Assembly (NCBI GenBank): GCA_964632485.1
Contig: CAZWDO010000012.1
Coordinates: 1-64,000 of the forward strand
Origin: an uncultured bacterium
GTDB lineage: Bacteria > JAGOEH01
Reading direction: 5' to 3'
Length of the DNA stretch: 64,000 nucleotides
In this document: piece by piece, positions 1-64,000 of the stretch
Layout: the number at the start of each line of letters is the position of its first letter
Position numbering within the stretch: the first letter of the stretch is position 1
The notes under the pieces: model-generated
What the model saw: the letters and a program-made list of their open reading frames with translations, nothing else
What the model was told of the DNA's origin: nothing
The model's database searches: none
Translations under genes and position numbers: made by a program

Positions 1-71
1 GATTGCGCTTCGCGATTCGCGAAGGCGGACGTACGGTTGGCGCCGGTGTGGTTACTGAGATTATTGAATAG
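1..71 (+). CDS. tuf: Elongation factor Tu, C-terminal end (partial)
   Basis: The frame from base 3 reads LRFAIREGGRTVGAGVVTEIIE*, the conserved EF-Tu C-terminus, directly upstream of rpsJ. Confidence 0.97.
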   Translation, partial: LRFAIREGGRTVGAGVVTEIIE

Positions 72-88
72 GAAAGTGAGGCGATAAA

Positions 89-397
89 TTGAATAACCAG
101 AAGATCCGCATTCGTTTGAAAGCATTTGATGCCAATATGTTGGATCGTTCGACGTCGGATATTGTCCGGACCGCCCGAAAAACGGGAGCGCAAATTTCCG
201 GTCCCATTCCCCTGCCGACATGCCGTTCGATCTATACTGTATTGCGTTCACCCCATGTTGATAAAAAATCCCGTGAACAGTTTGAAATACGCGTTCACAA
301 GCGTTTAATCGAAATTACCGACACATCGGGTCAGACGATAACGGAACTCATGAATCTCGAGTTGCCGGCCGGTGTGGATATTGAAGTTAAGAGCTAA
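89..397 (+). CDS. rpsJ: 30S ribosomal protein S10
   Basis: [34 protein letters not shown] start. Confidence 0.99.
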
Positions 398-426
398 GGT
401 AATTTCTAAACTAAGGTTGGTTGAAA

Positions 427-1053
427 ATGAAAGGCTTGATTGGCAAAAAAATTGGTATGACCCAAATTTTTGATGCAAATGGGCGCTTTGTACCGGTTAC
501 CGTGATCCAGGCAGGTCCTTGTTATGTGACGCAAGTCAAGAAACTGGAGATTGACGGTTATTCTGCCGTACAGCTTGGATTTGATAGTGTTCGGGAGAAG
601 GTGAAAACCAAAGCGGAAATGGGACATTTAAAAAAGGCCAATGTTCCCGCGGTACGAGTTCTCCATGAATTTGCGATTACTCCTGAGGAAGAGCAGCAAT
701 TAGCGTTGGGTCAGTCTTTGAGCGTGGATCTTTTTAATGCCGGCGCATTGGTTAAAGTGGTCGGTATTAGCAAAGGACGGGGATTTACGGGTGTTATGAA
801 ACGTCATGGATTTCATGGTGGCCGCGCCAGCCATGGCTCCAAGTTTCATCGGAAACCTTTTTCCATTGGTATGCATACTGATCCGGCGCGCGTATTCAAA
901 AACAAGAAGATGCCGGGGCATTATGGTACGGAACAAATTACCGTGCGCCGATTGAGAGTGGTCAATATCGATATGGACAAGCATATTATATTGGTCCAAG
1001 GCGCGATTCCCGGTCCCAAAAACGGTTACGTTTACGTAAAGCAAGATAATTAA
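427..1053 (+). CDS. rplC: 50S ribosomal protein L3
   Basis: GKKIGMTQIF, SKGRGFTGVMKRHGF; alternative TTG start at 421. Confidence 0.98.
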   Translation: MKGLIGKKIGMTQIFDANGRFVPVTVIQAGPCYVTQVKKLEIDGYSAVQLGFDSVREKVKTKAEMGHLKKANVPAVRVLHEFAITPEEEQQLALGQSLSVDLFNAGALVKVVGISKGRGFTGVMKRHGFHGGRASHGSKFHRKPFSIGMHTDPARVFKNKKMPGHYGTEQITVRRLRVVNIDMDKHIILVQGAIPGPKNGYVYVKQDN

Positions 1054-1067
1054 GGAGAACCGTAGTT

Positions 1068-1700
1068 ATGAAAGTCCCTGTATATTCAATTGAAGGCCAG
1101 CAGCTTCGGGAGATTGAGATGCCTGAGTCGATTTTCAATGCGGAAATCAACGAAGATTTAATTTATCGAAGTGTCGTGGTCTATTTAACTAATCAGCGGC
1201 AGGGAACAGCCAGTTGTCGGACCCGAACTATGACGTCCGGTAGTACGCGAAAGCCATTTCGGCAGAAGCATACCGGTCGGGCTCGCGCCGGTTCGGGCAA
1301 ATCTCCGCTCTGGATTGGCGGAGGTAAGACGTTTGGTCCTCACCCGCGTGATTATTCTAAGAAACTACCAAAAAAAATGCGTCAACTGGCCCTGTTTTCG
1401 GCTTTAAGCATGAAATTGCGCGACAATAAGATCAAAGTTGTCGAAGAATTCTCGCTGAATGAACCGAAAACGCGGCAAATCGCGTCAATTTTAAAAAATC
1501 TGATGGTGAACGAATCCGCTTGTTTATTGGTAACTCGCAATTCTGAACCTAATACTCTCAAATCCTGCCGAAATATTCCGAGTCTTCATTTAATGCAAGC
1601 AAATCTGATCAATACCTACCAACTACTCAAGAGCGATCATTTGTTGCTGACGACCGGCAGTATCGAGGTATTGCAGGAGGTATACGACCATGGCGCATGA
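1068..1700 (+). CDS. rplD: 50S ribosomal protein L4
   Basis: RQGTA, RKPFRQKHTGRARAGS, FGPHPRDY. Confidence 0.98.
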   Translation: MKVPVYSIEGQQLREIEMPESIFNAEINEDLIYRSVVVYLTNQRQGTASCRTRTMTSGSTRKPFRQKHTGRARAGSGKSPLWIGGGKTFGPHPRDYSKKLPKKMRQLALFSALSMKLRDNKIKVVEEFSLNEPKTRQIASILKNLMVNESACLLVTRNSEPNTLKSCRNIPSLHLMQANLINTYQLLKSDHLLLTTGSIEVLQEVYDHGA

Positions 1701-1989
1701 TTATCGTCGAATTATAGTGGCTCCTATTTTGAATGAAAAGGCGTTGGATCTGAAAGATCATTATAATGTCTATACGTTTAAAGTGATGAAAAATGCCAAC
1801 AAAATAATGATTCGGGAAGCTGTTGAACGTTTGTTCAATGTTACTGTGATTGCCGTAAACACCATGATAGTCAAGGGCAAAATCAAACGCCAGGGGCGGT
1901 ATGAGGGTAAACGCCCGGACTGGAAGAAGGCCATGGTTAAATTGTCGGTGGATCAGACCATTGAAGCGTTTAATATTGGTGGCTCGTAA
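1690..1989 (+). CDS. rplW: 50S ribosomal protein L23
   Basis: ANKIMIREAVERLFNV, WKKAMVKL; operon position. Confidence 0.97.
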   Translation: MAHDYRRIIVAPILNEKALDLKDHYNVYTFKVMKNANKIMIREAVERLFNVTVIAVNTMIVKGKIKRQGRYEGKRPDWKKAMVKLSVDQTIEAFNIGGS

Positions 1990-2008
1990 TTAAGCAAAGG
2001 AACAGAAA

Positions 2009-2825
2009 ATGGCACTGAAAACCTACGACCCCGACATTACGCTTTACCCAATTGGTCAATAGTAGCGAGATTACCTGTGATACACCGGAACGCTCATTAG
2101 TGATCAAGCTGAAAAAATCCGATGGTCGGAATAATCTGGGTCGCGTTACATCCCGTCGTCGGGGGGCTGGACACAAGCGTTTATATCGAATGATTGATTT
2201 TAAACGCAATAAATTCAATGTTCCCGGTAAAGTGGCAACCATTGAGTATGATCCTTATCGGACCGCGAATATCGCTCTGGTACATTATACAGATGGTGAA
2301 AAACGGTATATCCTGGCCCCGGTTGGAATCCGAGTGGGCGACCAGGTAGTATCGGGCAGCGGGGCGGAAATTAAAGTCGGGAATACTCTGCCCCTTTCCA
2401 GTATCCCTTTAGGAACGGTGATTCATAATATTGAGCTGAAACCCGGAAAAGGCGGACAGTTAGCGCGTTCAGCCGGAGCCGGCGCTCAGATTATCGCCAA
2501 GGAAGGCCGGTATGTCCATGTTCGGCTCAATTCCTCCGAAGTCCGGTTGATCTTGGACAATTGTCTGGCAACGATCGGACAAGTCGGCAACACCGACCAT
2601 ATCAATGAAAGCTTAGGAAAAGCCGGCCGTAGTCGCTGGATGAACCGACGTCCGAAAGTGCGCGGCGTAGCAATGAACCCGATCGATCATCCGATGGGTG
2701 GTGGAGAAGGACGCACCTCCGGAGGCGGACATCCTCGTACACCTTGGGGAAAACCCACTAAGGGCTACAAAACCCGTAAAAAGAGAAAAGCCTCGAACAA
2801 ATTGATAGTTAAACGTCGGAAATAA
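2009..2825 (+). CDS. rplB: 50S ribosomal protein L2, with an apparent frameshift near codon 6-7 (probably an assembly artefact)
   Basis: ATG at 2009 reads MALKTY, then L2 continues in another frame ([16 protein letters not shown]...GRNNLGRVT...[17 protein letters not shown]). Confidence 0.95.
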
Positions 2826-2842
2826 AAAAAGAGGGTGTGACG

Positions 2843-3145
2843 ATGCCAAGATCACTGAAAAAGGGACCTTTTATAGATCCCCGAGTTAAAAATAAAGTGG
2901 ATGAACTCAATGTTAAGAATGACAAAAAGGTGATTAAAACCTGGTCCAGGGCCTGTATGATCGCTCCGGACTTCGTGCGTCACACNNNNNNNNNNGTTCA
3001 CAATGGCAATAAGTTCATTCCGGTATTTGTAACTGAAAATATGGTCGGCCATCGCTTGGGTGAATTTGCGCCAACCCGCACATTTCGCGGTCATGGTGGC
3101 AAATTGGCTGAGCGTTTAGGCAAGGGCCGGGTTATAGGAAGATAA
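2843..3145 (+). CDS. rpsS: 30S ribosomal protein S19 (spans the N gap at 2986-2995)
   Basis: [34 protein letters not shown]. Confidence 0.97.
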
Positions 3146-3151
3146 GAGGAA

Positions 3152-3532
3152 ATGACCATGGAAAAAAAGAACGAACCGATACAAGCTCATGCTGTTGCCC
3201 GCTATTTGCGGACATCGCCCTATAAAGCCCGCCAGGTAGCAGACCTAGTTCGTGGGAAAAATGTCGTCCAGGCTCTGGCGATTTTAAACCACACCAATCG
3301 TAAGGCCGCCGGGTTTATCCACAAAGCCTTGCAATCTGCCGTCGCTAATATTAGTAACATTCCGAATGTTAACACCCGCAATACGAATGATTGGATTGTC
3401 TATCGGATCATGGTGGATGAAGGTCCGACCATGAAGAGAGTCAGTCCCCGTTCAATGGGTCGCGCATTTCGCATTCGGAAACGGACCAGCCATATAACCG
3501 TCGTTGTAGCTGAACCTTCAAACAAGGAGTAA
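3152..3532 (+). CDS. rplV: 50S ribosomal protein L22
   Basis: SPYKARQVADLVRGK, VDEGPTMKR, RKRTSHITVVV. Confidence 0.98.
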   Translation: MTMEKKNEPIQAHAVARYLRTSPYKARQVADLVRGKNVVQALAILNHTNRKAAGFIHKALQSAVANISNIPNVNTRNTNDWIVYRIMVDEGPTMKRVSPRSMGRAFRIRKRTSHITVVVAEPSNKE

Positions 3533-3536
3533 TCGA

Positions 3537-4220
3537 TTGGGACAGAAGACGAACCCCATCGGTTTGCGCTTAGGCATTACCAGGACCTGGGAGTCCCGAT
3601 GGTTTTTATCGAAATCCATGAAGGATTCATTGGTAGAGGATCGAAAAATACGTAATTATATCAAAAATCGCGTATTGAATGCCTCGATTTCACGCATTGA
3701 AATCGAAAAATCGCCGAACCGGATTTCATTGACGATTTTTACAGCCCGACCGGGAGTAATCATCGGTAAAAAAGGCAAGGAAGTGGATAAACTACGTGAT
3801 GAGCTGCATCATGTATTTAATAAGGAAATCGTCATTAACATTTCCGAAATTGACAAACCGGAGATCGATGCCATGCTGGTTGCGGATAACATGGCGCGTC
3901 AGATTGAGCAGCGCGTAAATTTTCGCCGCGCCATGAAACGGGCGATTCAGCAAGCGATGATGTCCGGAGCCGATGGAATTAAAATTTCCTGCGGCGGACG
4001 TTTGGCCGGAGCAGAAATCGCCCGGACCGAACACTATCATCAAGGCCGGGTTCCCCTGCAGACTTTGCGGGCGAATATCGATTATGCCCGGGCGACTGCC
4101 ATTACTACCTATGGTTGTATTGGGATCAAGGTTTGGATATGTAAAGGTGAAGTATTAAATCGCCGAGAATTGACCGAATACGGTCGTAAAAACGAACAAC
4201 ATTCGGGCGGAGGAAAGTAA
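3537..4220 (+). CDS. rpsC: 30S ribosomal protein S3
   Basis: MGQKTNPIGLRLG, ARPGVIIGKKG, GRVPLQTLRANIDY. Confidence 0.99.
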   Translation: MGQKTNPIGLRLGITRTWESRWFLSKSMKDSLVEDRKIRNYIKNRVLNASISRIEIEKSPNRISLTIFTARPGVIIGKKGKEVDKLRDELHHVFNKEIVINISEIDKPEIDAMLVADNMARQIEQRVNFRRAMKRAIQQAMMSGADGIKISCGGRLAGAEIARTEHYHQGRVPLQTLRANIDYARATAITTYGCIGIKVWICKGEVLNRRELTEYGRKNEQHSGGGK

Positions 4221-4223
4221 ACT

Positions 4224-4634
4224 ATGTTAATGCCAAAACGAGTGAAATATCGTAAACAGCAGCGAGGACGCATGACAGGACTCGCTTGGCGCGGGAGCCA
4301 GATGAGTTTTGGCGAATTTGGAATCAAAGCGCTTGAATGCGGATGGATTACCAATCGTCAAATTGAAGCGGCCCGTGTCTCGATTATGCGTCATGTTAAG
4401 CGTGGAGGAAAACTATGGATTCGCATTTTTCCGGACAAGCCCTATACGAAAAAACCAGCGGAAACCCGCATGGGTAAAGGTAAAGGAGCTCCTGAAGGAT
4501 GGGTTGCTGTCGTTCGTCCCGGACGCATGATGTTTGAAATCGAAGGAGTCACGGAAGATGTGGCGCGCGAAGCCCTCCGTCTGGCCTCGCATAAGCTACC
4601 GATTAAAACCAAATTTGTAACCCGTATCAGTTGA
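4224..4634 (+). CDS. rplP: 50S ribosomal protein L16
   Basis: [28 protein letters not shown]. Confidence 0.99.
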
Positions 4635-4644
4635 GGTGGTTGCG

Positions 4645-4842
4645 ATGAAAGTGCACGAATTAAGAGCAATGAGTGAAATGGAATTAAGCAACCATTTGGA
4701 AGACCTGAAAGAAGTGTTGTTTAATTTGCGTTTTCAACATGCGACACGACAAGATCCCAGCCCTATCCGTTTACGATTGCTGCGCCGGCAAATTTCGCAA
4801 GTCTTGACGATTATAACGGAAAAGCAAAAAAAGATTGGATAG
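4645..4842 (+). CDS. rpmC: 50S ribosomal protein L29
   Basis: ELR..S..EL...L..LK..LFNLRFQ; operon position. Confidence 0.95.
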
Positions 4843-4852
4843 GAGCTCAGAG

Positions 4853-5122
4853 ATGGAAACGAGAAATCGACGTAAAGTACGTGTCGGAACTGTTGTATCT
4901 GATAAAATGGATAAAACCGTCGTGGTGCGCGTCGAACGACAGTTCAAACATCCACTTTATGGTAAAGTGGTTAAAAAATCTACCAAATTTAAAGCCCATG
5001 ATGAAAAAAATCAATGTCAGACTGGTGATTTAGTTAAAATTATGGAAACCCGCCCCTTAAGTCGCACCAAACGCTGGCGGGTAGTGGAAATTTTAACGAC
5101 CGTCAACCCCGATTTACAGTAA
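4853..5122 (+). CDS. rpsQ: 30S ribosomal protein S17
   Basis: [31 protein letters not shown]. Confidence 0.98.
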
Positions 5123-5133
5123 GGTGAAGCGTT

Positions 5134-5502
5134 ATGATTCAGAAATTTACCAGGCTAAAAGTAGCTGATAATTCCGGAGCCAGAGAAGTGATGTGTATCA
5201 ATATTTTAGGTGGCACGCGACACCGCTATGCCTCGATTGGTGATATCATTGTGGTTTCGGTAAAAGATGCGATTCCGACGGCAACCGTTCCCCGTAAAAA
5301 AGTGGTTAAAGCGGTGATCGTCAGAACTAAACGGGAGGTGCGGCGTGTGGACGGCACCTATATTCGGTTCGATGATAATGCGGTTGTCCTCCTGAATAAC
5401 AATTTGGAGCCGATTGGAACCCGTATTTTCGGCCCCGTGGCTCGTGAATTGCGCGCCCGAAATTTCATGAAAATCATATCCCTGGCTCCTGAAGTGATTT
5501 AA
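5134..5502 (+). CDS. rplN: 50S ribosomal protein L14
   Basis: [29 protein letters not shown]. Confidence 0.99.
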
Positions 5503-5506
5503 GGAG

Positions 5507-5845
5507 ATGAATATGAAACTCAATATTGCTAAAAATGATACCGTAGTCGTCGTTTCCGGCAAGTATGCCGGTGTTAAGGGACGCGTTTTAAAGGTTTATC
5601 CCAAAGTGGGACGAATCATCGTTGAAGGTGTTAATTTTGTCAAACGCCATTTAAAACCCGGTCAAAAAGGGATGCAAGCCGGCGGGATTGTGGAACGCGA
5701 AGCGCCCATTCATGCCGCAAAAGTGATGCTTTATTGCGGCCATTGCGACCGGCCTGTTCGAATCAACCACAAGCAGCTCGAGGATGGCAAACATGTCCGC
5801 ATTTGTAATAAATGCCAGGAAATGCTAACCTCAAATGCCAAATGA
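5507..5845 (+). CDS. rplX: 50S ribosomal protein L24
   Basis: KOW motif DTVVVVSGK..G..GRV, VEGVN, EAPIH. Confidence 0.97.
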   Translation: MNMKLNIAKNDTVVVVSGKYAGVKGRVLKVYPKVGRIIVEGVNFVKRHLKPGQKGMQAGGIVEREAPIHAAKVMLYCGHCDRPVRINHKQLEDGKHVRICNKCQEMLTSNAK

Positions 5846-5858
5846 ATAGGAACCGTGT

Positions 5859-6401
5859 ATGGAAAGACTAAAAGATATATATGCGAGAGATATCCGGGCC
5901 AATTTGCAGAAAGAGTACAATTACAAGTCTGTGATGCAAATTCCCCGCTTAGAGAAGATTGTTCTCAATATGGGCGTGGGTGAGGCGAGCCAAAACATTA
6001 AACTGTTGGATAATGCCCTGGCGGAAATGAAACTGATCGCCGGGCAAAAACCGGTGATGCGCCGCGCGAAAAAATCCATATCCAATTTTAAACTACGTAA
6101 AAACATGCCCATTGGATGCAGTGTAACCATTCGAAGAGAACGCATGTTTGAATTCCTCGAACGCTTCATCAATATCGCCATACCCCGTGTCCGCGATTTC
6201 CGCGGTTTCCCTCAAAAAGGGTTTGATGGTCGGGGTAATTATTCTCTCGGTATTCGGGAACAGATCATTTTCCCTGAAATCGATTATGATAAGGTGGAAC
6301 AGATACGGGGAATGAATATTACTTTTGTTACGTCGGCCAAAAGCGATGCCGAGGCCTTTAGTTTGTTAAAGAACCTGGGATTCCCATTCCGTACGAAATA
6401 G
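5859..6401 (+). CDS. rplE: 50S ribosomal protein L5
   Basis: [25 protein letters not shown]. Confidence 0.99.
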
Positions 6402-6410
6402 GAGGATGCT

Positions 6411-6596
6411 TTGGCTAAGAAATCGTTGATTTATAAAGCAATGCGTAAACCCAAATTCAGTACACGCAAATACAACCGGTGTACCATGTGTGGGCGTCCC
6501 CGCGCCTATTACCGCCGGTTTGGTGTTTGCCGTATCTGTTTTCGTGATTTGGCCTTGAATGGAAAAATTCCGGGTGTAACCAAAGCCAGCTGGTAA
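6411..6596 (+). CDS. rpsN: 30S ribosomal protein S14, short zinc-binding type
   Basis: 61 aa; RCTMCGRPR...CRICFR...IPGVTKASW. Confidence 0.98.
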
Positions 6597-6607
6597 GGAG
6601 AAATGCT

Positions 6608-7006
6608 ATGAGTATGACTGACCCCATTGCCGATATGCTGACGCGCATTCGGAATGCTTTCGGGGCTCACCATAAAAAAGTTGAAGTCCCCGCTTCAAAA
6701 TTAAAGCGTAATATTGTCGATTTGTTGTATCGAGAAGGATTTATTGCCGGTTATAAATATATTCCCGATCAGAAACAGGGGATGCTCGAAATATTTATCA
6801 AATATTCCAATGATGGCATGTGCGTTATCAGCGGCTTGAAACGAGTATCCACTCCGGGTTTGAAGATTTATCGCGAAACGGATCGGTTGCCCCGCGTTTT
6901 GAGCGGCTTGGGCGTAGCGGTAATCTCTACTAATCGGGGATTAATGACGGATCACCAATGCCGCAGAGAAAATCTCGGTGGTGAAGTCCTCTTTTATATT
7001 TGGTAA
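6608..7006 (+). CDS. rpsH: 30S ribosomal protein S8
   Basis: [19 protein letters not shown]. Confidence 0.99.
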
Positions 7007-7019
7007 AAAGGAGCGTACC

Positions 7020-7559
7020 ATGTCACGAATAGGAAAACTTCCCATCTCACTTCCCGAGGGAGCCCAGGTATCGGTTGAAAATGAACTGATTACAGTTAAA
7101 GGGAAACTTGGTACCTTAGAAATGAAAAAAATGCCGCAGGTGATGATCCGCCAGGAAGAGAAAACGATCGTTGTTGAACGCAACGATAACACCCAAAAGT
7201 CCCGAGCCGTTCACGGCTTGACCCGCGCGCTGCTCAATAATCTGATTGTCGGCGTCAGCGAAGGTTTTACCCGTGAATTGGAAATTACCGGTGTCGGATA
7301 TAATGTGAAACTGTTTCAAAACAGTCTGATCATTACCGTCGGTTTTTCACATTCTATTTTTTTTAGAATGCCACAGGGTATCACCGCCGAAGTGCCCGAT
7401 CCTACTCGAATTGTGATCAAAGGAATTGATAAACATTTAGTAGGTCAGGTATCGGCCAATATCCGCCGTATCCGTCCGCCTGAACCGTATAAAGGCAAGG
7501 GCATTCGTTTTAAAGGCGAAGTGATTCGTCGTAAAGCCGGTAAAACCGCTGGTAAATAA
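7020..7559 (+). CDS. rplF: 50S ribosomal protein L6
   Basis: MSRIGKLPI, PPEPYKGKGIR. Confidence 0.98.
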   Translation: MSRIGKLPISLPEGAQVSVENELITVKGKLGTLEMKKMPQVMIRQEEKTIVVERNDNTQKSRAVHGLTRALLNNLIVGVSEGFTRELEITGVGYNVKLFQNSLIITVGFSHSIFFRMPQGITAEVPDPTRIVIKGIDKHLVGQVSANIRRIRPPEPYKGKGIRFKGEVIRRKAGKTAGK

Positions 7560-7578
7560 TCGTTTAACAGGAAAATGA

Positions 7579-7944
7579 ATGATGAGTCACACATATTCGA
7601 AAAATAATATGCGAAAAAAACGGCATATTAGCATCCGTAAAAAAATTAACGGCACCCCGGAACGTCCCCGGTTGGTAGTCTTTCGTAGCTTGAAATATAT
7701 CTACGCCCAACTGGTGGATGATGTCAATCGTAAAACCCTGATGTCATTGGGCAGTTTAGCCCAGGACCTGCGCGACCAGAAAACGAACAAAACCGAAGCC
7801 AGCAAGACAGTCGGCAAATTGATCGCCGAGAAAGCGAAAGCGATGGGTATTCTGTCGGTTGTGTTTGATCGAAATGGATATGTATATCACGGTCGAGTGA
7901 AAGCGTTAGCCGATGGCGCGCGTGAGGGTGGATTGAATTTCTAA
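7579..7944 (+). CDS. rplR: 50S ribosomal protein L18
   Basis: [35 protein letters not shown]. Confidence 0.98.
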
Positions 7945-7967
7945 CTTATTAACGTGAGGGTATAAAA

Positions 7968-8474
7968 TTGGCTAAAGAGAAAAGAGCTGAAAGTCAAGAT
8001 CAATTGATTGAAAAGGTGATCCACATTAGCCGTGTGGCCAAAGTAGTCAAAGGTGGACGCCGTTTTTCTTTTTCCGCATTGGTAGCGATTGGCGATGGCA
8101 ATGGCCGAGTGGGTCTGGGACTGGGAAAAGCCAATGAAGTCTCGGACGCAATACGTAAAGGACGCGAACAAGCCAGAGTGAACATGGTGCAAATCGCGAT
8201 CCATCGGACAACGATTCCCCATGAAATACTGGGACATTGCGGGGCGGGCAAGGTTTTATTGAAGCCCGCTACCGAAGGTACGGGCGTTATCGCTGGCGGA
8301 CCGGTCCGTTCGGTTTTGGAAGCGGCCGGAGTACACGATATTTTAACGAAATCACTGGGTTCTAACAATCCCCACAACATGGCCAAAGCGACCTGGATGG
8401 GACTGCAAAAACTGCGAACGGCCGGTGATATCAGCCGGACACGCAATCGTTCCACCCGGGAAATTTTGGGATAA
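7968..8474 (+). CDS. rpsE: 30S ribosomal protein S5
   Basis: [29 protein letters not shown]. Confidence 0.99.
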
Positions 8475-8487
8475 GAGGTACGCCAAC

Positions 8488-8670
8488 ATGTCAAAACTAC
8501 GCATAACACAGATTCATAGCGCGATCCGTCGTCCCGGGAAACAGAAGAAAACGTTACAAGCCTTAGGATTGCGGAAACTCAATTACTATGTGGAACATGA
8601 AGATACCCCGACGATTCGGGGAATGGTTCAAAAAATTTCCCACTTGTTGAAAGTGGAAAAATTCGATTAA
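8488..8670 (+). CDS. rpmD: 50S ribosomal protein L30
   Basis: LRITQIHSAI, TLQALGLRK, IRGMVQKISHLL. Confidence 0.96.
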   Translation: MSKLRITQIHSAIRRPGKQKKTLQALGLRKLNYYVEHEDTPTIRGMVQKISHLLKVEKFD

Positions 8671-8685
8671 GCGAGGAGATCAGTC

Positions 8686-9123
8686 ATGCTCGATCAATTA
8701 AAAAAATTTCGTGGGAGACGAACGAAAAAACGTCTCGGACGGGGCGATGGTTCCGGTTGGGGCCATACGGCCGGCAAAGGCCATAAAGGCGCAAAAGCCC
8801 GTTCCGGTTATAGCACACAAGCGCAATTCGAGGGTGGGCAGATGCCGATTTCCCGCCGATTTCCGAAACGAGGATTTACAAACATTTTTAAAACTACGTT
8901 TCAGGTTGTCAATGTTGGAAATCTGGCAGATAAATACTCCGAGGGAGATGTTGTAGATTTCGAATCGCTTTTAGCTAATCGGTTGATCCGAAAAACCAAT
9001 TTGCCGGTAAAAATTTTGGGTAACGGCGAAATAACGACTAATCTGACAGTACGGGCACACGCCTTCAGTCAAAGCGCCATCCAGAAAATTACGCAGGCCG
9101 GCGGTCAAACTGAGGAGGTTTAA
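8686..9123 (+). CDS. rplO: 50S ribosomal protein L15
   Basis: GRGDGSGWGHTAGKGHKG, FEGGQMP. Confidence 0.98.
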   Translation: MLDQLKKFRGRRTKKRLGRGDGSGWGHTAGKGHKGAKARSGYSTQAQFEGGQMPISRRFPKRGFTNIFKTTFQVVNVGNLADKYSEGDVVDFESLLANRLIRKTNLPVKILGNGEITTNLTVRAHAFSQSAIQKITQAGGQTEEV

Positions 9124-10458
9124 TTGTTCAAGAGTTTTGCCAATGTGTTCCGCATTCCGGAACTACGGAAACGCATCCTCTATACCCTTGGGCTGATCGT
9201 CGTTTTTCGAATTGGCGGCCATATTCCGATCCCGGGAATTAATACTGCCGCGTTAGGCGATTTTTTCGCCAATCAACAGGGGGGCCTGTTCGGTGTCTTT
9301 GATATGTTTACGGGAGGGGCTTTGCAACGCGCGACAATTTTTGCGCTGGGTATCATGCCTTATATCTCCGCTTCAATTATACTGCAAATGCTGGGCGCTG
9401 TCTTCCCTTATTATCAAAAACTCCAGCAAATGGGCGAAGAAGGACGGAAAAAAATTAACCAGCATACGCGTTATTTTACGGTGATACTCAGTCTGGTACA
9501 AGCCTTCGGTATCACGGTCTGGTTGCGCAGTATGGAGACCCAAACGGGTAAAGTTGTTCTGGCTGAAGGTGTATTTGAAGTAGCTTTCTTTACGCTGATG
9601 AGTATGATCACCTTTACTGCCGGTACGATTTTTATTATGTGGCTTGGGGAGCAGATCACGGAACGTGGAATCGGCAATGGGATTTCACTGCTGATTATGG
9701 TTGGCATTGTCGATCGGTTTCCAAGTTCAATTGCTACCGAGGTCAGCAAAATGATTAATGGGTTGATGAGTCCCATTACCATGCTTGTGCTGATTGCTCT
9801 ATTTGTTGTTGTTGTGGCGGCCGTGGTTTTGTTGAATGACGGTACGCGAAAGATTCCAGTTCAGTATGCCAAGCGAGTGATTGGCGGAAAAATGTATGGC
9901 GGGCAAAATACTTATATTCCTCTGAAAGTGAACACTTCCGGAGTTATCCCCATTATTTTTGCTCAGTCTATTCTGTTTTTTCCTCAAACGATCGCTTCAT
10001 TCTTTCCGGACACCGATTTCATGCAGACTTTTGCCACGCTTTTTTCGTACCAACACTGGTTTTATTGGTTAGTATATTCATTGATGATTGTATTTTTTGC
10101 CTATTTTTACACAGCGATTGTTTTCAATCCGGTGGATTTGGCGGAAAATATGAAACGCAATGGAGGGTTTGTTCCCGGTGTCCGTCCAGGGAAACCGACC
10201 GCGACCTTTATCGATTACGTGTTGACGAGAATTACCTTGCCCGGGTCAATTGCTCTGGCATTGGTAGCGGTTTTCCCGTATATGATCATGAACTGGATGA
10301 ACGTCGATTATGGATTCGCTTCATTTTTTGGTGGTACTGGTTTGTTGATCGTGGTGGGTGTGGCTTTGGATACTCTGCAACAAATTGAGAGTCATTTAAC
10401 CATGCGTCATTATGAGACGTTTTTAAAAAGTGGTAAAATGAGAGGTAGGAGAGGCTGA
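9124..10458 (+). CDS. secY: Preprotein translocase subunit SecY
   Basis: IFALGIMPYISASII, WLGEQITERGIGNGISL, FGGTGLLIVVGV. Confidence 0.99.
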   Translation: MFKSFANVFRIPELRKRILYTLGLIVVFRIGGHIPIPGINTAALGDFFANQQGGLFGVFDMFTGGALQRATIFALGIMPYISASIILQMLGAVFPYYQKLQQMGEEGRKKINQHTRYFTVILSLVQAFGITVWLRSMETQTGKVVLAEGVFEVAFFTLMSMITFTAGTIFIMWLGEQITERGIGNGISLLIMVGIVDRFPSSIATEVSKMINGLMSPITMLVLIALFVVVVAAVVLLNDGTRKIPVQYAKRVIGGKMYGGQNTYIPLKVNTSGVIPIIFAQSILFFPQTIASFFPDTDFMQTFATLFSYQHWFYWLVYSLMIVFFAYFYTAIVFNPVDLAENMKRNGGFVPGVRPGKPTATFIDYVLTRITLPGSIALALVAVFPYMIMNWMNVDYGFASFFGGTGLLIVVGVALDTLQQIESHLTMRHYETFLKSGKMRGRRG

Positions 10459-11105
10459 TGATGTTGATTTTATTAGGCGCTCCCGGAGCAGGGAAAGGGA
10501 GTGTTGCGGCTCATCTGGTGAATGCGTTTAAAATACCGCATATTTCCACGGGCGATATTCTTCGTGATCATATTTCCCGTGATACTGACTTGGGCCGACG
10601 GGTCAAAAGCTATACTCAAGCCGGGCAATTAGTGCCGGATGAGGTGATTTTGGCTTTAGTGGAGGATCGTCTTAAACAAGCTGATTGCGCCCGGGGATTC
10701 CTTTTTGACGGGTTCCCCCGGACACTGGCGCAAGCGGAAGGATTATCCCGGTTGTTATCCGACCATCAGCTAAGTTTGACAAAAGTGGTGAATTTGGTCG
10801 TGGGAAACGACATCATCATTCAACGATTGGTCAATCGTCGCGTATGTTCCCAATGCAAAGCGATTTATAATTTAGTGAATAAACCGCCGCGCCAGGAAGC
10901 ATTATGCGATGTTTGTCATAGCCCTCTCGAACATCGGGCGGATGACCGACTGGAAGTCATTCAGAACCGATTGAGCGTCTATGAGATTCAGACTAAACCG
11001 TTGATTGAGTATTACACGCAGCTTCAATTGGTTTTTTCGATTGATGCCACTGCGAGTCCCGAAGAAAATTTCAAAATTATCCAAGAGGAAATCGTCGGAA
11101 AGTAA
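10458..11105 (+). CDS. adk: Adenylate kinase with a Cys-containing zinc lid
   Basis: GAPGAGKG, HISTGDILR, DGFPRT, CSQC...CDVC. Confidence 0.98.
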   Translation: MMLILLGAPGAGKGSVAAHLVNAFKIPHISTGDILRDHISRDTDLGRRVKSYTQAGQLVPDEVILALVEDRLKQADCARGFLFDGFPRTLAQAEGLSRLLSDHQLSLTKVVNLVVGNDIIIQRLVNRRVCSQCKAIYNLVNKPPRQEALCDVCHSPLEHRADDRLEVIQNRLSVYEIQTKPLIEYYTQLQLVFSIDATASPEENFKIIQEEIVGK

Positions 11106-11888
11106 TGAAAATATCAATTAAAAATCGGGATCAAATTTTAGGAATCCGTAAAGCGTCACGCCTTGTGGGTGAATGCCTGAACTATCTAAAAGATTTAATT
11201 AAACCCGGCATTCCGACTGCAGAACTGGATCGATTGGGCGAAGAGTTCATTCGACGCGCAGGTGGTCGGCCGGCATTTAAAGGATTTCAGGGATATCCGG
11301 CCAGTGTTTGTATATCCCTGAATGAAGAAGTGGTACATGGAATTCCCAGCCCATTCCGAATGATCAGGTCCGGTGATTTGGTCAGCTTGGATGTGGGAGT
11401 GGAGAAGGATGGTTATTATGGCGATAGCGCGTTGAGTGTTTTTGTTGGAAATCCAACGGAAACGGTCAAACGTTTGATGGACACTACAGAGCAAGCGCTG
11501 TATCTTGGAATTGCGGCAGCAAAACATGCGCTGTGCATTGAGCTGATCCACCCCAAANNNNNNNNNNGATATCAGCGCCGCGATACAGACGCATTGCGAG
11601 AAAGCCGGATTTGCCGTCGTTCGCGACCTGGTTGGCCATGGAGTCGGCCTGGCTTTACATGAACCTCCTCAGATTCCAAATTATGGAAAACCCAATAGTG
11701 GCCCGCGTTTACTACCGGGAATGACTCTGGCGATCGAACCCATGATCAACCAGGGTAAGTGGGCCGTTGAGACTTTGAATGATGGTTGGACTGTAGTGAC
11801 CAAAGATCGCTCATTGTCTGTTCATTTTGAGCATACAATCGTTATAACCGAAACTGGAACTGAAATTCTAACCGAGATTCCAAAATAA
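11105..11888 (+). CDS. map: Type I methionine aminopeptidase, interrupted by the N gap at 11558-11567
   Basis: 5' part has VVHGIP and SLDVG..GYYGDSA; the frame from 11568 continues DISAAIQ...GHGVG..LHEPP..LAIEPM..HFEHT to TAA at 11888. Confidence 0.95.
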
Positions 11889-11902
11889 GGAGCAAGCATT
11901 CT

Positions 11903-12121
11903 GTGCCAAAAGAAGCGCTGATCCAAGTTGAAGGTACGGTCATCGAACCGCTTCCCAATGCGACTTTTCGTGTGGAACTGGAAAATGGATACAAAGTATT
12001 AGCTCATGTAGCAGGAAAAATGCGCATGAACTTTATACGTATCTTGCCGGGAGATCGCGTTAAAATTGAACTTTCACCCTATGATTTAAGCAAAGGGCGA
12101 ATTATTTATCGTTATAAATAA
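11903..12121 (+). CDS. infA: Translation initiation factor IF-1
   Basis: [29 protein letters not shown]. Confidence 0.99.
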
Positions 12122-12136
12122 CAAAGGCAGGATAGC

Positions 12137-12253
12137 ATGAAAGTAAGAGCAAGTGTGAAAAAAGTCTGTGAACACTGCAAAATTATTCGTCGACATGGAC
12201 GAGTATTAGTTATCTGTAAAAAGAACCCAAAGCATAAACAACGTCAGGGTTAA
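12137..12253 (+). CDS. rpmJ: 50S ribosomal protein L36, zinc-binding type (not in the ORF track)
   Basis: Hand translation gives [38 protein letters not shown]. Confidence 0.98.
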
Positions 12254-12271
12254 AAGCACAAGGAGGACCCA

Positions 12272-12640
12272 TTGGCACGTATTGCTGGTATCGATTTACC
12301 AAAAAATAAACCCGCTTTTGTTGGGCTCACGTACATTTATGGGATAGGCCGTCAGACCGCATTGTCGATTCTGGATGAATGCCATATCCCCCAACATAAA
12401 AAAGTACAGGATTTAACAGAAGGTGAAATCAACCTGATTCGTAAAGTTATCGAAGGAAAATATGCCGTTGAAGGAGCCCTGCGATCCCAGATCAGCCTGA
12501 ATATCAAACGTCTGATGGATATCGGTTGCTATCGGGGATTGCGTCACCGTGTCGGGTTACCCTTACGTGGACAGCGTACGAAAACAAATTCGCGTACCCG
12601 TAAAGGACCGAAACGTTATTCCGTCGGCAAGAAAAAATAA
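12272..12640 (+). CDS. rpsM: 30S ribosomal protein S13
   Basis: [31 protein letters not shown]. Confidence 0.99.
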
Positions 12641-12663
12641 TAGGTTCATAAGGAGGAGTCCTA

Positions 12664-13062
12664 ATGGCAGCCCCTAAAGGCAGAAAAACCAAAAAGAAAA
12701 AAAAAGATATAAAGATTGATTCGCACGGTTGTGCGTATGTTCAATCTACTTTTAACAACACGATCATTAGTATTACCGATCAACGTGGTGGCGTGGTATC
12801 TTGGGGTTCCGGCGGTAAAGTCGGATACAAAGGTTCCCGTAAAAGCACCCCATTCAGCGCGCAACTTGCCGGTGAAGCCGCGGGTAAAGAGGCCTATAAT
12901 TTGGGTGTTCGCTCTCTGGATGTGTACGTTAAAGGCCCTGGAGCTGGGCGTGAAGCCGCAGTTCGCGCTTTGCAAAATGTAGGGTTTCGTATCCATTCGA
13001 TTCGTGACATTACCCCCATTCCTCACAATGGGTGTCGTCCCCCCAAACGCCGTCGTGTATGA
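12664..13062 (+). CDS. rpsK: 30S ribosomal protein S11
   Basis: [32 protein letters not shown]. Confidence 0.99.
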
Positions 13063-13094
13063 TCATCAATATTTGAGTTAAGGAGGCATCGCCA

Positions 13095-13724
13095 ATGGCA
13101 AGATATACTGGAGCTAATTGTAAGCTCTGTCGTCGTGAAGGACAAAAACTGTTTCTCAAAGGCGAACGGTGTTATTCCGATAAGTGCGCTTTTGGGCGAC
13201 GGCCTACTGTCCCCGGTCAGCACGGACCATCCCGTCGCCGTAAAATGTCTGAGTATAGTATTCAGTTACGCGAAAAACAAAAAGTTAAACGCAGCTATGG
13301 ATTGCTGGAACGCCAGTTCAGGAACTATTTTGTCCAAGCGCAGAAAATGCGGGGTATTACCGGCGTGAATCTGTTAATTCTGCTTGAACGAAGACTGGAT
13401 GTAGTGGTTCAGCGCATGGGTTTCGCTTCTTCTATCAAGGGCGCAAGACAACTGGTATTGCACAAACATGTTACCGTTAATAATACGGTTGTTAACATTT
13501 CATCATTCCTGGTGGATATCGGCGATAAAATTGAAGTGCGTGAACAGGATAAGCAAATGAAATGCGTTCTGTCATCAATGAAATTGAGCGCTCGTAAAAA
13601 GGATATCCCCTGGCTGGAAGTCAATAAACCACAGCTTAGTGGTACCTATGTGGCTTATCCGACTCGTGAAGAAATTCCCTTGCAAGCCAACGAACAGCTC
13701 ATTGTCGAGTTGTACTCCAAATAA
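13095..13724 (+). CDS. rpsD: 30S ribosomal protein S4
   Basis: MARYTG..CKLCRREG, QLREKQK, LIVELYSK. Confidence 0.99.
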   Translation: MARYTGANCKLCRREGQKLFLKGERCYSDKCAFGRRPTVPGQHGPSRRRKMSEYSIQLREKQKVKRSYGLLERQFRNYFVQAQKMRGITGVNLLILLERRLDVVVQRMGFASSIKGARQLVLHKHVTVNNTVVNISSFLVDIGDKIEVREQDKQMKCVLSSMKLSARKKDIPWLEVNKPQLSGTYVAYPTREEIPLQANEQLIVELYSK

Positions 13725-13750
13725 TTCCTTTGAGAGGAGTCGTTTTCGTT

Positions 13751-14770
13751 ATGAAATTAAAAGCAAGAGGTTTAATGCCAACGGTCAATTGGGATCAGTC
13801 GACATATTCGGATCGGTATGCAAAATTTACAATGGACCCCCTAGATCGTGGATTCGGGACTACCCTCGGAAATGCGTTGCGGCGGGTTTTGCTTTCCTCG
13901 ATTCCAGGAGCTGCGATTACCTCCATTCTAATCCAGGATGTTCCTCATGAATTTTCCACAGTTCCTGGTTTAAAAGAGGATGTTGTGGAATTGGTTCTCA
14001 ACATAAAGAAAATGTGGGTAAAATCTTTTTCCGATTATCCTCAAAAGCTTTTTCTGGATGTAAAAGGCCCCAAAACCATTTATGCGCGCGATTTTCTGGT
14101 AAATCCCGAGATTGAAATTTTAAATCCCGAACTACTGCTGGGAACATTGGCAGAAGATGGTTGTTTGAAGATAGAGATGGAAATCCAACAGGGTAAAGGG
14201 TATGTTCCGGCAGAAATGTTGAAGAAACCTCAGGCCCCACAAGGAACAATTTTTTTGGACGGACTTTTCTCACCGGTCAGCAACGCCGTTTACTCGGTTG
14301 AACATACTCGTGTTGAACAGGATGTGGAATTGGATAAACTTAATTTTGAGGTTTATACCGATGGTAGTATCACTCCGGATGATGCGGTTGGATATGCGGC
14401 TAAGACTTTAAAAGACCATCTGCAGCTTTTAATCAACTTCGATGAAAAGCCAAAGGAAATTATTGAAGAAGAGTTTGACGAGGAAAAAGAACATATCAAG
14501 AAAATCTTAAAGATGAGTGTAGATGAATTAGAATTGTCGGTTCGCTCCTGCAATTGCTTAAAAGCTGCAAATATTCACACTATTGGTGAGCTGGTTCAGA
14601 AAACCGAAGCCGAAATGCTGAAATACCGCAATTTCGGAAGAAAGTCGTTAACTGAATTAAATAGTATTTTGTCCGATATGGGACTCTATTTTGGAATGAA
14701 TCTAAGTAGTTATCTCGATGAAGACGAAATTGCCCAGCTCAGTTCCCCAACGATCAGTGAAGATGAATAA
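13751..14770 (+). CDS. rpoA: DNA-directed RNA polymerase subunit alpha
   Basis: RGFGTTLGNALRRVLLSS, ELELSVRSCNCL, NFGRKSL. Confidence 0.99.
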   Translation: MKLKARGLMPTVNWDQSTYSDRYAKFTMDPLDRGFGTTLGNALRRVLLSSIPGAAITSILIQDVPHEFSTVPGLKEDVVELVLNIKKMWVKSFSDYPQKLFLDVKGPKTIYARDFLVNPEIEILNPELLLGTLAEDGCLKIEMEIQQGKGYVPAEMLKKPQAPQGTIFLDGLFSPVSNAVYSVEHTRVEQDVELDKLNFEVYTDGSITPDDAVGYAAKTLKDHLQLLINFDEKPKEIIEEEFDEEKEHIKKILKMSVDELELSVRSCNCLKAANIHTIGELVQKTEAEMLKYRNFGRKSLTELNSILSDMGLYFGMNLSSYLDEDEIAQLSSPTISEDE

Positions 14771-14790
14771 TCAAAAGGTGGTTATGTAAT

Positions 14791-15384
14791 ATGAGACATC
14801 AAAAAAAAGTGCATAAAATGAACAAGCCCAAGGCGCACCGGGAGGCAATTCTCGCTAATTCCGCGGTCGCTTTGTTAACCCATGGCCAGATTCGTACGAC
14901 AACGGCCAAAGCAAAAGCGTTAAAAGAATTCGTCGATCGGTTGGTTACATTCGCTAAACGGAACGATGTGCATGCCCGCCGCATCGTTATGGCGCGATTG
15001 CGTAACAATAGTTTAGCCGTAAAAAACTGCGTTAATTTTCTTTTTGACAAAGTTGCAGGCCTTTATACGGATCGTCCCGGCGGATATACTCGGATTTACC
15101 GCGTAGGTTTCCGTAAAGGTGATAACGCTGAATTGGTTCTTTTACAAATGCTTGATTTTGAATCGATGGATTTTAAAGCATATATGCAAAAAAAGAATCC
15201 TACTGAAAAACAAGAAAAGGTAAACGCTTTACCGGCTGAAAAACCGGCGATTAAAACCGAGACTAAGATAGCTGCTCCATCAGAAGTGATAGAAAAAGAA
15301 GTAGTTAACAAAGTTCAGGATATCGATTTAGAAGCTGTTACTCCCGAGGATATGAATCCACCGGAAATTGGAACTGAGAAATAA
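14791..15384 (+). CDS. rplQ: 50S ribosomal protein L17 with a long charged C-terminal extension
   Basis: MRHQK, IRTTTAKAK, RPGGYTRI, RKGDNA. Confidence 0.97.
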   Translation: MRHQKKVHKMNKPKAHREAILANSAVALLTHGQIRTTTAKAKALKEFVDRLVTFAKRNDVHARRIVMARLRNNSLAVKNCVNFLFDKVAGLYTDRPGGYTRIYRVGFRKGDNAELVLLQMLDFESMDFKAYMQKKNPTEKQEKVNALPAEKPAIKTETKIAAPSEVIEKEVVNKVQDIDLEAVTPEDMNPPEIGTEK

Positions 15385-15416
15385 AAAAAAAGCTGGGTAT
15401 CCCAGCTTTTTTTTTT
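15383..15416. terminator. Intrinsic terminator, potentially bidirectional, ending the ribosomal superoperon
   Basis: A-tract + GCTGGG-tat-CCCAGC + T10 tract. Confidence 0.9.
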
Positions 15417-15417
15417 G

Positions 15418-15445
15418 TTGACAAAACAAAAAAAAGAATTATATT
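15418..15445 (+). promoter_or_regulatory. Putative sigma-70 promoter for the STAS-cheA operon
   Basis: TTGACA (15418-15423), 16 nt, TATATT (15440-15445). Confidence 0.6.
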
Positions 15446-15480
15446 AATTCTAGAACAACCTAATAACAAGGAGTGCACCT

Positions 15481-15837
15481 GTGAAAATTAAAGAAAAATT
15501 TATAGGCAAAATACCTTGTATTTATCTGAATGGTAATTTGATGGGCGGGGATGCGGCCGTTGAATTACAAGATAAAATCAGAGGTTTGCTAAATGATGGT
15601 TATAAGCAAATCGTTATTGATTTAAAAGATGTTAAGTGGATGAATAGTACAGGTTTAGGCGCTTTGATGGCATGTCTTACAACCGTGCGAAACAATGATG
15701 GCGATTTACGTTTGGCGAATGTTACAGATAAAATAGAATCTCTCTTGCAAATTACTAAGTTGATAACCGTTTTTCAGACCTTTGAAACCGATGAGAGAGC
15801 CGCAGTAAGTTTTGATCTAAACGCCAGCGTAAATTGA
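15481..15837 (+). CDS. STAS-domain anti-sigma factor antagonist (SpoIIAA/RsbV-like)
   Basis: IVIDLKDVKWMNSTGLGAL with the phospho-acceptor Ser motif; LQITKL; AAGGAG RBS. Confidence 0.9.
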   Translation: MKIKEKFIGKIPCIYLNGNLMGGDAAVELQDKIRGLLNDGYKQIVIDLKDVKWMNSTGLGALMACLTTVRNNDGDLRLANVTDKIESLLQITKLITVFQTFETDERAAVSFDLNASVN

Positions 15838-15852
15838 ACTGACCAAGGGGAC

Positions 15853-17808
15853 ATGATGAGTAACGGATTTGAATTAGATGAAATGAAGGAAATTATTGAT
15901 AGTTTTGTTGTAGAAGTTGCAGAACATATCGATAATTTAGATCGTAGTTTAGTAGAATTGGAAGAAAACCCTTCTGATTTAGACCTCCTAAATAAAATTT
16001 TCCGCGCTGCGCATACGATTAAAGGCGCAGCTTCATTTCTTGATTTCGATGTTATGGCTAAGGTTACTCATCACGCTGAAAGCGTCCTGGATGCTTTGCG
16101 TAAAGATAAACTGAAAGTCAATTCTGATATTATGGATGTCATCCTGGAAGCTGTTGATGTTATTAAAGTCATTTTTAATGTAATTCGCGAGACATACCAG
16201 GAAGATAAGAGTTTGGTGATAACCAACATTATCAATAAATTGGAAGGGATTTTAAAACAAACTGAAGAGCCGGGCAGCGCAACTGAAAAGAAAATTGCTC
16301 CGAGACCCATTGTCCAGACGACAGCAGCCCCACCGGCTCAAATTGTGGAAAAACCATCCGAAGTTTCTTCTGAAACAAAAACAACAGCAGTTTCCCAAAC
16401 AGTGGCGAGTGATGTGAGTATGGCTTCTTCCTCAACTCCCACTGATGATTCCGCTCAGGGGATTCAGGAAGAAACGAAGGAAACTAAAACCCGACCCCCT
16501 GTACTGGAAAAACGATCGATTGAACAGGTGCAGACGATACGGGTCGACCTGCATCGACTCGACAGTGTGTTGAATTTAGTGCAGGAATTAGTTCCGGGAC
16601 GCAACCGTCTGCTTCAAGTCAATAAAATCTTTAAAGACCGTCTTACGGAAACTTATCGACAATATGAAGATTTTTATCAAAAAAACTCTGAAATGACGAA
16701 TGAAGATAAAAGAACTCGTAAACGGTTTAGTAATGAAATTAATGACTTGTCAGAAATATATGATGAAATAACCGCTCAAATTGATTTGATTACTACAGAA
16801 CTGCAAATGGCCGTCATGAAAACCCGTATGCTTCCCATTTCCAATGTGTTTAATAAGTTTCCCCGGATGGTTCGAGACCTTTCCCGTGAATGTGGCAAAG
16901 ATATTAAGCTTGAAATTGAAGGGAAAGATACGGAGTTGGACAAATCGGTTATTGAAATTATTGGTGATCCTTTGATGCATTGTATCCGTAATTCTGTGGA
17001 CCATGGAATAGAGCTACCGAACGCCCGTGAAGCCAAAGGAAAGCCCCGCCAAGGTACGATCTTTCTGAACGCGTATCACGAGGGAAATTATATTGTCGTC
17101 CAGGTAATTGACGATGGTAAGGGATTGGATATCGAACGGATTAAGCAAAAAGCCGTGGAAAAAGGAATTTATACGTTGGATGAAATAAACGTCTTGGGTG
17201 AAAAGGATTTGACGGGATTGATCTTCCATCCTGGATTCAGTACGGCGGAGAAAATCACCAATGTATCCGGCCGAGGTGTCGGAATGGACGTGCTCAGAAG
17301 TAATATTGAACGTCTAAACGGTTTGATTGATGTTGAGACGGCAGTTGATGAAGGTACCCGGGTCTCTATTAAAATTCCGTTAACGCTGGCTATTATCCAG
17401 GCCTTGTTGGTAACGGTGGATATAGATATTTTTGCGATCCCTTTAGGGTCCGTTGTGGAGACAGTTCGAATTAGAAAAGCAGATATTAAAACGGTAAAAA
17501 ATCATCAGGTCTATCGATTGCGCGATATAATCTTACCATTATTGTCTCTGGCTGAAGTTTTTGAGTTGCCATCTGAAAAAAAGGAGAATGATGATTATAT
17601 CTATGTTGTGGTGCTTGGTATTGCTGATAAGCGGATTGGATTAGTAGTTGATAGCCTTTTGGGCCAGGAAGAAGTCGTTATCAAACCATTGGGTGATTTT
17701 TTTGATGATACTCCTGGTATTGCCGGAGCTACTATCATGGGCGATGGTCGAGTGCGGCTTATTGTGAATGTTTCTGATTTAGTAGATGTCGCTGAAAGAA
17801 AACACTGA
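15853..17808 (+). CDS. cheA: Chemotaxis histidine kinase CheA
   Basis: HPt FRAAHTIKG, dimer domain IRVD..RLD, HATPase RNSVDHGIE/DDGKG/GFST/SGRGVGMD, C-terminal CheW domain GATIMGDGRV. Confidence 0.97.
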   Translation: MMSNGFELDEMKEIIDSFVVEVAEHIDNLDRSLVELEENPSDLDLLNKIFRAAHTIKGAASFLDFDVMAKVTHHAESVLDALRKDKLKVNSDIMDVILEAVDVIKVIFNVIRETYQEDKSLVITNIINKLEGILKQTEEPGSATEKKIAPRPIVQTTAAPPAQIVEKPSEVSSETKTTAVSQTVASDVSMASSSTPTDDSAQGIQEETKETKTRPPVLEKRSIEQVQTIRVDLHRLDSVLNLVQELVPGRNRLLQVNKIFKDRLTETYRQYEDFYQKNSEMTNEDKRTRKRFSNEINDLSEIYDEITAQIDLITTELQMAVMKTRMLPISNVFNKFPRMVRDLSRECGKDIKLEIEGKDTELDKSVIEIIGDPLMHCIRNSVDHGIELPNAREAKGKPRQGTIFLNAYHEGNYIVVQVIDDGKGLDIERIKQKAVEKGIYTLDEINVLGEKDLTGLIFHPGFSTAEKITNVSGRGVGMDVLRSNIERLNGLIDVETAVDEGTRVSIKIPLTLAIIQALLVTVDIDIFAIPLGSVVETVRIRKADIKTVKNHQVYRLRDIILPLLSLAEVFELPSEKKENDDYIYVVVLGIADKRIGLVVDSLLGQEEVVIKPLGDFFDDTPGIAGATIMGDGRVRLIVNVSDLVDVAERKH

Positions 17809-17818
17809 TTTTCGATAG

Positions 17819-18964
17819 ATGCAAAAATCATATATCTACAACCTATATATAGAAATAAAAAGTTTTCTATATAATAAGCTTTCATTAAAAACAAAATTTC
17901 GTTTTTTTTTCCTAATTATTTTTTTGCTAACGACTCTATTGATATATTTTGTCAATGAACTCTCGTTTGAGGTGCGCAATGCCTCCCTGCATCTCCGGAA
18001 TCGGGTTGTTCCTTTAGCTGACACACTGATGCAACTTACTGAAACTATTGACCATTTGGAGCGATATATTGTAAAATTGCCTCAATCTCCATCATTAAAT
18101 GATAGTATCACCCAGGTAATGGGGGAACTGACGCGTTGGCAGGAGAAATTTCCGGCTCCTACGGGCATTTTTATATTATTGAAACTTAAGGTGGGGTATT
18201 TTCAAATCAAAATTTCACAGGCGGCATTAGAGGAAGAAATCTCTCTGCTCGAAACGGATCTAGCAGAAACCTGGGAGTCTGTAGCTGCTTACCGTAATTG
18301 GATTTCCAAGCAATTAACCCTTTCACATCAGCAATATATTTCAGAATTAGATCAGGTTGAACAGACTGCTGCCAGTATGGAACAATATGTTTTTCTTTTT
18401 TTTATTGTCTGGTTTGCGCTTTTTTTACTCATTAGTTCCCGTGGAACGTCCCGTCTTTTAAATCCTTTGAATGAGATCGCTGAAAAATTATCGTCAATGA
18501 AAGAGATTGGGCAGAAAATTGCTATCAATACGATCAGCGGTATTGAAATTCGCAAAATTATTCGCTATTTTAACCAGTATCAAAATCAAAGCGAAACTGT
18601 CCTCAAAGAGTACAAAGAAAAAATTAAACACCAACAGCTAAAATTTGTTGCAATCAGTGAAAAATGCCAGCAATCCATTGTTTCATTCAATCAAAAATGG
18701 GAGATCACATCCATCAATAAAAGTGCGCAACTCTTTTTTCAAAAAAAAGAGATGGAGAGTCCATACTATTTGAACCAATTAGACTATTCATTTTATACAA
18801 GCGCCCGGAAATTGATTGAAACTAATCAACTTAACCATTCTGTTGAGATTGAGTTGGAAAATCGTGGGAAAGTGGATTTGACAATTGTTCATTGTTTCCA
18901 AGGACATTATTCGGAGTATTTGGTGTTTTTCGAAAGTGAGGAGGTGTATGGCCAGGATCATTAG
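17819..18964 (+). CDS. Two-TM membrane protein with HAMP-like and PAS-like segments and no output domain
   Basis: Two hydrophobic helices flank a helical periplasmic region; NPLNEIAEKL...EIRKIIRYFN (HAMP-like); SIVSFNQKWEITSINKSAQLFF (PAS-like). Confidence 0.55.
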   Translation: MQKSYIYNLYIEIKSFLYNKLSLKTKFRFFFLIIFLLTTLLIYFVNELSFEVRNASLHLRNRVVPLADTLMQLTETIDHLERYIVKLPQSPSLNDSITQVMGELTRWQEKFPAPTGIFILLKLKVGYFQIKISQAALEEEISLLETDLAETWESVAAYRNWISKQLTLSHQQYISELDQVEQTAASMEQYVFLFFIVWFALFLLISSRGTSRLLNPLNEIAEKLSSMKEIGQKIAINTISGIEIRKIIRYFNQYQNQSETVLKEYKEKIKHQQLKFVAISEKCQQSIVSFNQKWEITSINKSAQLFFQKKEMESPYYLNQLDYSFYTSARKLIETNQLNHSVEIELENRGKVDLTIVHCFQGHYSEYLVFFESEEVYGQDH

Positions 18965-19358
18965 CCTCGATATCGGAACTAAACGGACCGGAGTCGCTTT
19001 AAGTGATCCCAGCCAGGTTTTGGCGACACCTTTAACGACGATCCATACTGCTGATGACCAGGAATTGGCGGCTTTGATTGTAAAGTTATGCTTGTTCCAT
19101 GAGGTTGAACGGATAGTAATCGGGCTTCCTTTTATGATGGATGGCCGTAAAGGCGCCCGCGCGTTAGCCGTTGAAGAGTTTGCTTGTTTTCTGGCGTCCA
19201 AGACAACCATCCCGATTGTATTATTTGATGAGCGGCAATCTACGGTTGAAGCTGAGGAAATTTTCCGTCGGTCTGGGAAAAAAAGTAGTCAATACCGAAA
19301 GAACCTGGATGAAATGGCTGCTAACATTATCTTGCAGGATTATTTAAACACACTATGA
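18948..19358 (+). CDS. ruvX: RuvX/YqgF pre-16S rRNA nuclease
   Basis: ISLDIGTKRTGVALSDP, VIGLP, DERQST, AANIILQDYL; GAGGAGG RBS. Confidence 0.95.
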   Translation: MARIISLDIGTKRTGVALSDPSQVLATPLTTIHTADDQELAALIVKLCLFHEVERIVIGLPFMMDGRKGARALAVEEFACFLASKTTIPIVLFDERQSTVEAEEIFRRSGKKSSQYRKNLDEMAANIILQDYLNTL

Positions 19359-20353
19359 AAAAAGTTGTAGCGGGTGGAATCGGTTTCCTGGTTTTGAACC
19401 TATTCTTGCTTCTGTTTTGGGTGAATCGTGAATTTCAATATAAAAATTTAGAATTAGTTTATCCTGCCAGATTAGAAATTTATTCTGGAATGAAATTGAA
19501 TGAAGTATTGCATCTACTGGCCCAAAAAAAAATAATTCGTCATGAGTGGTTATACCGCATTTATTTAAAAGTGAAACCTATCACAATTATTGCAGGCGAA
19601 TATAGTTTGGAATCGCCGCTCACAGGCTTGGGGATATTAAATTTAATGCAAAATGGCAGAGTCCAATTTGAAAAAATTACCATTGCAGAAGGTTTGCGGT
19701 TACGGGCAATATTCCAACTGTTGGCGATGAGATTGCAGATTCCTGAAGATGTTTTTTGGAATCTTGAGAAAAACATACAGGATTTTGCTAAGCCTAACGA
19801 TTTGCCCATGGAATCGTTTGAAGGATATTTATTCCCCGAAACTTATTATTTCGCTAAATATTGTACGGCAGAAACGGCGCTGAAAACAATGGTGGCGCTA
19901 TTCTGGGAAAAAATGATGCCCCTTTGGGAAAACAGGCCTTCCGATTACCCTTATACATTTCAAGAATCCCTGATTTTAGCCAGTATAATCGAGAAGGAAA
20001 CGGCCGTACCTGATGAACGGCGGTTAGTGAGTTCAGTATTCCATAATCGATTGCGAAAACGCATGCGGCTGGAGGCCTGTCCCACAGTCCAGTATTTGTT
20101 TCCAGCAAATAAACGATTGTTATATAAAGATTTGGAAACTGAATCCCCTTATAATACCTATCGCTATGAGGGATTTCCCCCAGGGCCCATCTGTTCTCCC
20201 GGCGGCGATTCTTTCGCAGCGGCATTGCATCCTGATTCCTCTGATTTTCTCTTTTTTGTCGCTACTCCTCAAGGAACTCATCTCTTTGCTAAAGATTTAA
20301 AACAACATGAAATCAATAGATATAAAACTAAACGCATGAAAAAAACTTTTTAA
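19355..20353 (+). CDS. mltG: Endolytic transglycosylase MltG
   Basis: N-terminal TM; EGYLFPETY, LASIIEKET, SVFHNRL, SPYNTY, PPGPICSPG. Confidence 0.96.
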   Translation: MKKVVAGGIGFLVLNLFLLLFWVNREFQYKNLELVYPARLEIYSGMKLNEVLHLLAQKKIIRHEWLYRIYLKVKPITIIAGEYSLESPLTGLGILNLMQNGRVQFEKITIAEGLRLRAIFQLLAMRLQIPEDVFWNLEKNIQDFAKPNDLPMESFEGYLFPETYYFAKYCTAETALKTMVALFWEKMMPLWENRPSDYPYTFQESLILASIIEKETAVPDERRLVSSVFHNRLRKRMRLEACPTVQYLFPANKRLLYKDLETESPYNTYRYEGFPPGPICSPGGDSFAAALHPDSSDFLFFVATPQGTHLFAKDLKQHEINRYKTKRMKKTF

Positions 20354-20370
20354 TATTTTAAGGAGCCCCT

Positions 20371-22167
20371 ATGAAATTATTGGATTTGTCTTTTCGCCAT
20401 TCGGTGGCAATTTTTATATTCTTGCTTTTAGCTTTTTTTCTTTCGACAAACTATCTGATGATAAAACCCGATTCCTATCAACCCCTCCTTCAGCGGTTAG
20501 TTTTTTTGTTCAATGGGCTACTGCTTTTTTTTGTTCTCTGGTTTCATGAAGAAAAAGCGGATAAGCGCATTGAAAAAGGGTTTTTAGTGATTGCCGGAGT
20601 GTTATTTTTTGTGATTTATTTATTAAATTTTTCTCCATTTTTGGCGATTGGGATGGATTCCGGAACTTATCTAACCCTGGCGAAATCGATGGGTGATGGG
20701 CAGGGGTTTCAAATGATTAATGGTCCAACACCCCAACCCCATGTCCTGTACGGATTTGGCTACCCATTGATTTTGACGTTAGCATATTGGATTGGGGGAT
20801 TGAATTTTCCTTTTTTAAATGCGTTGAATGGACTTTTTTTTGCTCTTTTCCTTTGGGGTCTTTATGAATATTTTAAAAACCGAAAACTGCCGATTAAATA
20901 TGTGTGGCTAATTTTGTTGGTTACCGGCACGCATTCTATGATGCATTTTTATGGTTCGATAATAATGACTGAAGCCGTTTTTATGGCGTTATCTATTGGG
21001 ATTTTTATTACTCTGGAGCGATATGAGCATTCACATGAAATGTTTAACCGCTGGTTCTGGGCTCTGCTTTTATTATTAGTCTATGCTTATATGGTAAAAG
21101 CCGTAGCTTTAGGCGCCCTGGCGGCAGTTTTCTTTCATCTCGTTCTCCGCAAACAATCGAAACGGGCTTGGATTCTGATTGGATTGTTTGTACTGCTCTC
21201 ACTTCCCTGGGTCATTCGCTGTATGATGATTGATAATCCGGATTCACCGACCTATATGACCTATTTCAGCAAATTCTTTACTTCTACAGCAGATACAACT
21301 ACCCTGAATGCCGGGGTAGAAATGACTGACTACTATCGCCAGTCTCTTTTAAATTTTAAATGGGATTATCTGCGTACCGCCAGTTTGATATTTTTCTATG
21401 GAGAACCCTTTCGTGGCTTTCCGTTCATCAATCTGATCATTCTGGTGTTGATTTTGTCGGTAGTTTTATATACGTTCAGGAATCGCGATTTTATGGGGTT
21501 TTATGTCATCATGCTTTCATTTGCGGGGATATTGCAATCCGGATTTCATCGTTATTATATTGTTCTTTTTCCTTTTTTTGTGTATATCATGCTGGATTGC
21601 GCGTTATGGATACGAAAAAGGGAGAAGAATTTTGCAGGGCCCCTGGCGCTGTATTTTTTCTTTGCCATTATGATCGTTTTTACGTTTAGTAATTTTTCCA
21701 GTTTAAGCATGCGCATCAATTTAATGCGAACTTATGGTTTGAATCCCCCGGAATTGCCATTTGCCCAACTGGGTGAGGATTGCCGGAATATTTTACCGTC
21801 AGGTAGTGTCATCGCTGCCCGAAAAGCGCCGGAATTTTTTTTATTAAGCGGGTATCATTGTGTTTATAATATCCCGCTGAATATCATGGCGCCATCACAG
21901 TATGATCCAAAATTTTACCTGGCGCTTTTTGAAAATTTTATAAAAAGCCCGGCTGAGTATCTGGTTGTTGATCAAATGCGCCGGGAATCGGTTGAATATT
22001 GGGGCAGTATAGTCAAAGCCAAACCTGAAATTTTCGTGCCAGTTAAAATGGCTGCTGATAAATTTACCGGTCTATATAAAGTCAATCGTGAGGGTATGAA
22101 GAATTTGGCTGTTGAAATTGCGCAACTATTGGAAGAAGAGAAAGCTAAAACTGGCGGAGAAAACTGA
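20371..22167 (+). CDS. Polytopic GT-C fold glycosyltransferase (ArnT/PMT-like)
   Basis: Many TM helices; first-loop DSGTYLTLAKS...GYPLIL; MTEAVF; RYYIVLFPF; C-terminal soluble domain. Confidence 0.7.
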   Translation: MKLLDLSFRHSVAIFIFLLLAFFLSTNYLMIKPDSYQPLLQRLVFLFNGLLLFFVLWFHEEKADKRIEKGFLVIAGVLFFVIYLLNFSPFLAIGMDSGTYLTLAKSMGDGQGFQMINGPTPQPHVLYGFGYPLILTLAYWIGGLNFPFLNALNGLFFALFLWGLYEYFKNRKLPIKYVWLILLVTGTHSMMHFYGSIIMTEAVFMALSIGIFITLERYEHSHEMFNRWFWALLLLLVYAYMVKAVALGALAAVFFHLVLRKQSKRAWILIGLFVLLSLPWVIRCMMIDNPDSPTYMTYFSKFFTSTADTTTLNAGVEMTDYYRQSLLNFKWDYLRTASLIFFYGEPFRGFPFINLIILVLILSVVLYTFRNRDFMGFYVIMLSFAGILQSGFHRYYIVLFPFFVYIMLDCALWIRKREKNFAGPLALYFFFAIMIVFTFSNFSSLSMRINLMRTYGLNPPELPFAQLGEDCRNILPSGSVIAARKAPEFFLLSGYHCVYNIPLNIMAPSQYDPKFYLALFENFIKSPAEYLVVDQMRRESVEYWGSIVKAKPEIFVPVKMAADKFTGLYKVNREGMKNLAVEIAQLLEEEKAKTGGEN

Positions 22168-22217
22168 CTATTAATAGTAGCTGGTTTTCTGTATTTTTGT
22201 TATGCACACGGTTAATT

Positions 22218-23264
22218 TTATTTGAGTATCGTCGGTAACCCTTTATTTTTATAGTTGAGGATGCGCTGAACTGATTCGTCGATGCAGCTTTGCGGAATTT
22301 GACCTTTTATAACCGCATTATGAATAATTTCCAGAGTTTTTTCGGCGATATTTTCATCATATTGTCCCACATTGGAATAAAGCAGGATATTCACCCCGGC
22401 ATTGACTGCCTGGAGCACACTCTCTTTCGGTGTAAAATGATGACCGATCGCTCCCATGTTGAGGTCATCGGATACGATGAGTCCCTGGAAATTAAGTTCA
22501 TGGCGGAGTAAGGATTGAAGAATGGGCGCAGATAAGGATGCCGGATAATGGCAATCGAAGCGTCTATGCATGATATGGGCTGGCAACACCCCGTCCAGCA
22601 GGTTTTCCGTGATCAATACCTTGTATGGTTCTAATTCATCGCTATCCCAGGTTTCGCTGATATCAACCTGATCTAAATGACTGTCGGTTGTGGAACTGCC
22701 GTGGCCGGGAAAATGCTTGCCTAAAGTGAGAACCCCAAATTGGCGCATACATTCCGCGATGATTCGGGCATGACGGATAACAACGGCGGCGTTAGCCGAA
22801 ATTGCCCGTCCGCGGCCTCCAATGACGGGATTGTTCGGGTTCTTGTTTAAATCCAGAACAGGGCTGAAATTAAAATTAATGCCCAATTTTGCTAATAGCG
22901 CCGCCAACCGTGTACTCTGGTCACGTGTGTATTCCAAATTGTCCCGGGTACCAAATTCCTGCGGGGATGGAAAGCGCGGGAATCCATATTTTTCTTTCAA
23001 ACGAATCACTTCCCCACCCTCGGCATCTATGGCAATAAAGAGCGGAATATCTGCCAGGGATTGTAAATCGTGAGTTAATTCGCATACCTGATCGATTGAT
23101 GATATGTTACCCAGTGTTTCTCCCATTGGCGATTCGTTGTCCGTAAGCCAGACATTGCCCAACTTCAGCCGTTCAATCGCTCGGACAATCGGGGTTTTCC
23201 CGTTCAAATGGGTTCCGCGAAATCCGATCATTATCATCTGGGCAATTTTTTCTTCCAAGCGCAT
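22218..23264 (-). CDS. nagZ: GH3 beta-N-acetylhexosaminidase
   Basis: IDAEGGEVIRL, KHFPGHG...DSH, SDDLNMGAI. Confidence 0.88.
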   Translation of the reverse strand: MRLEEKIAQMIMIGFRGTHLNGKTPIVRAIERLKLGNVWLTDNESPMGETLGNISSIDQVCELTHDLQSLADIPLFIAIDAEGGEVIRLKEKYGFPRFPSPQEFGTRDNLEYTRDQSTRLAALLAKLGINFNFSPVLDLNKNPNNPVIGGRGRAISANAAVVIRHARIIAECMRQFGVLTLGKHFPGHGSSTTDSHLDQVDISETWDSDELEPYKVLITENLLDGVLPAHIMHRRFDCHYPASLSAPILQSLLRHELNFQGLIVSDDLNMGAIGHHFTPKESVLQAVNAGVNILLYSNVGQYDENIAEKTLEIIHNAVIKGQIPQSCIDESVQRILNYKNKGLPTILK

Positions 23265-23277
23265 GGACCCTCCTTTT

Positions 23278-26200
23278 CTATTTCAACAGCGCCATTTTCC
23301 GGATTATACTATGTCCCTGTCGATCCCGTAAGCTGTAGAGAAATATACCGGCGGGATAGCCGTTCATATCTAATACTTTTTTCAAAATTGTATTGGGCTG
23401 TAACTCAAATTCTTCTCTCAAAATCTGATTTCCCAAAAGATCATAGATACAAAATATCATCGTTCCACCAATTTTTGAGCTCATTTCGATCAGAGTTGTC
23501 GGATTGAAGGGGTTGGGGTAGTTCTGGCTTAAATAAAGGGGATTCGAGAATGGCAGGTTGGATGATGCTTCTACTGAAACGATAATATTGCTAGCGGCTT
23601 CGGAACTGATATTTCCAGACAGATCAATCGATTTTAACAGGTATTGATATGTTTGATGCGGCTCAACGTCCTCGTCGATTAACCAGTTATTCAAATATTG
23701 ATTGAAGTAAAGAGTTGTTTCGGGAACATCGGGTTGGATGCGCCAGATACTGTAATGTGAAAAATCGGTTTCTGAATTGTTCAACCACTGGATCAGAATA
23801 GCCGATAGAGAATCGACGTATCCGGCGGAGATCCCAGTAGGCGGGGCTGGCGGAGTCAGGTCCGGTTCGGTAAAGGTTTGTGTAAACAATGTGGTTTCTA
23901 TAATAGCTTCTTCTGTTGTCAGCGAATAGATGTGAATACGGTAGTTCGTTCCCGAAGCGAGTTGATTCAATAGCAGATCATGATCTCGCGTTAGTTTTTG
24001 ATCACTAATGATTATCGGGTCTTCCCAAGTTCCGTTATGATCAGCTTGATATTCCGCAAACGAAGAGGATAACTCATTGGTTTCCCAGGCGATTCTGATT
24101 AACTGGTTGTTGCGATAGGTAATAACCGGTAAAGAGGCAAATTGCAATGCGCTGGGTTCCCCGGCGGCGGCGCTGAGGGAATCAATGGAACCTTGATAGA
24201 CTAAGTTGCTGAAATAATCTGCCGACTGGAGTTGATAAAAGAGTGTCACATCTTCCGGCAGGTTGTTCATAACAAGGATATGGTCTCTGATAAGATCGTA
24301 ATTGGCAAAAATGAAGGGAGTATTGAATGGGTAACGGCTCTCGGTGAGAGAACGAGAATCGCAGCCGATATCCGTTTGCCAGGAGAATACTGCGTACTGC
24401 GCGGTATGGAAAGAGGTGACGGCGCTGGTGATTGTGGCATTAACGATGGAACCGCTTTTACGTGTACGAATTTGCAGGGGCAGTTCCGGGCGCTGTTCAT
24501 TACCGCTCAGATCGCTGACTGACGTAAAAATCCGGTAAGATTGTAAGGGTTCCAATCCTCCGATAACCAGTGTTTGCTGCGCTCGATATTCGTCTTTATC
24601 GATCACTTTTAAAAGTTCGTTACTGGTATTGAACAATTCGATTCGATATCGCGCTGCTTCATCTGTTTTCCAATTGATGATGACCAAAGAATCGTAAACT
24701 GTAAGAGGGAGTGGTACTTGTGTAAAAGCAGGAGGTAGAGTGTCACTTTGGGTGTTGGTAGTGAAGCTGTTGTTGCCGCCGCCCGGGGGCTGCAAGCCGG
24801 CTTTGGCCAGCAATGAGGCTTCGCCTTTCCAACTGCCACTATTTCCGGCCGGATCGGAGAATTCAAGTTCGAATTGGTAGCGTGTTCCCGAGTGTAGCTG
24901 AGTAAGAATGAAAGAATGGATTTTCTGAAACGCAGTATGCTGCAAATATTCCGTGTTCATTGTCTGGGGTGTGGGCGTGAGGCTCAAAGTGGCTTGGCAG
25001 GCCTCGTCCACCCCAAAGAGGATTTCCGCCCGGTTGTCGCTCACGGTCGCATAGGGACCCCAAACGACAATGGGTGGAAGCGTATCCGCATTTGACAGGG
25101 TCCGGAATTCATACCGTACTGTTTCAAAATGATAACTGTTATCTGCTTGTTGCCAGTATCCTATGCGGAATTGATAAAGTCGATTCGCTATCAGGTTGGT
25201 TATTGTAAATAAATGGCTAGTATGCGCGCTATCTTCTTTTAGGGTAATACTGTCAGCGGGATTTAAGGTATTTAGGCGTATTGCTCCATGTAGATTATAG
25301 GGTGAGAAAAAACTGATAATGGCCTGGTTTTGGCCAATATACAGGATTTGGGGTTTTTCATATAATCGGTTAGAGTCAAGGGGTTCTTTTGAAAGAGTGG
25401 TAAAGGTGAACGCAGTTGAACTGTCAATAGGCGTTGAATTTAGATAAAAATGAATGCGGTATTCATACTCGGCATGGAGGGCTAATCCGTTCAATTCCGA
25501 GTAATGTTGCAGTGTGTTTCCCCCTGCTGGTAGAATATCCCAGGATGATGGATTTTGGAGGGTTCTTAAGGCTATCTGGCAGGAAATGGGCAGATCGGTT
25601 TGCCAGTCAATGCGGCATGATTGATCGGTCTGGGAAGAAATTACGGGGTATTGCGTGAAACTTGCCGGATAGACCAGGGAAAAGGGAGGTGAACGGAAGA
25701 TTTTGTCGGGGTATTGGATTGAGGCTAATGTCAAATAGACCGTATCGCGCACTACGAGGGGCGTTGTCCAGTCGTAGTACCCAGTATCCTTGAGCGAGTC
25801 ATCGATGAGTATATAAGACAAGCCTTTATCTAAGGAAACGCGTAAAACCAGATCCGAAGTTGGACCCTGGCTTTGCCAACGGATACGATGCATCTGACCC
25901 GCCAACCAGTCTGAACTGTCGCCGGGTTCTACAAACTCAAAAAGAAGAGTGTCGCCGATAGTGAACGCGCTGTCGCTATAATCAAAAACGTTCTCTTCAT
26001 TTCCGGTTTCGGTTATTTTAATATAGGCTTGCTCATAGGCAATGTCCGGCGCGTTCCAGGAGTATTCTGAATTGTCGGCCGGCCATGCAAGTGTGATGGG
26101 TGTACACATGGCGTTACTGTCATTGGAATTACATAAATAAATATTGACTGAATCCATCAAGCCTGTATAGGCCCAACTGATAGTGGATGGTTGATTGCGG

Positions 26201-28371
26201 AAAAGCCATTCGCCGCCATTGGGCTCAAGTACTGTGAGCGTTTTAATTTCATGGATTGCAAACGGCGCGTTGCTTGTATCGAAGTAAACCAGTGTATCGG
26301 GCAGCATGGCGATTTTAATGAAGCAATTGTCGCTATTGACACCAGAAGGCGTCAGCCAGGAGATGGTATCGAGGCTGAGAGCTTGTAGTAATTTATTCCT
26401 TGATTGGATCGCTTGCCAGTTTGTGCCATTATCCAGGGAATAACGATAGATAAGATTGGCGCTATTAGCTTCATAGATCAGCGGACAAGTCGCGCCGGCG
26501 GCCAGAATTTCACCACCATTTGGCGCGATGATCTTCAGATAGGGCGAAACTGTCAGATTAACGGTTACAATAACCGAATCAACGGTTTGATTGTTTGCTC
26601 GGGCGCGGAATATAATACGTTTGACATGGTTGCCGGGTAAAAGATTCTTAGCGTCGTAAGTCAGAATTGTATTGTCCTGGCTGTTCATGCTTAAAATACC
26701 GGATATTTTATTTAACGTCAATCCCGTTTCAATTTCCGCATCCCAGTTCATGCCTGTGTTGCTGTGATTGAACACCGTTAGCACTGCCGCCGTCCGATCG
26801 GCAGAGAGGTCCGTTGAAGTGGGCGTAACTTCAATATCCCAGCGAAGAGGAATGGAAAGACTTACCTGGATTGAAGTTGTTTGCTGCGCCTGCAATGCGT
26901 TGGCGAAATTTTTAATCAGTCCATTCGGATTACTGGCTTCCTGATAATTGACGGTGGCTGTTCCCTGATGGGTCCCCCCGGGAAGACCGGTTGGATCGGC
27001 ATTGATATTCAATTGCGTTTGGTAATCCGGGGAAACCGGGCCGGTTATAGGTGTTCCTGAGAAATCAAGCCAGGAATTGCTGGGGTCAGTAGTGAGGTTG
27101 AGTATTTCAAGAGGAACATTCCCCGTGTTGGTCATTGTGAACCATTGGTCAAGATTGTCTGGATCGGAAAGATTTACCTGATGATAAAACGGGGTAAATT
27201 CCGGATGGGAACTGACCTGCCACAAAATGTTCACATAAGTCGTTTGGCTTGCGCCGTTGATCCAAACAGTTCCTTCATAGGTTCCGGGAGTATAATTTTT
27301 TCGTTGAGGATCGGTCGAGACGGTAACATTTGCGGATTGGCCGGCTTGAAGTGTGGTTGAGACCGGACTGATATTTTGAATCCAGGTATCGGTGGATGAA
27401 AAGCTAAGCGTTACCGGATTGTCCCCTGTGTTAGTAATTGTAAAAATACCTGAGTTGTACGGCTCATTGACTAAAAGTGGGTTGGGATCAATGTTGATTC
27501 CGCTACTTGCCGGGGGTGTATAATTGATAATAAGCTGAGTATAATAGGCGGAGTTATTATTGGGTATATATACATAGGAATATGAGTTCATGGGATTGCC
27601 GTCACTGCAGTAGAGGACGTCATCCTGAGATCGGGTGATGAATTTATTGGTGACGCCGGGAGTGATGGCGTTAGGATTGATAGTTACCTGATGAGGTCCA
27701 TTGGGGACATCGGGATGCTGTTCGGTGGAAAACGATTGTTGCCCGGCCAATAATCCTGATTGGGCGAAATCCTGAGGGTTTACTCCGCTGGTAGCTGAGA
27801 CATTTTCATAAAAATTTAACGTCGTGTTAGCTGTTACGGAAGTTGACCAAAACCTTAAAAAAGCGGAAATAATGGTGGAGCCAAGAGGGATGCCGCTTAG
27901 ATCGAATTGTATTATCCCGCGATAGATGGAGGGACCGGCAGTGGGGGAGCTAAAATAACCGCCGCCGATTTCACTCCCGGTCCATGTATCCGGACAGGGT
28001 ATCTGGCAGGGGTTTTCAGGATTTGATCCGCGGGTTCCGGAATACGATGCGCTTAGGGTAGCGGTGAAGATATCATAGTTTCGAAGCCCTGACAGAGGCG
28101 CATCATTATCAGATGAGTTTTTCCCCGGGCCTCTATTAGCTGAATGCGAGAGAATAACAATAATATTCGAGGGTGCGTGTTCTCTTGCCGTTTTATAATC
28201 CTCTCCGTTAAATACTAATAATGTATCACCCGGCATCGCTACGTCCAGTGCGTTTGTTAAGTGTTCGAAATCGGCATTCCTGTCCTGTGAATCTAATCGG
28301 ATCGTTTCCGCCCAAATTAAATTAAACATACTGTATAGTATGATTCCAAAGATCAAATAAAATTTTTTCAT
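23278..28371 (-). CDS. 1697-aa secreted multi-domain beta-sandwich protein with a T9SS-type C-terminal sorting domain
   Basis: Signal peptide; DNRLRE-like IQFDLSGIP; BACON/Ig-like repeats; PNGGE repeats; FN3-like W.TD repeats; LSQNYPNPFNPTT...RKMALLK. Confidence 0.85.
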   Translation of the reverse strand: MKKFYLIFGIILYSMFNLIWAETIRLDSQDRNADFEHLTNALDVAMPGDTLLVFNGEDYKTAREHAPSNIIVILSHSANRGPGKNSSDNDAPLSGLRNYDIFTATLSASYSGTRGSNPENPCQIPCPDTWTGSEIGGGYFSSPTAGPSIYRGIIQFDLSGIPLGSTIISAFLRFWSTSVTANTTLNFYENVSATSGVNPQDFAQSGLLAGQQSFSTEQHPDVPNGPHQVTINPNAITPGVTNKFITRSQDDVLYCSDGNPMNSYSYVYIPNNNSAYYTQLIINYTPPASSGINIDPNPLLVNEPYNSGIFTITNTGDNPVTLSFSSTDTWIQNISPVSTTLQAGQSANVTVSTDPQRKNYTPGTYEGTVWINGASQTTYVNILWQVSSHPEFTPFYHQVNLSDPDNLDQWFTMTNTGNVPLEILNLTTDPSNSWLDFSGTPITGPVSPDYQTQLNINADPTGLPGGTHQGTATVNYQEASNPNGLIKNFANALQAQQTTSIQVSLSIPLRWDIEVTPTSTDLSADRTAAVLTVFNHSNTGMNWDAEIETGLTLNKISGILSMNSQDNTILTYDAKNLLPGNHVKRIIFRARANNQTVDSVIVTVNLTVSPYLKIIAPNGGEILAAGATCPLIYEANSANLIYRYSLDNGTNWQAIQSRNKLLQALSLDTISWLTPSGVNSDNCFIKIAMLPDTLVYFDTSNAPFAIHEIKTLTVLEPNGGEWLFRNQPSTISWAYTGLMDSVNIYLCNSNDSNAMCTPITLAWPADNSEYSWNAPDIAYEQAYIKITETGNEENVFDYSDSAFTIGDTLLFEFVEPGDSSDWLAGQMHRIRWQSQGPTSDLVLRVSLDKGLSYILIDDSLKDTGYYDWTTPLVVRDTVYLTLASIQYPDKIFRSPPFSLVYPASFTQYPVISSQTDQSCRIDWQTDLPISCQIALRTLQNPSSWDILPAGGNTLQHYSELNGLALHAEYEYRIHFYLNSTPIDSSTAFTFTTLSKEPLDSNRLYEKPQILYIGQNQAIISFFSPYNLHGAIRLNTLNPADSITLKEDSAHTSHLFTITNLIANRLYQFRIGYWQQADNSYHFETVRYEFRTLSNADTLPPIVVWGPYATVSDNRAEILFGVDEACQATLSLTPTPQTMNTEYLQHTAFQKIHSFILTQLHSGTRYQFELEFSDPAGNSGSWKGEASLLAKAGLQPPGGGNNSFTTNTQSDTLPPAFTQVPLPLTVYDSLVIINWKTDEAARYRIELFNTSNELLKVIDKDEYRAQQTLVIGGLEPLQSYRIFTSVSDLSGNEQRPELPLQIRTRKSGSIVNATITSAVTSFHTAQYAVFSWQTDIGCDSRSLTESRYPFNTPFIFANYDLIRDHILVMNNLPEDVTLFYQLQSADYFSNLVYQGSIDSLSAAAGEPSALQFASLPVITYRNNQLIRIAWETNELSSSFAEYQADHNGTWEDPIIISDQKLTRDHDLLLNQLASGTNYRIHIYSLTTEEAIIETTLFTQTFTEPDLTPPAPPTGISAGYVDSLSAILIQWLNNSETDFSHYSIWRIQPDVPETTLYFNQYLNNWLIDEDVEPHQTYQYLLKSIDLSGNISSEAASNIIVSVEASSNLPFSNPLYLSQNYPNPFNPTTLIEMSSKIGGTMIFCIYDLLGNQILREEFELQPNTILKKVLDMNGYPAGIFLYSLRDRQGHSIIRKMALLK

Positions 28372-28405
28372 GATTGGCTCCTTTCCTTATCGGGTATCTA
28401 TTCTT

Positions 28406-28433
28406 AAAGTAATCAAAAAAAAAGAATTGTCAA
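28406..28433 (-). promoter_or_regulatory. Putative sigma-70 promoter of the 1697-aa gene
   Basis: Minus strand TTGACA, 16 nt, TACTTT. Confidence 0.45.
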
Positions 28434-28514
28434 TATTTTTTTACTTTCTATTTTTAGGTTATTGTTTATCGATTTATATTTTTCCGTATCTCGATAGCTG
28501 TTGGAAAGAGCGGC

Positions 28515-29261
28515 TTAAAAGATTCGCCGCCAAATATAGGTTATGAGGCTGGTATGGTAATAATTTAATTTTTTAGTGAATGTCTTGCTACTGGTATTCT
28601 GACGATGAACAGCCTGGATGTGGGGTAAAAAGAAAATTTGCCATCCCTGCCGTTTGAGTCGCAGGCATAATTCAACATCTTCAAAATACATGAAAAAAAA
28701 ATTGGAAAAAAGTTGGGAAGAAAACAGTGTGGATCGTCGAATCATCATTGCAGCTCCGGAAACCCAGCCGGTTGGATGGATTGTACAGGGTAGCCAATTG
28801 TGCATATCGCGTTTTACTATCATCCACTTCAATTTGCGTAAAACTAAATAGGGCAGCGTCGGTAATGCTCCATAGGAAAAGCGCTGAGGCGTCTTTTGTG
28901 GGTCGAGTAGCGCCATCCCGCTGACTGCGCAGCGGCTATGCTTTCGCATGAAGTTCAATTGCCGTTGAATCGCCCTTTCCATGGGAAAACAATCACTATT
29001 GAGCAACAGTAGATACTCGCCATGGGCTTTTTTAAATCCCTGGTTGCAGGCTCTGGCGAAGCCTATATTTTTTTGATTGATAATCAGTTGGGTTTGGTTT
29101 TGTTTGATCCATGGCAATTCTTCGTTTAATTCACCTGATCCGTTATCCACTACGATCAATTCCCAGTTTATTCCTGCTAATTGATGCGCAAGCTGAGGGA
29201 TCAATTGCTGAAGATTATCTAATTGATAATAGTTCACAATAATAATGCTAAGTTTTGGCAT
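28515..29261 (-). CDS. Glycosyltransferase family 2 (WbbL/rhamnosyltransferase-like)
   Basis: LSIIIVNY, VVDNGS, NIGFARACNQG, LLLNSD, FMYFEDVELC. Confidence 0.92.
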   Translation of the reverse strand: MPKLSIIIVNYYQLDNLQQLIPQLAHQLAGINWELIVVDNGSGELNEELPWIKQNQTQLIINQKNIGFARACNQGFKKAHGEYLLLLNSDCFPMERAIQRQLNFMRKHSRCAVSGMALLDPQKTPQRFSYGALPTLPYLVLRKLKWMIVKRDMHNWLPCTIHPTGWVSGAAMMIRRSTLFSSQLFSNFFFMYFEDVELCLRLKRQGWQIFFLPHIQAVHRQNTSSKTFTKKLNYYHTSLITYIWRRIF

Positions 29262-29267
29262 TTTGTA

Positions 29268-30455
29268 TTAAGGGAGTGGATTTAAATCCGGCCGTGAATT
29301 ATTCCATACAGCCCGGGAGTTTTGATATAGCGGTTTTTGGACGACATGAGTATATACCTCAATGGTTTGCTGAATCATTTGATGAACATGAAAATAGTTT
29401 TCACAGCGTATTCTGCCATTTTGGCCTAAATTTTTTCTGAGTTGGGGATGTTCCAAAAGATAATTGACGGTCTGGGCCAGCGCTGAAGAATCATTGGGAG
29501 GGATTACTAACCCCGTTGAATTGTGTTCATTGATCACACTGGTTCCTGTTCCGAGTTCGGTGCTGATAAGGGGTAAGCTGCAGGCCATGGCTTCGAGCAG
29601 AACCATTCCCCATGATTCCGCGCGGTTTATGGAGGGTAGGATAAAAATATCAGCAGCATGCAGGCAGGCTATTTTATCCATTTCCGACAATTCCCCCAGG
29701 AAATGGATACGACGATGAGCGGGACTGCTACGGGCAAGAGAGCGCCAGGTTGACAGTAAGGGCCCATCGCCTACCAGCAGCAGGTGCGAGGAGGAAATCT
29801 GGTCCATTGCCCGGATTAAAATGTCCACGCCCTTATAATGACGCATTTTTCCAATAAATAGCAATAAAGGCATATCTGCGTATTCATGACGATATTGGTG
29901 AGCGCGGGCAGTAATTGCTGGTGTGGCTTTATAGGCTTCCACAGGAATACTAATCGGGATGACAACACATTTATTGCTATAGGGCTGCAGTTGAAGAGAT
30001 GTATCGATATAAGCTTGCGAGGAAACGATAATCTGATGGGCCTTTTTTAATATCTGCCGAAGAAAGGGACGGTAAAGGCGGCCGGAAATGCGTTGGCGGA
30101 CAATATCCGCATGGTATGTAATTACAAGGGGTTTTTGGTAGGCTGAAATCAAATATGCCAGGTCTGCCGGAGGGTAGGGTATATTTAAATGGATGAGATC
30201 GCTTTCTCGCGCCAATTGTTCGAAAATCCTGAAAAATGGGAGGCTCAAGGGCGCAGAGGAGATATGTCCCCAATGACCCGCTTTATATATGCTTATATGG
30301 GGCTGCTGTTCTTCCCGTGTTGTATGCTTATCCCAGGTTGTCAAAATGTCAACATCAATACCCGTCTGAGTCAGTCCGGTCGTTAGCAGTGAAAGATAAC
30401 GTTCCACGCCACCTATCACTGGGGGAAAATTTTTATATACCAGTAAAATCCGCAT
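29268..30455 (-). CDS. Glycosyltransferase family 4
   Basis: GGVERY, YHADIV, LPSINRAESWGMVLLEAMA. Confidence 0.93.
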   Translation of the reverse strand: MRILLVYKNFPPVIGGVERYLSLLTTGLTQTGIDVDILTTWDKHTTREEQQPHISIYKAGHWGHISSAPLSLPFFRIFEQLARESDLIHLNIPYPPADLAYLISAYQKPLVITYHADIVRQRISGRLYRPFLRQILKKAHQIIVSSQAYIDTSLQLQPYSNKCVVIPISIPVEAYKATPAITARAHQYRHEYADMPLLLFIGKMRHYKGVDILIRAMDQISSSHLLLVGDGPLLSTWRSLARSSPAHRRIHFLGELSEMDKIACLHAADIFILPSINRAESWGMVLLEAMACSLPLISTELGTGTSVINEHNSTGLVIPPNDSSALAQTVNYLLEHPQLRKNLGQNGRIRCENYFHVHQMIQQTIEVYTHVVQKPLYQNSRAVWNNSRPDLNPLP

Positions 30456-30654
30456 TTTTTCCTTTCAAAAAAACTTAACTAAAAATAAGTCAATGATCAA
30501 AAAAAAACAACTTATTTTTTAAAATGTCTCGAAATAGGAGTCAATTTACACTGTTTTTTTATCTCTGGATAAAATAACTCCATCCCGGATTAATCATGAG
30601 TAAACCAATTGATGAACTGAACGAGCGAAGCGATCATGATTTTTTCGGCTATGA

Positions 30655-31716
30655 TCAATCTACCAGTGAGCGATATAATCTTAGAGTTTGCTCAGCGCAA
30701 ACTTTCCAGGAGTAATGATGAGGTAATTTTGGGGTTTCCCCGGTTGAGAATTTATCGTCAGCAATATTGTCGAGTAAACGAGACAGTTCATCGCTTTTCC
30801 CAAGTGAGTAATAGAAGGGAAAATCTCCGACAGTTTCATGGAAAACCGGGATATTGGAACATATCAAGGGTAATCGGTGGTAAGCGGCTTCGATGGCGGG
30901 GAAGCCAAATCCTTCGTCAATACTGGGAAGGACAACTCCGTTGCAATGGCTATATAATTGGTTCAGTTCATCGGCGCTCAGTTTGTGGGTAATAAATTGG
31001 AATCGCTCGGCTGTCCACTGATTTTTCTTAATGGTTAATTTAGCTTTTTCCTGATCCCGAAGGGAGAGGCCCACCATAATCAATTTAAAATTTTGGTTTT
31101 GCATGGCTGCAAACGCCTGAAAAAGTTCAATGAGATTCTTATGGTTTCTCCATGATCCGACATATAAAAAAAAAGGGGTTTTCTCCTCCTTGAGAACGGG
31201 GGTTTCTTCCCATTCCCCCGGTCCGGGATAACAGTTGACAATATTTGCTTGGGGAAATTTTTGCGTCAACTGTCGGGCAACTTCGTTGGAAAGTGTTATC
31301 AAACAGTCGGAATCTCTAATAGCGCGGTTTAGTATATAGGGATATAGCCATCTGGTTTTGTACGAATAGTAATAGGGGAATTTTAGAGGAATCAGATCAT
31401 AAATAGTTGTGATACTTGGGATTTTGGCCTGAATTGTCAGTGTTAGGTAAGGTGAATGATAGAGATTTATTTTGTGTGAATAGATGAGATGAGAGAGTTG
31501 ATTGCGGCGGTGAAAAGAAAAAGGGCCAATATTTGTGATTTCTTTAGTGAGATGGGGGTGGCTTTTCTGGAAATGAGACGAATCGTTAAGAATTAACAGA
31601 AGTTCTTCGTTAGAATTAAGTTGAGATAACATTGCAGTTACTAGCTGTTTCGTATAAACGGCAATTCCTGAGAATCGGTTGCCCAACGTTCTTCCGTCAA
31701 ACATGTAGCGTATCAT
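30655..31716 (-). CDS. Glycosyltransferase family 4 (mannosyltransferase-like)
   Basis: SGIAVY, TIYDLIP, YVGS..HKN, PSIDEGFGFPAIEA. Confidence 0.92.
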   Translation of the reverse strand: MIRYMFDGRTLGNRFSGIAVYTKQLVTAMLSQLNSNEELLLILNDSSHFQKSHPHLTKEITNIGPFSFHRRNQLSHLIYSHKINLYHSPYLTLTIQAKIPSITTIYDLIPLKFPYYYSYKTRWLYPYILNRAIRDSDCLITLSNEVARQLTQKFPQANIVNCYPGPGEWEETPVLKEEKTPFFLYVGSWRNHKNLIELFQAFAAMQNQNFKLIMVGLSLRDQEKAKLTIKKNQWTAERFQFITHKLSADELNQLYSHCNGVVLPSIDEGFGFPAIEAAYHRLPLICSNIPVFHETVGDFPFYYSLGKSDELSRLLDNIADDKFSTGETPKLPHHYSWKVCAEQTLRLYRSLVD

Positions 31717-31728
31717 GAGAACACACTT

Positions 31729-34518
31729 TCAAAATTCATCCAGCCATTGGCGGGCGATTTGCCGCAAGTAATAGCGAGTTTGAGGTAATTTGCCTTCATT
31801 GAGGTTAAACTTGGCCATATCGAAGAGCAATCGGGGATTTTTTCGATCTTGACTTAATTTTAACTTTGTATCCCGGACCATGGCCAGAAGATCATTATTA
31901 TCATTTTCTTTAAATTCGATATCTTGCGTTACCGCTAAAACGGGAGGTCGAATCAGTTCATCGTATTTTTTCATCAAACCTTCAATTTCTTGCTGATAAA
32001 GAGTGTCATGTCGGATACGGTATAGAGTATCCAGCATAAATAAACGGATCCCTTGTTTCTTTTTTTGCAAAGGGATGAAATCGGGAATATGCGAAAGCGC
32101 ATCATCCACGGCGAGTTGAGCGGAGAGCGTATCATTCAGAATCAAATATCGTTTGACCAGAGTTCGCCTTAGGATGGGAACTTGGGGTGAAAGCCGGCAA
32201 CATTCCATGAGTAAAGATTGACTCTGGTTAGCCCAAGTTGTATACAAAGCGGATGAAGGAGCATATTCGCATTGTTTCCAGTAGAGGTCGGCCGCATAAA
32301 TTCCCGCCATTCGAGAATAAGGGAATTTTTTTTTAAAATTTTGAGCCAATTGTTGAGCTTGCATCAGTTGGAATTTGGAATCCATCTGGGGATATGCGCT
32401 GATCCGCGTGTGGCATTCGCATAGAAAACGATCGGCTTTTTCTGCTAATGGCGGGATGTCGATTTTTTTAAAGCATTCGATCGCTTTGAAATAGTTTTGC
32501 TGGTAATAGAATCGTTCCCCCTGCCAAAACCTGATTTCCTGGCCGAAATGCATCAGCAGAGGATACCCGGCGCTATACATAATTGCAAGAAATATCCAGG
32601 AGCGCGGTAATGAACTTATTTGCAGGGAACAGTATCCCAAATATCCCATTAATCCGAAAAAAATAGCGGACATCCAATAGGGCGCATATTTGATCAGCTC
32701 GGGTGTCTCCGGATAAATGGCCATCATACGATATACCAACCATATTAAGAGTAACGGCCAAATCGATTTGAGAATTTTCCATTCGACTTGATCAGTAATG
32801 AGAATATTTTGAATCGCATAGAATCCTATCATGGCGCCGCTTAGCATTAAAACGGTTATCAGGATTATGGACCATTGGAGTGTATAATTCATATAAAAGG
32901 GTGGGATAAAAAAAAGAATGCCCAGAATAAGGGCTTTTAATGCTGATAATGGAATCAACCGATTTTGTCGGCAATTGTCGGTAGGTTGCAGGCACTCCTC
33001 AAATAGATTTTCCTTTTGATCTTGTAGTTTGAGCCAAAGCGCGAGGCATAAATAGAAATAAGCGTTGCTGGTAATCGATTCGAAGCTGAATTGCATATCG
33101 AAATAAAATGCCATCAATATTGCTATCAGGATATTGGACAGCAGGGAAGTGGGTTTAGAGGGCGCGAATACCGGTTGGAAAATGAGAGCGATGATAAAAG
33201 TTGCAAGAAAAAGCGCAGGAAGTAAAAGGAGAATGATAACGTTTTGAAAGAGCTCTAACCCAATAAACGCTGCCATCGCGTCTAAAAGAAGAATCAGAGT
33301 GAAGATGCGTATTTTTTTTCTATTTAAGCATATCTGTTTTTTTAGAGAATATATCAGAATCAAGGCCATTAATCCCAGATATAAAGCAAGTCCAGGCAAT
33401 CCATATTGAAAAAAATTATCCAACAAAGGGTTGTGGAATCGATCGGGCATACGTAACGGTTTTTCCAGTAATTCGAGATTCGGTGGGTAGATCAGGGGGA
33501 AATAGTGTTGGATAGCATCGCCGCCGTACCCTAACCATAAACGGTAGGCAGTAAATGGGTCCTGATCTCCACTGGTTGTGGTAAAAGCGGGTCGGACATG
33601 TAACGCCTTACCGCCTGCTTTCCACAACTCCCAGCGCACTTCGACTGTGGCGCTGCGTTGGGTTATCGAGGAATATTTCGGTAAGAAAAAGAATAGACTG
33701 ACTGCAGTAAAGAGTAAAAATCCTACGATAATCCAGCGATAACGATGGAAAAAAGCCTGTTTTTGAAGAAGTATCAGGAGAAGCAGGCCACAGGTAGTTC
33801 CCAGCCAGGGTCCCCTACTTTGGGTTAAAATCAGTGCTATCGCCTGAAGTAGCGCGGGAACGACTAGAATAATAGAAATTGAATGTGTTTGGCGGAAGCT
33901 GCGGATAATTCGATAGAATGTCAGGAAGAGGGGGAAAATTAGATATGATCCTAAAAAAATTGGATTTCCCAGAGTAGATGGAGGGCGATTGGCGATGGAT
34001 GTCTGCCAAATCCGCAGATCAAAGCCTAAATACTGAAAAAAAGCATAAAAAGTTACCGGGATAGACCCCAGTATGATGATGTTAATAAGCTGTGATTGCC
34101 TTGCGGGATAGCTGGTTATCAATAATCCGCTGATGAAAAGCGTACTCCAGGCCCAAACGGTCAAAAAGCCCTCATAGCGGGCAGAATTACCCCAGAAGGA
34201 TTCATTCGGAGAAAGGGAGAAAAAGTGTGAAAAAAAAATCCAGCCCGCGCTCAGCCCAACGATGAGTAGCGGGAATTTCATTTTCTGCCAATGATTACTG
34301 AGGAGTTCCCATGCGCAAAGAGGGTGAAAAATTGCCAAAAGCCATATCATGCCACAGAAAAAAATAAGGAAGTAGAATTTGGCAGGTTCAAAGATCATAG
34401 TCGTCTGGTGTTGAATAGTAAGCGGCAGTAAACCTGCTACGATCAGTATTATCTGCGATAGAGAATCTATAAAAGCAGCGGTGTGAGATGATTGGATATT
34501 GGCATGCGTGAACGTCAT
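31729..34518 (-). CDS. O-antigen ligase / O-oligosaccharyltransferase-like membrane protein with a C-terminal TPR-like region
   Basis: STLGNPIFLG, LTQSRGPWLG, R.ELW, LGYG, DRFHN..LD...YGLPGL (Wzy_C motifs). Confidence 0.85.
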   Translation of the reverse strand: MTFTHANIQSSHTAAFIDSLSQIILIVAGLLPLTIQHQTTMIFEPAKFYFLIFFCGMIWLLAIFHPLCAWELLSNHWQKMKFPLLIVGLSAGWIFFSHFFSLSPNESFWGNSARYEGFLTVWAWSTLFISGLLITSYPARQSQLINIIILGSIPVTFYAFFQYLGFDLRIWQTSIANRPPSTLGNPIFLGSYLIFPLFLTFYRIIRSFRQTHSISIILVVPALLQAIALILTQSRGPWLGTTCGLLLLILLQKQAFFHRYRWIIVGFLLFTAVSLFFFLPKYSSITQRSATVEVRWELWKAGGKALHVRPAFTTTSGDQDPFTAYRLWLGYGGDAIQHYFPLIYPPNLELLEKPLRMPDRFHNPLLDNFFQYGLPGLALYLGLMALILIYSLKKQICLNRKKIRIFTLILLLDAMAAFIGLELFQNVIILLLLPALFLATFIIALIFQPVFAPSKPTSLLSNILIAILMAFYFDMQFSFESITSNAYFYLCLALWLKLQDQKENLFEECLQPTDNCRQNRLIPLSALKALILGILFFIPPFYMNYTLQWSIILITVLMLSGAMIGFYAIQNILITDQVEWKILKSIWPLLLIWLVYRMMAIYPETPELIKYAPYWMSAIFFGLMGYLGYCSLQISSLPRSWIFLAIMYSAGYPLLMHFGQEIRFWQGERFYYQQNYFKAIECFKKIDIPPLAEKADRFLCECHTRISAYPQMDSKFQLMQAQQLAQNFKKKFPYSRMAGIYAADLYWKQCEYAPSSALYTTWANQSQSLLMECCRLSPQVPILRRTLVKRYLILNDTLSAQLAVDDALSHIPDFIPLQKKKQGIRLFMLDTLYRIRHDTLYQQEIEGLMKKYDELIRPPVLAVTQDIEFKENDNNDLLAMVRDTKLKLSQDRKNPRLLFDMAKFNLNEGKLPQTRYYLRQIARQWLDEF

Positions 34519-34560
34519 ATCCGTTGTGTATTCTATTCTAAAGGGATGATTGGCTCAACT

Positions 34561-34833
34561 TCAACGCCATTTTTTGAATGAAATGCCCTGTCCGCCTAAA
34601 TCGACGATTACAGCAATGATAATGAATACCAGCCAGCCTGGGGTGAGTGAATGATGATTGAATACCATGGCAAGCGTATAGACTAATGTTGTATAAGGCA
34701 TTAACAAAAAACCGAGCAATGGCCAGATGAAACTGTTGAATGCGCGATAAAACCAATTAGTAAATAGAAAAAGCAGAATCATTATAATTCGCGGGCCGAC
34801 AATAGTCGTTAACGCCAGAAAACAGCATCCCAT
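34561..34833 (-). CDS. Small hydrophobic membrane protein
   Basis: 90 aa, about 3 TM segments, WPLLGFLLMPYTTLVY; AAAGGAG RBS. Confidence 0.75.
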   Translation of the reverse strand: MGCCFLALTTIVGPRIIMILLFLFTNWFYRAFNSFIWPLLGFLLMPYTTLVYTLAMVFNHHSLTPGWLVFIIIAVIVDLGGQGISFKKWR

Positions 34834-34947
34834 AACAGGCTCCTTTCAAAAAATAACAAGCTACCTTTTTAACATAATATGATAAATCCTCAAAGTCAAG
34901 TTTTTTTCTATATCTCTTGATAAATTTATAAAGCCTGTTAAAAAGTC

Positions 34948-34976
34948 TTGACATTGTTTTAATGATATGTTATTAT
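34948..34976 (+). promoter_or_regulatory. Putative sigma-70 promoter (extended -10) upstream of arcC
   Basis: TTGACA, 17 nt, TATTAT, with TG at 34968-34969. Confidence 0.7.
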
Positions 34977-35219
34977 TTAAAGTCTGATCTTAAATCCATA
35001 TCTCAGCCAAACCGATTTTTTGTGGCCATTGGTATCGGATTTCCCGCGCGACCCCCATGGATAATACATAGTTGGATCAGATTATGTTTTATTTTCTCCA
35101 TTCTGCCTGATACTAAGTATGGCAATGGGATTTTGTGGGGAGAGCGTAAATCAATTGGAACTGAATGACATTCAGTTTTGAAGTTGAAACGAACCTATCA
35201 GGTAATCGAGGAGGAATCG

Positions 35220-36185
35220 ATGATCCGTAAACATGAAAATCAAAAGCTTGCGCTAATTGCTTTAGGCGGTAATTCCATTTTGGCAAAAGGCGAATTTTGT
35301 GATATTAACCGGCAATTTGACAATACCCAACGTTCGATGGAGGCGGTGATTGAGTTGATTCACAAAGGGTATAATTTTGTGATCACCCATGGGAATGGCC
35401 CCCAGGTAGGCCAGATTATGCAAATGGTGGAACGGTCGAAAGATGAGATTGCAGAAACACCCTTGGGAGTGGCCGATGCCATGACTATTGGCTCAATGGG
35501 ATATATGATTGAGCAGACGTTGCAAAACGTCATGTTAAAACAAAAAATTTGGCGTCATGTGATTACCGTTTTGACTCAGGTTGTAGTCGATTTGAATGAT
35601 CCTGCGACTGAAGAGTGTACCAAGCCGATTGGCAAGTATTATTCAGAAGCGGATGCCCTTCAACTTGAAAAACAATATGGCTGGGTTATGAAACTGGATG
35701 AAGGGCGGGAGTATCGACGCTATGTGCCCTCTCCCTATCCGATCGATATCGTGGAAAAGGATGCGATTAATGATCTGCTGAAGAATGGTTATATCGTCGT
35801 TGCCGGTGGCGGCGGCGGCATTCCGGTCTATTTCACCGAGGAGAAAACACTTGAAGGACTTGATTGTGTGATCGAAAAAGATATGGTGACAATGAAGCTG
35901 GCGTTGGCGGTAAGAGCATCTTTACTGGTTATTATTACTGCTGTACCGAATGTGTTTTTGCATTTCGGTACGGATCAGCAGATTCCGTTATCGAAACTGA
36001 CTCTTTCACAGGCTCGCTATTATTCGCAAAAAGGCGAATTCGCCAGTAGTTCAATGGCGCCTAAAATCCAGGCAGTGATTGAATTTGTTCAGGCTGATCC
36101 CATGAACAAGGCCATTATCACTGATATCGATCATTTGAAAGATGCGTTGGAAGGTAATGCCGGTACGACGATTACTGCTTATTAA
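35220..36185 (+). CDS. arcC: Carbamate kinase
   Basis: IALGGNSI, ITHGNGPQVG, TKPIG, RRYVPSP, GGGGIPV, SMAPK; GAGGAGG RBS before the ATG at 35220. Confidence 0.93.
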   Translation: MIRKHENQKLALIALGGNSILAKGEFCDINRQFDNTQRSMEAVIELIHKGYNFVITHGNGPQVGQIMQMVERSKDEIAETPLGVADAMTIGSMGYMIEQTLQNVMLKQKIWRHVITVLTQVVVDLNDPATEECTKPIGKYYSEADALQLEKQYGWVMKLDEGREYRRYVPSPYPIDIVEKDAINDLLKNGYIVVAGGGGGIPVYFTEEKTLEGLDCVIEKDMVTMKLALAVRASLLVIITAVPNVFLHFGTDQQIPLSKLTLSQARYYSQKGEFASSSMAPKIQAVIEFVQADPMNKAIITDIDHLKDALEGNAGTTITAY

Positions 36186-36204
36186 TTTCTTTTTGCCCAA
36201 GCTT

Positions 36205-37593
36205 TTAAGTATCATTGCGATGGGTGTGTAGATTACCTCTGACTGAAGAAATAAAAACTCCAGCGAGGCAGAGCAACATAAAAATAGTGGTTGATAGTTG
36301 TACGACTTGAATAAATGCCGGATAGGTTGAAAGAGTGATGGACGCCTGGCCCATGAAGATGCTCATAATGATCATTGTGACACCCATGCTGAATGTCTGG
36401 CCAATCATACGCATCGTGCTGACCATTCCCGAAGCCACACCGAAGGTCCGTCTATCAACCGAGCTCATGATTGCATTTGTGTTAGGTGAAGAAAAAAATC
36501 CGTAGCCAGTTCCCAAAATAGAGAGACTCATCAGGATATATTGGATAGACGTGTCTATATCGATAAATATCAGAAAACTCAGGCCCAGGGCTGTTAGCGC
36601 CATGCCTGTTGACGCAACATGCCGCGGTTCAAACTGGTCCGATATTTTTCCCGCCAGTGGTGACACAAGGGCTTGCATGCCGGGCTGGGCAATTAAAATC
36701 AATCCGGCCATTTGCGGACTAAGCCCTTTGATGTATTGCAGGTATAAACTCATCAGAAAAGTAACGCCAAATGTGGCGCCATAGTTGATTAACGCCGCTA
36801 GATTTGAAAAGGCGAATACTCGGTTGGTTAGAAATAGCGATAAATCGAGGATAGGATATTTCGTTCCGGTTTCGATCCGGTAGAAAAGTATAAATCCCAG
36901 GATTCCTGGAATGATGATTAATCCACCAGTCCATGAGGGTAATAATGTAAACCCCAGCATGATAGCCAATAACGACAGGCTGTAGATAATGGATCCTGTG
37001 ATATCAAACTGCTGGTTGCGCGCTTCCCGCCACTCTTCATGTAGATAATGTGTAAGAAGGTAAAGAATAGTAATTCCTAAGGGGATGATACTTAAAAATA
37101 CAAAGCGCCATCCGATGTAACGGGTAATGATTCCACCGATAAAAGGGCCCATCGACAGTCCGATATAGACTGAGGCAATGTTAATACCCAGTGCTTTTCC
37201 GCGTTGGCCGGGAGGGTAGACTGATGTGATAATCGCCATTGCTGTGCCGAACATCATTGCGCTGCCAATTCCTTGCAATGCCCGGACCATGATTAAAATC
37301 CAGATGTTCGGGGCCAGTCCTGAACCTAAAGACATAAGGGTGAAGATAATTACACCGAAGCTGAAGATACGTTTTCGTCCATAAATATCCGCTAGCTTTC
37401 CGATTGGAACGAGAAATATGGCTCCACTTAAAAGATAAATAGTTGAAATCCAGCTAAGTAAGACAACATTTAAAGAAAAATTACGACCGATCTCAGGCAA
37501 GGCAATGTTGACGCCGGAACCCATAAATGGGGTTAAAAAGGATGCCAAGGTTGTAATGATCAGGGTAATAGGACGAATATCGCGTAGTTTCAT
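36205..37593 (-). CDS. MFS transporter, 14-TM DHA2 (EmrB/QacA-like)
   Basis: VNIALPEI, GKLADIYGRKR motif A, RALQGIG, FSSPNTNAIM; start could be 37620. Confidence 0.9.
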   Translation of the reverse strand: MKLRDIRPITLIITTLASFLTPFMGSGVNIALPEIGRNFSLNVVLLSWISTIYLLSGAIFLVPIGKLADIYGRKRIFSFGVIIFTLMSLGSGLAPNIWILIMVRALQGIGSAMMFGTAMAIITSVYPPGQRGKALGINIASVYIGLSMGPFIGGIITRYIGWRFVFLSIIPLGITILYLLTHYLHEEWREARNQQFDITGSIIYSLSLLAIMLGFTLLPSWTGGLIIIPGILGFILFYRIETGTKYPILDLSLFLTNRVFAFSNLAALINYGATFGVTFLMSLYLQYIKGLSPQMAGLILIAQPGMQALVSPLAGKISDQFEPRHVASTGMALTALGLSFLIFIDIDTSIQYILMSLSILGTGYGFFSSPNTNAIMSSVDRRTFGVASGMVSTMRMIGQTFSMGVTMIIMSIFMGQASITLSTYPAFIQVVQLSTTIFMLLCLAGVFISSVRGNLHTHRNDT

Positions 37594-37683
37594 AGGGCTC
37601 CGTATCGGTTTGATTTTCAAACAATATAAATCGAATAGATTTAAAATGCAAGATTTTAATCAAAAATTTAAATATATCAGGGA

Positions 37684-38904
37684 CTAAATTGCGACCCAAT
37701 GTCTAAAATCCTGTCCACTGGGATTTTGAAAAATCAGTAAATCGAAGGACGGAACAACTGCAATTATATGATCAAAAATATCTGCTTGGATCTCTTCATA
37801 CTCGACCCAGTTTGTGGTTGTCGTAAATACATAGATTTCAATTGGAATCCCTCCGGGCCCTGGCTGCAATTGACGAATCAAAAAGGTAAAATCCTTGCGA
37901 ATATCTTGACGATGCATAAGATATGCTTTTATATAAGCGCGCAGTGTTCCTAAATTCGTCAGTCGTCGCCCGTTGATAAGCTGGCTTTCGTCAATCTGAT
38001 TATGTTGATTGTGGGTTTTAATTTCCTTTATTTTCTGTTCGATATAATTATGGATCAATTGATATTTTTTGAATCGTTCCAACATTTCAAGATTGCAGAA
38101 ATGAACGCTATTTTGATCAATATAGATGGAACGTTTGATTCGCCGGCCTCCGGAAAGCGTCATCCCCCGCCAATTTTTAAAGGAGTCTTCTATCAATTTA
38201 TAGGTCGGTATAACACTGATCGTTTTATCCCAATTTTGGATTTTTATAGTGTGCAACGAAATATCGATAACATCGCCATCCGTACCAAATTTTGGCGCTT
38301 CGATCCAATCCCCGATTTTTATTAAATCGTAGGATGAAATTTGAATGCTGGCCACAAAGGACATGATAGTATCTTTAAAAATTAATAAAATTACAGCAGT
38401 TAAAGCGCCAATGCCCCCAAGTAAAGACCAGGGGGATTCGCCCAATAAAATGGCGATTATAATAATGCTGTTTATAACGTACACTAAGATCATGGCTATC
38501 TGAATATAGCTTTTGATGGGATGATGTTTATATTTTTCTGAACGCATTAACACGTCAGTCACACCTGAGAGAAAAGCTCCCAATAATAATGTCAAAACCA
38601 GGAGAAGTGATGCGTAAACCATGCGATCAATTACTTTTTGAAACTCGGGAATCGTAAATGATAAAAAACGCACGACCAGTATGGGGGCAAAGTAGTTGCA
38701 TCGCCGCAGAAAACGTGAATTGAGTAAAAAATCATCCAACTGAGTCGATGTCTTTATAATAATCTTTTTGATCGTGCGAATGATAATCTTTTTAGCTACC
38801 CAATAGCTGATACTAGCCGCTATGCAAATCAATGTCAGTTTTAAAGCCTGCCATAGGAGTGGGTGACTTTTAGTATAAGTGACCAAATTCATTAAAGTAT
38901 CCAT
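37684..38904 (-). CDS. Mechanosensitive channel, MscS family (YbdG/MscM-like)
   Basis: IGDWIE, DGDVIDISLHTIKIQNWDKT, SFKNWRGM..SGGRRIKRS. Confidence 0.93.
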   Translation of the reverse strand: MDTLMNLVTYTKSHPLLWQALKLTLICIAASISYWVAKKIIIRTIKKIIIKTSTQLDDFLLNSRFLRRCNYFAPILVVRFLSFTIPEFQKVIDRMVYASLLLVLTLLLGAFLSGVTDVLMRSEKYKHHPIKSYIQIAMILVYVINSIIIIAILLGESPWSLLGGIGALTAVILLIFKDTIMSFVASIQISSYDLIKIGDWIEAPKFGTDGDVIDISLHTIKIQNWDKTISVIPTYKLIEDSFKNWRGMTLSGGRRIKRSIYIDQNSVHFCNLEMLERFKKYQLIHNYIEQKIKEIKTHNQHNQIDESQLINGRRLTNLGTLRAYIKAYLMHRQDIRKDFTFLIRQLQPGPGGIPIEIYVFTTTTNWVEYEEIQADIFDHIIAVVPSFDLLIFQNPSGQDFRHWVAI

Positions 38905-39393
38905 GCTTTCTATCCTTTTTTATAGTAGTGGTTTTAATATTGATTTCTTGGCAAATCTACGTTAATACATTCGAGGGCTTATGATATTAGAATGTTTCAA
39001 ATAGCTGGGCTGAACTTGCCGAATGCTGTTTTATAAGAGCGCGAGATGAGGCTCCCCTTGCATTGGGATGCGTATCCGACCACGTGGATATTTGTACCGC
39101 CGGTTTCGCAATATCATTTTAAAAATCGGATCATTACCTGAAAATTTCAACTTATATATACAAAAAATAGCTGTAATGTCAAGTGAAAAAAGTTATAGCT
39201 TAAAAAATGCGGTTACTGGGTATTATCGATATAAATTTCGTAGCATTTTTGAACGTTTTCAGAGAGTGTATTTGCTCTGATTCCAATTCTTAGCGTTGAT
39301 TTTTGGGATATCAATACATCCCCGGGTAGTTTTGATTTTTTAGCATATTGTTTAAAATAATCGCAAATTTTCAAAAAGGAGGAGTCTTTTTTA

Positions 39394-39421
39394 TAAACAA
39401 ATTGGAACTGATGGCGTCTAA
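39394..39421 (+). promoter_or_regulatory. Putative ECF-sigma promoter upstream of the outer-membrane barrel gene
   Basis: TAAAC, 16 nt, CGTCTAA; the same pattern recurs at 63576-63603. Confidence 0.55.
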
Positions 39422-39608
39422 GTATTAAAAGATTTTTGAGGTAATTCAGAGGCTGAGTCCATTTTTTTTTTAAAACGGATACAGAGATTAACTATTTAAA
39501 TCGTGGAATTGCTTAAAAATGATTTCAAACACTGTTTTATATCAAGGTTAAATTTAAGATGGGAATTTTTTTGAATCAATACTGTCCAATTTTGAGAGGA
39601 GAATTTTA

Positions 39609-42422
39609 ATGAAGTTCTGTTTGAGTTTTGGAGTAATTTTGTGCCTGGGGTGGATGCCACTCATTGCCCAGGAGTTTCAAATTAGTGGGCGTTTAATTGA
39701 TGTAGCTGATTCGACTCCCTTAATTGGAGCAAATATCATCCTTAAAAATGAGCAGGACACAACGCGCTATCGCGGAACAAGTTCAGATGAACTGGGTGAA
39801 TTTAAATTTGAGCAACTTTCCTATGGTACTTATGGGATTCATGTGCAGTTTATGGGTTATAAATCTTTGCGAATGAAAGTAGTAACGGATCGCCAGGTTA
39901 AACGATTGGGAATGATAGTCATGGAAGTGGATACGCTGGGTGTCGGTATAGTGAAAGTTGATGGACAGATGATCCATGTCGAACAAAAAGGCGATACTAC
40001 TCAATATAATGCAGAAGCGTATAAAACTAATCCGGATGCAACCGCCGCTGATCTGGTGGTCAAAATGCCGGGAGTTTCCATCGAAAATGGGAAGGTAAAT
40101 GCCCAGGGCGAAGAGGTTAAACGCGTGACGGTTGATGGCAAACCATTTTTTGAGCAGGATCCTCAAATGGCATTGAAAGTATTCCCCGCCGAGGTTATTT
40201 CCCAAATTCAGGTTTTTGACAAATTGAGTGATCAGTCCCAGTTTACTGGTTACGATGATGGCCAGGGGGTAAAAGCCATGAATATCGTCACACGGCCGGG
40301 ACGCAATATCGGGCAGTTCGGCAAAATTTATGGCGGATATGGGCAAAATGATTTTTATCAATTGGGCGGGAGTATCAATTTATTTCAAGGGAAACAGCGG
40401 ATTTCATTGATTGGGATGTCGAATAATATTAATCAGCAAAATTTTGCCATTGATGATCTGCTGGGAGTCCTTGGCGGATCATCTTCGATAGGCAGGGGAT
40501 TTCCCGGTTCGCGCGGGGGGCGCGGTTCTCGTCCGGGAGGGGGACATTCTTCTGTTGGTGAACCCTCGGATTTCATGGTCGGGCAACAAGCCGGAATATC
40601 CAAAACTCACGCAATCGGATTGAATTATACTAATTCATTTAAAGATAAATTGGAAATTGCCGGTAGCTATTTTTTTAATATATCTAATACGGATAATACC
40701 AGTTATCTTTGGCGCGAGTATTTCACTGGTGAAACCGATGCCCAGTATTATGAAGAAAATGGAGATACTCACTACGAAAATTATAATCATCGATTCAATA
40801 TGAAACTGGAATGGAAAATTGATAGCAGCCAGTCCTTTATTCTTAGCCCCCAATTGAATTTGCAGGACAATACGAGTAAGAATCTATATTTTGGAACGAA
40901 TTTTAGCCAATTCAACGAAACAATCAGTTCCTCAGATAACCGTTACAAATCCGACGGGTTAGCTTATAATTTGAGCGGATCGCTGCTTTATCGTCGGAAA
41001 TTTAACAAACGCGGCAGAACGATCTCTCTGAATATCAAGAACCAATTGAATCGGCAGGATAATGATAATTATCTTAACTCGGCTAATCTTTATTTTATTG
41101 ATAATCAATCTAATGTCTTACTCGATCAATTGGGAAATTCTCTTAAAAATGAACGGCAATATGACGCTGATCTTGTTTATACCGAACCTTTAGGAAAAAC
41201 TGGGCAATTGCGAATCAATTATCGCCCTTCATTGCAAAATGGTGATATTGAAAAATTTACGTTTTATTATGATTCTGTGTATCATAATTATCAAATTATC
41301 GATACGATTTTAAGCAATACCTATGAATCGAATTTAGCCGCTCATTATGGAGGGATTAATATGCGGCAAAATATTGGCAATTTGAATATGTCGGTGGAGT
41401 TGGGATTTCAGCAAACTCAATTGAAGGGAGAAGAAACCTTTCCTGAAGTCTTGAAAATCCGGAAAGATTTTCAGGATTGGCTACCTGGGGCCATGCTCCA
41501 ATACAAAGGCGCCGGCAATTTTCAAGCCCGTATGTTTTACCGTACTTCTACGTATTCGCCATCGGTGTCTCAATTGCAAAAGGTTATCGATAATTCTAAT
41601 CCACTTCTGCTCACCAGCGGGAACCCAAATTTGAAGCAAGAATTCCGCCATTCGCTGATGACTCGGCTCTCTTTCAATACTTCAGATCGTACCCAATATC
41701 TTTATCTGTTTATTTATGCAGGAATGACGAAAAATTATATTGCCAATTCCTCATGGATGGCATCTCGTGATACAGTTTTGAATGATGGCACGATTTTATT
41801 CGCAGGGAGCCAGCTCAGTGAGCCTCTAAATCTGTCAGGATATCGCATGCTTCGCACATTTATCAGCTACGGACGTCCGCTGAATTTTCTTAAAACAACC
41901 CTGAATCTGACCCAGGGGCTTTCGTTGCAGCGCTCCCCGGGTTATACGAATAGTATAGAGAATAACACTGATACTTATACTTATACAATCGGAACCGGAT
42001 TGAACAGTAACTTCAGCGAACGAATCGATTTTTCACTGAATTATAACGGAAATTTTAGTTGGGCGCGGAATGACCGTTTTTCCTCTAAAAATACTCATTA
42101 TTACTCACATTCTTTGGGAATTAAAACTAATATTATCGTTGGTAATGGGTGGGTTTTTCGCACTGATTTGGCGCAATCTTACTATTCCGGTTTATCGGAC
42201 GTGTATAATAAAGCGTATTATTTATTTAATTTGGGTTTCGGAAAGAAATTTTTCAAGAAGCAGAATCTGGAACTTTCTCTGATGGTGTTTGATCTGTTTG
42301 GTCAAAATAGCAGTATTTCCAGAATAACTGGCAGCAATTATTATGAAGATACGGAAAACAAAGTCATGGAGCGCTATGTAATGGTGATGCTGACCTGGCA
42401 ATTGCGGAATTTTTATCGTTAA
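39609..42422 (+). CDS. TonB-dependent receptor-like outer membrane beta-barrel protein
   Basis: Signal peptide; carboxypeptidase-regulatory-like domain (ISGRLID..PLIGANI); plug KGDT..YNA..KMPGV; GNPNLKQEF; aromatic C-terminal strand. Confidence 0.88.
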   Translation: MKFCLSFGVILCLGWMPLIAQEFQISGRLIDVADSTPLIGANIILKNEQDTTRYRGTSSDELGEFKFEQLSYGTYGIHVQFMGYKSLRMKVVTDRQVKRLGMIVMEVDTLGVGIVKVDGQMIHVEQKGDTTQYNAEAYKTNPDATAADLVVKMPGVSIENGKVNAQGEEVKRVTVDGKPFFEQDPQMALKVFPAEVISQIQVFDKLSDQSQFTGYDDGQGVKAMNIVTRPGRNIGQFGKIYGGYGQNDFYQLGGSINLFQGKQRISLIGMSNNINQQNFAIDDLLGVLGGSSSIGRGFPGSRGGRGSRPGGGHSSVGEPSDFMVGQQAGISKTHAIGLNYTNSFKDKLEIAGSYFFNISNTDNTSYLWREYFTGETDAQYYEENGDTHYENYNHRFNMKLEWKIDSSQSFILSPQLNLQDNTSKNLYFGTNFSQFNETISSSDNRYKSDGLAYNLSGSLLYRRKFNKRGRTISLNIKNQLNRQDNDNYLNSANLYFIDNQSNVLLDQLGNSLKNERQYDADLVYTEPLGKTGQLRINYRPSLQNGDIEKFTFYYDSVYHNYQIIDTILSNTYESNLAAHYGGINMRQNIGNLNMSVELGFQQTQLKGEETFPEVLKIRKDFQDWLPGAMLQYKGAGNFQARMFYRTSTYSPSVSQLQKVIDNSNPLLLTSGNPNLKQEFRHSLMTRLSFNTSDRTQYLYLFIYAGMTKNYIANSSWMASRDTVLNDGTILFAGSQLSEPLNLSGYRMLRTFISYGRPLNFLKTTLNLTQGLSLQRSPGYTNSIENNTDTYTYTIGTGLNSNFSERIDFSLNYNGNFSWARNDRFSSKNTHYYSHSLGIKTNIIVGNGWVFRTDLAQSYYSGLSDVYNKAYYLFNLGFGKKFFKKQNLELSLMVFDLFGQNSSISRITGSNYYEDTENKVMERYVMVMLTWQLRNFYR

Positions 42423-42506
42423 GTCATTGAAGAGCATGTGGTTGGACGAACTGTTCAGATAGAGGGATACTACAGGATTAGAAAATTTTTTTTGGGTTGA
42501 TGGCTT

Positions 42507-43124
42507 TTAGCGGACGCTTTGTCCGATTGCATCCAGCGCGGCCATGATTTGTGGGATGAAATCGGGTGCGTTAGAATCGTATTGCCAATTAGGCATGACC
42601 AATTTGATCTGTTGGGCCGCCAGCTCGTAATTCTGGGTATAGAAATAGGCGGTAGCCAATGCCCAACGTATATCATCTACATCGATTTCATCATTATACT
42701 CAAAGGCAAAATCGTTCCAGTTGATTTGAGTGGGTTTGAATAGCTGAATAACTTTACTGAAACTGTCCGCAAACGTAAAGGCTAAGATTGCGCCCGCGTG
42801 AATTTCCCGTTTCAGTTCGATTGAGTCAATTGTCATTACAGTGACTAATTGCGCGCTGGAGATGGCCTTATCCAGGCTGTCTACGGCTAAATAACTCCAG
42901 ATCAATCCATTATATGCTGGAAAGTATTGAGTATCGATTTGTTTGGCTTCATTGAATTTTTTAATGGCTCGGCTGTAGCTTTCCCGTTGATAATAACGCC
43001 ATCCGGAACGTGTTGCGCTACGGGCCGTTGGATTAGCAGGTTTTGTCGGACTTTTAGCGCAATTGATCAGCCTGGTTCCGATTAAAGCCGAAATCAGTAT
43101 CATCAGGAAAACTATTCTTTTCAT
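42507..43124 (-). CDS. TPR-containing putative lipoprotein
   Basis: Signal peptide ending at Cys22; GWRYYQ..YSRAIKKFNEA...AYNGLIWSY TPR pattern. Confidence 0.7.
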   Translation of the reverse strand: MKRIVFLMILISALIGTRLINCAKSPTKPANPTARSATRSGWRYYQRESYSRAIKKFNEAKQIDTQYFPAYNGLIWSYLAVDSLDKAISSAQLVTVMTIDSIELKREIHAGAILAFTFADSFSKVIQLFKPTQINWNDFAFEYNDEIDVDDIRWALATAYFYTQNYELAAQQIKLVMPNWQYDSNAPDFIPQIMAALDAIGQSVR

Positions 43125-43142
43125 CTTAAGGATCTCCCTATT

Positions 43143-46100
43143 TTATTTTAAATACAGAATTTTATTGAAAAGATGTTGTTGCCCGGCTATCAGAATATAT
43201 ACGCCACTGGGCAGCCAATGCTGCGGTTTCCAATGAATCGTATGAGCGCCAGCGTTAAAATAACCGCTATAAATTTCGCCGATGCGAATCCCGTTGATAG
43301 TGAACAGTTCAAAGCTAACCTGGTTTGCCCTGCTTAATTTTAGTTCAATCGTCAGGTGATCTGTAAAAGGATTGGGAAATGTGGATATTGAACAATCTTG
43401 ATTGGATAAGATAGGAGTTTCGGATTGGGTTTCTTTTTTAAGCTGATATCGACCGTTTCCGCGCAACAGATATTGTTTGAGCCGTTGATGAGTACCCATC
43501 CATGTCGGTTTGATTGGCAGGAGTGTCTCGCTGTCGGGTAGAATTGTATAGGCGTCATCGATGGTTATCAGAAGTTCAGGAATTTCTGACTGTAATCCAT
43601 GGAGTTCAATCCATAGCGGATCTTCCGTCATTTTATCATCATCGGCTAAACCGCAGGGACCTTGCAAATAACAGGGTGTAGCGTTGTTTTCCACTTGTTT
43701 GATAATGCTGTGCGCGAGAAGGGTCCTCGCTGAGTTCTTTTCAGCCATGATAATCAGGGTCTGTTCAAGAGTTCCCTGGTTTCCCACGCGATCAGCGCCT
43801 GTAGCTTTGACTTGAAGAGCTTGCGTTGAGATAGTGTCAAAATTTATGGAGGTGAAATATAGATAATAGTTCGCATCGGTTTGTTGGACATCGACTGGAG
43901 AACCGTTGATTAAAATAGTGGGATTCTGTTTGAGAGATTCTGTGCTTTGTGTAAAAAGCTTGACGTAATGAGGGAAATTAGCGTTTTGCGCTAAATAAAA
44001 ATGAAACGATGGCGCATGGGTGTCGATATAAAAGAAAAAGCTTTGATTGCAGGATCGGGTAAGGCCTTCCTGATCACGCGCGATTACCCGCCAATAATAA
44101 ATGGTATCGGTTATAAAATAGGCGCTGCTGATGGTGATCGTTGTATCGGTTGTCAATGTATCGAAACTTGCGTCAAAATAAGGGGTTAAACTGAATTGAA
44201 GAGTGTAGGAAACAGCATCGCCGGGATCAGGATCGCTGGTTTTTTTCCATCGAAAAGTAACGGATTGCTGTTTTAGTACAGAATCGGTGGCCGGAGCAAC
44301 GAGATCGAAGCCCAGCGGCGATTGATTAACGGCATTGAGATAGAAAAAATTGGGCTGGAGAGCGTAAGCTATAGCATTTTGCTGGTCATGGACTTGTACG
44401 TCCCAGGCGTACAAATGGTTTTCAAGTAACGTGTTTTTGGTAAAGTTATAAAAAGTATCCTGTAATCCGCCTGCCGAATCCAGAATAATGCTATTTGTGG
44501 AATCCTTTAAATACCAGGTGTAAAGAAGTTGATCATCGGGGTCGCTATCGACGGCTTTATCCCAACTAAATGTCGGATGAGCATTTGTAACAGCGCTGTA
44601 AGTAACGGGAGTAAGAAGTTGAAATGTTTGGGGTGAGTTGTTCCCTAAATTTTTATAAAAGTACCAGCCGTTTTGGTTCGCTGTACGTTTTCCGCCGAAA
44701 CTGTCATACGCTTCGACTGTCCAATAGTTTTTTTGATCTTCCTGCAGGTAGGCGAGTGACATAACGCTGAATGTGTCGGTAATCCCTTCCATCCAAGTGG
44801 ACATCAACCCCGAAGAGCGACCCCAGAGAATGCGATATTTGATGGTATCGCCTGGGTCTTCATCTTGGGCGCGTTGCCAGGAGAAAAAGACCTCACCTTC
44901 CCTGTAAGACGTAGCCGAATCAGGACTCAGCAGATTGAATTCCCGGGGGGAGAGATTGAACTGGTCAAGGAAGAAATAGAGCGGATCGGGTGTTGCATCT
45001 GTATAAAGCCCATAACGATCATAGGCTGTAACCGTCAGATAGTAAGTTTGATTGTCCCCAAGTGTCAAGATCGCCTGAGTGTCAGCGGTGATAATACTAT
45101 CAACCTCTGTAAAAGGCCACGTCATATCCCAGCGGATACAATATCGAACCGTATCCAGAATATCTACATCAGTGGCATGATGATAGCGAATTGGGATTGA
45201 AGTCTGGTTAAAAAACTGGCCATCAGTGGGCGTAAGGATAGTAAATGAGGAGGGAGCCTGGTGATGATAATTTAGATAAAAACTATCGATATTGCTGCTG
45301 CTTTGCTGTAAGCTGCGATCAATTGCGCTTATTCGCCAATAGTAGGCTTTATCATCAGCTAACAAGGTGGTTATTTGGAAAAATGTATCCGAGGTGAGTT
45401 GATATTGATACCCCCCCTCCAAACTAATGGCATCGGAAATTGTCAATTGATAGATGATAGAATCCAATGGATCCGGGTCCCATGACCGATGCCAGCTAAA
45501 GGTGGGAAAACTATCTTCCACTAATGCTGCATAGCGCGGGGCAATGCTGGTGGGCGTGGTTGGCGCTGAGGCAATCTGGTCCAGATAAAAACTGCGCCAT
45601 TGATCACAAAGCCGTGTCATCCCTTCTGGATCCTGCGCGGTTATCCGCCAAAAAAAAAGCTGATTTTCGTAAGCTGGCGGTGTATAACTGTAATACAGGA
45701 GATTGGTCGTATCTTTTTTCAGTAGATTGGTAAAGAACGAATCAATAGCGACTTCAAAAATGTATTGGATCAATTGGCCGTCGGGGTCCATTGAAGCTGA
45801 CCAACTAAATAACTGTCCAGCGCTGCCCAGGGGTAACGTGATCCGATATCGATCGGTGGGGCTGTTGAGCTGAAATGCCGTAGGTTGATTGTCCATGCCG
45901 AAAGCGCGGACGCTTTGAGTGTTCCCGGATTCCGCCCAATTATGATATGCCTTTACCTGGTATTCGTACCACAGTGTGTCATTATAATGACTGACTTGTA
46001 CACTATCAGTAATTGTTGTTGTTGTCGCCGAGACCTGTTTGATCAGATTAAATGCATCTGCTCCGGGGCTTTTGCGGTAGATGCGATAACCCTGAATAAA

Positions 46101-46706
46101 ACCTGAGGGATTATTGCCATGCTGCCATTGCAAGCGCACGATACCGCCATTGTCGCGAGGAGCATCAAGTACAGTCAACTGGCTGGGCCCGGTTGGAGCA
46201 ATTGGATAAATAAAGGGGGCTGAGGTTTCAAAATAATAGGTATGGCCGTTCCTTAAAGAATAGGAGGAAATGCGGGGGACTACTTCCCCGAATGATACTG
46301 TGTCCCGAGGGGTTGTCTTACCGGTTATCCGTATCTGTATCAAACAGAGTGTATCGGAACGGGGAGTTGTTGCGCTTAATGAACCTTCAGCATAGGCCAG
46401 CATACCCTCTTCCAGAATTTGATTACTCAAAATGACGCCATTGTTAAAGTAGTTCCATGGCAAAAAAGGCTGAATACCTGTTTCCGGGTATTGATCGATA
46501 ATTTCTACTAATTGAGAATTGTACTCAAAGTAGCATCCAATCCCGTTTAGATTGCTACTATCCATATCGACTACAATCGCCAATGTGTAGAGCGAATCCT
46601 CATGAGCAGCCCAATTCTCCATGGGTGGCTGAATACTGATTTCGTTCGCCTGAAAACGGCTGAGCAGGAAGAGGATGAAGATAATCCATAGTCTTATATA
46701 TCGCAT
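43143..46706 (-). CDS. 1187-aa T9SS-type secreted protein: cohesin-like domain, FN3, six Ig/FN3-like repeats, sorting domain
   Basis: Signal peptide; NGIGCYFEYNSQLVEIID..GIQPF; repeats P..F.L..P...F.W....D.D..D...Y; FPNPF...NKILYLK. Confidence 0.82.
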   Translation of the reverse strand: MRYIRLWIIFILFLLSRFQANEISIQPPMENWAAHEDSLYTLAIVVDMDSSNLNGIGCYFEYNSQLVEIIDQYPETGIQPFLPWNYFNNGVILSNQILEEGMLAYAEGSLSATTPRSDTLCLIQIRITGKTTPRDTVSFGEVVPRISSYSLRNGHTYYFETSAPFIYPIAPTGPSQLTVLDAPRDNGGIVRLQWQHGNNPSGFIQGYRIYRKSPGADAFNLIKQVSATTTTITDSVQVSHYNDTLWYEYQVKAYHNWAESGNTQSVRAFGMDNQPTAFQLNSPTDRYRITLPLGSAGQLFSWSASMDPDGQLIQYIFEVAIDSFFTNLLKKDTTNLLYYSYTPPAYENQLFFWRITAQDPEGMTRLCDQWRSFYLDQIASAPTTPTSIAPRYAALVEDSFPTFSWHRSWDPDPLDSIIYQLTISDAISLEGGYQYQLTSDTFFQITTLLADDKAYYWRISAIDRSLQQSSSNIDSFYLNYHHQAPSSFTILTPTDGQFFNQTSIPIRYHHATDVDILDTVRYCIRWDMTWPFTEVDSIITADTQAILTLGDNQTYYLTVTAYDRYGLYTDATPDPLYFFLDQFNLSPREFNLLSPDSATSYREGEVFFSWQRAQDEDPGDTIKYRILWGRSSGLMSTWMEGITDTFSVMSLAYLQEDQKNYWTVEAYDSFGGKRTANQNGWYFYKNLGNNSPQTFQLLTPVTYSAVTNAHPTFSWDKAVDSDPDDQLLYTWYLKDSTNSIILDSAGGLQDTFYNFTKNTLLENHLYAWDVQVHDQQNAIAYALQPNFFYLNAVNQSPLGFDLVAPATDSVLKQQSVTFRWKKTSDPDPGDAVSYTLQFSLTPYFDASFDTLTTDTTITISSAYFITDTIYYWRVIARDQEGLTRSCNQSFFFYIDTHAPSFHFYLAQNANFPHYVKLFTQSTESLKQNPTILINGSPVDVQQTDANYYLYFTSINFDTISTQALQVKATGADRVGNQGTLEQTLIIMAEKNSARTLLAHSIIKQVENNATPCYLQGPCGLADDDKMTEDPLWIELHGLQSEIPELLITIDDAYTILPDSETLLPIKPTWMGTHQRLKQYLLRGNGRYQLKKETQSETPILSNQDCSISTFPNPFTDHLTIELKLSRANQVSFELFTINGIRIGEIYSGYFNAGAHTIHWKPQHWLPSGVYILIAGQQHLFNKILYLK

Positions 46707-46715
46707 GGGAACTCC

Positions 46716-49715
46716 TTATTTCATCAACATCATTTTACCCTTGAGCCGGGTCTTTCCCTGGCGGGCATCATAAAAATATATCCCGGTGGGATGGGAATCC
46801 CCCGTTGTCGGAGGCCAGGTAATCTGTATCTTGCCGGAGGGAAGTTCGGGCCATGAGTATTGCTGGACCACTTCGCCTGTCAGGTTGTAAATTGTCAGTT
46901 CCACCTTTTCCCTGTTCAATGCGTTGAGTTGTATCTGGCACTGGGAATTAAATGGATTGGGAAAGAGGGCCAGTGTTAGATCGCGAGTGTCCGTTGTTTC
47001 GCTTTCTTCGCTGTTCACCGCCCTTAAGGGGAGAGAGCAGAGCTGATATGCAGAATCCAAAATTTCAATGGATTGCAAATATTGGCTTTCTTCATTTGGT
47101 AAAGTGAGTAACCAATTTATTGTGTCCTGGCCAGCAGGATCAAGCCGGGCATATACGAACGATTTGTCGGAAGGGGTGATTTTTTCAAAATTGAGAGTCG
47201 AATTCTCGGGGAAGGGTGTTTGTAAAGCGGCTCCGGACCCCGGATAATCCGGGCTGAACCGATATTGGATAGCTTTAACCGACATTGCCTGAATTAACCA
47301 ATACTGATAGTTTCCCTGTATCTGGGTTATCATTAATTGAGGATTTCCTGAAAGAGAAGTTTTAGCTACAGAAGTTTCACCCGTCAAACTGCCATGTTCG
47401 CCGAAGTTGGAAACCAAAATGGAAAAATCGGCAAGATTAATAGCGCCATCATTGTTGAAATCCACACTCCAGCGGGAGCCGCTGGTAATCTCTGATATCG
47501 GGACATTGGAGTTGAAATAATAACAGAGCGTCCCGAAATCAACCAGATTGACAATATTATCATTATTGGCATCCCCACCGCGTAATTCATAGAAAATACT
47601 ACTTTCAATCAGCGTCGTTTTAACAATTCCCTGGGCAATCTTGGAGCCATCTATTGTCAGGGAGGTTTCTCCGGTCAGGAAGCGCGGCTCTTTCACTAAG
47701 ATTATATAGGAACCGATAGGCAGGTGCGGAATTTTGATATAGCCTGGGGCATCGACAGAGCGTGATAAGGGTAAATGCAGGGGAGAATAGGTATTGGCAA
47801 GTGGAAGGCGTGTTGCCGCCGTTAACGCTCGAATGGTATAAACGCCGGCGAAGTTATGGCGTCCCTGAAGTGGGGAATGGACCATCGCCAGATAATTTTT
47901 AACACGCATGTAAAAGGGGATGCCCTGTGAGGGTGTTTCCCGTCGGCTTTGGTCAAGCGCTAAGCTAATACGCGCTTGGCGCTGATCCTGGTCAACTGTA
48001 AAGATCGTGTTGCCGGTCGTGTTTTTACGAGCGACTAAATAGAAAGTGGCAATCCAGCCCGAGCTGTCATTCACTTCGGGCAATTCCTCTAACGATTGCA
48101 ACTTCGTCGTGTCGATGGCTTCACTGTAATCAAGTTGATATCCCTTGATATTATTTTTTTCGGAAATCGCGCCAGTGGTAGCATTGACATTATCGCCATG
48201 CAGATCGTTCTCCAGCACAATTCCCTGGGGAAAGAAATCAGCGGACACAAAAGGTTGCACTCCAGCCTGGTAAGGATCCATATCCAGGGGATAGAAAAAC
48301 GTATCATTAATTGTCGTGTAAAATGAGGCGCCAGTAATGACGGCTGTTTCGCCGACCGGAGGTTTAAGCCAGACCTGTATAGCTAAGGTATCGAATACAG
48401 AAATCAGGCTGTCCGATGGAATCATGACGTAATGAGGAAGAACAAGGCTGTCTCGCGCCATAGCGGCTACCAGGTTGGAACTTAAACTGGTATCGCTGGT
48501 AAAATCGATTGATTTAATAGCGAAATAGTAAGTTGTATGAGGAGTCAATCCAGTAACGCTCCGGGTTTCGATTTCTCCTGCTTGGAGAGGTGTCCAGTTT
48601 TGAGCGTAGGTTAAGGCATTATCGAATTCATCGCCCGTGTAGAATGGATAAGTTTGATATTTTACACAATACTGCTTGACCGAATAGCGATAGGGGTTGT
48701 CTTCCGGCGCCGTCCAGGTTAATTGGACAGAGCCATGCAGCGTTCCAGGGCGGGCTTGCAAATCTGTTATGGCGTCCGGAGCAATATTATCCTCCAACAT
48801 ACGCATATAAACTGTATCCACATTCGAGATTTCACTGGAGTTGTTCGCTTCATCGAGTGTTTTGATAGCCAGGTAATAGACACGGCCACCTAGTAGTGAA
48901 TCCACCAGATAAATAGTATCGGTTTCACCGGGATAACGTGGTAGAGAAGTATAGGGATAAGTAGCGGCCTGATTGAAATTAGCGTTGGTGATAGTGACGG
49001 TTGAGTATTTGATCCGGTATTGATAAGCTCTTCCGTTGGAATAGTCATCTCCTGGAACTGTAAACGTCATGATTGCGCGGTTGCGGCGCGGAATACCAGT
49101 AATGGGATTGATGGAACTATCTTGGCTAACCACCAGATCAGTAATCGCGTTAGGAGAAATGCCGTCTTTTTTAGGTTTGGTGCCTGCTGCAGCGCTGACC
49201 AGTGTCGATGTATCCCGCATACAAACGATTGAGGTGTCGTATTGTGTTCCGGTCGAATTCATTTCGCGCATCCATGCCCAAACTACGGTACGCATCCCGA
49301 AAAAAAAAGTCGTGGCTGAATCAAATGTAATTGGTTGTGTGGTGGGTACGATCAATGTTTGGGTAGTGTCCAGCCCTGCCGGCGTCAGGTTTTGGCTGAT
49401 GGGGGTCGAGGACGACCAGTTAGCGGTAGTAATGGCTTGTGTATAATAACGAATCAAGTAAAATGTTTGCACGCTATCATATTGGGTGGTATCATCCCAT
49501 AGTTTCCCGCCCTTCCAACTTAAACGTATCTGTCCCTGGTAAAGGGGAGTTCCGGCAATATCCAGTGTGTCGGCGGTAAAACTACTTACGGGTGTGATGT
49601 ATGTCAAGGCGCTCAAAATCGGATCATAGGGTGAATTTTTATATTCAAGGCAGTATCCTGAAGAAAATCCACTCATTATGAATAAAACTAAGATGATCCA
49701 CAATCTTTTTGGCAT
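46716..49715 (-). CDS. 999-aa T9SS-type secreted protein: three FN3-like domains, cohesin-like domain, dockerin, sorting domain
   Basis: D..P.AITDL..W/FT.P.D FN3 repeats; GDANNDNIVNLVDF...VDFNNDGAINLADF duplicated Ca-binding loops; FPNPFN...GKMMLMK. Confidence 0.85.
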   Translation of the reverse strand: MPKRLWIILVLFIMSGFSSGYCLEYKNSPYDPILSALTYITPVSSFTADTLDIAGTPLYQGQIRLSWKGGKLWDDTTQYDSVQTFYLIRYYTQAITTANWSSSTPISQNLTPAGLDTTQTLIVPTTQPITFDSATTFFFGMRTVVWAWMREMNSTGTQYDTSIVCMRDTSTLVSAAAGTKPKKDGISPNAITDLVVSQDSSINPITGIPRRNRAIMTFTVPGDDYSNGRAYQYRIKYSTVTITNANFNQAATYPYTSLPRYPGETDTIYLVDSLLGGRVYYLAIKTLDEANNSSEISNVDTVYMRMLEDNIAPDAITDLQARPGTLHGSVQLTWTAPEDNPYRYSVKQYCVKYQTYPFYTGDEFDNALTYAQNWTPLQAGEIETRSVTGLTPHTTYYFAIKSIDFTSDTSLSSNLVAAMARDSLVLPHYVMIPSDSLISVFDTLAIQVWLKPPVGETAVITGASFYTTINDTFFYPLDMDPYQAGVQPFVSADFFPQGIVLENDLHGDNVNATTGAISEKNNIKGYQLDYSEAIDTTKLQSLEELPEVNDSSGWIATFYLVARKNTTGNTIFTVDQDQRQARISLALDQSRRETPSQGIPFYMRVKNYLAMVHSPLQGRHNFAGVYTIRALTAATRLPLANTYSPLHLPLSRSVDAPGYIKIPHLPIGSYIILVKEPRFLTGETSLTIDGSKIAQGIVKTTLIESSIFYELRGGDANNDNIVNLVDFGTLCYYFNSNVPISEITSGSRWSVDFNNDGAINLADFSILVSNFGEHGSLTGETSVAKTSLSGNPQLMITQIQGNYQYWLIQAMSVKAIQYRFSPDYPGSGAALQTPFPENSTLNFEKITPSDKSFVYARLDPAGQDTINWLLTLPNEESQYLQSIEILDSAYQLCSLPLRAVNSEESETTDTRDLTLALFPNPFNSQCQIQLNALNREKVELTIYNLTGEVVQQYSWPELPSGKIQITWPPTTGDSHPTGIYFYDARQGKTRLKGKMMLMK

Positions 49716-49770
49716 GAACCCTTCCTTTGTGTCTTCGGTAATTATAGCAGTTTCAGTGCCACTATTATAT

Positions 49771-49798
49771 TAATCGGAAAAAAAACCGAGGTTCTTTA
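49771..49798 (-). promoter_or_regulatory. Putative sigma-28 (FliA/SigD)-type promoter
   Basis: Minus strand TAAA, 16 nt, TCCGATTA, about 55 nt upstream of the ATG at 49715. Confidence 0.45.
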
Positions 49799-50026
49799 AT
49801 GGTTTTTAAAGAAATTTCAGGTAAGCAGGTCTAATCAACTGAAAATGGGGGGTATCGAAACGGCAAGTATATTATGTTTAGGCATTGCGTCTTTCTGTAT
49901 GGAACACACGCGGCGCACCTGCTTTATTTCCAATTGAATTTTGGAGCATATCCGGATTGAAAAACGTAATGAATTTCTTCATATTTATTCTGAAGCAAGA
50001 AGGTTGATGTGGAACAGAGAAAATAA

Positions 50027-51079
50027 TCAGGGAGTAATATAGATGTTGTTAGTGAACAGCCAACCATGGGAATGGCGGTAAGCTTCCAGGCGATAATTGC
50101 CCGCTCGGGTGATGGGGATGGTAAAATTTTCCCCATTTTTGACCAGGATCGGTACGCCATTCAGGATTAATTTAATTTGGGCATCCCGGGGGAGCATTAC
50201 TTTCAAGATGATTGATGAGTTATAAGGAATCGATTCTCCTGGAATGACAGTTTCACCCTGGGGATTTTCTGCCCAAAAAGGAAGTTGTTCGATTTTGCCC
50301 CATCGTTGGTTGTAAATATAGGTATGGCCTTCACGAATTGCGTTCAGGATTTGCCGGTTGACGTCTGAAAGTTCCTGACCTAAAGGTTCTCGTAGGATTA
50401 CATTGGTGCGGATGCTTTGGAACTGTATCGCGTAAGGGAAGAACGTAAGGGTTAATGGTCCGATTTTATAAGGTGTGGCGTGTACATCGATTCCGCCGAT
50501 GGCCGGTACTTTGCGTTGGCAATTCAATAAATCCCATTTTGCCAGCGTACGCTCACTTGGAGCGTAAATCCCTTTACGGGGCGAGATCACCATCCATAAT
50601 TTATTGAGAGGTTTGAGGCGCTCAATCCATTCAGACATCTGGTTCCAGATTTCAATCCCATCGAAATCCTGGATTTGCCATTCCAGCCAGGGGTTAGCGG
50701 GAAAATCGCGCATGGCTTCGCCTCGGATTTCATCGGGATGAGCAATAAAACCAAATCCGCCCTGGTTTTTTACTGCTTTGACAAATTCAGCCGGGCCAAG
50801 ACTGGGATCTATCGGAGTTGTAATATTAAATGCTAAGTAATGATTTAAATTTTCATTTACGGGATCATTCAATTCACAGCCAATCAGCGCCCAGGTATGG
50901 CCATATTTTTTTTCTTTACCATTGAGTTTGCTTTCAATGGTTAGATGGTCAGCAATGATGATATAATCCATTTTAAGTCGGCTGGCTATCTCGGCAATGG
51001 TTTCAATCGATGCGGAACCGTCTGAATACGTGGAGTGGATATGGATAGCGCCGGAGTAAATATAAAACGTAGATTTCAT
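50027..51079 (-). CDS. PHP-domain metallohydrolase (CehA/McbA-like)
   Basis: IHIHSTYSDG, IADH, GCE, IAHP, GIEIWN, GGIDVH. Confidence 0.85.
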   Translation of the reverse strand: MKSTFYIYSGAIHIHSTYSDGSASIETIAEIASRLKMDYIIIADHLTIESKLNGKEKKYGHTWALIGCELNDPVNENLNHYLAFNITTPIDPSLGPAEFVKAVKNQGGFGFIAHPDEIRGEAMRDFPANPWLEWQIQDFDGIEIWNQMSEWIERLKPLNKLWMVISPRKGIYAPSERTLAKWDLLNCQRKVPAIGGIDVHATPYKIGPLTLTFFPYAIQFQSIRTNVILREPLGQELSDVNRQILNAIREGHTYIYNQRWGKIEQLPFWAENPQGETVIPGESIPYNSSIILKVMLPRDAQIKLILNGVPILVKNGENFTIPITRAGNYRLEAYRHSHGWLFTNNIYITP

Positions 51080-54000
51080 TTTAAATATAGAATTTTTTTA
51101 AATTGTTGCTGTTGATTGGTTTCAAAACAGTAAAAGTAAGTTCCGCTGGCAATCTCCCCTGATGGAATCCAACTCAGAGCGTGTGTTCCTGAAGGGTAGA
51201 GGGTTTGGTTGCAGAGCGTTGCGAGGCATTGCCCGCTAAGGTTGTAAACCCTCAGTGTCACCGTTTGGGGTTGAGGCAGTGTAAATTCAAATGTTTGTTG
51301 GCTATTGAAAGGGTTGGGATAGGGAGTATGCAGACGCGGATGTTTGTGGATAATTGCGCCTTTATGGGAAGCAATCTCAATTGTCTGACGAAATACAGAA
51401 TGACCTTGAAAGTCAAAAATTTCTAAATCAGCCCGGGTTTTTTCAGTTGAATTTAATGCGGCGGGAAGTAGGTCCAGTTCGAGAAGAGTTCCCTCTTCGG
51501 TGATTTCTCCGTGAGATGGGCAAAGACGCGCCATTGCCACTCGGCAGGTCTGACCATTGAAGGCCGGCAGGATTAACGGGTCCGAATTATATGCGGTCAA
51601 TAGGTTGCCGGCTTTTTGCGCGATAAGATTTTCTTCCCCTCCGAGGATTGTCAACTCGAGTTCACCCATCATAAATGGCGCCGAACCATCTCCCTTAACG
51701 GCCAGTCGATAAATCGATTGAGCGCTGTCATATACCAGATCAATATAAAAATTGCTGTCGGGGCTCATGCCATTTTTATGGAATGTCGTTTTGGATTCAA
51801 TTCGATTTAAAGAGGGATAAAAATTGGCGGCATACCAACTGTACATCAGACTGAAGGCAATGATGTCGCTGGCATTATGGTTGCCGTCCGGTTTTGAATA
51901 GATATAGGGAGCGGTGCTGCCTTGATAATAGACAACAGGGGCGATATCAGCGATTGGGTCCTGAATTCCGCCGCTTCCATTCCATCCACGGGTGAAAAGC
52001 AGGACATCCCGGCCATTAAGCCGGCCGTCAGGATAGACTTTCAGGTGGGGAGCTGAGCCATGGTTATAGGCGCTATCGGTAGCGATATCGCCCACCATCG
52101 TACCGAGTATCCCCAGATGTACGAAACTTAAATCATCAATAGGCGATTGCTCTGTTTTTTGGTTGTTTGCAGTACTGAGTAAGGTATCAATCAGCATTCC
52201 GGTGATGAAAAACCGTTGATCATTTGAATTGGCATAATAATCAATTTGGTTGCTGTCTATGGCAATATTCATAGTCGCGATTACACCGCCACGGGGAATA
52301 CCGGTTACAGAGTTAAGCAAGGCAAGGCTGATTTCAAACGTTCCGGTTTGGTTGATAGTGGCCAATGGTAAATAATTGAAGTAAACCTGTCCGCCATTAT
52401 TAAATCGGTTGAATAGAGGCCCCTCGCTAATTGAGGTAACCCGGTAGCTGGTTATGTCAATAATACCTGTGACCGAGGCGCTCACGATATCATCGGCATA
52501 ATCCAGCCGAATGGCTATTTCACGGTCCTGCGACTGGTTGTTGACGACAAGCCGGGTATCGCCATCCAGCGCATCAACCAGAGAGAATGTCGTATTGTAA
52601 TCATCGGCCAGGTAGAGTTTATGCTGGCTGTATTGATAATTGGTCTGGCCATATTCGTCGGTAATCAGCGCAAAGATATAGCCGTTGGCAGGATAAGTTC
52701 CCAGATTGGCATTCATAGTCCAATCGTACCAGGATCGACTTTCGCTATAGGAAACAGAGGAGGCGATCAGAGTTTCATTGCCGGAAAGCAAGCCGTTGAC
52801 ATTGCTGTTATCGGGATCGAAGTAGAATGTTAATTTGCAGCGAGTCGGATTGTCATCCGTAATCGAGTAAAAAATCCGGAAAGTGGCATGGGGCGCTAAA
52901 TACACATCGCTTGTATCCACTGGGGGCGCCGGGGATAAATAATTAATCAGTGGTATTTCATTGAGCACTCCCTGGAACTTGTGGATGCGGGAACCCATGA
53001 GGGAGGTATCGCTAACCCAGACATCAACTTTATCGGAACCGAATTCGCCCTGCAGTACTGTAACAGTGCGTGGGCGATAGAGGCACCCCAAGGCAATGGA
53101 GTCGGCTGTTCCTTGAGTACCAATAGTTTTAACCAGTTTCGGGGGATCGGTTATCAGAGGATTGAGAGCCGCTTCATCGCTATAGACCTTGATGATGCCA
53201 CTCAAACTGTCGACAATATAGATGTAGACTTCCGAATAATCAGCGGAACTTGTGTTGTATTTTTGGTAGCGGATGACGTCCAAATCCAAAGGCCGGGTAT
53301 CAGTAGCAAAAACAGATTCGTATTGCAGCCGATAGGTTAGCAGGCTTGATCCGGTTAGGTTGAATTTAATCACCCTTGCTGAATCGGCAACATAAATATC
53401 GATTTTTTCGGTAATGGTGTTTCGTCGGGCAGCGACAGCCCGTGGGCGTCTTAATACTGGCATCCCATGCTGGACTGCATACACACTGTCGTATTCCAAC
53501 AGATCGACAGAAACATAGGATTTGATTTCCAGCGCCTGATCCGCATCGGGGATATACCCGTGGATACCATTACCGAATTTGACTTTCGCCTGGAAGCGGT
53601 CGAATACGTAAACTTTTGCCAGTTCGTCGCAACTGTTGATATCGGGAGTCTGAGTCCAAACTTCACCGTTTACTGTCACTTCTACCGAATCTATTTTGGC
53701 ATAGGTTTCATAGGGTGATTCGTTGATATAGAAAATCTGGTTAGAAATATTGGCTGAAAGTGTACCGCTATAGGTTTGTGGGCCGGCGAAACTCAATTCC
53801 CCATATCCGCTGGGCGTTCCTGCCGAGCCATTGAAAACTAATAGGCGATTTTTTCCGGGACCCCGGTCGCAAATGGCGCCGATCACGTTTTGTTCGTTTT
53901 TGCTGCCAATAAGATAGATGTCCTCCACTGTATCGACGTAGCTCATATAGCGGTGGGAAGATATTGCCGGTGTTAATGAAGAAAGTCCAATATCATAATC

Positions 54001-54804
54001 GGCATTCCGCACTTTAATCATATCCGAATATAGGGTAAAGTTGGGTTGCCGGTTGTCGGCAATGTAGATATCGATTGAATCCTGATTCCATGGATCGGGT
54101 CCCGATGGAACAACGGACACGCTTTTTAGGTAGCTGAATGCGCCGTTGATGCTGGTTTTGGTGTTGAGGATACCTGCGCTGCTATCTTCGGGTATCAAAT
54201 AACAACTAATGAGGATATTCATACTATTTAATAATTGCGCGGCCGCTCCGCCACCAAAATAAAAAATGCCGTTATCGCGGTCCAGTACATAATGGTGAGC
54301 ATTTTGCGTTGATGACGTAAAGTTCGATACTTGCTGCCATATACTGTTGTCAACCGACACTATCGCCGAATTTTGCAAAATGTCCCAGTGAGTCAGATTT
54401 TTATCCATGAATACCAGTGAAATGCTGTCTATACCGCTGCTGTTGACCTGAATGTCCAGTGAGTCGGTAAACGTCGTATTCGCGTTATCATGCAAAGAAA
54501 TCCACCCCGTGTAAAATAACGGGGTTTTGAAAATGCGGGTCTTGGCGCTGCCAGCATCATTGCAGACTATGACCGGTAAATCAAACCCCAATGTACCGCT
54601 GGTGGCATGGTCTGTGAATCCGTCCATTCCGGTGATGTTCTTGAACAGTTCAAGCTGGTTGCCAATTGAATAGTACTGGCCGATATAGTAGGTCTCTCCA
54701 TTTAACCAGTAAACAGGCTGATAAGAAACAGCTTGCTTAGCTTGAATGGAAACGATTAACAGGATCGTAAAAAGAAGAACCAGGATTAATTTTTTAGGTT
54801 TCAT
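51076..54804 (-). CDS. 1242-aa T9SS-type secreted protein: NHL-like propeller with two baseplate-like inserts, Ig-like domain, cohesin-like domain, variant dockerin, second cohesin-like domain, sorting domain
   Basis: Signal peptide; IYIAD/IYVAD/VWVSDT blades; V.V...W......YV.DR.....FG.G twice; PDG.N..D...F twice; YPNPFN...KKILYLK. Confidence 0.8.
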   Translation of the reverse strand: MKPKKLILVLLFTILLIVSIQAKQAVSYQPVYWLNGETYYIGQYYSIGNQLELFKNITGMDGFTDHATSGTLGFDLPVIVCNDAGSAKTRIFKTPLFYTGWISLHDNANTTFTDSLDIQVNSSGIDSISLVFMDKNLTHWDILQNSAIVSVDNSIWQQVSNFTSSTQNAHHYVLDRDNGIFYFGGGAAAQLLNSMNILISCYLIPEDSSAGILNTKTSINGAFSYLKSVSVVPSGPDPWNQDSIDIYIADNRQPNFTLYSDMIKVRNADYDIGLSSLTPAISSHRYMSYVDTVEDIYLIGSKNEQNVIGAICDRGPGKNRLLVFNGSAGTPSGYGELSFAGPQTYSGTLSANISNQIFYINESPYETYAKIDSVEVTVNGEVWTQTPDINSCDELAKVYVFDRFQAKVKFGNGIHGYIPDADQALEIKSYVSVDLLEYDSVYAVQHGMPVLRRPRAVAARRNTITEKIDIYVADSARVIKFNLTGSSLLTYRLQYESVFATDTRPLDLDVIRYQKYNTSSADYSEVYIYIVDSLSGIIKVYSDEAALNPLITDPPKLVKTIGTQGTADSIALGCLYRPRTVTVLQGEFGSDKVDVWVSDTSLMGSRIHKFQGVLNEIPLINYLSPAPPVDTSDVYLAPHATFRIFYSITDDNPTRCKLTFYFDPDNSNVNGLLSGNETLIASSVSYSESRSWYDWTMNANLGTYPANGYIFALITDEYGQTNYQYSQHKLYLADDYNTTFSLVDALDGDTRLVVNNQSQDREIAIRLDYADDIVSASVTGIIDITSYRVTSISEGPLFNRFNNGGQVYFNYLPLATINQTGTFEISLALLNSVTGIPRGGVIATMNIAIDSNQIDYYANSNDQRFFITGMLIDTLLSTANNQKTEQSPIDDLSFVHLGILGTMVGDIATDSAYNHGSAPHLKVYPDGRLNGRDVLLFTRGWNGSGGIQDPIADIAPVVYYQGSTAPYIYSKPDGNHNASDIIAFSLMYSWYAANFYPSLNRIESKTTFHKNGMSPDSNFYIDLVYDSAQSIYRLAVKGDGSAPFMMGELELTILGGEENLIAQKAGNLLTAYNSDPLILPAFNGQTCRVAMARLCPSHGEITEEGTLLELDLLPAALNSTEKTRADLEIFDFQGHSVFRQTIEIASHKGAIIHKHPRLHTPYPNPFNSQQTFEFTLPQPQTVTLRVYNLSGQCLATLCNQTLYPSGTHALSWIPSGEIASGTYFYCFETNQQQQFKKILYLK

Positions 54805-54813
54805 GCTTCCCTC

Positions 54814-54900
54814 AACTTAGTATTTTTTGGAAAGATTGTCAAGGGATTTTTTATAAATTTGAATATTTTCCTTGACTTTCATCATATTTGATATTAATCT
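54814..54900. promoter_or_regulatory. Divergent sigma-70-like promoter pair
   Basis: Minus: TTGACA (54842-54837), 17 nt, TAAGTT. Plus: TTGACT (54872-54877), 17 nt, TAATCT. Confidence 0.55.
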
Positions 54901-54906
54901 TAGGCT

Positions 54907-56214
54907 ATGAAAATTTTGTATCGATATATTTTTCGCCAAATGCTGGCTCCTTATTTTTTTGCGGTTTTTGTGATTACCGGGATAATGTTGGCCAATGAAG
55001 TCATCGTATTGACCGATCTGATACTCAAGCGCGGTGTTCCTTCCGCGATGATTCTGCAACTGGCCATTCTCAGTTTATCCCATATTATTGCACTTTCCGT
55101 GCCAATGGCAGTACTATTATCCACAATTATGACGTATGGACGTCTAACCGATGATAATGAACTCATGGCCATGAAAGCCGGTGGAATCAGTCTTTATGTC
55201 CTGCTTATCCCCGCGCTGGTCTTTGGATTATTCAATGTTGCGTTGATGTTCTGGTTCCACAATTCCGTCCTTCCCAATTCAAATTATAAATTGAAGAATA
55301 TGATGTATTCAGTCCGTAATACCCGACCTACTCTGGTTTTAGAAGACGGAATGTTTAACAAGCTGGGTGATGAACTTTCCATTTATATACGGGAACTGGA
55401 TCATGAAAATAATTTAATGTACGATTTGATGATTTATGATTATCATGGAGTTAAAATTCCAACGTTGATCAAGGCTGAAAAAGGACATCTCCTCTACTTG
55501 AAGCAAACCAACCAGTTGATGATTGAATTAGAAGACGGTGAAATTCATCAGGTCGATGAAAAGAAAAACAATCAATATTCAAAGGTCCAGTTCAAGGAGT
55601 ATACTTATCGGTTGAGCCTGCCCACTAACGATTTGGATTCGATCGATTTAGGAAGGGGGCAGCGGGAAATGAATATCGTTATGATGCAGGACCAGATCAT
55701 CAAACTTGAAGAGCGGCGGGAACAATCACGTCAACGTATACGGGATCAGTTGCTATTGGATTGTCAAAATCTGGTGAACGGTAAAGGAAGTAATCCGCGC
55801 CGTACGTTTCAATACATGAAGAATGAAATCAATGTTATTCAGAGTTTGCTATTGGAAATTCATCAATATGAAGTAGAAGTTCATAAAAAATTGGCGATCC
55901 CCTTTGCCTGTCTGGTATTCATCCTGATTGGCGTTCCTTTAGGTGTGCGGGCAAAGCGGGGTGGAGTTGGACCGGCGATTACTATCAGTGTGATTTTTTT
56001 TATTTTTTATTATGGTTGTTTGATGATTGGCGAGGAGTTGGGGGACAACGGCACAGTCCCTGCCTGGGTGACGATGTGGTTTGCCAATGTGATTATCACT
56101 GTCTATAGTATCTTTTTGTTATATCGGACAGTACAGGAGACAACTTATATTCATTGGGACAAATTTAGATTCTGGCAAAAATGGGCATTTTTTAAACCGA
56201 AACTCAATCAATAA
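54907..56214 (+). CDS. LPS export ABC permease, LptF/LptG family
   Basis: ILYRYIFRQM, PMAVLLSTIMTYGRL..DNELMAMKAGGIS, KKLAIPFACLVF.LIGVPLG. Confidence 0.93.
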   Translation: MKILYRYIFRQMLAPYFFAVFVITGIMLANEVIVLTDLILKRGVPSAMILQLAILSLSHIIALSVPMAVLLSTIMTYGRLTDDNELMAMKAGGISLYVLLIPALVFGLFNVALMFWFHNSVLPNSNYKLKNMMYSVRNTRPTLVLEDGMFNKLGDELSIYIRELDHENNLMYDLMIYDYHGVKIPTLIKAEKGHLLYLKQTNQLMIELEDGEIHQVDEKKNNQYSKVQFKEYTYRLSLPTNDLDSIDLGRGQREMNIVMMQDQIIKLEERREQSRQRIRDQLLLDCQNLVNGKGSNPRRTFQYMKNEINVIQSLLLEIHQYEVEVHKKLAIPFACLVFILIGVPLGVRAKRGGVGPAITISVIFFIFYYGCLMIGEELGDNGTVPAWVTMWFANVIITVYSIFLLYRTVQETTYIHWDKFRFWQKWAFFKPKLNQ

Positions 56215-57991
56215 ACCGGTCAGCATAGTGCCGGACATCATGCCCGGATAAAATATGGAATATGCGAATTTTTTCGATTTTTTGCCTGCTGAACGATTGG
56301 ATGGGAATAAAGATCAAGTGTTTTCCGGCTTGTGAGGCCCAGTGTTTGAGATAGGTCGGCGGACTTTTCCCGGCAATCAGGGCAATATATTTTTGTGTGG
56401 AGTATAGAATGCCCGCTAACACGAGTCGTTCGATAGGATCCGTGTAGGCGTTGAACCATGGGTCCTGCCAAATATCCGGAATGGTACGGGGCGGATAAAT
56501 CATCAACAGGCCTCCATAGTGGCAACGGGAAATACCCGGTCCTACCAGTTCGCTTTCTGGTTGGGTCGAATAAAAACACAAAGTCGATTCATGGGGATGT
56601 TCTGCATACCAGGTTAATCGATGCGGGTAGCGGGATATGTCCGCATCAAAGATGATAATTTTCGCCCCCAGTTTACCATGGCTCATCGGTATTTCCTTCA
56701 CATACAGTTTGCGCTTGTGGTAATCGCGGATTGTTTCCCGAAAAGCCAGGCCGTCCTTGAAGCTGCTGGTGAACTCTTCAATACGTGGTTGCTGTATTTG
56801 GGCGATCTGGAATGCGTTTTGAAATATGTATTGACGAAAATTTTCAATAATAATATCTTCCGGCTGATAAGAAACTTGTTGGTTTCGGTTCCATAACCGC
56901 GACCATTCCTGGCGTTGTTTGCGGGTTGGAGGGAGGCGGAAACGAATCAATCGGGAGAAATGGCGCGGATAGGGCAAGGCATTGACAATGTTATTGTTGA
57001 GAATTGCGTTCCATTGGTCTTCATGATCCGGGTCTTCTTCGGTTTCTTCGGTTTGATTCCAAGGCGAACGGGAACTCCAACGCAAAAAGTGGAACGCTGT
57101 TTCCTCATCAATAATTGCCCGGACGCTTTTTACCAGGGTGAATAAATCGGGTCGGGTCAACATTCTTTGAAATGCCAGACGGTGAGAAAAATCAAGTATC
57201 AATCGGATTTGCTGCGCATTTAATGGATTTAAGCGCAGATAGCGGTTTAGAAAGCGGTTGAATGAAGTAAAAAGTAAAGGATATAATAGATCGTTGCGCC
57301 GCAGTGTCAGTCGATGTTTTTCATAGAGCGCTGCCATCATGGGGAACTCACCACTGCAATAATTATAGATAGACAGGGGAGGAGCCACTGTTTCGATTTG
57401 TGGCGGTTGAGGATGATCCTGCGGTTCCCCGCCAAAAGGCAAAACTTCCAGCAATGGTTTAAAATGCCGGGGTTCAACTAAGGTCAGTATTTTTTGATAG
57501 AATGGTTGGAGGGCATTGAGATGTCCCGCGCTGTACCAGAAATAGAGGTTGTCTTTCAGGTCGGGATGGGTCTTAGGTTGGAATAAATTATAATAGAGCG
57601 CATTGCCAACATGGGACAATAATAGGTCCGGGGTTTGCCCATTCCCCGGGAGTGGAGGGGGATACCCCCAGGGTGAGTAATAAAAAATCGGGATTTTTTG
57701 TATTTTTGCCAGGCGAATTGCTTCGATAACGGCTTCGATCGGTTCAACCAGCAGATATTGGTCATCTTTGAGCAAAAGGCTGGGTTTGGGCAATGCTGAA
57801 ATTGCCGTTTCCAGTGTCTCTTTCCAGAATGAAGGCAAAGGAATCGCCAGCGCGTCGATTTTTTCTTTTAAAATCAGGTCTCTCACGCGCAAAGCAAATT
57901 GATAGTTCCCATGGAGGGGGAGATAAAAAAAAAGATTTTGCCAGGAATAACAATCTGATGCTGTCAGCTCGAGCGAATCATACCAGCTCAT
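56204..57991 (-). CDS. Uncharacterised partner of the MoxR ATPase (DUF5682/TraB-like N-terminus, possible degenerate VWA-like C-terminus)
   Basis: LPLHGNYQFALRVR..I....DALAIPLP; DGLAFRETIR..IIIFD; TWYAEHPHES; start taken at MSWYD, overlapping the ATPase stop. Confidence 0.65.
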   Translation of the reverse strand: MSWYDSLELTASDCYSWQNLFFYLPLHGNYQFALRVRDLILKEKIDALAIPLPSFWKETLETAISALPKPSLLLKDDQYLLVEPIEAVIEAIRLAKIQKIPIFYYSPWGYPPPLPGNGQTPDLLLSHVGNALYYNLFQPKTHPDLKDNLYFWYSAGHLNALQPFYQKILTLVEPRHFKPLLEVLPFGGEPQDHPQPPQIETVAPPLSIYNYCSGEFPMMAALYEKHRLTLRRNDLLYPLLFTSFNRFLNRYLRLNPLNAQQIRLILDFSHRLAFQRMLTRPDLFTLVKSVRAIIDEETAFHFLRWSSRSPWNQTEETEEDPDHEDQWNAILNNNIVNALPYPRHFSRLIRFRLPPTRKQRQEWSRLWNRNQQVSYQPEDIIIENFRQYIFQNAFQIAQIQQPRIEEFTSSFKDGLAFRETIRDYHKRKLYVKEIPMSHGKLGAKIIIFDADISRYPHRLTWYAEHPHESTLCFYSTQPESELVGPGISRCHYGGLLMIYPPRTIPDIWQDPWFNAYTDPIERLVLAGILYSTQKYIALIAGKSPPTYLKHWASQAGKHLIFIPIQSFSRQKIEKIRIFHILSGHDVRHYADRFID

Positions 57992-58958
57992 CGTCCCGAT
58001 CCGGATCGTTGGCAAAGGGGTTATTGTTTAAAAAATCATCAAGGGCTTGAAATCCTTGGGAATAGTTTTTGAAATTATCTTGCCATTGTCCGAAATCAAT
58101 TTTTTCATTGGGCAATTTTAATCGTCTTTTATTGGCGTAATCGTCTGGATTGAGGGCTTCATCTCCCAAAATTTTAGCAATAGCGCGGGTAAAAAGGTCC
58201 AATTCGGAGAGATGAGGACGTTGATTTTTCAAGCGCAAGGTGTAGCGCAGGAGATGGATTCCGTCGCGGGTTGAGAAATCCAGGTCCAGTTCGTGAGCAT
58301 GTTGAAGATATTTAACGACGAGGTCTAATAAGGTTTCCTCGGCGAACTCCACATGGGTCTTGAGTATTTGCCGTTCTTCTTCTTCCGGAGGGAAATCAAT
58401 AAAAATGCGGGGTTGCAGTCGGGATAAAATATATTCGGGAATTTCATAAGTTGATGCATCGTCATTCATTGTCACACAGCATCTGAAATCGGGATGGGCC
58501 TGGATTTTTAACCCGGTAAGCATGCTCTCGATCGAGCGCCGATGGTCCAATAGCGCAGCTAACGAGGCCCAGGCTTTTTCAGACATTCGATTGCCTTCAT
58601 CTAAAATGGCCACACCACCGTTAATCATTGCGGACACGATCGGGCCGGCAAAATAGGATATTTGTTGGTTCTGGTTGATGAACGGCGTGATGAGAAGATC
58701 TTCCGGTCGGGTGTCCATGGTGCATTGATAGACATACGCAGGACGGCCGTATTGTCTCGCCGCCGCGATAGCCAATGTAGTCTTGCCTACTCCCGGTTTT
58801 CCCATGATACGCGGTGTTAATGGCAGGTCTTTTTTATGCAAAAGACTCCAGCATGCCATGATATCCTCTAAATACTCGTTCATGCCGATCCAGGGAGTGT
58901 CGGCATTTTCCGGATAAGCTAACTGTAGCGGGATGGTATCAATGATTATCTGATTCAT
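57978..58958 (-). CDS. MoxR-family AAA+ ATPase
   Basis: Walker A GKPGVGKT, Walker B ILDEGNR, HPDFR..VTMN, SRL. Confidence 0.92.
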   Translation of the reverse strand: MNQIIIDTIPLQLAYPENADTPWIGMNEYLEDIMACWSLLHKKDLPLTPRIMGKPGVGKTTLAIAAARQYGRPAYVYQCTMDTRPEDLLITPFINQNQQISYFAGPIVSAMINGGVAILDEGNRMSEKAWASLAALLDHRRSIESMLTGLKIQAHPDFRCCVTMNDDASTYEIPEYILSRLQPRIFIDFPPEEEERQILKTHVEFAEETLLDLVVKYLQHAHELDLDFSTRDGIHLLRYTLRLKNQRPHLSELDLFTRAIAKILGDEALNPDDYANKRRLKLPNEKIDFGQWQDNFKNYSQGFQALDDFLNNNPFANDPDRDDELV

Positions 58959-58974
58959 GGTTATTGTTTCCTCG

Positions 58975-60222
58975 TCATGGCCGGCCTAATAGACGAAACA
59001 TATTTTTCTTATAGGCTTCAACTCCAGGCTGATCAAATGGATTGATCCCCATAAGATACCCGTTCAACGCCGTTGTTTTTTGGAAAAAGAATACCATTTC
59101 TCCCAGTGTAAATTCATCCAATCGATCCAATTCGAGCCGGATAATAGGTACATCCCCACTTTCGTGGGCTTGGGCGGTTCCCTGATAAGCCAGATAATTG
59201 ATTTGGTTGAGGTCTTTCCCCACCAAGTAATTGAGCTGGTCGAAATCTTGGGGAGAATCCGGTAAAACCAGTGGTTTTTTTTGATGGACGAAAAGGAAGG
59301 TTTCAAAGAGGATGCGCGGTCCCTCCTGTATCCATTGTCCCAGGGAATGCAGATCGGTGGAAAAGATAGTGGCTGCCGGGAAAAGTCCCTGAGCTGATTT
59401 TCCTTCGCTTTCGCCGAAGAGCTGTTTCCACCACTCGTTGAAATAGCGTAACCGGGGTTCAAATGTGGACATAATTTCGATTTCTTTGCCATTTTTATAA
59501 TAGTGGTCACGGGCGCAGACATAGCTGTAGAGAGGATTTTCAGCTTCCTGCGTGGAGTGTTGACATTCCCGGGCGCCTTGTAGGAGAGCATCGATGGAAA
59601 ACCCGGCAACCGCGATCGGAAGCAGGCCAACGGCAGTCAATACGGAAAATCTACCGCCTATATCGTCCGGTACGACTAATGTTCGATAGCCTTGCTGGTC
59701 AGCCAGTCCTTTAAGGATTCCCTTGTGGGCATCAGTCGTGGCAATGATCCGCCGGGCAGTTTCGCTGCGGTTATATTTTCTTTCAAGGAGTTGTTTAAGA
59801 ACGCGAAAGGCAATAGCGGGCTCAATTGTGCCCCCGCTTTTTGAAACGATATTGATATAGAAATCACGGTCTTCCAAAAAGGCGCATAGTTCCTGTAAAT
59901 AATGGCCGTCCAGCGAAAATCCTGCGAAAATGACTTTCGCCGGATCGAAGCTCGGTTGCAGAGCCTCTATAATAGCTTTGGCGCCCAGATAGGAACCCCC
60001 GATACCAATAACGACAAGGTAGGATTGGCGTTGGCGTATCTCTTCGGCAATTAACTGAATTTGACGATACTCCTCAGTTTGCGTATAGGTAAGGGGCCAT
60101 TTATACCAACCGGCCCAACCGCTGCGATTGGTTTTCAGTTCTGTTGTTTCAATTTGAAGTATTCGTTCAATTGTCGGGGTAATGCCCGCATCCGGCAATT
60201 CCGTTTTAATTGAGATAGGCAT
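58975..60222 (-). CDS. pgi: Glucose-6-phosphate isomerase
   Basis: GIGGSYLG, SKSGGTIEP, IGGRFSV, QLFGESEGK, DLHSLGQ, NPFDQPGVEAYK. Confidence 0.97.
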   Translation of the reverse strand: MPISIKTELPDAGITPTIERILQIETTELKTNRSGWAGWYKWPLTYTQTEEYRQIQLIAEEIRQRQSYLVVIGIGGSYLGAKAIIEALQPSFDPAKVIFAGFSLDGHYLQELCAFLEDRDFYINIVSKSGGTIEPAIAFRVLKQLLERKYNRSETARRIIATTDAHKGILKGLADQQGYRTLVVPDDIGGRFSVLTAVGLLPIAVAGFSIDALLQGARECQHSTQEAENPLYSYVCARDHYYKNGKEIEIMSTFEPRLRYFNEWWKQLFGESEGKSAQGLFPAATIFSTDLHSLGQWIQEGPRILFETFLFVHQKKPLVLPDSPQDFDQLNYLVGKDLNQINYLAYQGTAQAHESGDVPIIRLELDRLDEFTLGEMVFFFQKTTALNGYLMGINPFDQPGVEAYKKNMFRLLGRP

Positions 60223-60225
60223 GGT

Positions 60226-61674
60226 TTATTCCTGTTTTAAGATGTTTTGGTATAATTGAATATATTGGCTGACAGTATTTTCCCAAAGATAACGATGATT
60301 CATGGCATTTTTCTGCCATTGGGTCCATTTGATGGGTTCGGTGAAAAACCAATCGATGATTTTTTCAGTTTTGAAGATAAAATCCAGAGCATTCCCCGAT
60401 TCAAAGACAAATCCGGTGCCGGAATCGGGTAATTCGAAGATATCCAGGATCGTATCAATTAATCCGCCGACCCGGCTGACGATGGGTAAGGTACCGTAGC
60501 GCATAGCATACAAATGAGAGAGCCCTCCGGGTTCGAGCCGGGATGGTTTGAGCAAAAGATCACTAGAGGCGAATAATCGGTGCATGAACGAGTTTGTTTG
60601 ACTGGGAAAATACCTGGTCCGGGTTGGATTCTGACCGCAGCGCTGGTCAACCAGTTTCTCGAATTCATGATCACCGGCGCCGATAATGATCAGGTTAATG
60701 TTTTTTTGCAAAAACCAATCCATCATCTCCAATAGAAAATCTACACCCTTTTCGCGTGTCATTCGCATGACGACTGCGCATAAGAGGAATTCATCATGAT
60801 CAAATCCAAGTTGATCCGAGATTTTTTTTCGATTGGCCCGTTTTGTTATTAGACTATCCTGAGTATAAGGATGAAGCAATTCCTGATCGGTGTGGCTGTT
60901 CCAGACGTTGCCATCAATGCCATTGATAATGGCGAATAGTTTATCCTCACGCGTTCGTAACACATCCTGGAGCCCGGCGCCATATTCCCGGGTTAAAATC
61001 TCCTGGCGATAATGGGGACTGGTTACCGAAATGGCGTCTGCGTAAAGAATCCCCCCTTTAAGAAAATTGATTTTACCGTAATATTCCAGTTTGTCCGGCG
61101 TGAAAAGGCTCCAGGGAAGATTGGTCAGGGGCATTTCAAACTGGGAATAGACACCCTGATAAAGTATGTTATTAACCGTTAGTAACGAACGGGCTGCCGG
61201 AAAATCATCCTGGTAGATTGTCTTCAGATAGACCGGGATGAGAGATGTTTGCCAATCAACACAATGGATGATATCCGGTTCGAACTTTAACTCTTTTAGC
61301 AGATGAAGAAATGCCTGATTGAAAAAAATAAAACGTTCCGCATTGTCTATATACTCGATGTTTCCATCACTATATAAATAATCGCGAAAATAATATTCAT
61401 CATTCCCTATTAAATATACTTTTCGGTTTTTGATTTGAGTCTCAAAAATTTCACATTCCACCGGCTTATTCATGATCTGAACTTCGAAGGTGATGGCGCT
61501 CGGTTTGATATTGAAGCGCTCGGTTTGCTGTTTGATGGATTTATAGTAGGGCAAACACTGAATAATCGTTTGATTTTGATTGTCTAAAGCATTTAGATAG
61601 GCGTAGCTGAGTTCGCCCAATCCCCCGGTCTTGACAAACGGTTCAGATTCGGAAGAAATAAAGGCAATTTTCAT
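60226..61674 (-). CDS. glgA: Glycogen/starch synthase (GT5) with atypical motifs
   Basis: MKIAFISSE..PFVKTGGL, DNAERF, DWQT, NGID, EPGGL..LYAMRYG, GGLIDT. Confidence 0.9.
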   Translation of the reverse strand: MKIAFISSESEPFVKTGGLGELSYAYLNALDNQNQTIIQCLPYYKSIKQQTERFNIKPSAITFEVQIMNKPVECEIFETQIKNRKVYLIGNDEYYFRDYLYSDGNIEYIDNAERFIFFNQAFLHLLKELKFEPDIIHCVDWQTSLIPVYLKTIYQDDFPAARSLLTVNNILYQGVYSQFEMPLTNLPWSLFTPDKLEYYGKINFLKGGILYADAISVTSPHYRQEILTREYGAGLQDVLRTREDKLFAIINGIDGNVWNSHTDQELLHPYTQDSLITKRANRKKISDQLGFDHDEFLLCAVVMRMTREKGVDFLLEMMDWFLQKNINLIIIGAGDHEFEKLVDQRCGQNPTRTRYFPSQTNSFMHRLFASSDLLLKPSRLEPGGLSHLYAMRYGTLPIVSRVGGLIDTILDIFELPDSGTGFVFESGNALDFIFKTEKIIDWFFTEPIKWTQWQKNAMNHRYLWENTVSQYIQLYQNILKQE

Positions 61675-61702
61675 AATTCCCTGCTTTTTGAAGGTGACCG
61701 GG

Positions 61703-63412
61703 TTATTTTTTTCCAAATTCAGGGTCGATTTTGATAAAAAATACTGGTATAAGGGCAAACAATACCGCCAAATTAACCCAGATAAAAAATGTTCGATATC
61801 CAACCGCTTGTTGGATTATGCCGCTGAACATCCCGGGGATCATCATACCCAAAGCCATAAAGCCAGTAGCTATCGCATAATGTGCTGTTTCAAATTTGCC
61901 TTTTGACGCATAGATCATGACCATCATATAGGCGGTGAATCCCAGGCCATAACCCAGTTGTTCAATGGCTACGCAGATAATCACAATTAGAAAGTTGTCA
62001 GGAACAGTGGCAGATAGATAAACGTACACCAGGTCGGGAAGATTGATTGCCAGCGCCATGGGCCACAACCATTTTTTTAATCCATGCCGGGCAACCAGTA
62101 TCCCACCCAGTATCCCGCCGATGGTCAATGTTGCCAATCCCACCGTGCCGTAGGCCAAACCAACCTGTCCGGTTGAAAGACCTAAACCACCCTTATCCAG
62201 ACCATCCATCAGGAATGGGGATGCCAGTTTTACTAATTGGGATTCCGCAAACCGATAGAGTAACAGAAATAAGAGCAGCGAAACAATATCTTTTTTATCA
62301 AAAAATGAAAAGAAAGTTTCTTTAAAAGCGCCAATAATTGAGGTTACGCTGCGGCCCTTCATCACGGCTTGATCCGTGACCGGATGGGGAAGAAACAGTT
62401 TATGGTAAAATGCAAAAAAGAGGAACATCGATGCCATCATGGCGAAAGTAAGCGACCATGAAAGTACGATATTCCCGGAAGTCGCTTTAAAAAAACTACG
62501 GGTTTGATACGATACTTTAGAGTCCAATTGAATCGCCGCCGATTGAGGAATATACCAGTTTTCCTGATTGAACACCAGCCGGCTGCCGCTTTTAAGCGTA
62601 AAATCTTTACTGCCTTCGCTGCGGTTGAGCATGACTACAATCTCTTTCCCCGCTTCCATCGGTCGGGAGAGACGAAAAAAGACTTCTTGGCTATCCATGC
62701 GCATCGAGGCAGATTGTACGGGGAAAATCAGAGTGTCCGGAAAGGCCAGAATACGTAAATCTTCATGCAGTGTGGTAGGCTGATTGAATTCCTGCGGCAT
62801 GGATTGCGTATGGACAGCGCTGGTATCAGTCTGTGTGACGATCTCAACGGGCGGCAAGCCGGATTGACTTTGAATAAAGCCGGCAAACATCACCAATAAT
62901 CCCTGACCCATCAACATGGCCAACCGATAAAAACTACTGCGTACACCGACGAACCAGGCTTGTTGGTGAGTGGAAAGACCCAATAAATAGAAACCATCGG
63001 CGGCAATATCATGGGTCGCCGACACAAAAGCGACTACCCAGAGAAGTATGAGCGAAAACCAGAAAAAAGACGAAAGTGGCAAGACTAAGGTCACACCGAT
63101 AAACGCAAAACCAAGTAGTAGTTGGCATAGCCATATCCAGTGACGCTTGGTTGAAAACGCAACCACCAGGGGACTCCATAGCGGTTTGATAACCCAGGGC
63201 AGATAGAGCAGACTGGTCCAAAAAGCAATTTTGTCATTGGCAATTCCAAGATTTTTATACATGATCACCGATGCGGTCATCGCTATGATATAGGGGATAC
63301 CTTCGGCAAAATAAAGTGAAGGAACCCAAAGCCAGGGAGTGCGGCTTTTCCCCTTGCTATCGATGATTCCCTTATGGATCGATTCTTGTTTCTCTATAGC
63401 TGTCTCCTGCAT
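61703..63412 (-). CDS. AmpG-like MFS permease with an inserted soluble domain
   Basis: LYFAEGIP, LPWVIKPLWSP, SATHDIAADG, LLYRFAE, TAHYAIATG. Confidence 0.85.
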   Translation of the reverse strand: MQETAIEKQESIHKGIIDSKGKSRTPWLWVPSLYFAEGIPYIIAMTASVIMYKNLGIANDKIAFWTSLLYLPWVIKPLWSPLVVAFSTKRHWIWLCQLLLGFAFIGVTLVLPLSSFFWFSLILLWVVAFVSATHDIAADGFYLLGLSTHQQAWFVGVRSSFYRLAMLMGQGLLVMFAGFIQSQSGLPPVEIVTQTDTSAVHTQSMPQEFNQPTTLHEDLRILAFPDTLIFPVQSASMRMDSQEVFFRLSRPMEAGKEIVVMLNRSEGSKDFTLKSGSRLVFNQENWYIPQSAAIQLDSKVSYQTRSFFKATSGNIVLSWSLTFAMMASMFLFFAFYHKLFLPHPVTDQAVMKGRSVTSIIGAFKETFFSFFDKKDIVSLLLFLLLYRFAESQLVKLASPFLMDGLDKGGLGLSTGQVGLAYGTVGLATLTIGGILGGILVARHGLKKWLWPMALAINLPDLVYVYLSATVPDNFLIVIICVAIEQLGYGLGFTAYMMVMIYASKGKFETAHYAIATGFMALGMMIPGMFSGIIQQAVGYRTFFIWVNLAVLFALIPVFFIKIDPEFGKK

Positions 63413-63575
63413 GTTCCGTATCTCCTTTCATTGATATTCGGCATTATCGTTTCTCTCACTCGCTTTTCCTGATACTCTAATCGATATTGATACAGGTATT
63501 TCGATAAGAATCTAATAAATAAACAGCCTCTAATTTATAATAAAAGAAATATTTTAAATTTGTCAATATAAATTT

Positions 63576-63603
63576 TAAACTTTTTTTGATGGAACGAGTC
63601 TAA
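63576..63603 (+). promoter_or_regulatory. Putative ECF-sigma promoter upstream of the Spy/CpxP-like gene
   Basis: TAAAC, 16 nt, AGTCTAA. Confidence 0.55.
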
Positions 63604-63655
63604 AGATAAGAACCCGGGTAAAATGAACCAATAAATTCAAGCTAAGGAGAAAAAA

Positions 63656-64000
63656 ATGAAACGCACTCTGATGACAGTATGCCTCGTTTTTGCATTGACA
63701 ATGATGTTAAGCGCCCAACCGCTGCCTGGCCGCCCAGGTTGTGGCCCGGTATGTGGTAAAATGGAGATGCGGGATGGCGGTAAAGGCGGTGAAAAAATGA
63801 TGGATGCCCGTATTCCCGGCGCTCAGTTTTTGTTGAAAAATGCTCAGAAAATCGGTTTGACGGAAGAGCAAGTGAATAAAATTGAAGGTATGGACTATGA
63901 TCATAAGAAAATGATGATCAACACCAAGCGCGATGTGGAAATGGCCGAATTGGATCTTCACAGTAAAATGAAAGCTGACAATCTTGATAAGAATGCCATT
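63656..64000 (+). CDS. Periplasmic Spy/CpxP/ZraP-like protein (partial, runs off the window; not in the ORF track)
   Basis: Hand translation: signal peptide MKRTLMTVCLVFALTMMLSA, G/M-rich segment, IGLTEEQ (LTXXQ motif); AAGGAG RBS. Confidence 0.85.
   Translation, partial: MKRTLMTVCLVFALTMMLSAQPLPGRPGCGPVCGKMEMRDGGKGGEKMMDARIPGAQFLLKNAQKIGLTEEQVNKIEGMDYDHKKMMINTKRDVEMAELDLHSKMKADNLDKNAI

Follow-up and report, generated by a model that had tools for sequence, protein, structure and literature searches.

Within the 64,000-nucleotide stretch of DNA from an uncultured bacterium that we analysed (the window), we identified a predicted surface protein, P0001, with two internal modules that, judged from profile and pairwise comparisons, are diverged homologues of the small domain opening the Baseplate_J region (TIGR02243 positions ~355–438) of gp6-like wedge proteins. 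P0001 is not the remnant of a tail: it lacks every other portion of a wedge protein, and the window contains no tail genes. The case is real, though probably unremarkable, and shows a component of tails put to use away from them.

Domain architecture of P0001

The host gene lies on the minus strand at 51076..54804 and, from the ORF list and its translation, encodes a secreted, T9SS-sorted surface protein of 1242 amino acids. By eye, its first 22 residues (MKPKKLILVLLFTILLIVSIQA; 54739..54804, minus strand) form a signal peptide, with a basic start, a hydrophobic core and an A-x-A-like cleavage end. A type A T9SS sorting domain occupies aa 1162–1239 (51088..51321, minus strand) and is recognized both by TIGR04183 (44.8 bits, cut-off 23) and by PF18962 (31.4 bits, cut-off 27). 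The genome also encodes the PorU sortase of the T9SS machinery (638 bits, cut-off 420) and bears the sorting domain in more than 50 further ORFs. P0001 thereby shows the features expected of T9SS cargo, namely a Sec signal peptide (as judged by eye), a sorting domain at the extreme C terminus and a genome equipped with T9SS.

Between the modules and this tail lie segments with a putative resemblance to cohesin, assigned through relatives of P0001, and to dockerin. The first cohesin-like module (~aa 740–860; 52225..52587, minus strand) aligns collinearly to P0009, in which residues 434–553 are Pfam Cohesin at 44.9 bits, and the second (~aa 1003–1110; 51475..51798, minus strand) aligns to P0017, in which residues 1127–1230 score 51.8 bits with the same family. 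Pfam Cohesin is above cut-off in three relatives collinear with P0001, and the P0001 family profile matches the ScaB cohesin 4ums (E 3.5e-4); P0001 itself has no direct Pfam Cohesin or Dockerin match. A dockerin-like segment lies between the two (aa 922–984; 51853..52041, minus strand), with two PDG..D..F motifs and a match to NCBIfam dockerin_GC (E 0.0079, 16.6 bits) below that family's cut-off of 29. Compared as a whole by phmmer with PDB sequences, P0001 returns chance-level matches only (E ≥0.6), and against PHROGs a single match of unknown function (E 0.064). The architecture given in the original prediction, with a signal peptide, NHL-type blades, putative cohesin/dockerin-like parts and a T9SS tail, appears essentially right.

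The modules had been placed between about six NHL-type blades, and this was borne out for three of them, all C-terminal of module 2 (aa 454–615; 52960..53445, minus strand), where a blade HMM matches aa 454–484, 513–548 and 578–615 with E-values of 1.5e-12, 6.6e-9 and 1e-10, respectively. A further candidate at aa 240–251 scores only marginally (E 0.67), and the blade HMM does not pick up blades 1 and 3; putative blade 1 (aa 77–92, PVIVCNDAGSAKTRIF; 54529..54576, minus strand) is assigned from its motif by eye. All six motifs on which the blade count was based are present in the translation (IVCND at 79–83, IYIAD at 246–250, AICDR at 310–314, IYVAD at 470–474, IYIVD at 528–532 and VWVSD at 595–599). 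In the relatives P0008 and P0017, the counterpart of blade 1 is significant and precedes module 1 (~residues 67–103, E ~1e-13). The family profile matches the TRIM71 NHL propeller at the blade region (E 1.2e-13), and Pfam NHL is found at the equivalent region in six of eight T9SS relatives, P0001 itself having no Pfam NHL match.

The two modules of P0001

Module 1 spans aa 128–212 (54169..54423, minus strand) with a conserved core at aa 148–198 (54211–54363), as supported by TIGR02243, a module HMM and BLASTP. Module 2 spans aa 345–435 (53500..53772, minus strand) with a conserved core at aa 375–426 (53527–53682), as supported by TIGR02243, the module HMM and hhalign, and carries an N-terminal Q-x-F...P strand. 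Each copy is ~55–90 residues long; blade-like sequence separates the two, which lie at a distance of ~225 residues. The region first singled out, 53515–54363, corresponds to aa 148–430, and both peptides quoted from it are in the translation. The homology of the two modules to each other, claimed at the same time, is upheld by BLASTP, with 14 identities in 42 positions and an E-value of 1e-6 in that single comparison. Scored with a module HMM of 52 positions, module 1 reaches 54 bits and module 2 reaches 64 bits.

Among the 30,926 six-frame ORFs of the 4.45-Mb genome, the module HMM detects no other significant carrier; a paralogue of P0001 on contig C18 gives one weak summed match (E 3e-4). 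In isolation the modules match only unrelated Pfam families (Profilin, Kelch, DUF5887, aRib and S1, at E 0.04–0.11), and aa 340–440 returned scores below 0.8 only, and no structure, in the ESM Atlas.

Relationship to baseplate wedge proteins

Both modules match the same segment of the same NCBIfam/TIGRFAM profile, TIGR02243, in agreement with the baseplate relationship proposed originally. Module 1 aligns to its positions 384–428 (E 0.045) and module 2 to positions 377–438 (E 0.026), in each case as the sole NCBIfam match. The profile is matched by 11 of 11 modules of secreted proteins, with a best E-value of 1.1e-13. When a profile built from secreted copies only is compared by hhalign with one built from baseplate copies only, the two align over 74 columns with a probability of 99.2% (E 2.4e-19). 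Positions common to the secreted and wedge copies comprise the W, D..Y.LD, FGDG.HG..P and the upstream Q-x-F...P strand; the motif given in the original prediction is indeed present in genuine TIGR02243/Baseplate_J proteins.

An exhaustive phmmer search with aa 24–640 of P0001 against 1.84 billion representatives yielded 20 matches at E ≤1e-3. Five of these carry PF04865 (P0004 at 2.4e-17, P0005 at 2.7e-10, P0019, P0020 and P0021); a fragment of such a protein, P0006, and a Tail_P2_I carrier, P0011, are also among them. P0004 bears the precomputed annotation PF27067. The strongest E-values add up several module copies on both the query and the target side, whereas single-copy carriers score 35–40 bits (E 3e-5 to 7e-4); module 2 is the best-matching stretch in most matches. 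P0010 proved to be a low-complexity repeat artefact and was excluded from all counts.

Comparison with PDB sequences points to particular wedge proteins. The secreted-only profile matches residues 173–231 of phage P1 BplA (E 2.2e-5), and a mixed profile matches residues 301–396 of Streptomyces coelicolor Cis11 (9gtp; E 1.4e-9) as well as BplA (E 4.5e-6). Only three PDB sequences were matched at E ≤10, and T4 gp6, Afp11, Pvc11 and Alg11 are not among them. The likeness in sequence is to the TIGR02243/Cis11 branch and P1 BplA, which corrects the original naming of T4 gp6 and Afp11 as the models. A tblastn search with module 2 against 50,697 phage records returned nothing at E ≤1; support for a tie to phages proper, beyond CIS-type clusters, comes from the profile match to P1 BplA.

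The module is a regular part of these wedge proteins. Virtually all Baseplate_J-type proteins retrieved carry it (96 of 117 proteins, P0108 being counted by Pfam), and in 95 of the 117 the C-terminal Baseplate_J region comes next, usually within ~10 residues. In a wedge protein of 466 aa, the PF04865 alignment begins inside the module. The best single-sequence matches of the P0001 modules are 'putative baseplate assembly proteins' from archaea and bacteria, with tandem module arrays (among them P0004 and P0022–P0030, with P0024 carrying a Methanosarcina name). In these, 2–5 head-to-tail copies with a period of ~85–95 aa directly precede the Baseplate_J C-terminal region.

Missing wedge parts and tail context

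P0001 shares with Cis11 (S. coelicolor CIS, PDB 9GTP chain 1K) and P1 BplA (9AY5, 9VZK) a module of 55–90 aa with the motifs Q.F...P, V.V.G..W..V and D..Y.LD..G.I.FGDG.HG.P, and differs from them in the rest of the chain and in gene context. The segment of the wedge protein at TIGR02243 ~355–438, the start of the PF04865 region, is present twice, in two separated copies among NHL blades of a T9SS-exported chain. The N-terminal core-helical-bundle region is absent, the TIGR02243 matches being confined to positions 377–438, and the chain instead opens with a signal peptide and continues into blade-like sequence. The C-terminal Baseplate_J region is likewise absent, with no PF04865 match at E ≤10 and a negative result from a local C-terminal HMM that detects the region in 95 of the 117 retrieved proteins.

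Unlike the genes for Cis11 and BplA, that for P0001 is not flanked by genes for a sheath, tube, spike or gp25. Its surroundings are housekeeping or surface proteins on an ordinary chromosome, in line with the earlier reading that the window holds no other tail genes. We also searched the whole genome for the eCIS or sheath genes that the original prediction considered and found a T6SS only: Phage_sheath_1, the gp19 tube, PF04865 and a Baseplate_J-type tail were not found, and the sole gp25-like gene belongs to the T6SS, on another contig. By hhalign, the module is missing from the TssF of this T6SS (probability 0.5%). Of two relatives, one partly retains the gene order around P0001 and the other has lost it. 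We discarded the idea of a conserved operon with the PHP gene downstream, as that gene is 3.7 kb away in one related genome (G001) and missing from the locus in the other (G002).

Distribution of the module outside tails

The module is rare outside tails and recurs in GH51-like enzymes, other T9SS proteins and one small stand-alone protein. It was found in 28 of 401 sampled genomes, and the 30 classified module loci comprise 24 of Baseplate_J type, three P0001 orthologues and three others. The family and order include just two other genomes, and these encode orthologues of P0001 with 59% and 54% identity. Each of the three genomes from the order conserves the architecture, in the orthologues and in a paralogue, and between orthologues the modules are 40–59% identical, similar to the blades (51–68%).

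NHL/cohesin T9SS proteins make up fourteen carriers including the paralogue of P0001 itself, some of them beyond the order. Those compared with P0001 (P0007–P0009, P0012, P0014, P0015, P0017, P0039, P0041, P0042 and P0044, with P0017 named by one source a cohesin domain-containing protein of Candidatus Eisenbacteria) are collinear with it from module 2 to the sorting domain. They too have module 2 ahead of an NHL blade, and most have a partial module 1; over the aligned N-terminal region their identity to P0001 is only 18–24%. Four homologues of GH51 alpha-L-arabinofuranosidases also carry the module (P0013, P0018, P0064 and an ORF of genome G085 on locus L023). Like P0001 they are secreted, with a dockerin, Big domains or a T9SS tail, and their one copy is closest to module 2 of P0001; they differ in that the host domain is a homologue of a (beta/alpha)8 glycosidase and not a putative propeller. 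The module interrupts their alignment to solved GH51 enzymes (e.g. 2Y2W and 3UG3) behind the catalytic GNE acid/base motif. Finally, P0120 is a stand-alone module protein of 116 aa, and P0016 has two modules, no Pfam domain and no relative in the PDB at E ≤0.1.

A tree of the modules has no root, and 59 of its 83 inner branches are open. It places module 2 of P0001 nearer the GH51-type copies than the NHL/cohesin T9SS copies, with weak support (0.66). An AU test does not reject one clade of secreted copies (p-AU 0.83), a result that fits either direction of transfer. Since the tree is poorly resolved, we can only infer the direction and the number of transfers.

Our literature search, with subscription journals and supplements outside its scope, returned no relevant prior description. 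In the available excerpts of published wedge-protein papers, the module residues are nowhere described as a named domain.

Discussion

Sharing of a small beta domain between tails or virions and secreted, carbohydrate-related proteins has precedents. Ig-like domains are reportedly present on phage virions, according to work of Fraser et al. from 2006. The Ig-like and CBM cases represent the same phenomenon as ours, with the difference that those domains are accessory tail decorations, whereas the P0001 module belongs to the conserved core of the wedge family. CBM insertions are described for AlgoCIS Alg11 (PMC8894135).

We consider it extremely improbable that P0001 and the wedge proteins merely share, by chance, a short convergent beta-hairpin motif (FGDG..G..P). 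The direct TIGR02243 matches are admittedly weak (E 0.026–0.045, 12–13 bits) and the core measures merely ~52 residues, but the profile–profile probability of 99.2% over 74 columns, phmmer E-values down to 2.4e-17, the match of the secreted-only profile to BplA (2.2e-5) and the full set of common positions, from the Q-x-F...P strand to FGDG.HG..P, all argue for homology. It is improbable, though less so, that the traffic ran the other way and an old cellular secreted domain, with the surface copies as the originals, was captured by an ancestor of the TIGR02243/P1-type wedge proteins. The rootless tree and the p-AU value for a single secreted clade suit both directions equally, and the Alg11 case above illustrates that wedge proteins accept cellular modules such as CBMs. 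Against this, the module sits at a fixed position in virtually all retrieved Baseplate_J-type proteins (96 of 117 proteins), from bacteria and archaea alike, whereas carriers outside tails turn up rarely and in a scattered way (3 of the 30 loci classified in 28 matching genomes of 401).

Other readings concern what the modules do. They may retain the chain association of the wedge triplex, self-associating or pairing 1 with 2 into ordered surface arrays; we regard this as unlikely. As published, the wedge protein runs from core bundle through wing and trifurcation unit to dimerisation domain (PMC10996793; PMC12810830; PMC11915804). The module, just ahead of the C-terminal region, falls where the trifurcation unit is expected and where the wedge triplex brings its three chains together, a mapping made by domain order only. 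Arg189 of BplA+, inside the module region 171–235, is reported to contact Gln292 of BplA- (bioRxiv 10.1101/2025.07.21.665459). This contact and the triplex-junction location would favour a protein–protein or oligomerisation role over glycan binding, and the two modules per chain of the NHL/cohesin family recall the two gp6-like chains of a wedge. The GH51-like carriers and the stand-alone protein are single-copy, however, and the 2–5 tandem copies in archaeal wedge proteins fit decoration better than a fixed interface. A bolder version strikes us as decidedly improbable: the modules would keep the wedge interface itself, through which the surface protein would assemble on the outer membrane into trimers or rings resembling a wedge, or would latch onto a contractile-tail baseplate, and an interface for tail assembly would thus serve to organise or intercept cell-surface machinery. 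Very improbable is a dock or decoy whose displayed wedge-like domains bind, and so trap or recruit, parts of foreign contractile injection systems or phage tails. Apart from the homology and the surface location predicted from the T9SS sorting domain, nothing speaks for it; the genome has no cognate Baseplate_J-type tail, its TssF lacks the module, the gene stands outside any defence-like or conserved operon context, and the module also lies inside glycoside-hydrolase homologues, where decoying makes little sense.

We favour, with moderate confidence, an explanation in which copies of a tail-wedge domain were lifted out of their tail context into a T9SS-exported cohesin/dockerin surface protein and work there as a binding or spacer knob. 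The domain would have passed, perhaps in a single event, from tail proteins to secreted proteins of cells. As its context suggests, it may be a compact, self-folding knob that gives a binding or spacing surface, its putative partner being a glycan or a protein within the carbohydrate-related machinery of the cell surface. The P0001 modules would then have no connection to an injection system. Since the module recurs in NHL/cohesin T9SS proteins, GH51-like proteins and a stand-alone protein, it looks like a reusable tail-derived building block, and on carbohydrate-related surface proteins it probably acts as a binding or spacer knob.

The finding gives no pointer to a new injection or defence system. 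It defines a small domain that, as far as we have searched, has had no separate name, and that annotation pipelines would otherwise report as a weak 'baseplate assembly protein', at the risk of its being mistaken for a prophage or eCIS remnant. For structural biologists, the module offers a soluble, tail-free setting for investigating the binding partners of this wedge subdomain. Beyond the decorative Ig-like add-ons, T9SS NHL/cohesin scaffolds and GH51-like enzymes appear to have acquired a conserved core piece of the wedge. The finding also points to two large surface proteins, conserved as a pair, in a bacterial lineage that has hardly been sampled.

A secreted NHL-type protein carries two related modules

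The host protein of both modules, P0001, is a 1242-aa ORF on the minus strand at window 51076..54804, in which coordinates 53515-54363 correspond to aa 148-430. All of the peptides and blade motifs quoted in the original prediction are found in its translation. Module 1 (aa 128-212) and module 2 (aa 345-435) align to one another by BLASTP with 14/42 identities and an E-value of 1e-6 for one comparison. P0001 bears export signals: its sole Pfam match is PF18962, a T9SS sorting domain at aa 1162-1238 (31.4 bits versus a cut-off of 27), and NCBIfam TIGR04183 matches with 44.8 bits (cut-off 23). NCBIfam additionally returns a GC-type dockerin that scores below threshold (aa 922-984) and, in two stretches, a weak match to TIGR02243, "putative baseplate assembly protein". 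The genome encodes PorU, and the same sorting domain occurs in more than 50 of its other ORFs.

Comparison of a 15-row profile of the P0001 family (A4) with the PDB recovered the NHL propeller of TRIM71 as well as PknD-derived Pizza proteins (E 1.2e-13), the FlgD-type Ig that forms part of the sorting domain (E 8.7e-5), the ScaB cohesin (E 3.5e-4) and the phage protein BplA (E 0.01). Two cohesin-like modules map to about aa 740-860 and 1003-1110 of P0001 via collinear alignments. Among eight T9SS relatives scanned with Pfam, NHL directly follows module 2 in six and Cohesin scores above cut-off in three. The initial description is essentially right: P0001 is a secreted protein of NHL type that has cohesin- and dockerin-like parts and ends in a T9SS tail. 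The approximately six NHL blades placed around the modules were recovered in part: a blade HMM detects three significantly (aa 454-484, 513-548 and 578-615) and one marginally (aa 240-251), but finds no blade at the blade-1 and blade-3 motifs. In relatives, a significant blade lies ahead of module 1. Insertion of the modules in one six-bladed propeller is a putative arrangement.

The modules are homologous to baseplate wedge proteins

Six lines of evidence concur that the baseplate similarity of both P0001 modules is real. When each module is scanned alone, the sole NCBIfam match is TIGR02243, at positions 384-428 for module 1 (E 0.045) and 377-438 for module 2 (E 0.026), which is the same segment of this 659-position profile. 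An exhaustive phmmer search with aa 24-640 of P0001 against 1.84 billion cluster representatives yielded 20 proteins at E<=1e-3, and for nearly every one the query stretch that matches best is one of the two modules. Among the 20 are seven relatives of the NHL/cohesin T9SS kind, the orthologue P0002 and the genome's own paralogue, P0003. Five carry Pfam Baseplate_J, namely P0004 (2.4e-17), P0005 (2.7e-10), P0019, P0020 and P0021, and P0006 (1.1e-9) is a fragment of a Baseplate_J-type protein; the strongest E-values of the whole search sum several module copies, with single-copy carriers scoring 35-40 bits. The others include P0011, a Tail_P2_I carrier, the arabinofuranosidase-like P0013 and P0018, and P0016, which has no family. 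P0010 was discarded as a low-complexity artefact.

Profile comparisons gave the same picture. With one module taken from each protein, a 19-row alignment (A2) has just three matches among PDB sequences at E<=10: Cis11 of Streptomyces coelicolor (9gtp_1K, residues 301-396; E 1.4e-9), BplA of phage P1 (9ay5_Y/9vzk, residues 171-235; E 4.5e-6) and a third that is due to chance. Its subset of non-tail proteins only (A3, 11 rows) by itself matches BplA at E 2.2e-5 and Cis11 at 0.26, and all 11 members match TIGR02243 (best E 1.1e-13). Aligned by hhalign with a baseplate-only alignment (A5, 6 rows), A3 gives a probability of 99.2% and an E-value of 2.4e-19 over 74 columns. Cis11 and BplA are described as gp6-type wedge proteins in the papers on these structures, PMC12237407 and bioRxiv 10.1101/2025.07.21.665459. 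T4 gp6, Afp11, Pvc11 and Alg11 were not among the matches in the PDB sequence searches; the label "gp6-like, Afp11-like" proposed for the modules thus names the correct kind of protein, but the branch to which a link can be detected is that of TIGR02243/Cis11 and P1 BplA.

The module opens the Baseplate_J region of wedge proteins

We built local HMMs for a 52-position module and for the C-terminal Baseplate_J region and ran them on 117 fetched proteins (118 minus P0010). The C-terminal region was found in 95 of these, with P0108 added by Pfam, and in the 95 the module generally ends no more than about 10 residues from the start of that region. In a 466-aa wedge protein of another genome (G037), the PF04865 alignment begins within the module, at residue 196 and profile position 47. 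Because of this start and the position ahead of the C-terminal region, we place the module at the N-terminus of Pfam's Baseplate_J, where it accounts for about 80 positions. Wedge proteins usually have a single copy and some have 2-5 in tandem; P0004, P0005, P0022-P0030 and others show 2-5 head-to-tail copies followed by the Baseplate_J C-terminal region. One of these tandem-copy proteins, P0024, is from Methanosarcina according to one source. P0004 has a precomputed Pfam family, PF27067.1, that may or may not name the module and is absent from P0001. P0001 has lost every other wedge feature, with no other wedge part matched by Pfam, NCBIfam or the local C-terminal HMM.

The module is reused in a few secreted proteins

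A word-indexed profile search returned 107 proteins at E<=1e-3 from 7,999 scored candidates, a sample biased by the query. Most are baseplate assembly or baseplate J/gp47 proteins by their source names; the set also contains T9SS proteins and one GH51-like protein. Across 401 sampled genomes, 28 match the module, a count that includes the genome of P0001 and the two related ones. In this sample 30 loci were classified: the Baseplate_J C-terminal region is present in 24, three are P0001 orthologues, and the remaining three consist of a GH51-like T9SS protein (genome G085), one partial match and one 115-aa frame. Because of this distribution in the genome sample and the protein search, the module is chiefly a wedge domain that has been reused a few times, and not the common generic beta-domain of secreted proteins that the original prediction had named as the alternative.

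The module recurs in carbohydrate-related secreted proteins. The GH51-like arabinofuranosidase homologues P0013, P0018, P0064 and L023:664-3081 each carry one module, inserted behind the catalytic GNE motif. In P0013, the match to solved GH51 arabinofuranosidases runs as far as this acid/base motif, is interrupted at the module and picks up again in the C-terminal sandwich. The last of the four homologues, in genome G085, has a T9SS tail. We also found one stand-alone module protein of 116 aa, and P0016 (879 aa) carries two modules, with no Pfam family and no relative in the PDB at E<=0.1.

Genomic context and conservation

The window is ordinary chromosome, encoding SecY, RpoA, CheA, YceG, GH3, glycosyltransferases, Wzy, LptF/G, PGI and GlgA. 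Two further T9SS giants adjoin P0001, at 46716-49715 and 43143-46706, both on the minus strand; the former has Dockerin_1 (25.9 bits, cut-off 22.9) and fn3, and the latter a Rha78A-like Ig domain. The dockerin of the former may be a binding partner for P0001's cohesin-like modules. At window 51076-51079, the P0001 stop codon overlaps the start codon of a downstream PHP-domain gene (50027-51079), a pairing that is not kept in relatives. Also on the minus strand, an ORF of 603 aa that matches no Pfam family (56204-58015) overlaps an AAA_5 (MoxR-like) ATPase gene (57978-58958) at the latter's end, and a 1697-aa protein (23278-28371) with BACON_2, HYDIN/VesB-like Ig and fn3 lies adjacent to a GH3 gene.

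A search of the genome, 98% complete, for eCIS or sheath genes found no Phage_sheath_1, gp19 tube or PF04865, and TIGR02243 matches nothing in it except the two modules. This T9SS-rich, barely sampled lineage does have a complete canonical T6SS cluster on contig C13, at about 44500-62100 (locus L010), comprising TssK, TssL, TssM, TssA, TssB, TssC, Hcp, TssE, TssF, TssG, ClpV and VgrG. Comparison by hhalign finds no match between the TssF of this cluster and the module (probability 0.5%).

Besides P0001, the genome has no carrier that is significant with the module HMM. The paralogue P0003 (contig C18:53847-58382, minus strand) spans about 1500 aa and shares the architecture of P0001; its module-2 equivalent contains a 17-residue insertion (91.5%, E 8.5e-7). 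Each paralogue has orthologues in the sole two genomes that share this one's family and order, and both are kept in 3/3 genomes of the order. Modules and blades are alike in orthologue identity (40-59% and 51-68%, respectively). Of the two relatives, one partly retains synteny at P0001 and the other has lost it.

Origin and possible function

In a poorly resolved tree of 86 module cores (50 columns), the copies closest to module 2 of P0001 and P0002 are those of GH51 type, and P0016 is closest to module 1. The AU test does not reject a single clade of all 18 secreted copies (p 0.83). The data would fit a single capture from a tail protein with later shuffling from one secreted protein to another, and we infer the direction from tail to secreted proteins because the module is fixed in position and near-universal in wedge proteins.

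Of the roles first proposed, we found no support for a dock or decoy. Oligomerisation, in which the module would retain wedge-type chain association, is a rival explanation: judged by domain order in published wedge descriptions (PMC10996793, PMC12810830 and PMC11915804), the module region is the meeting place of the triplex chains in the wedge, and bioRxiv 10.1101/2025.07.21.665459 reports one BplA-BplA contact inside it. We favor the module as a self-folding knob, which would add a binding or spacing surface to the proteins that carry it.
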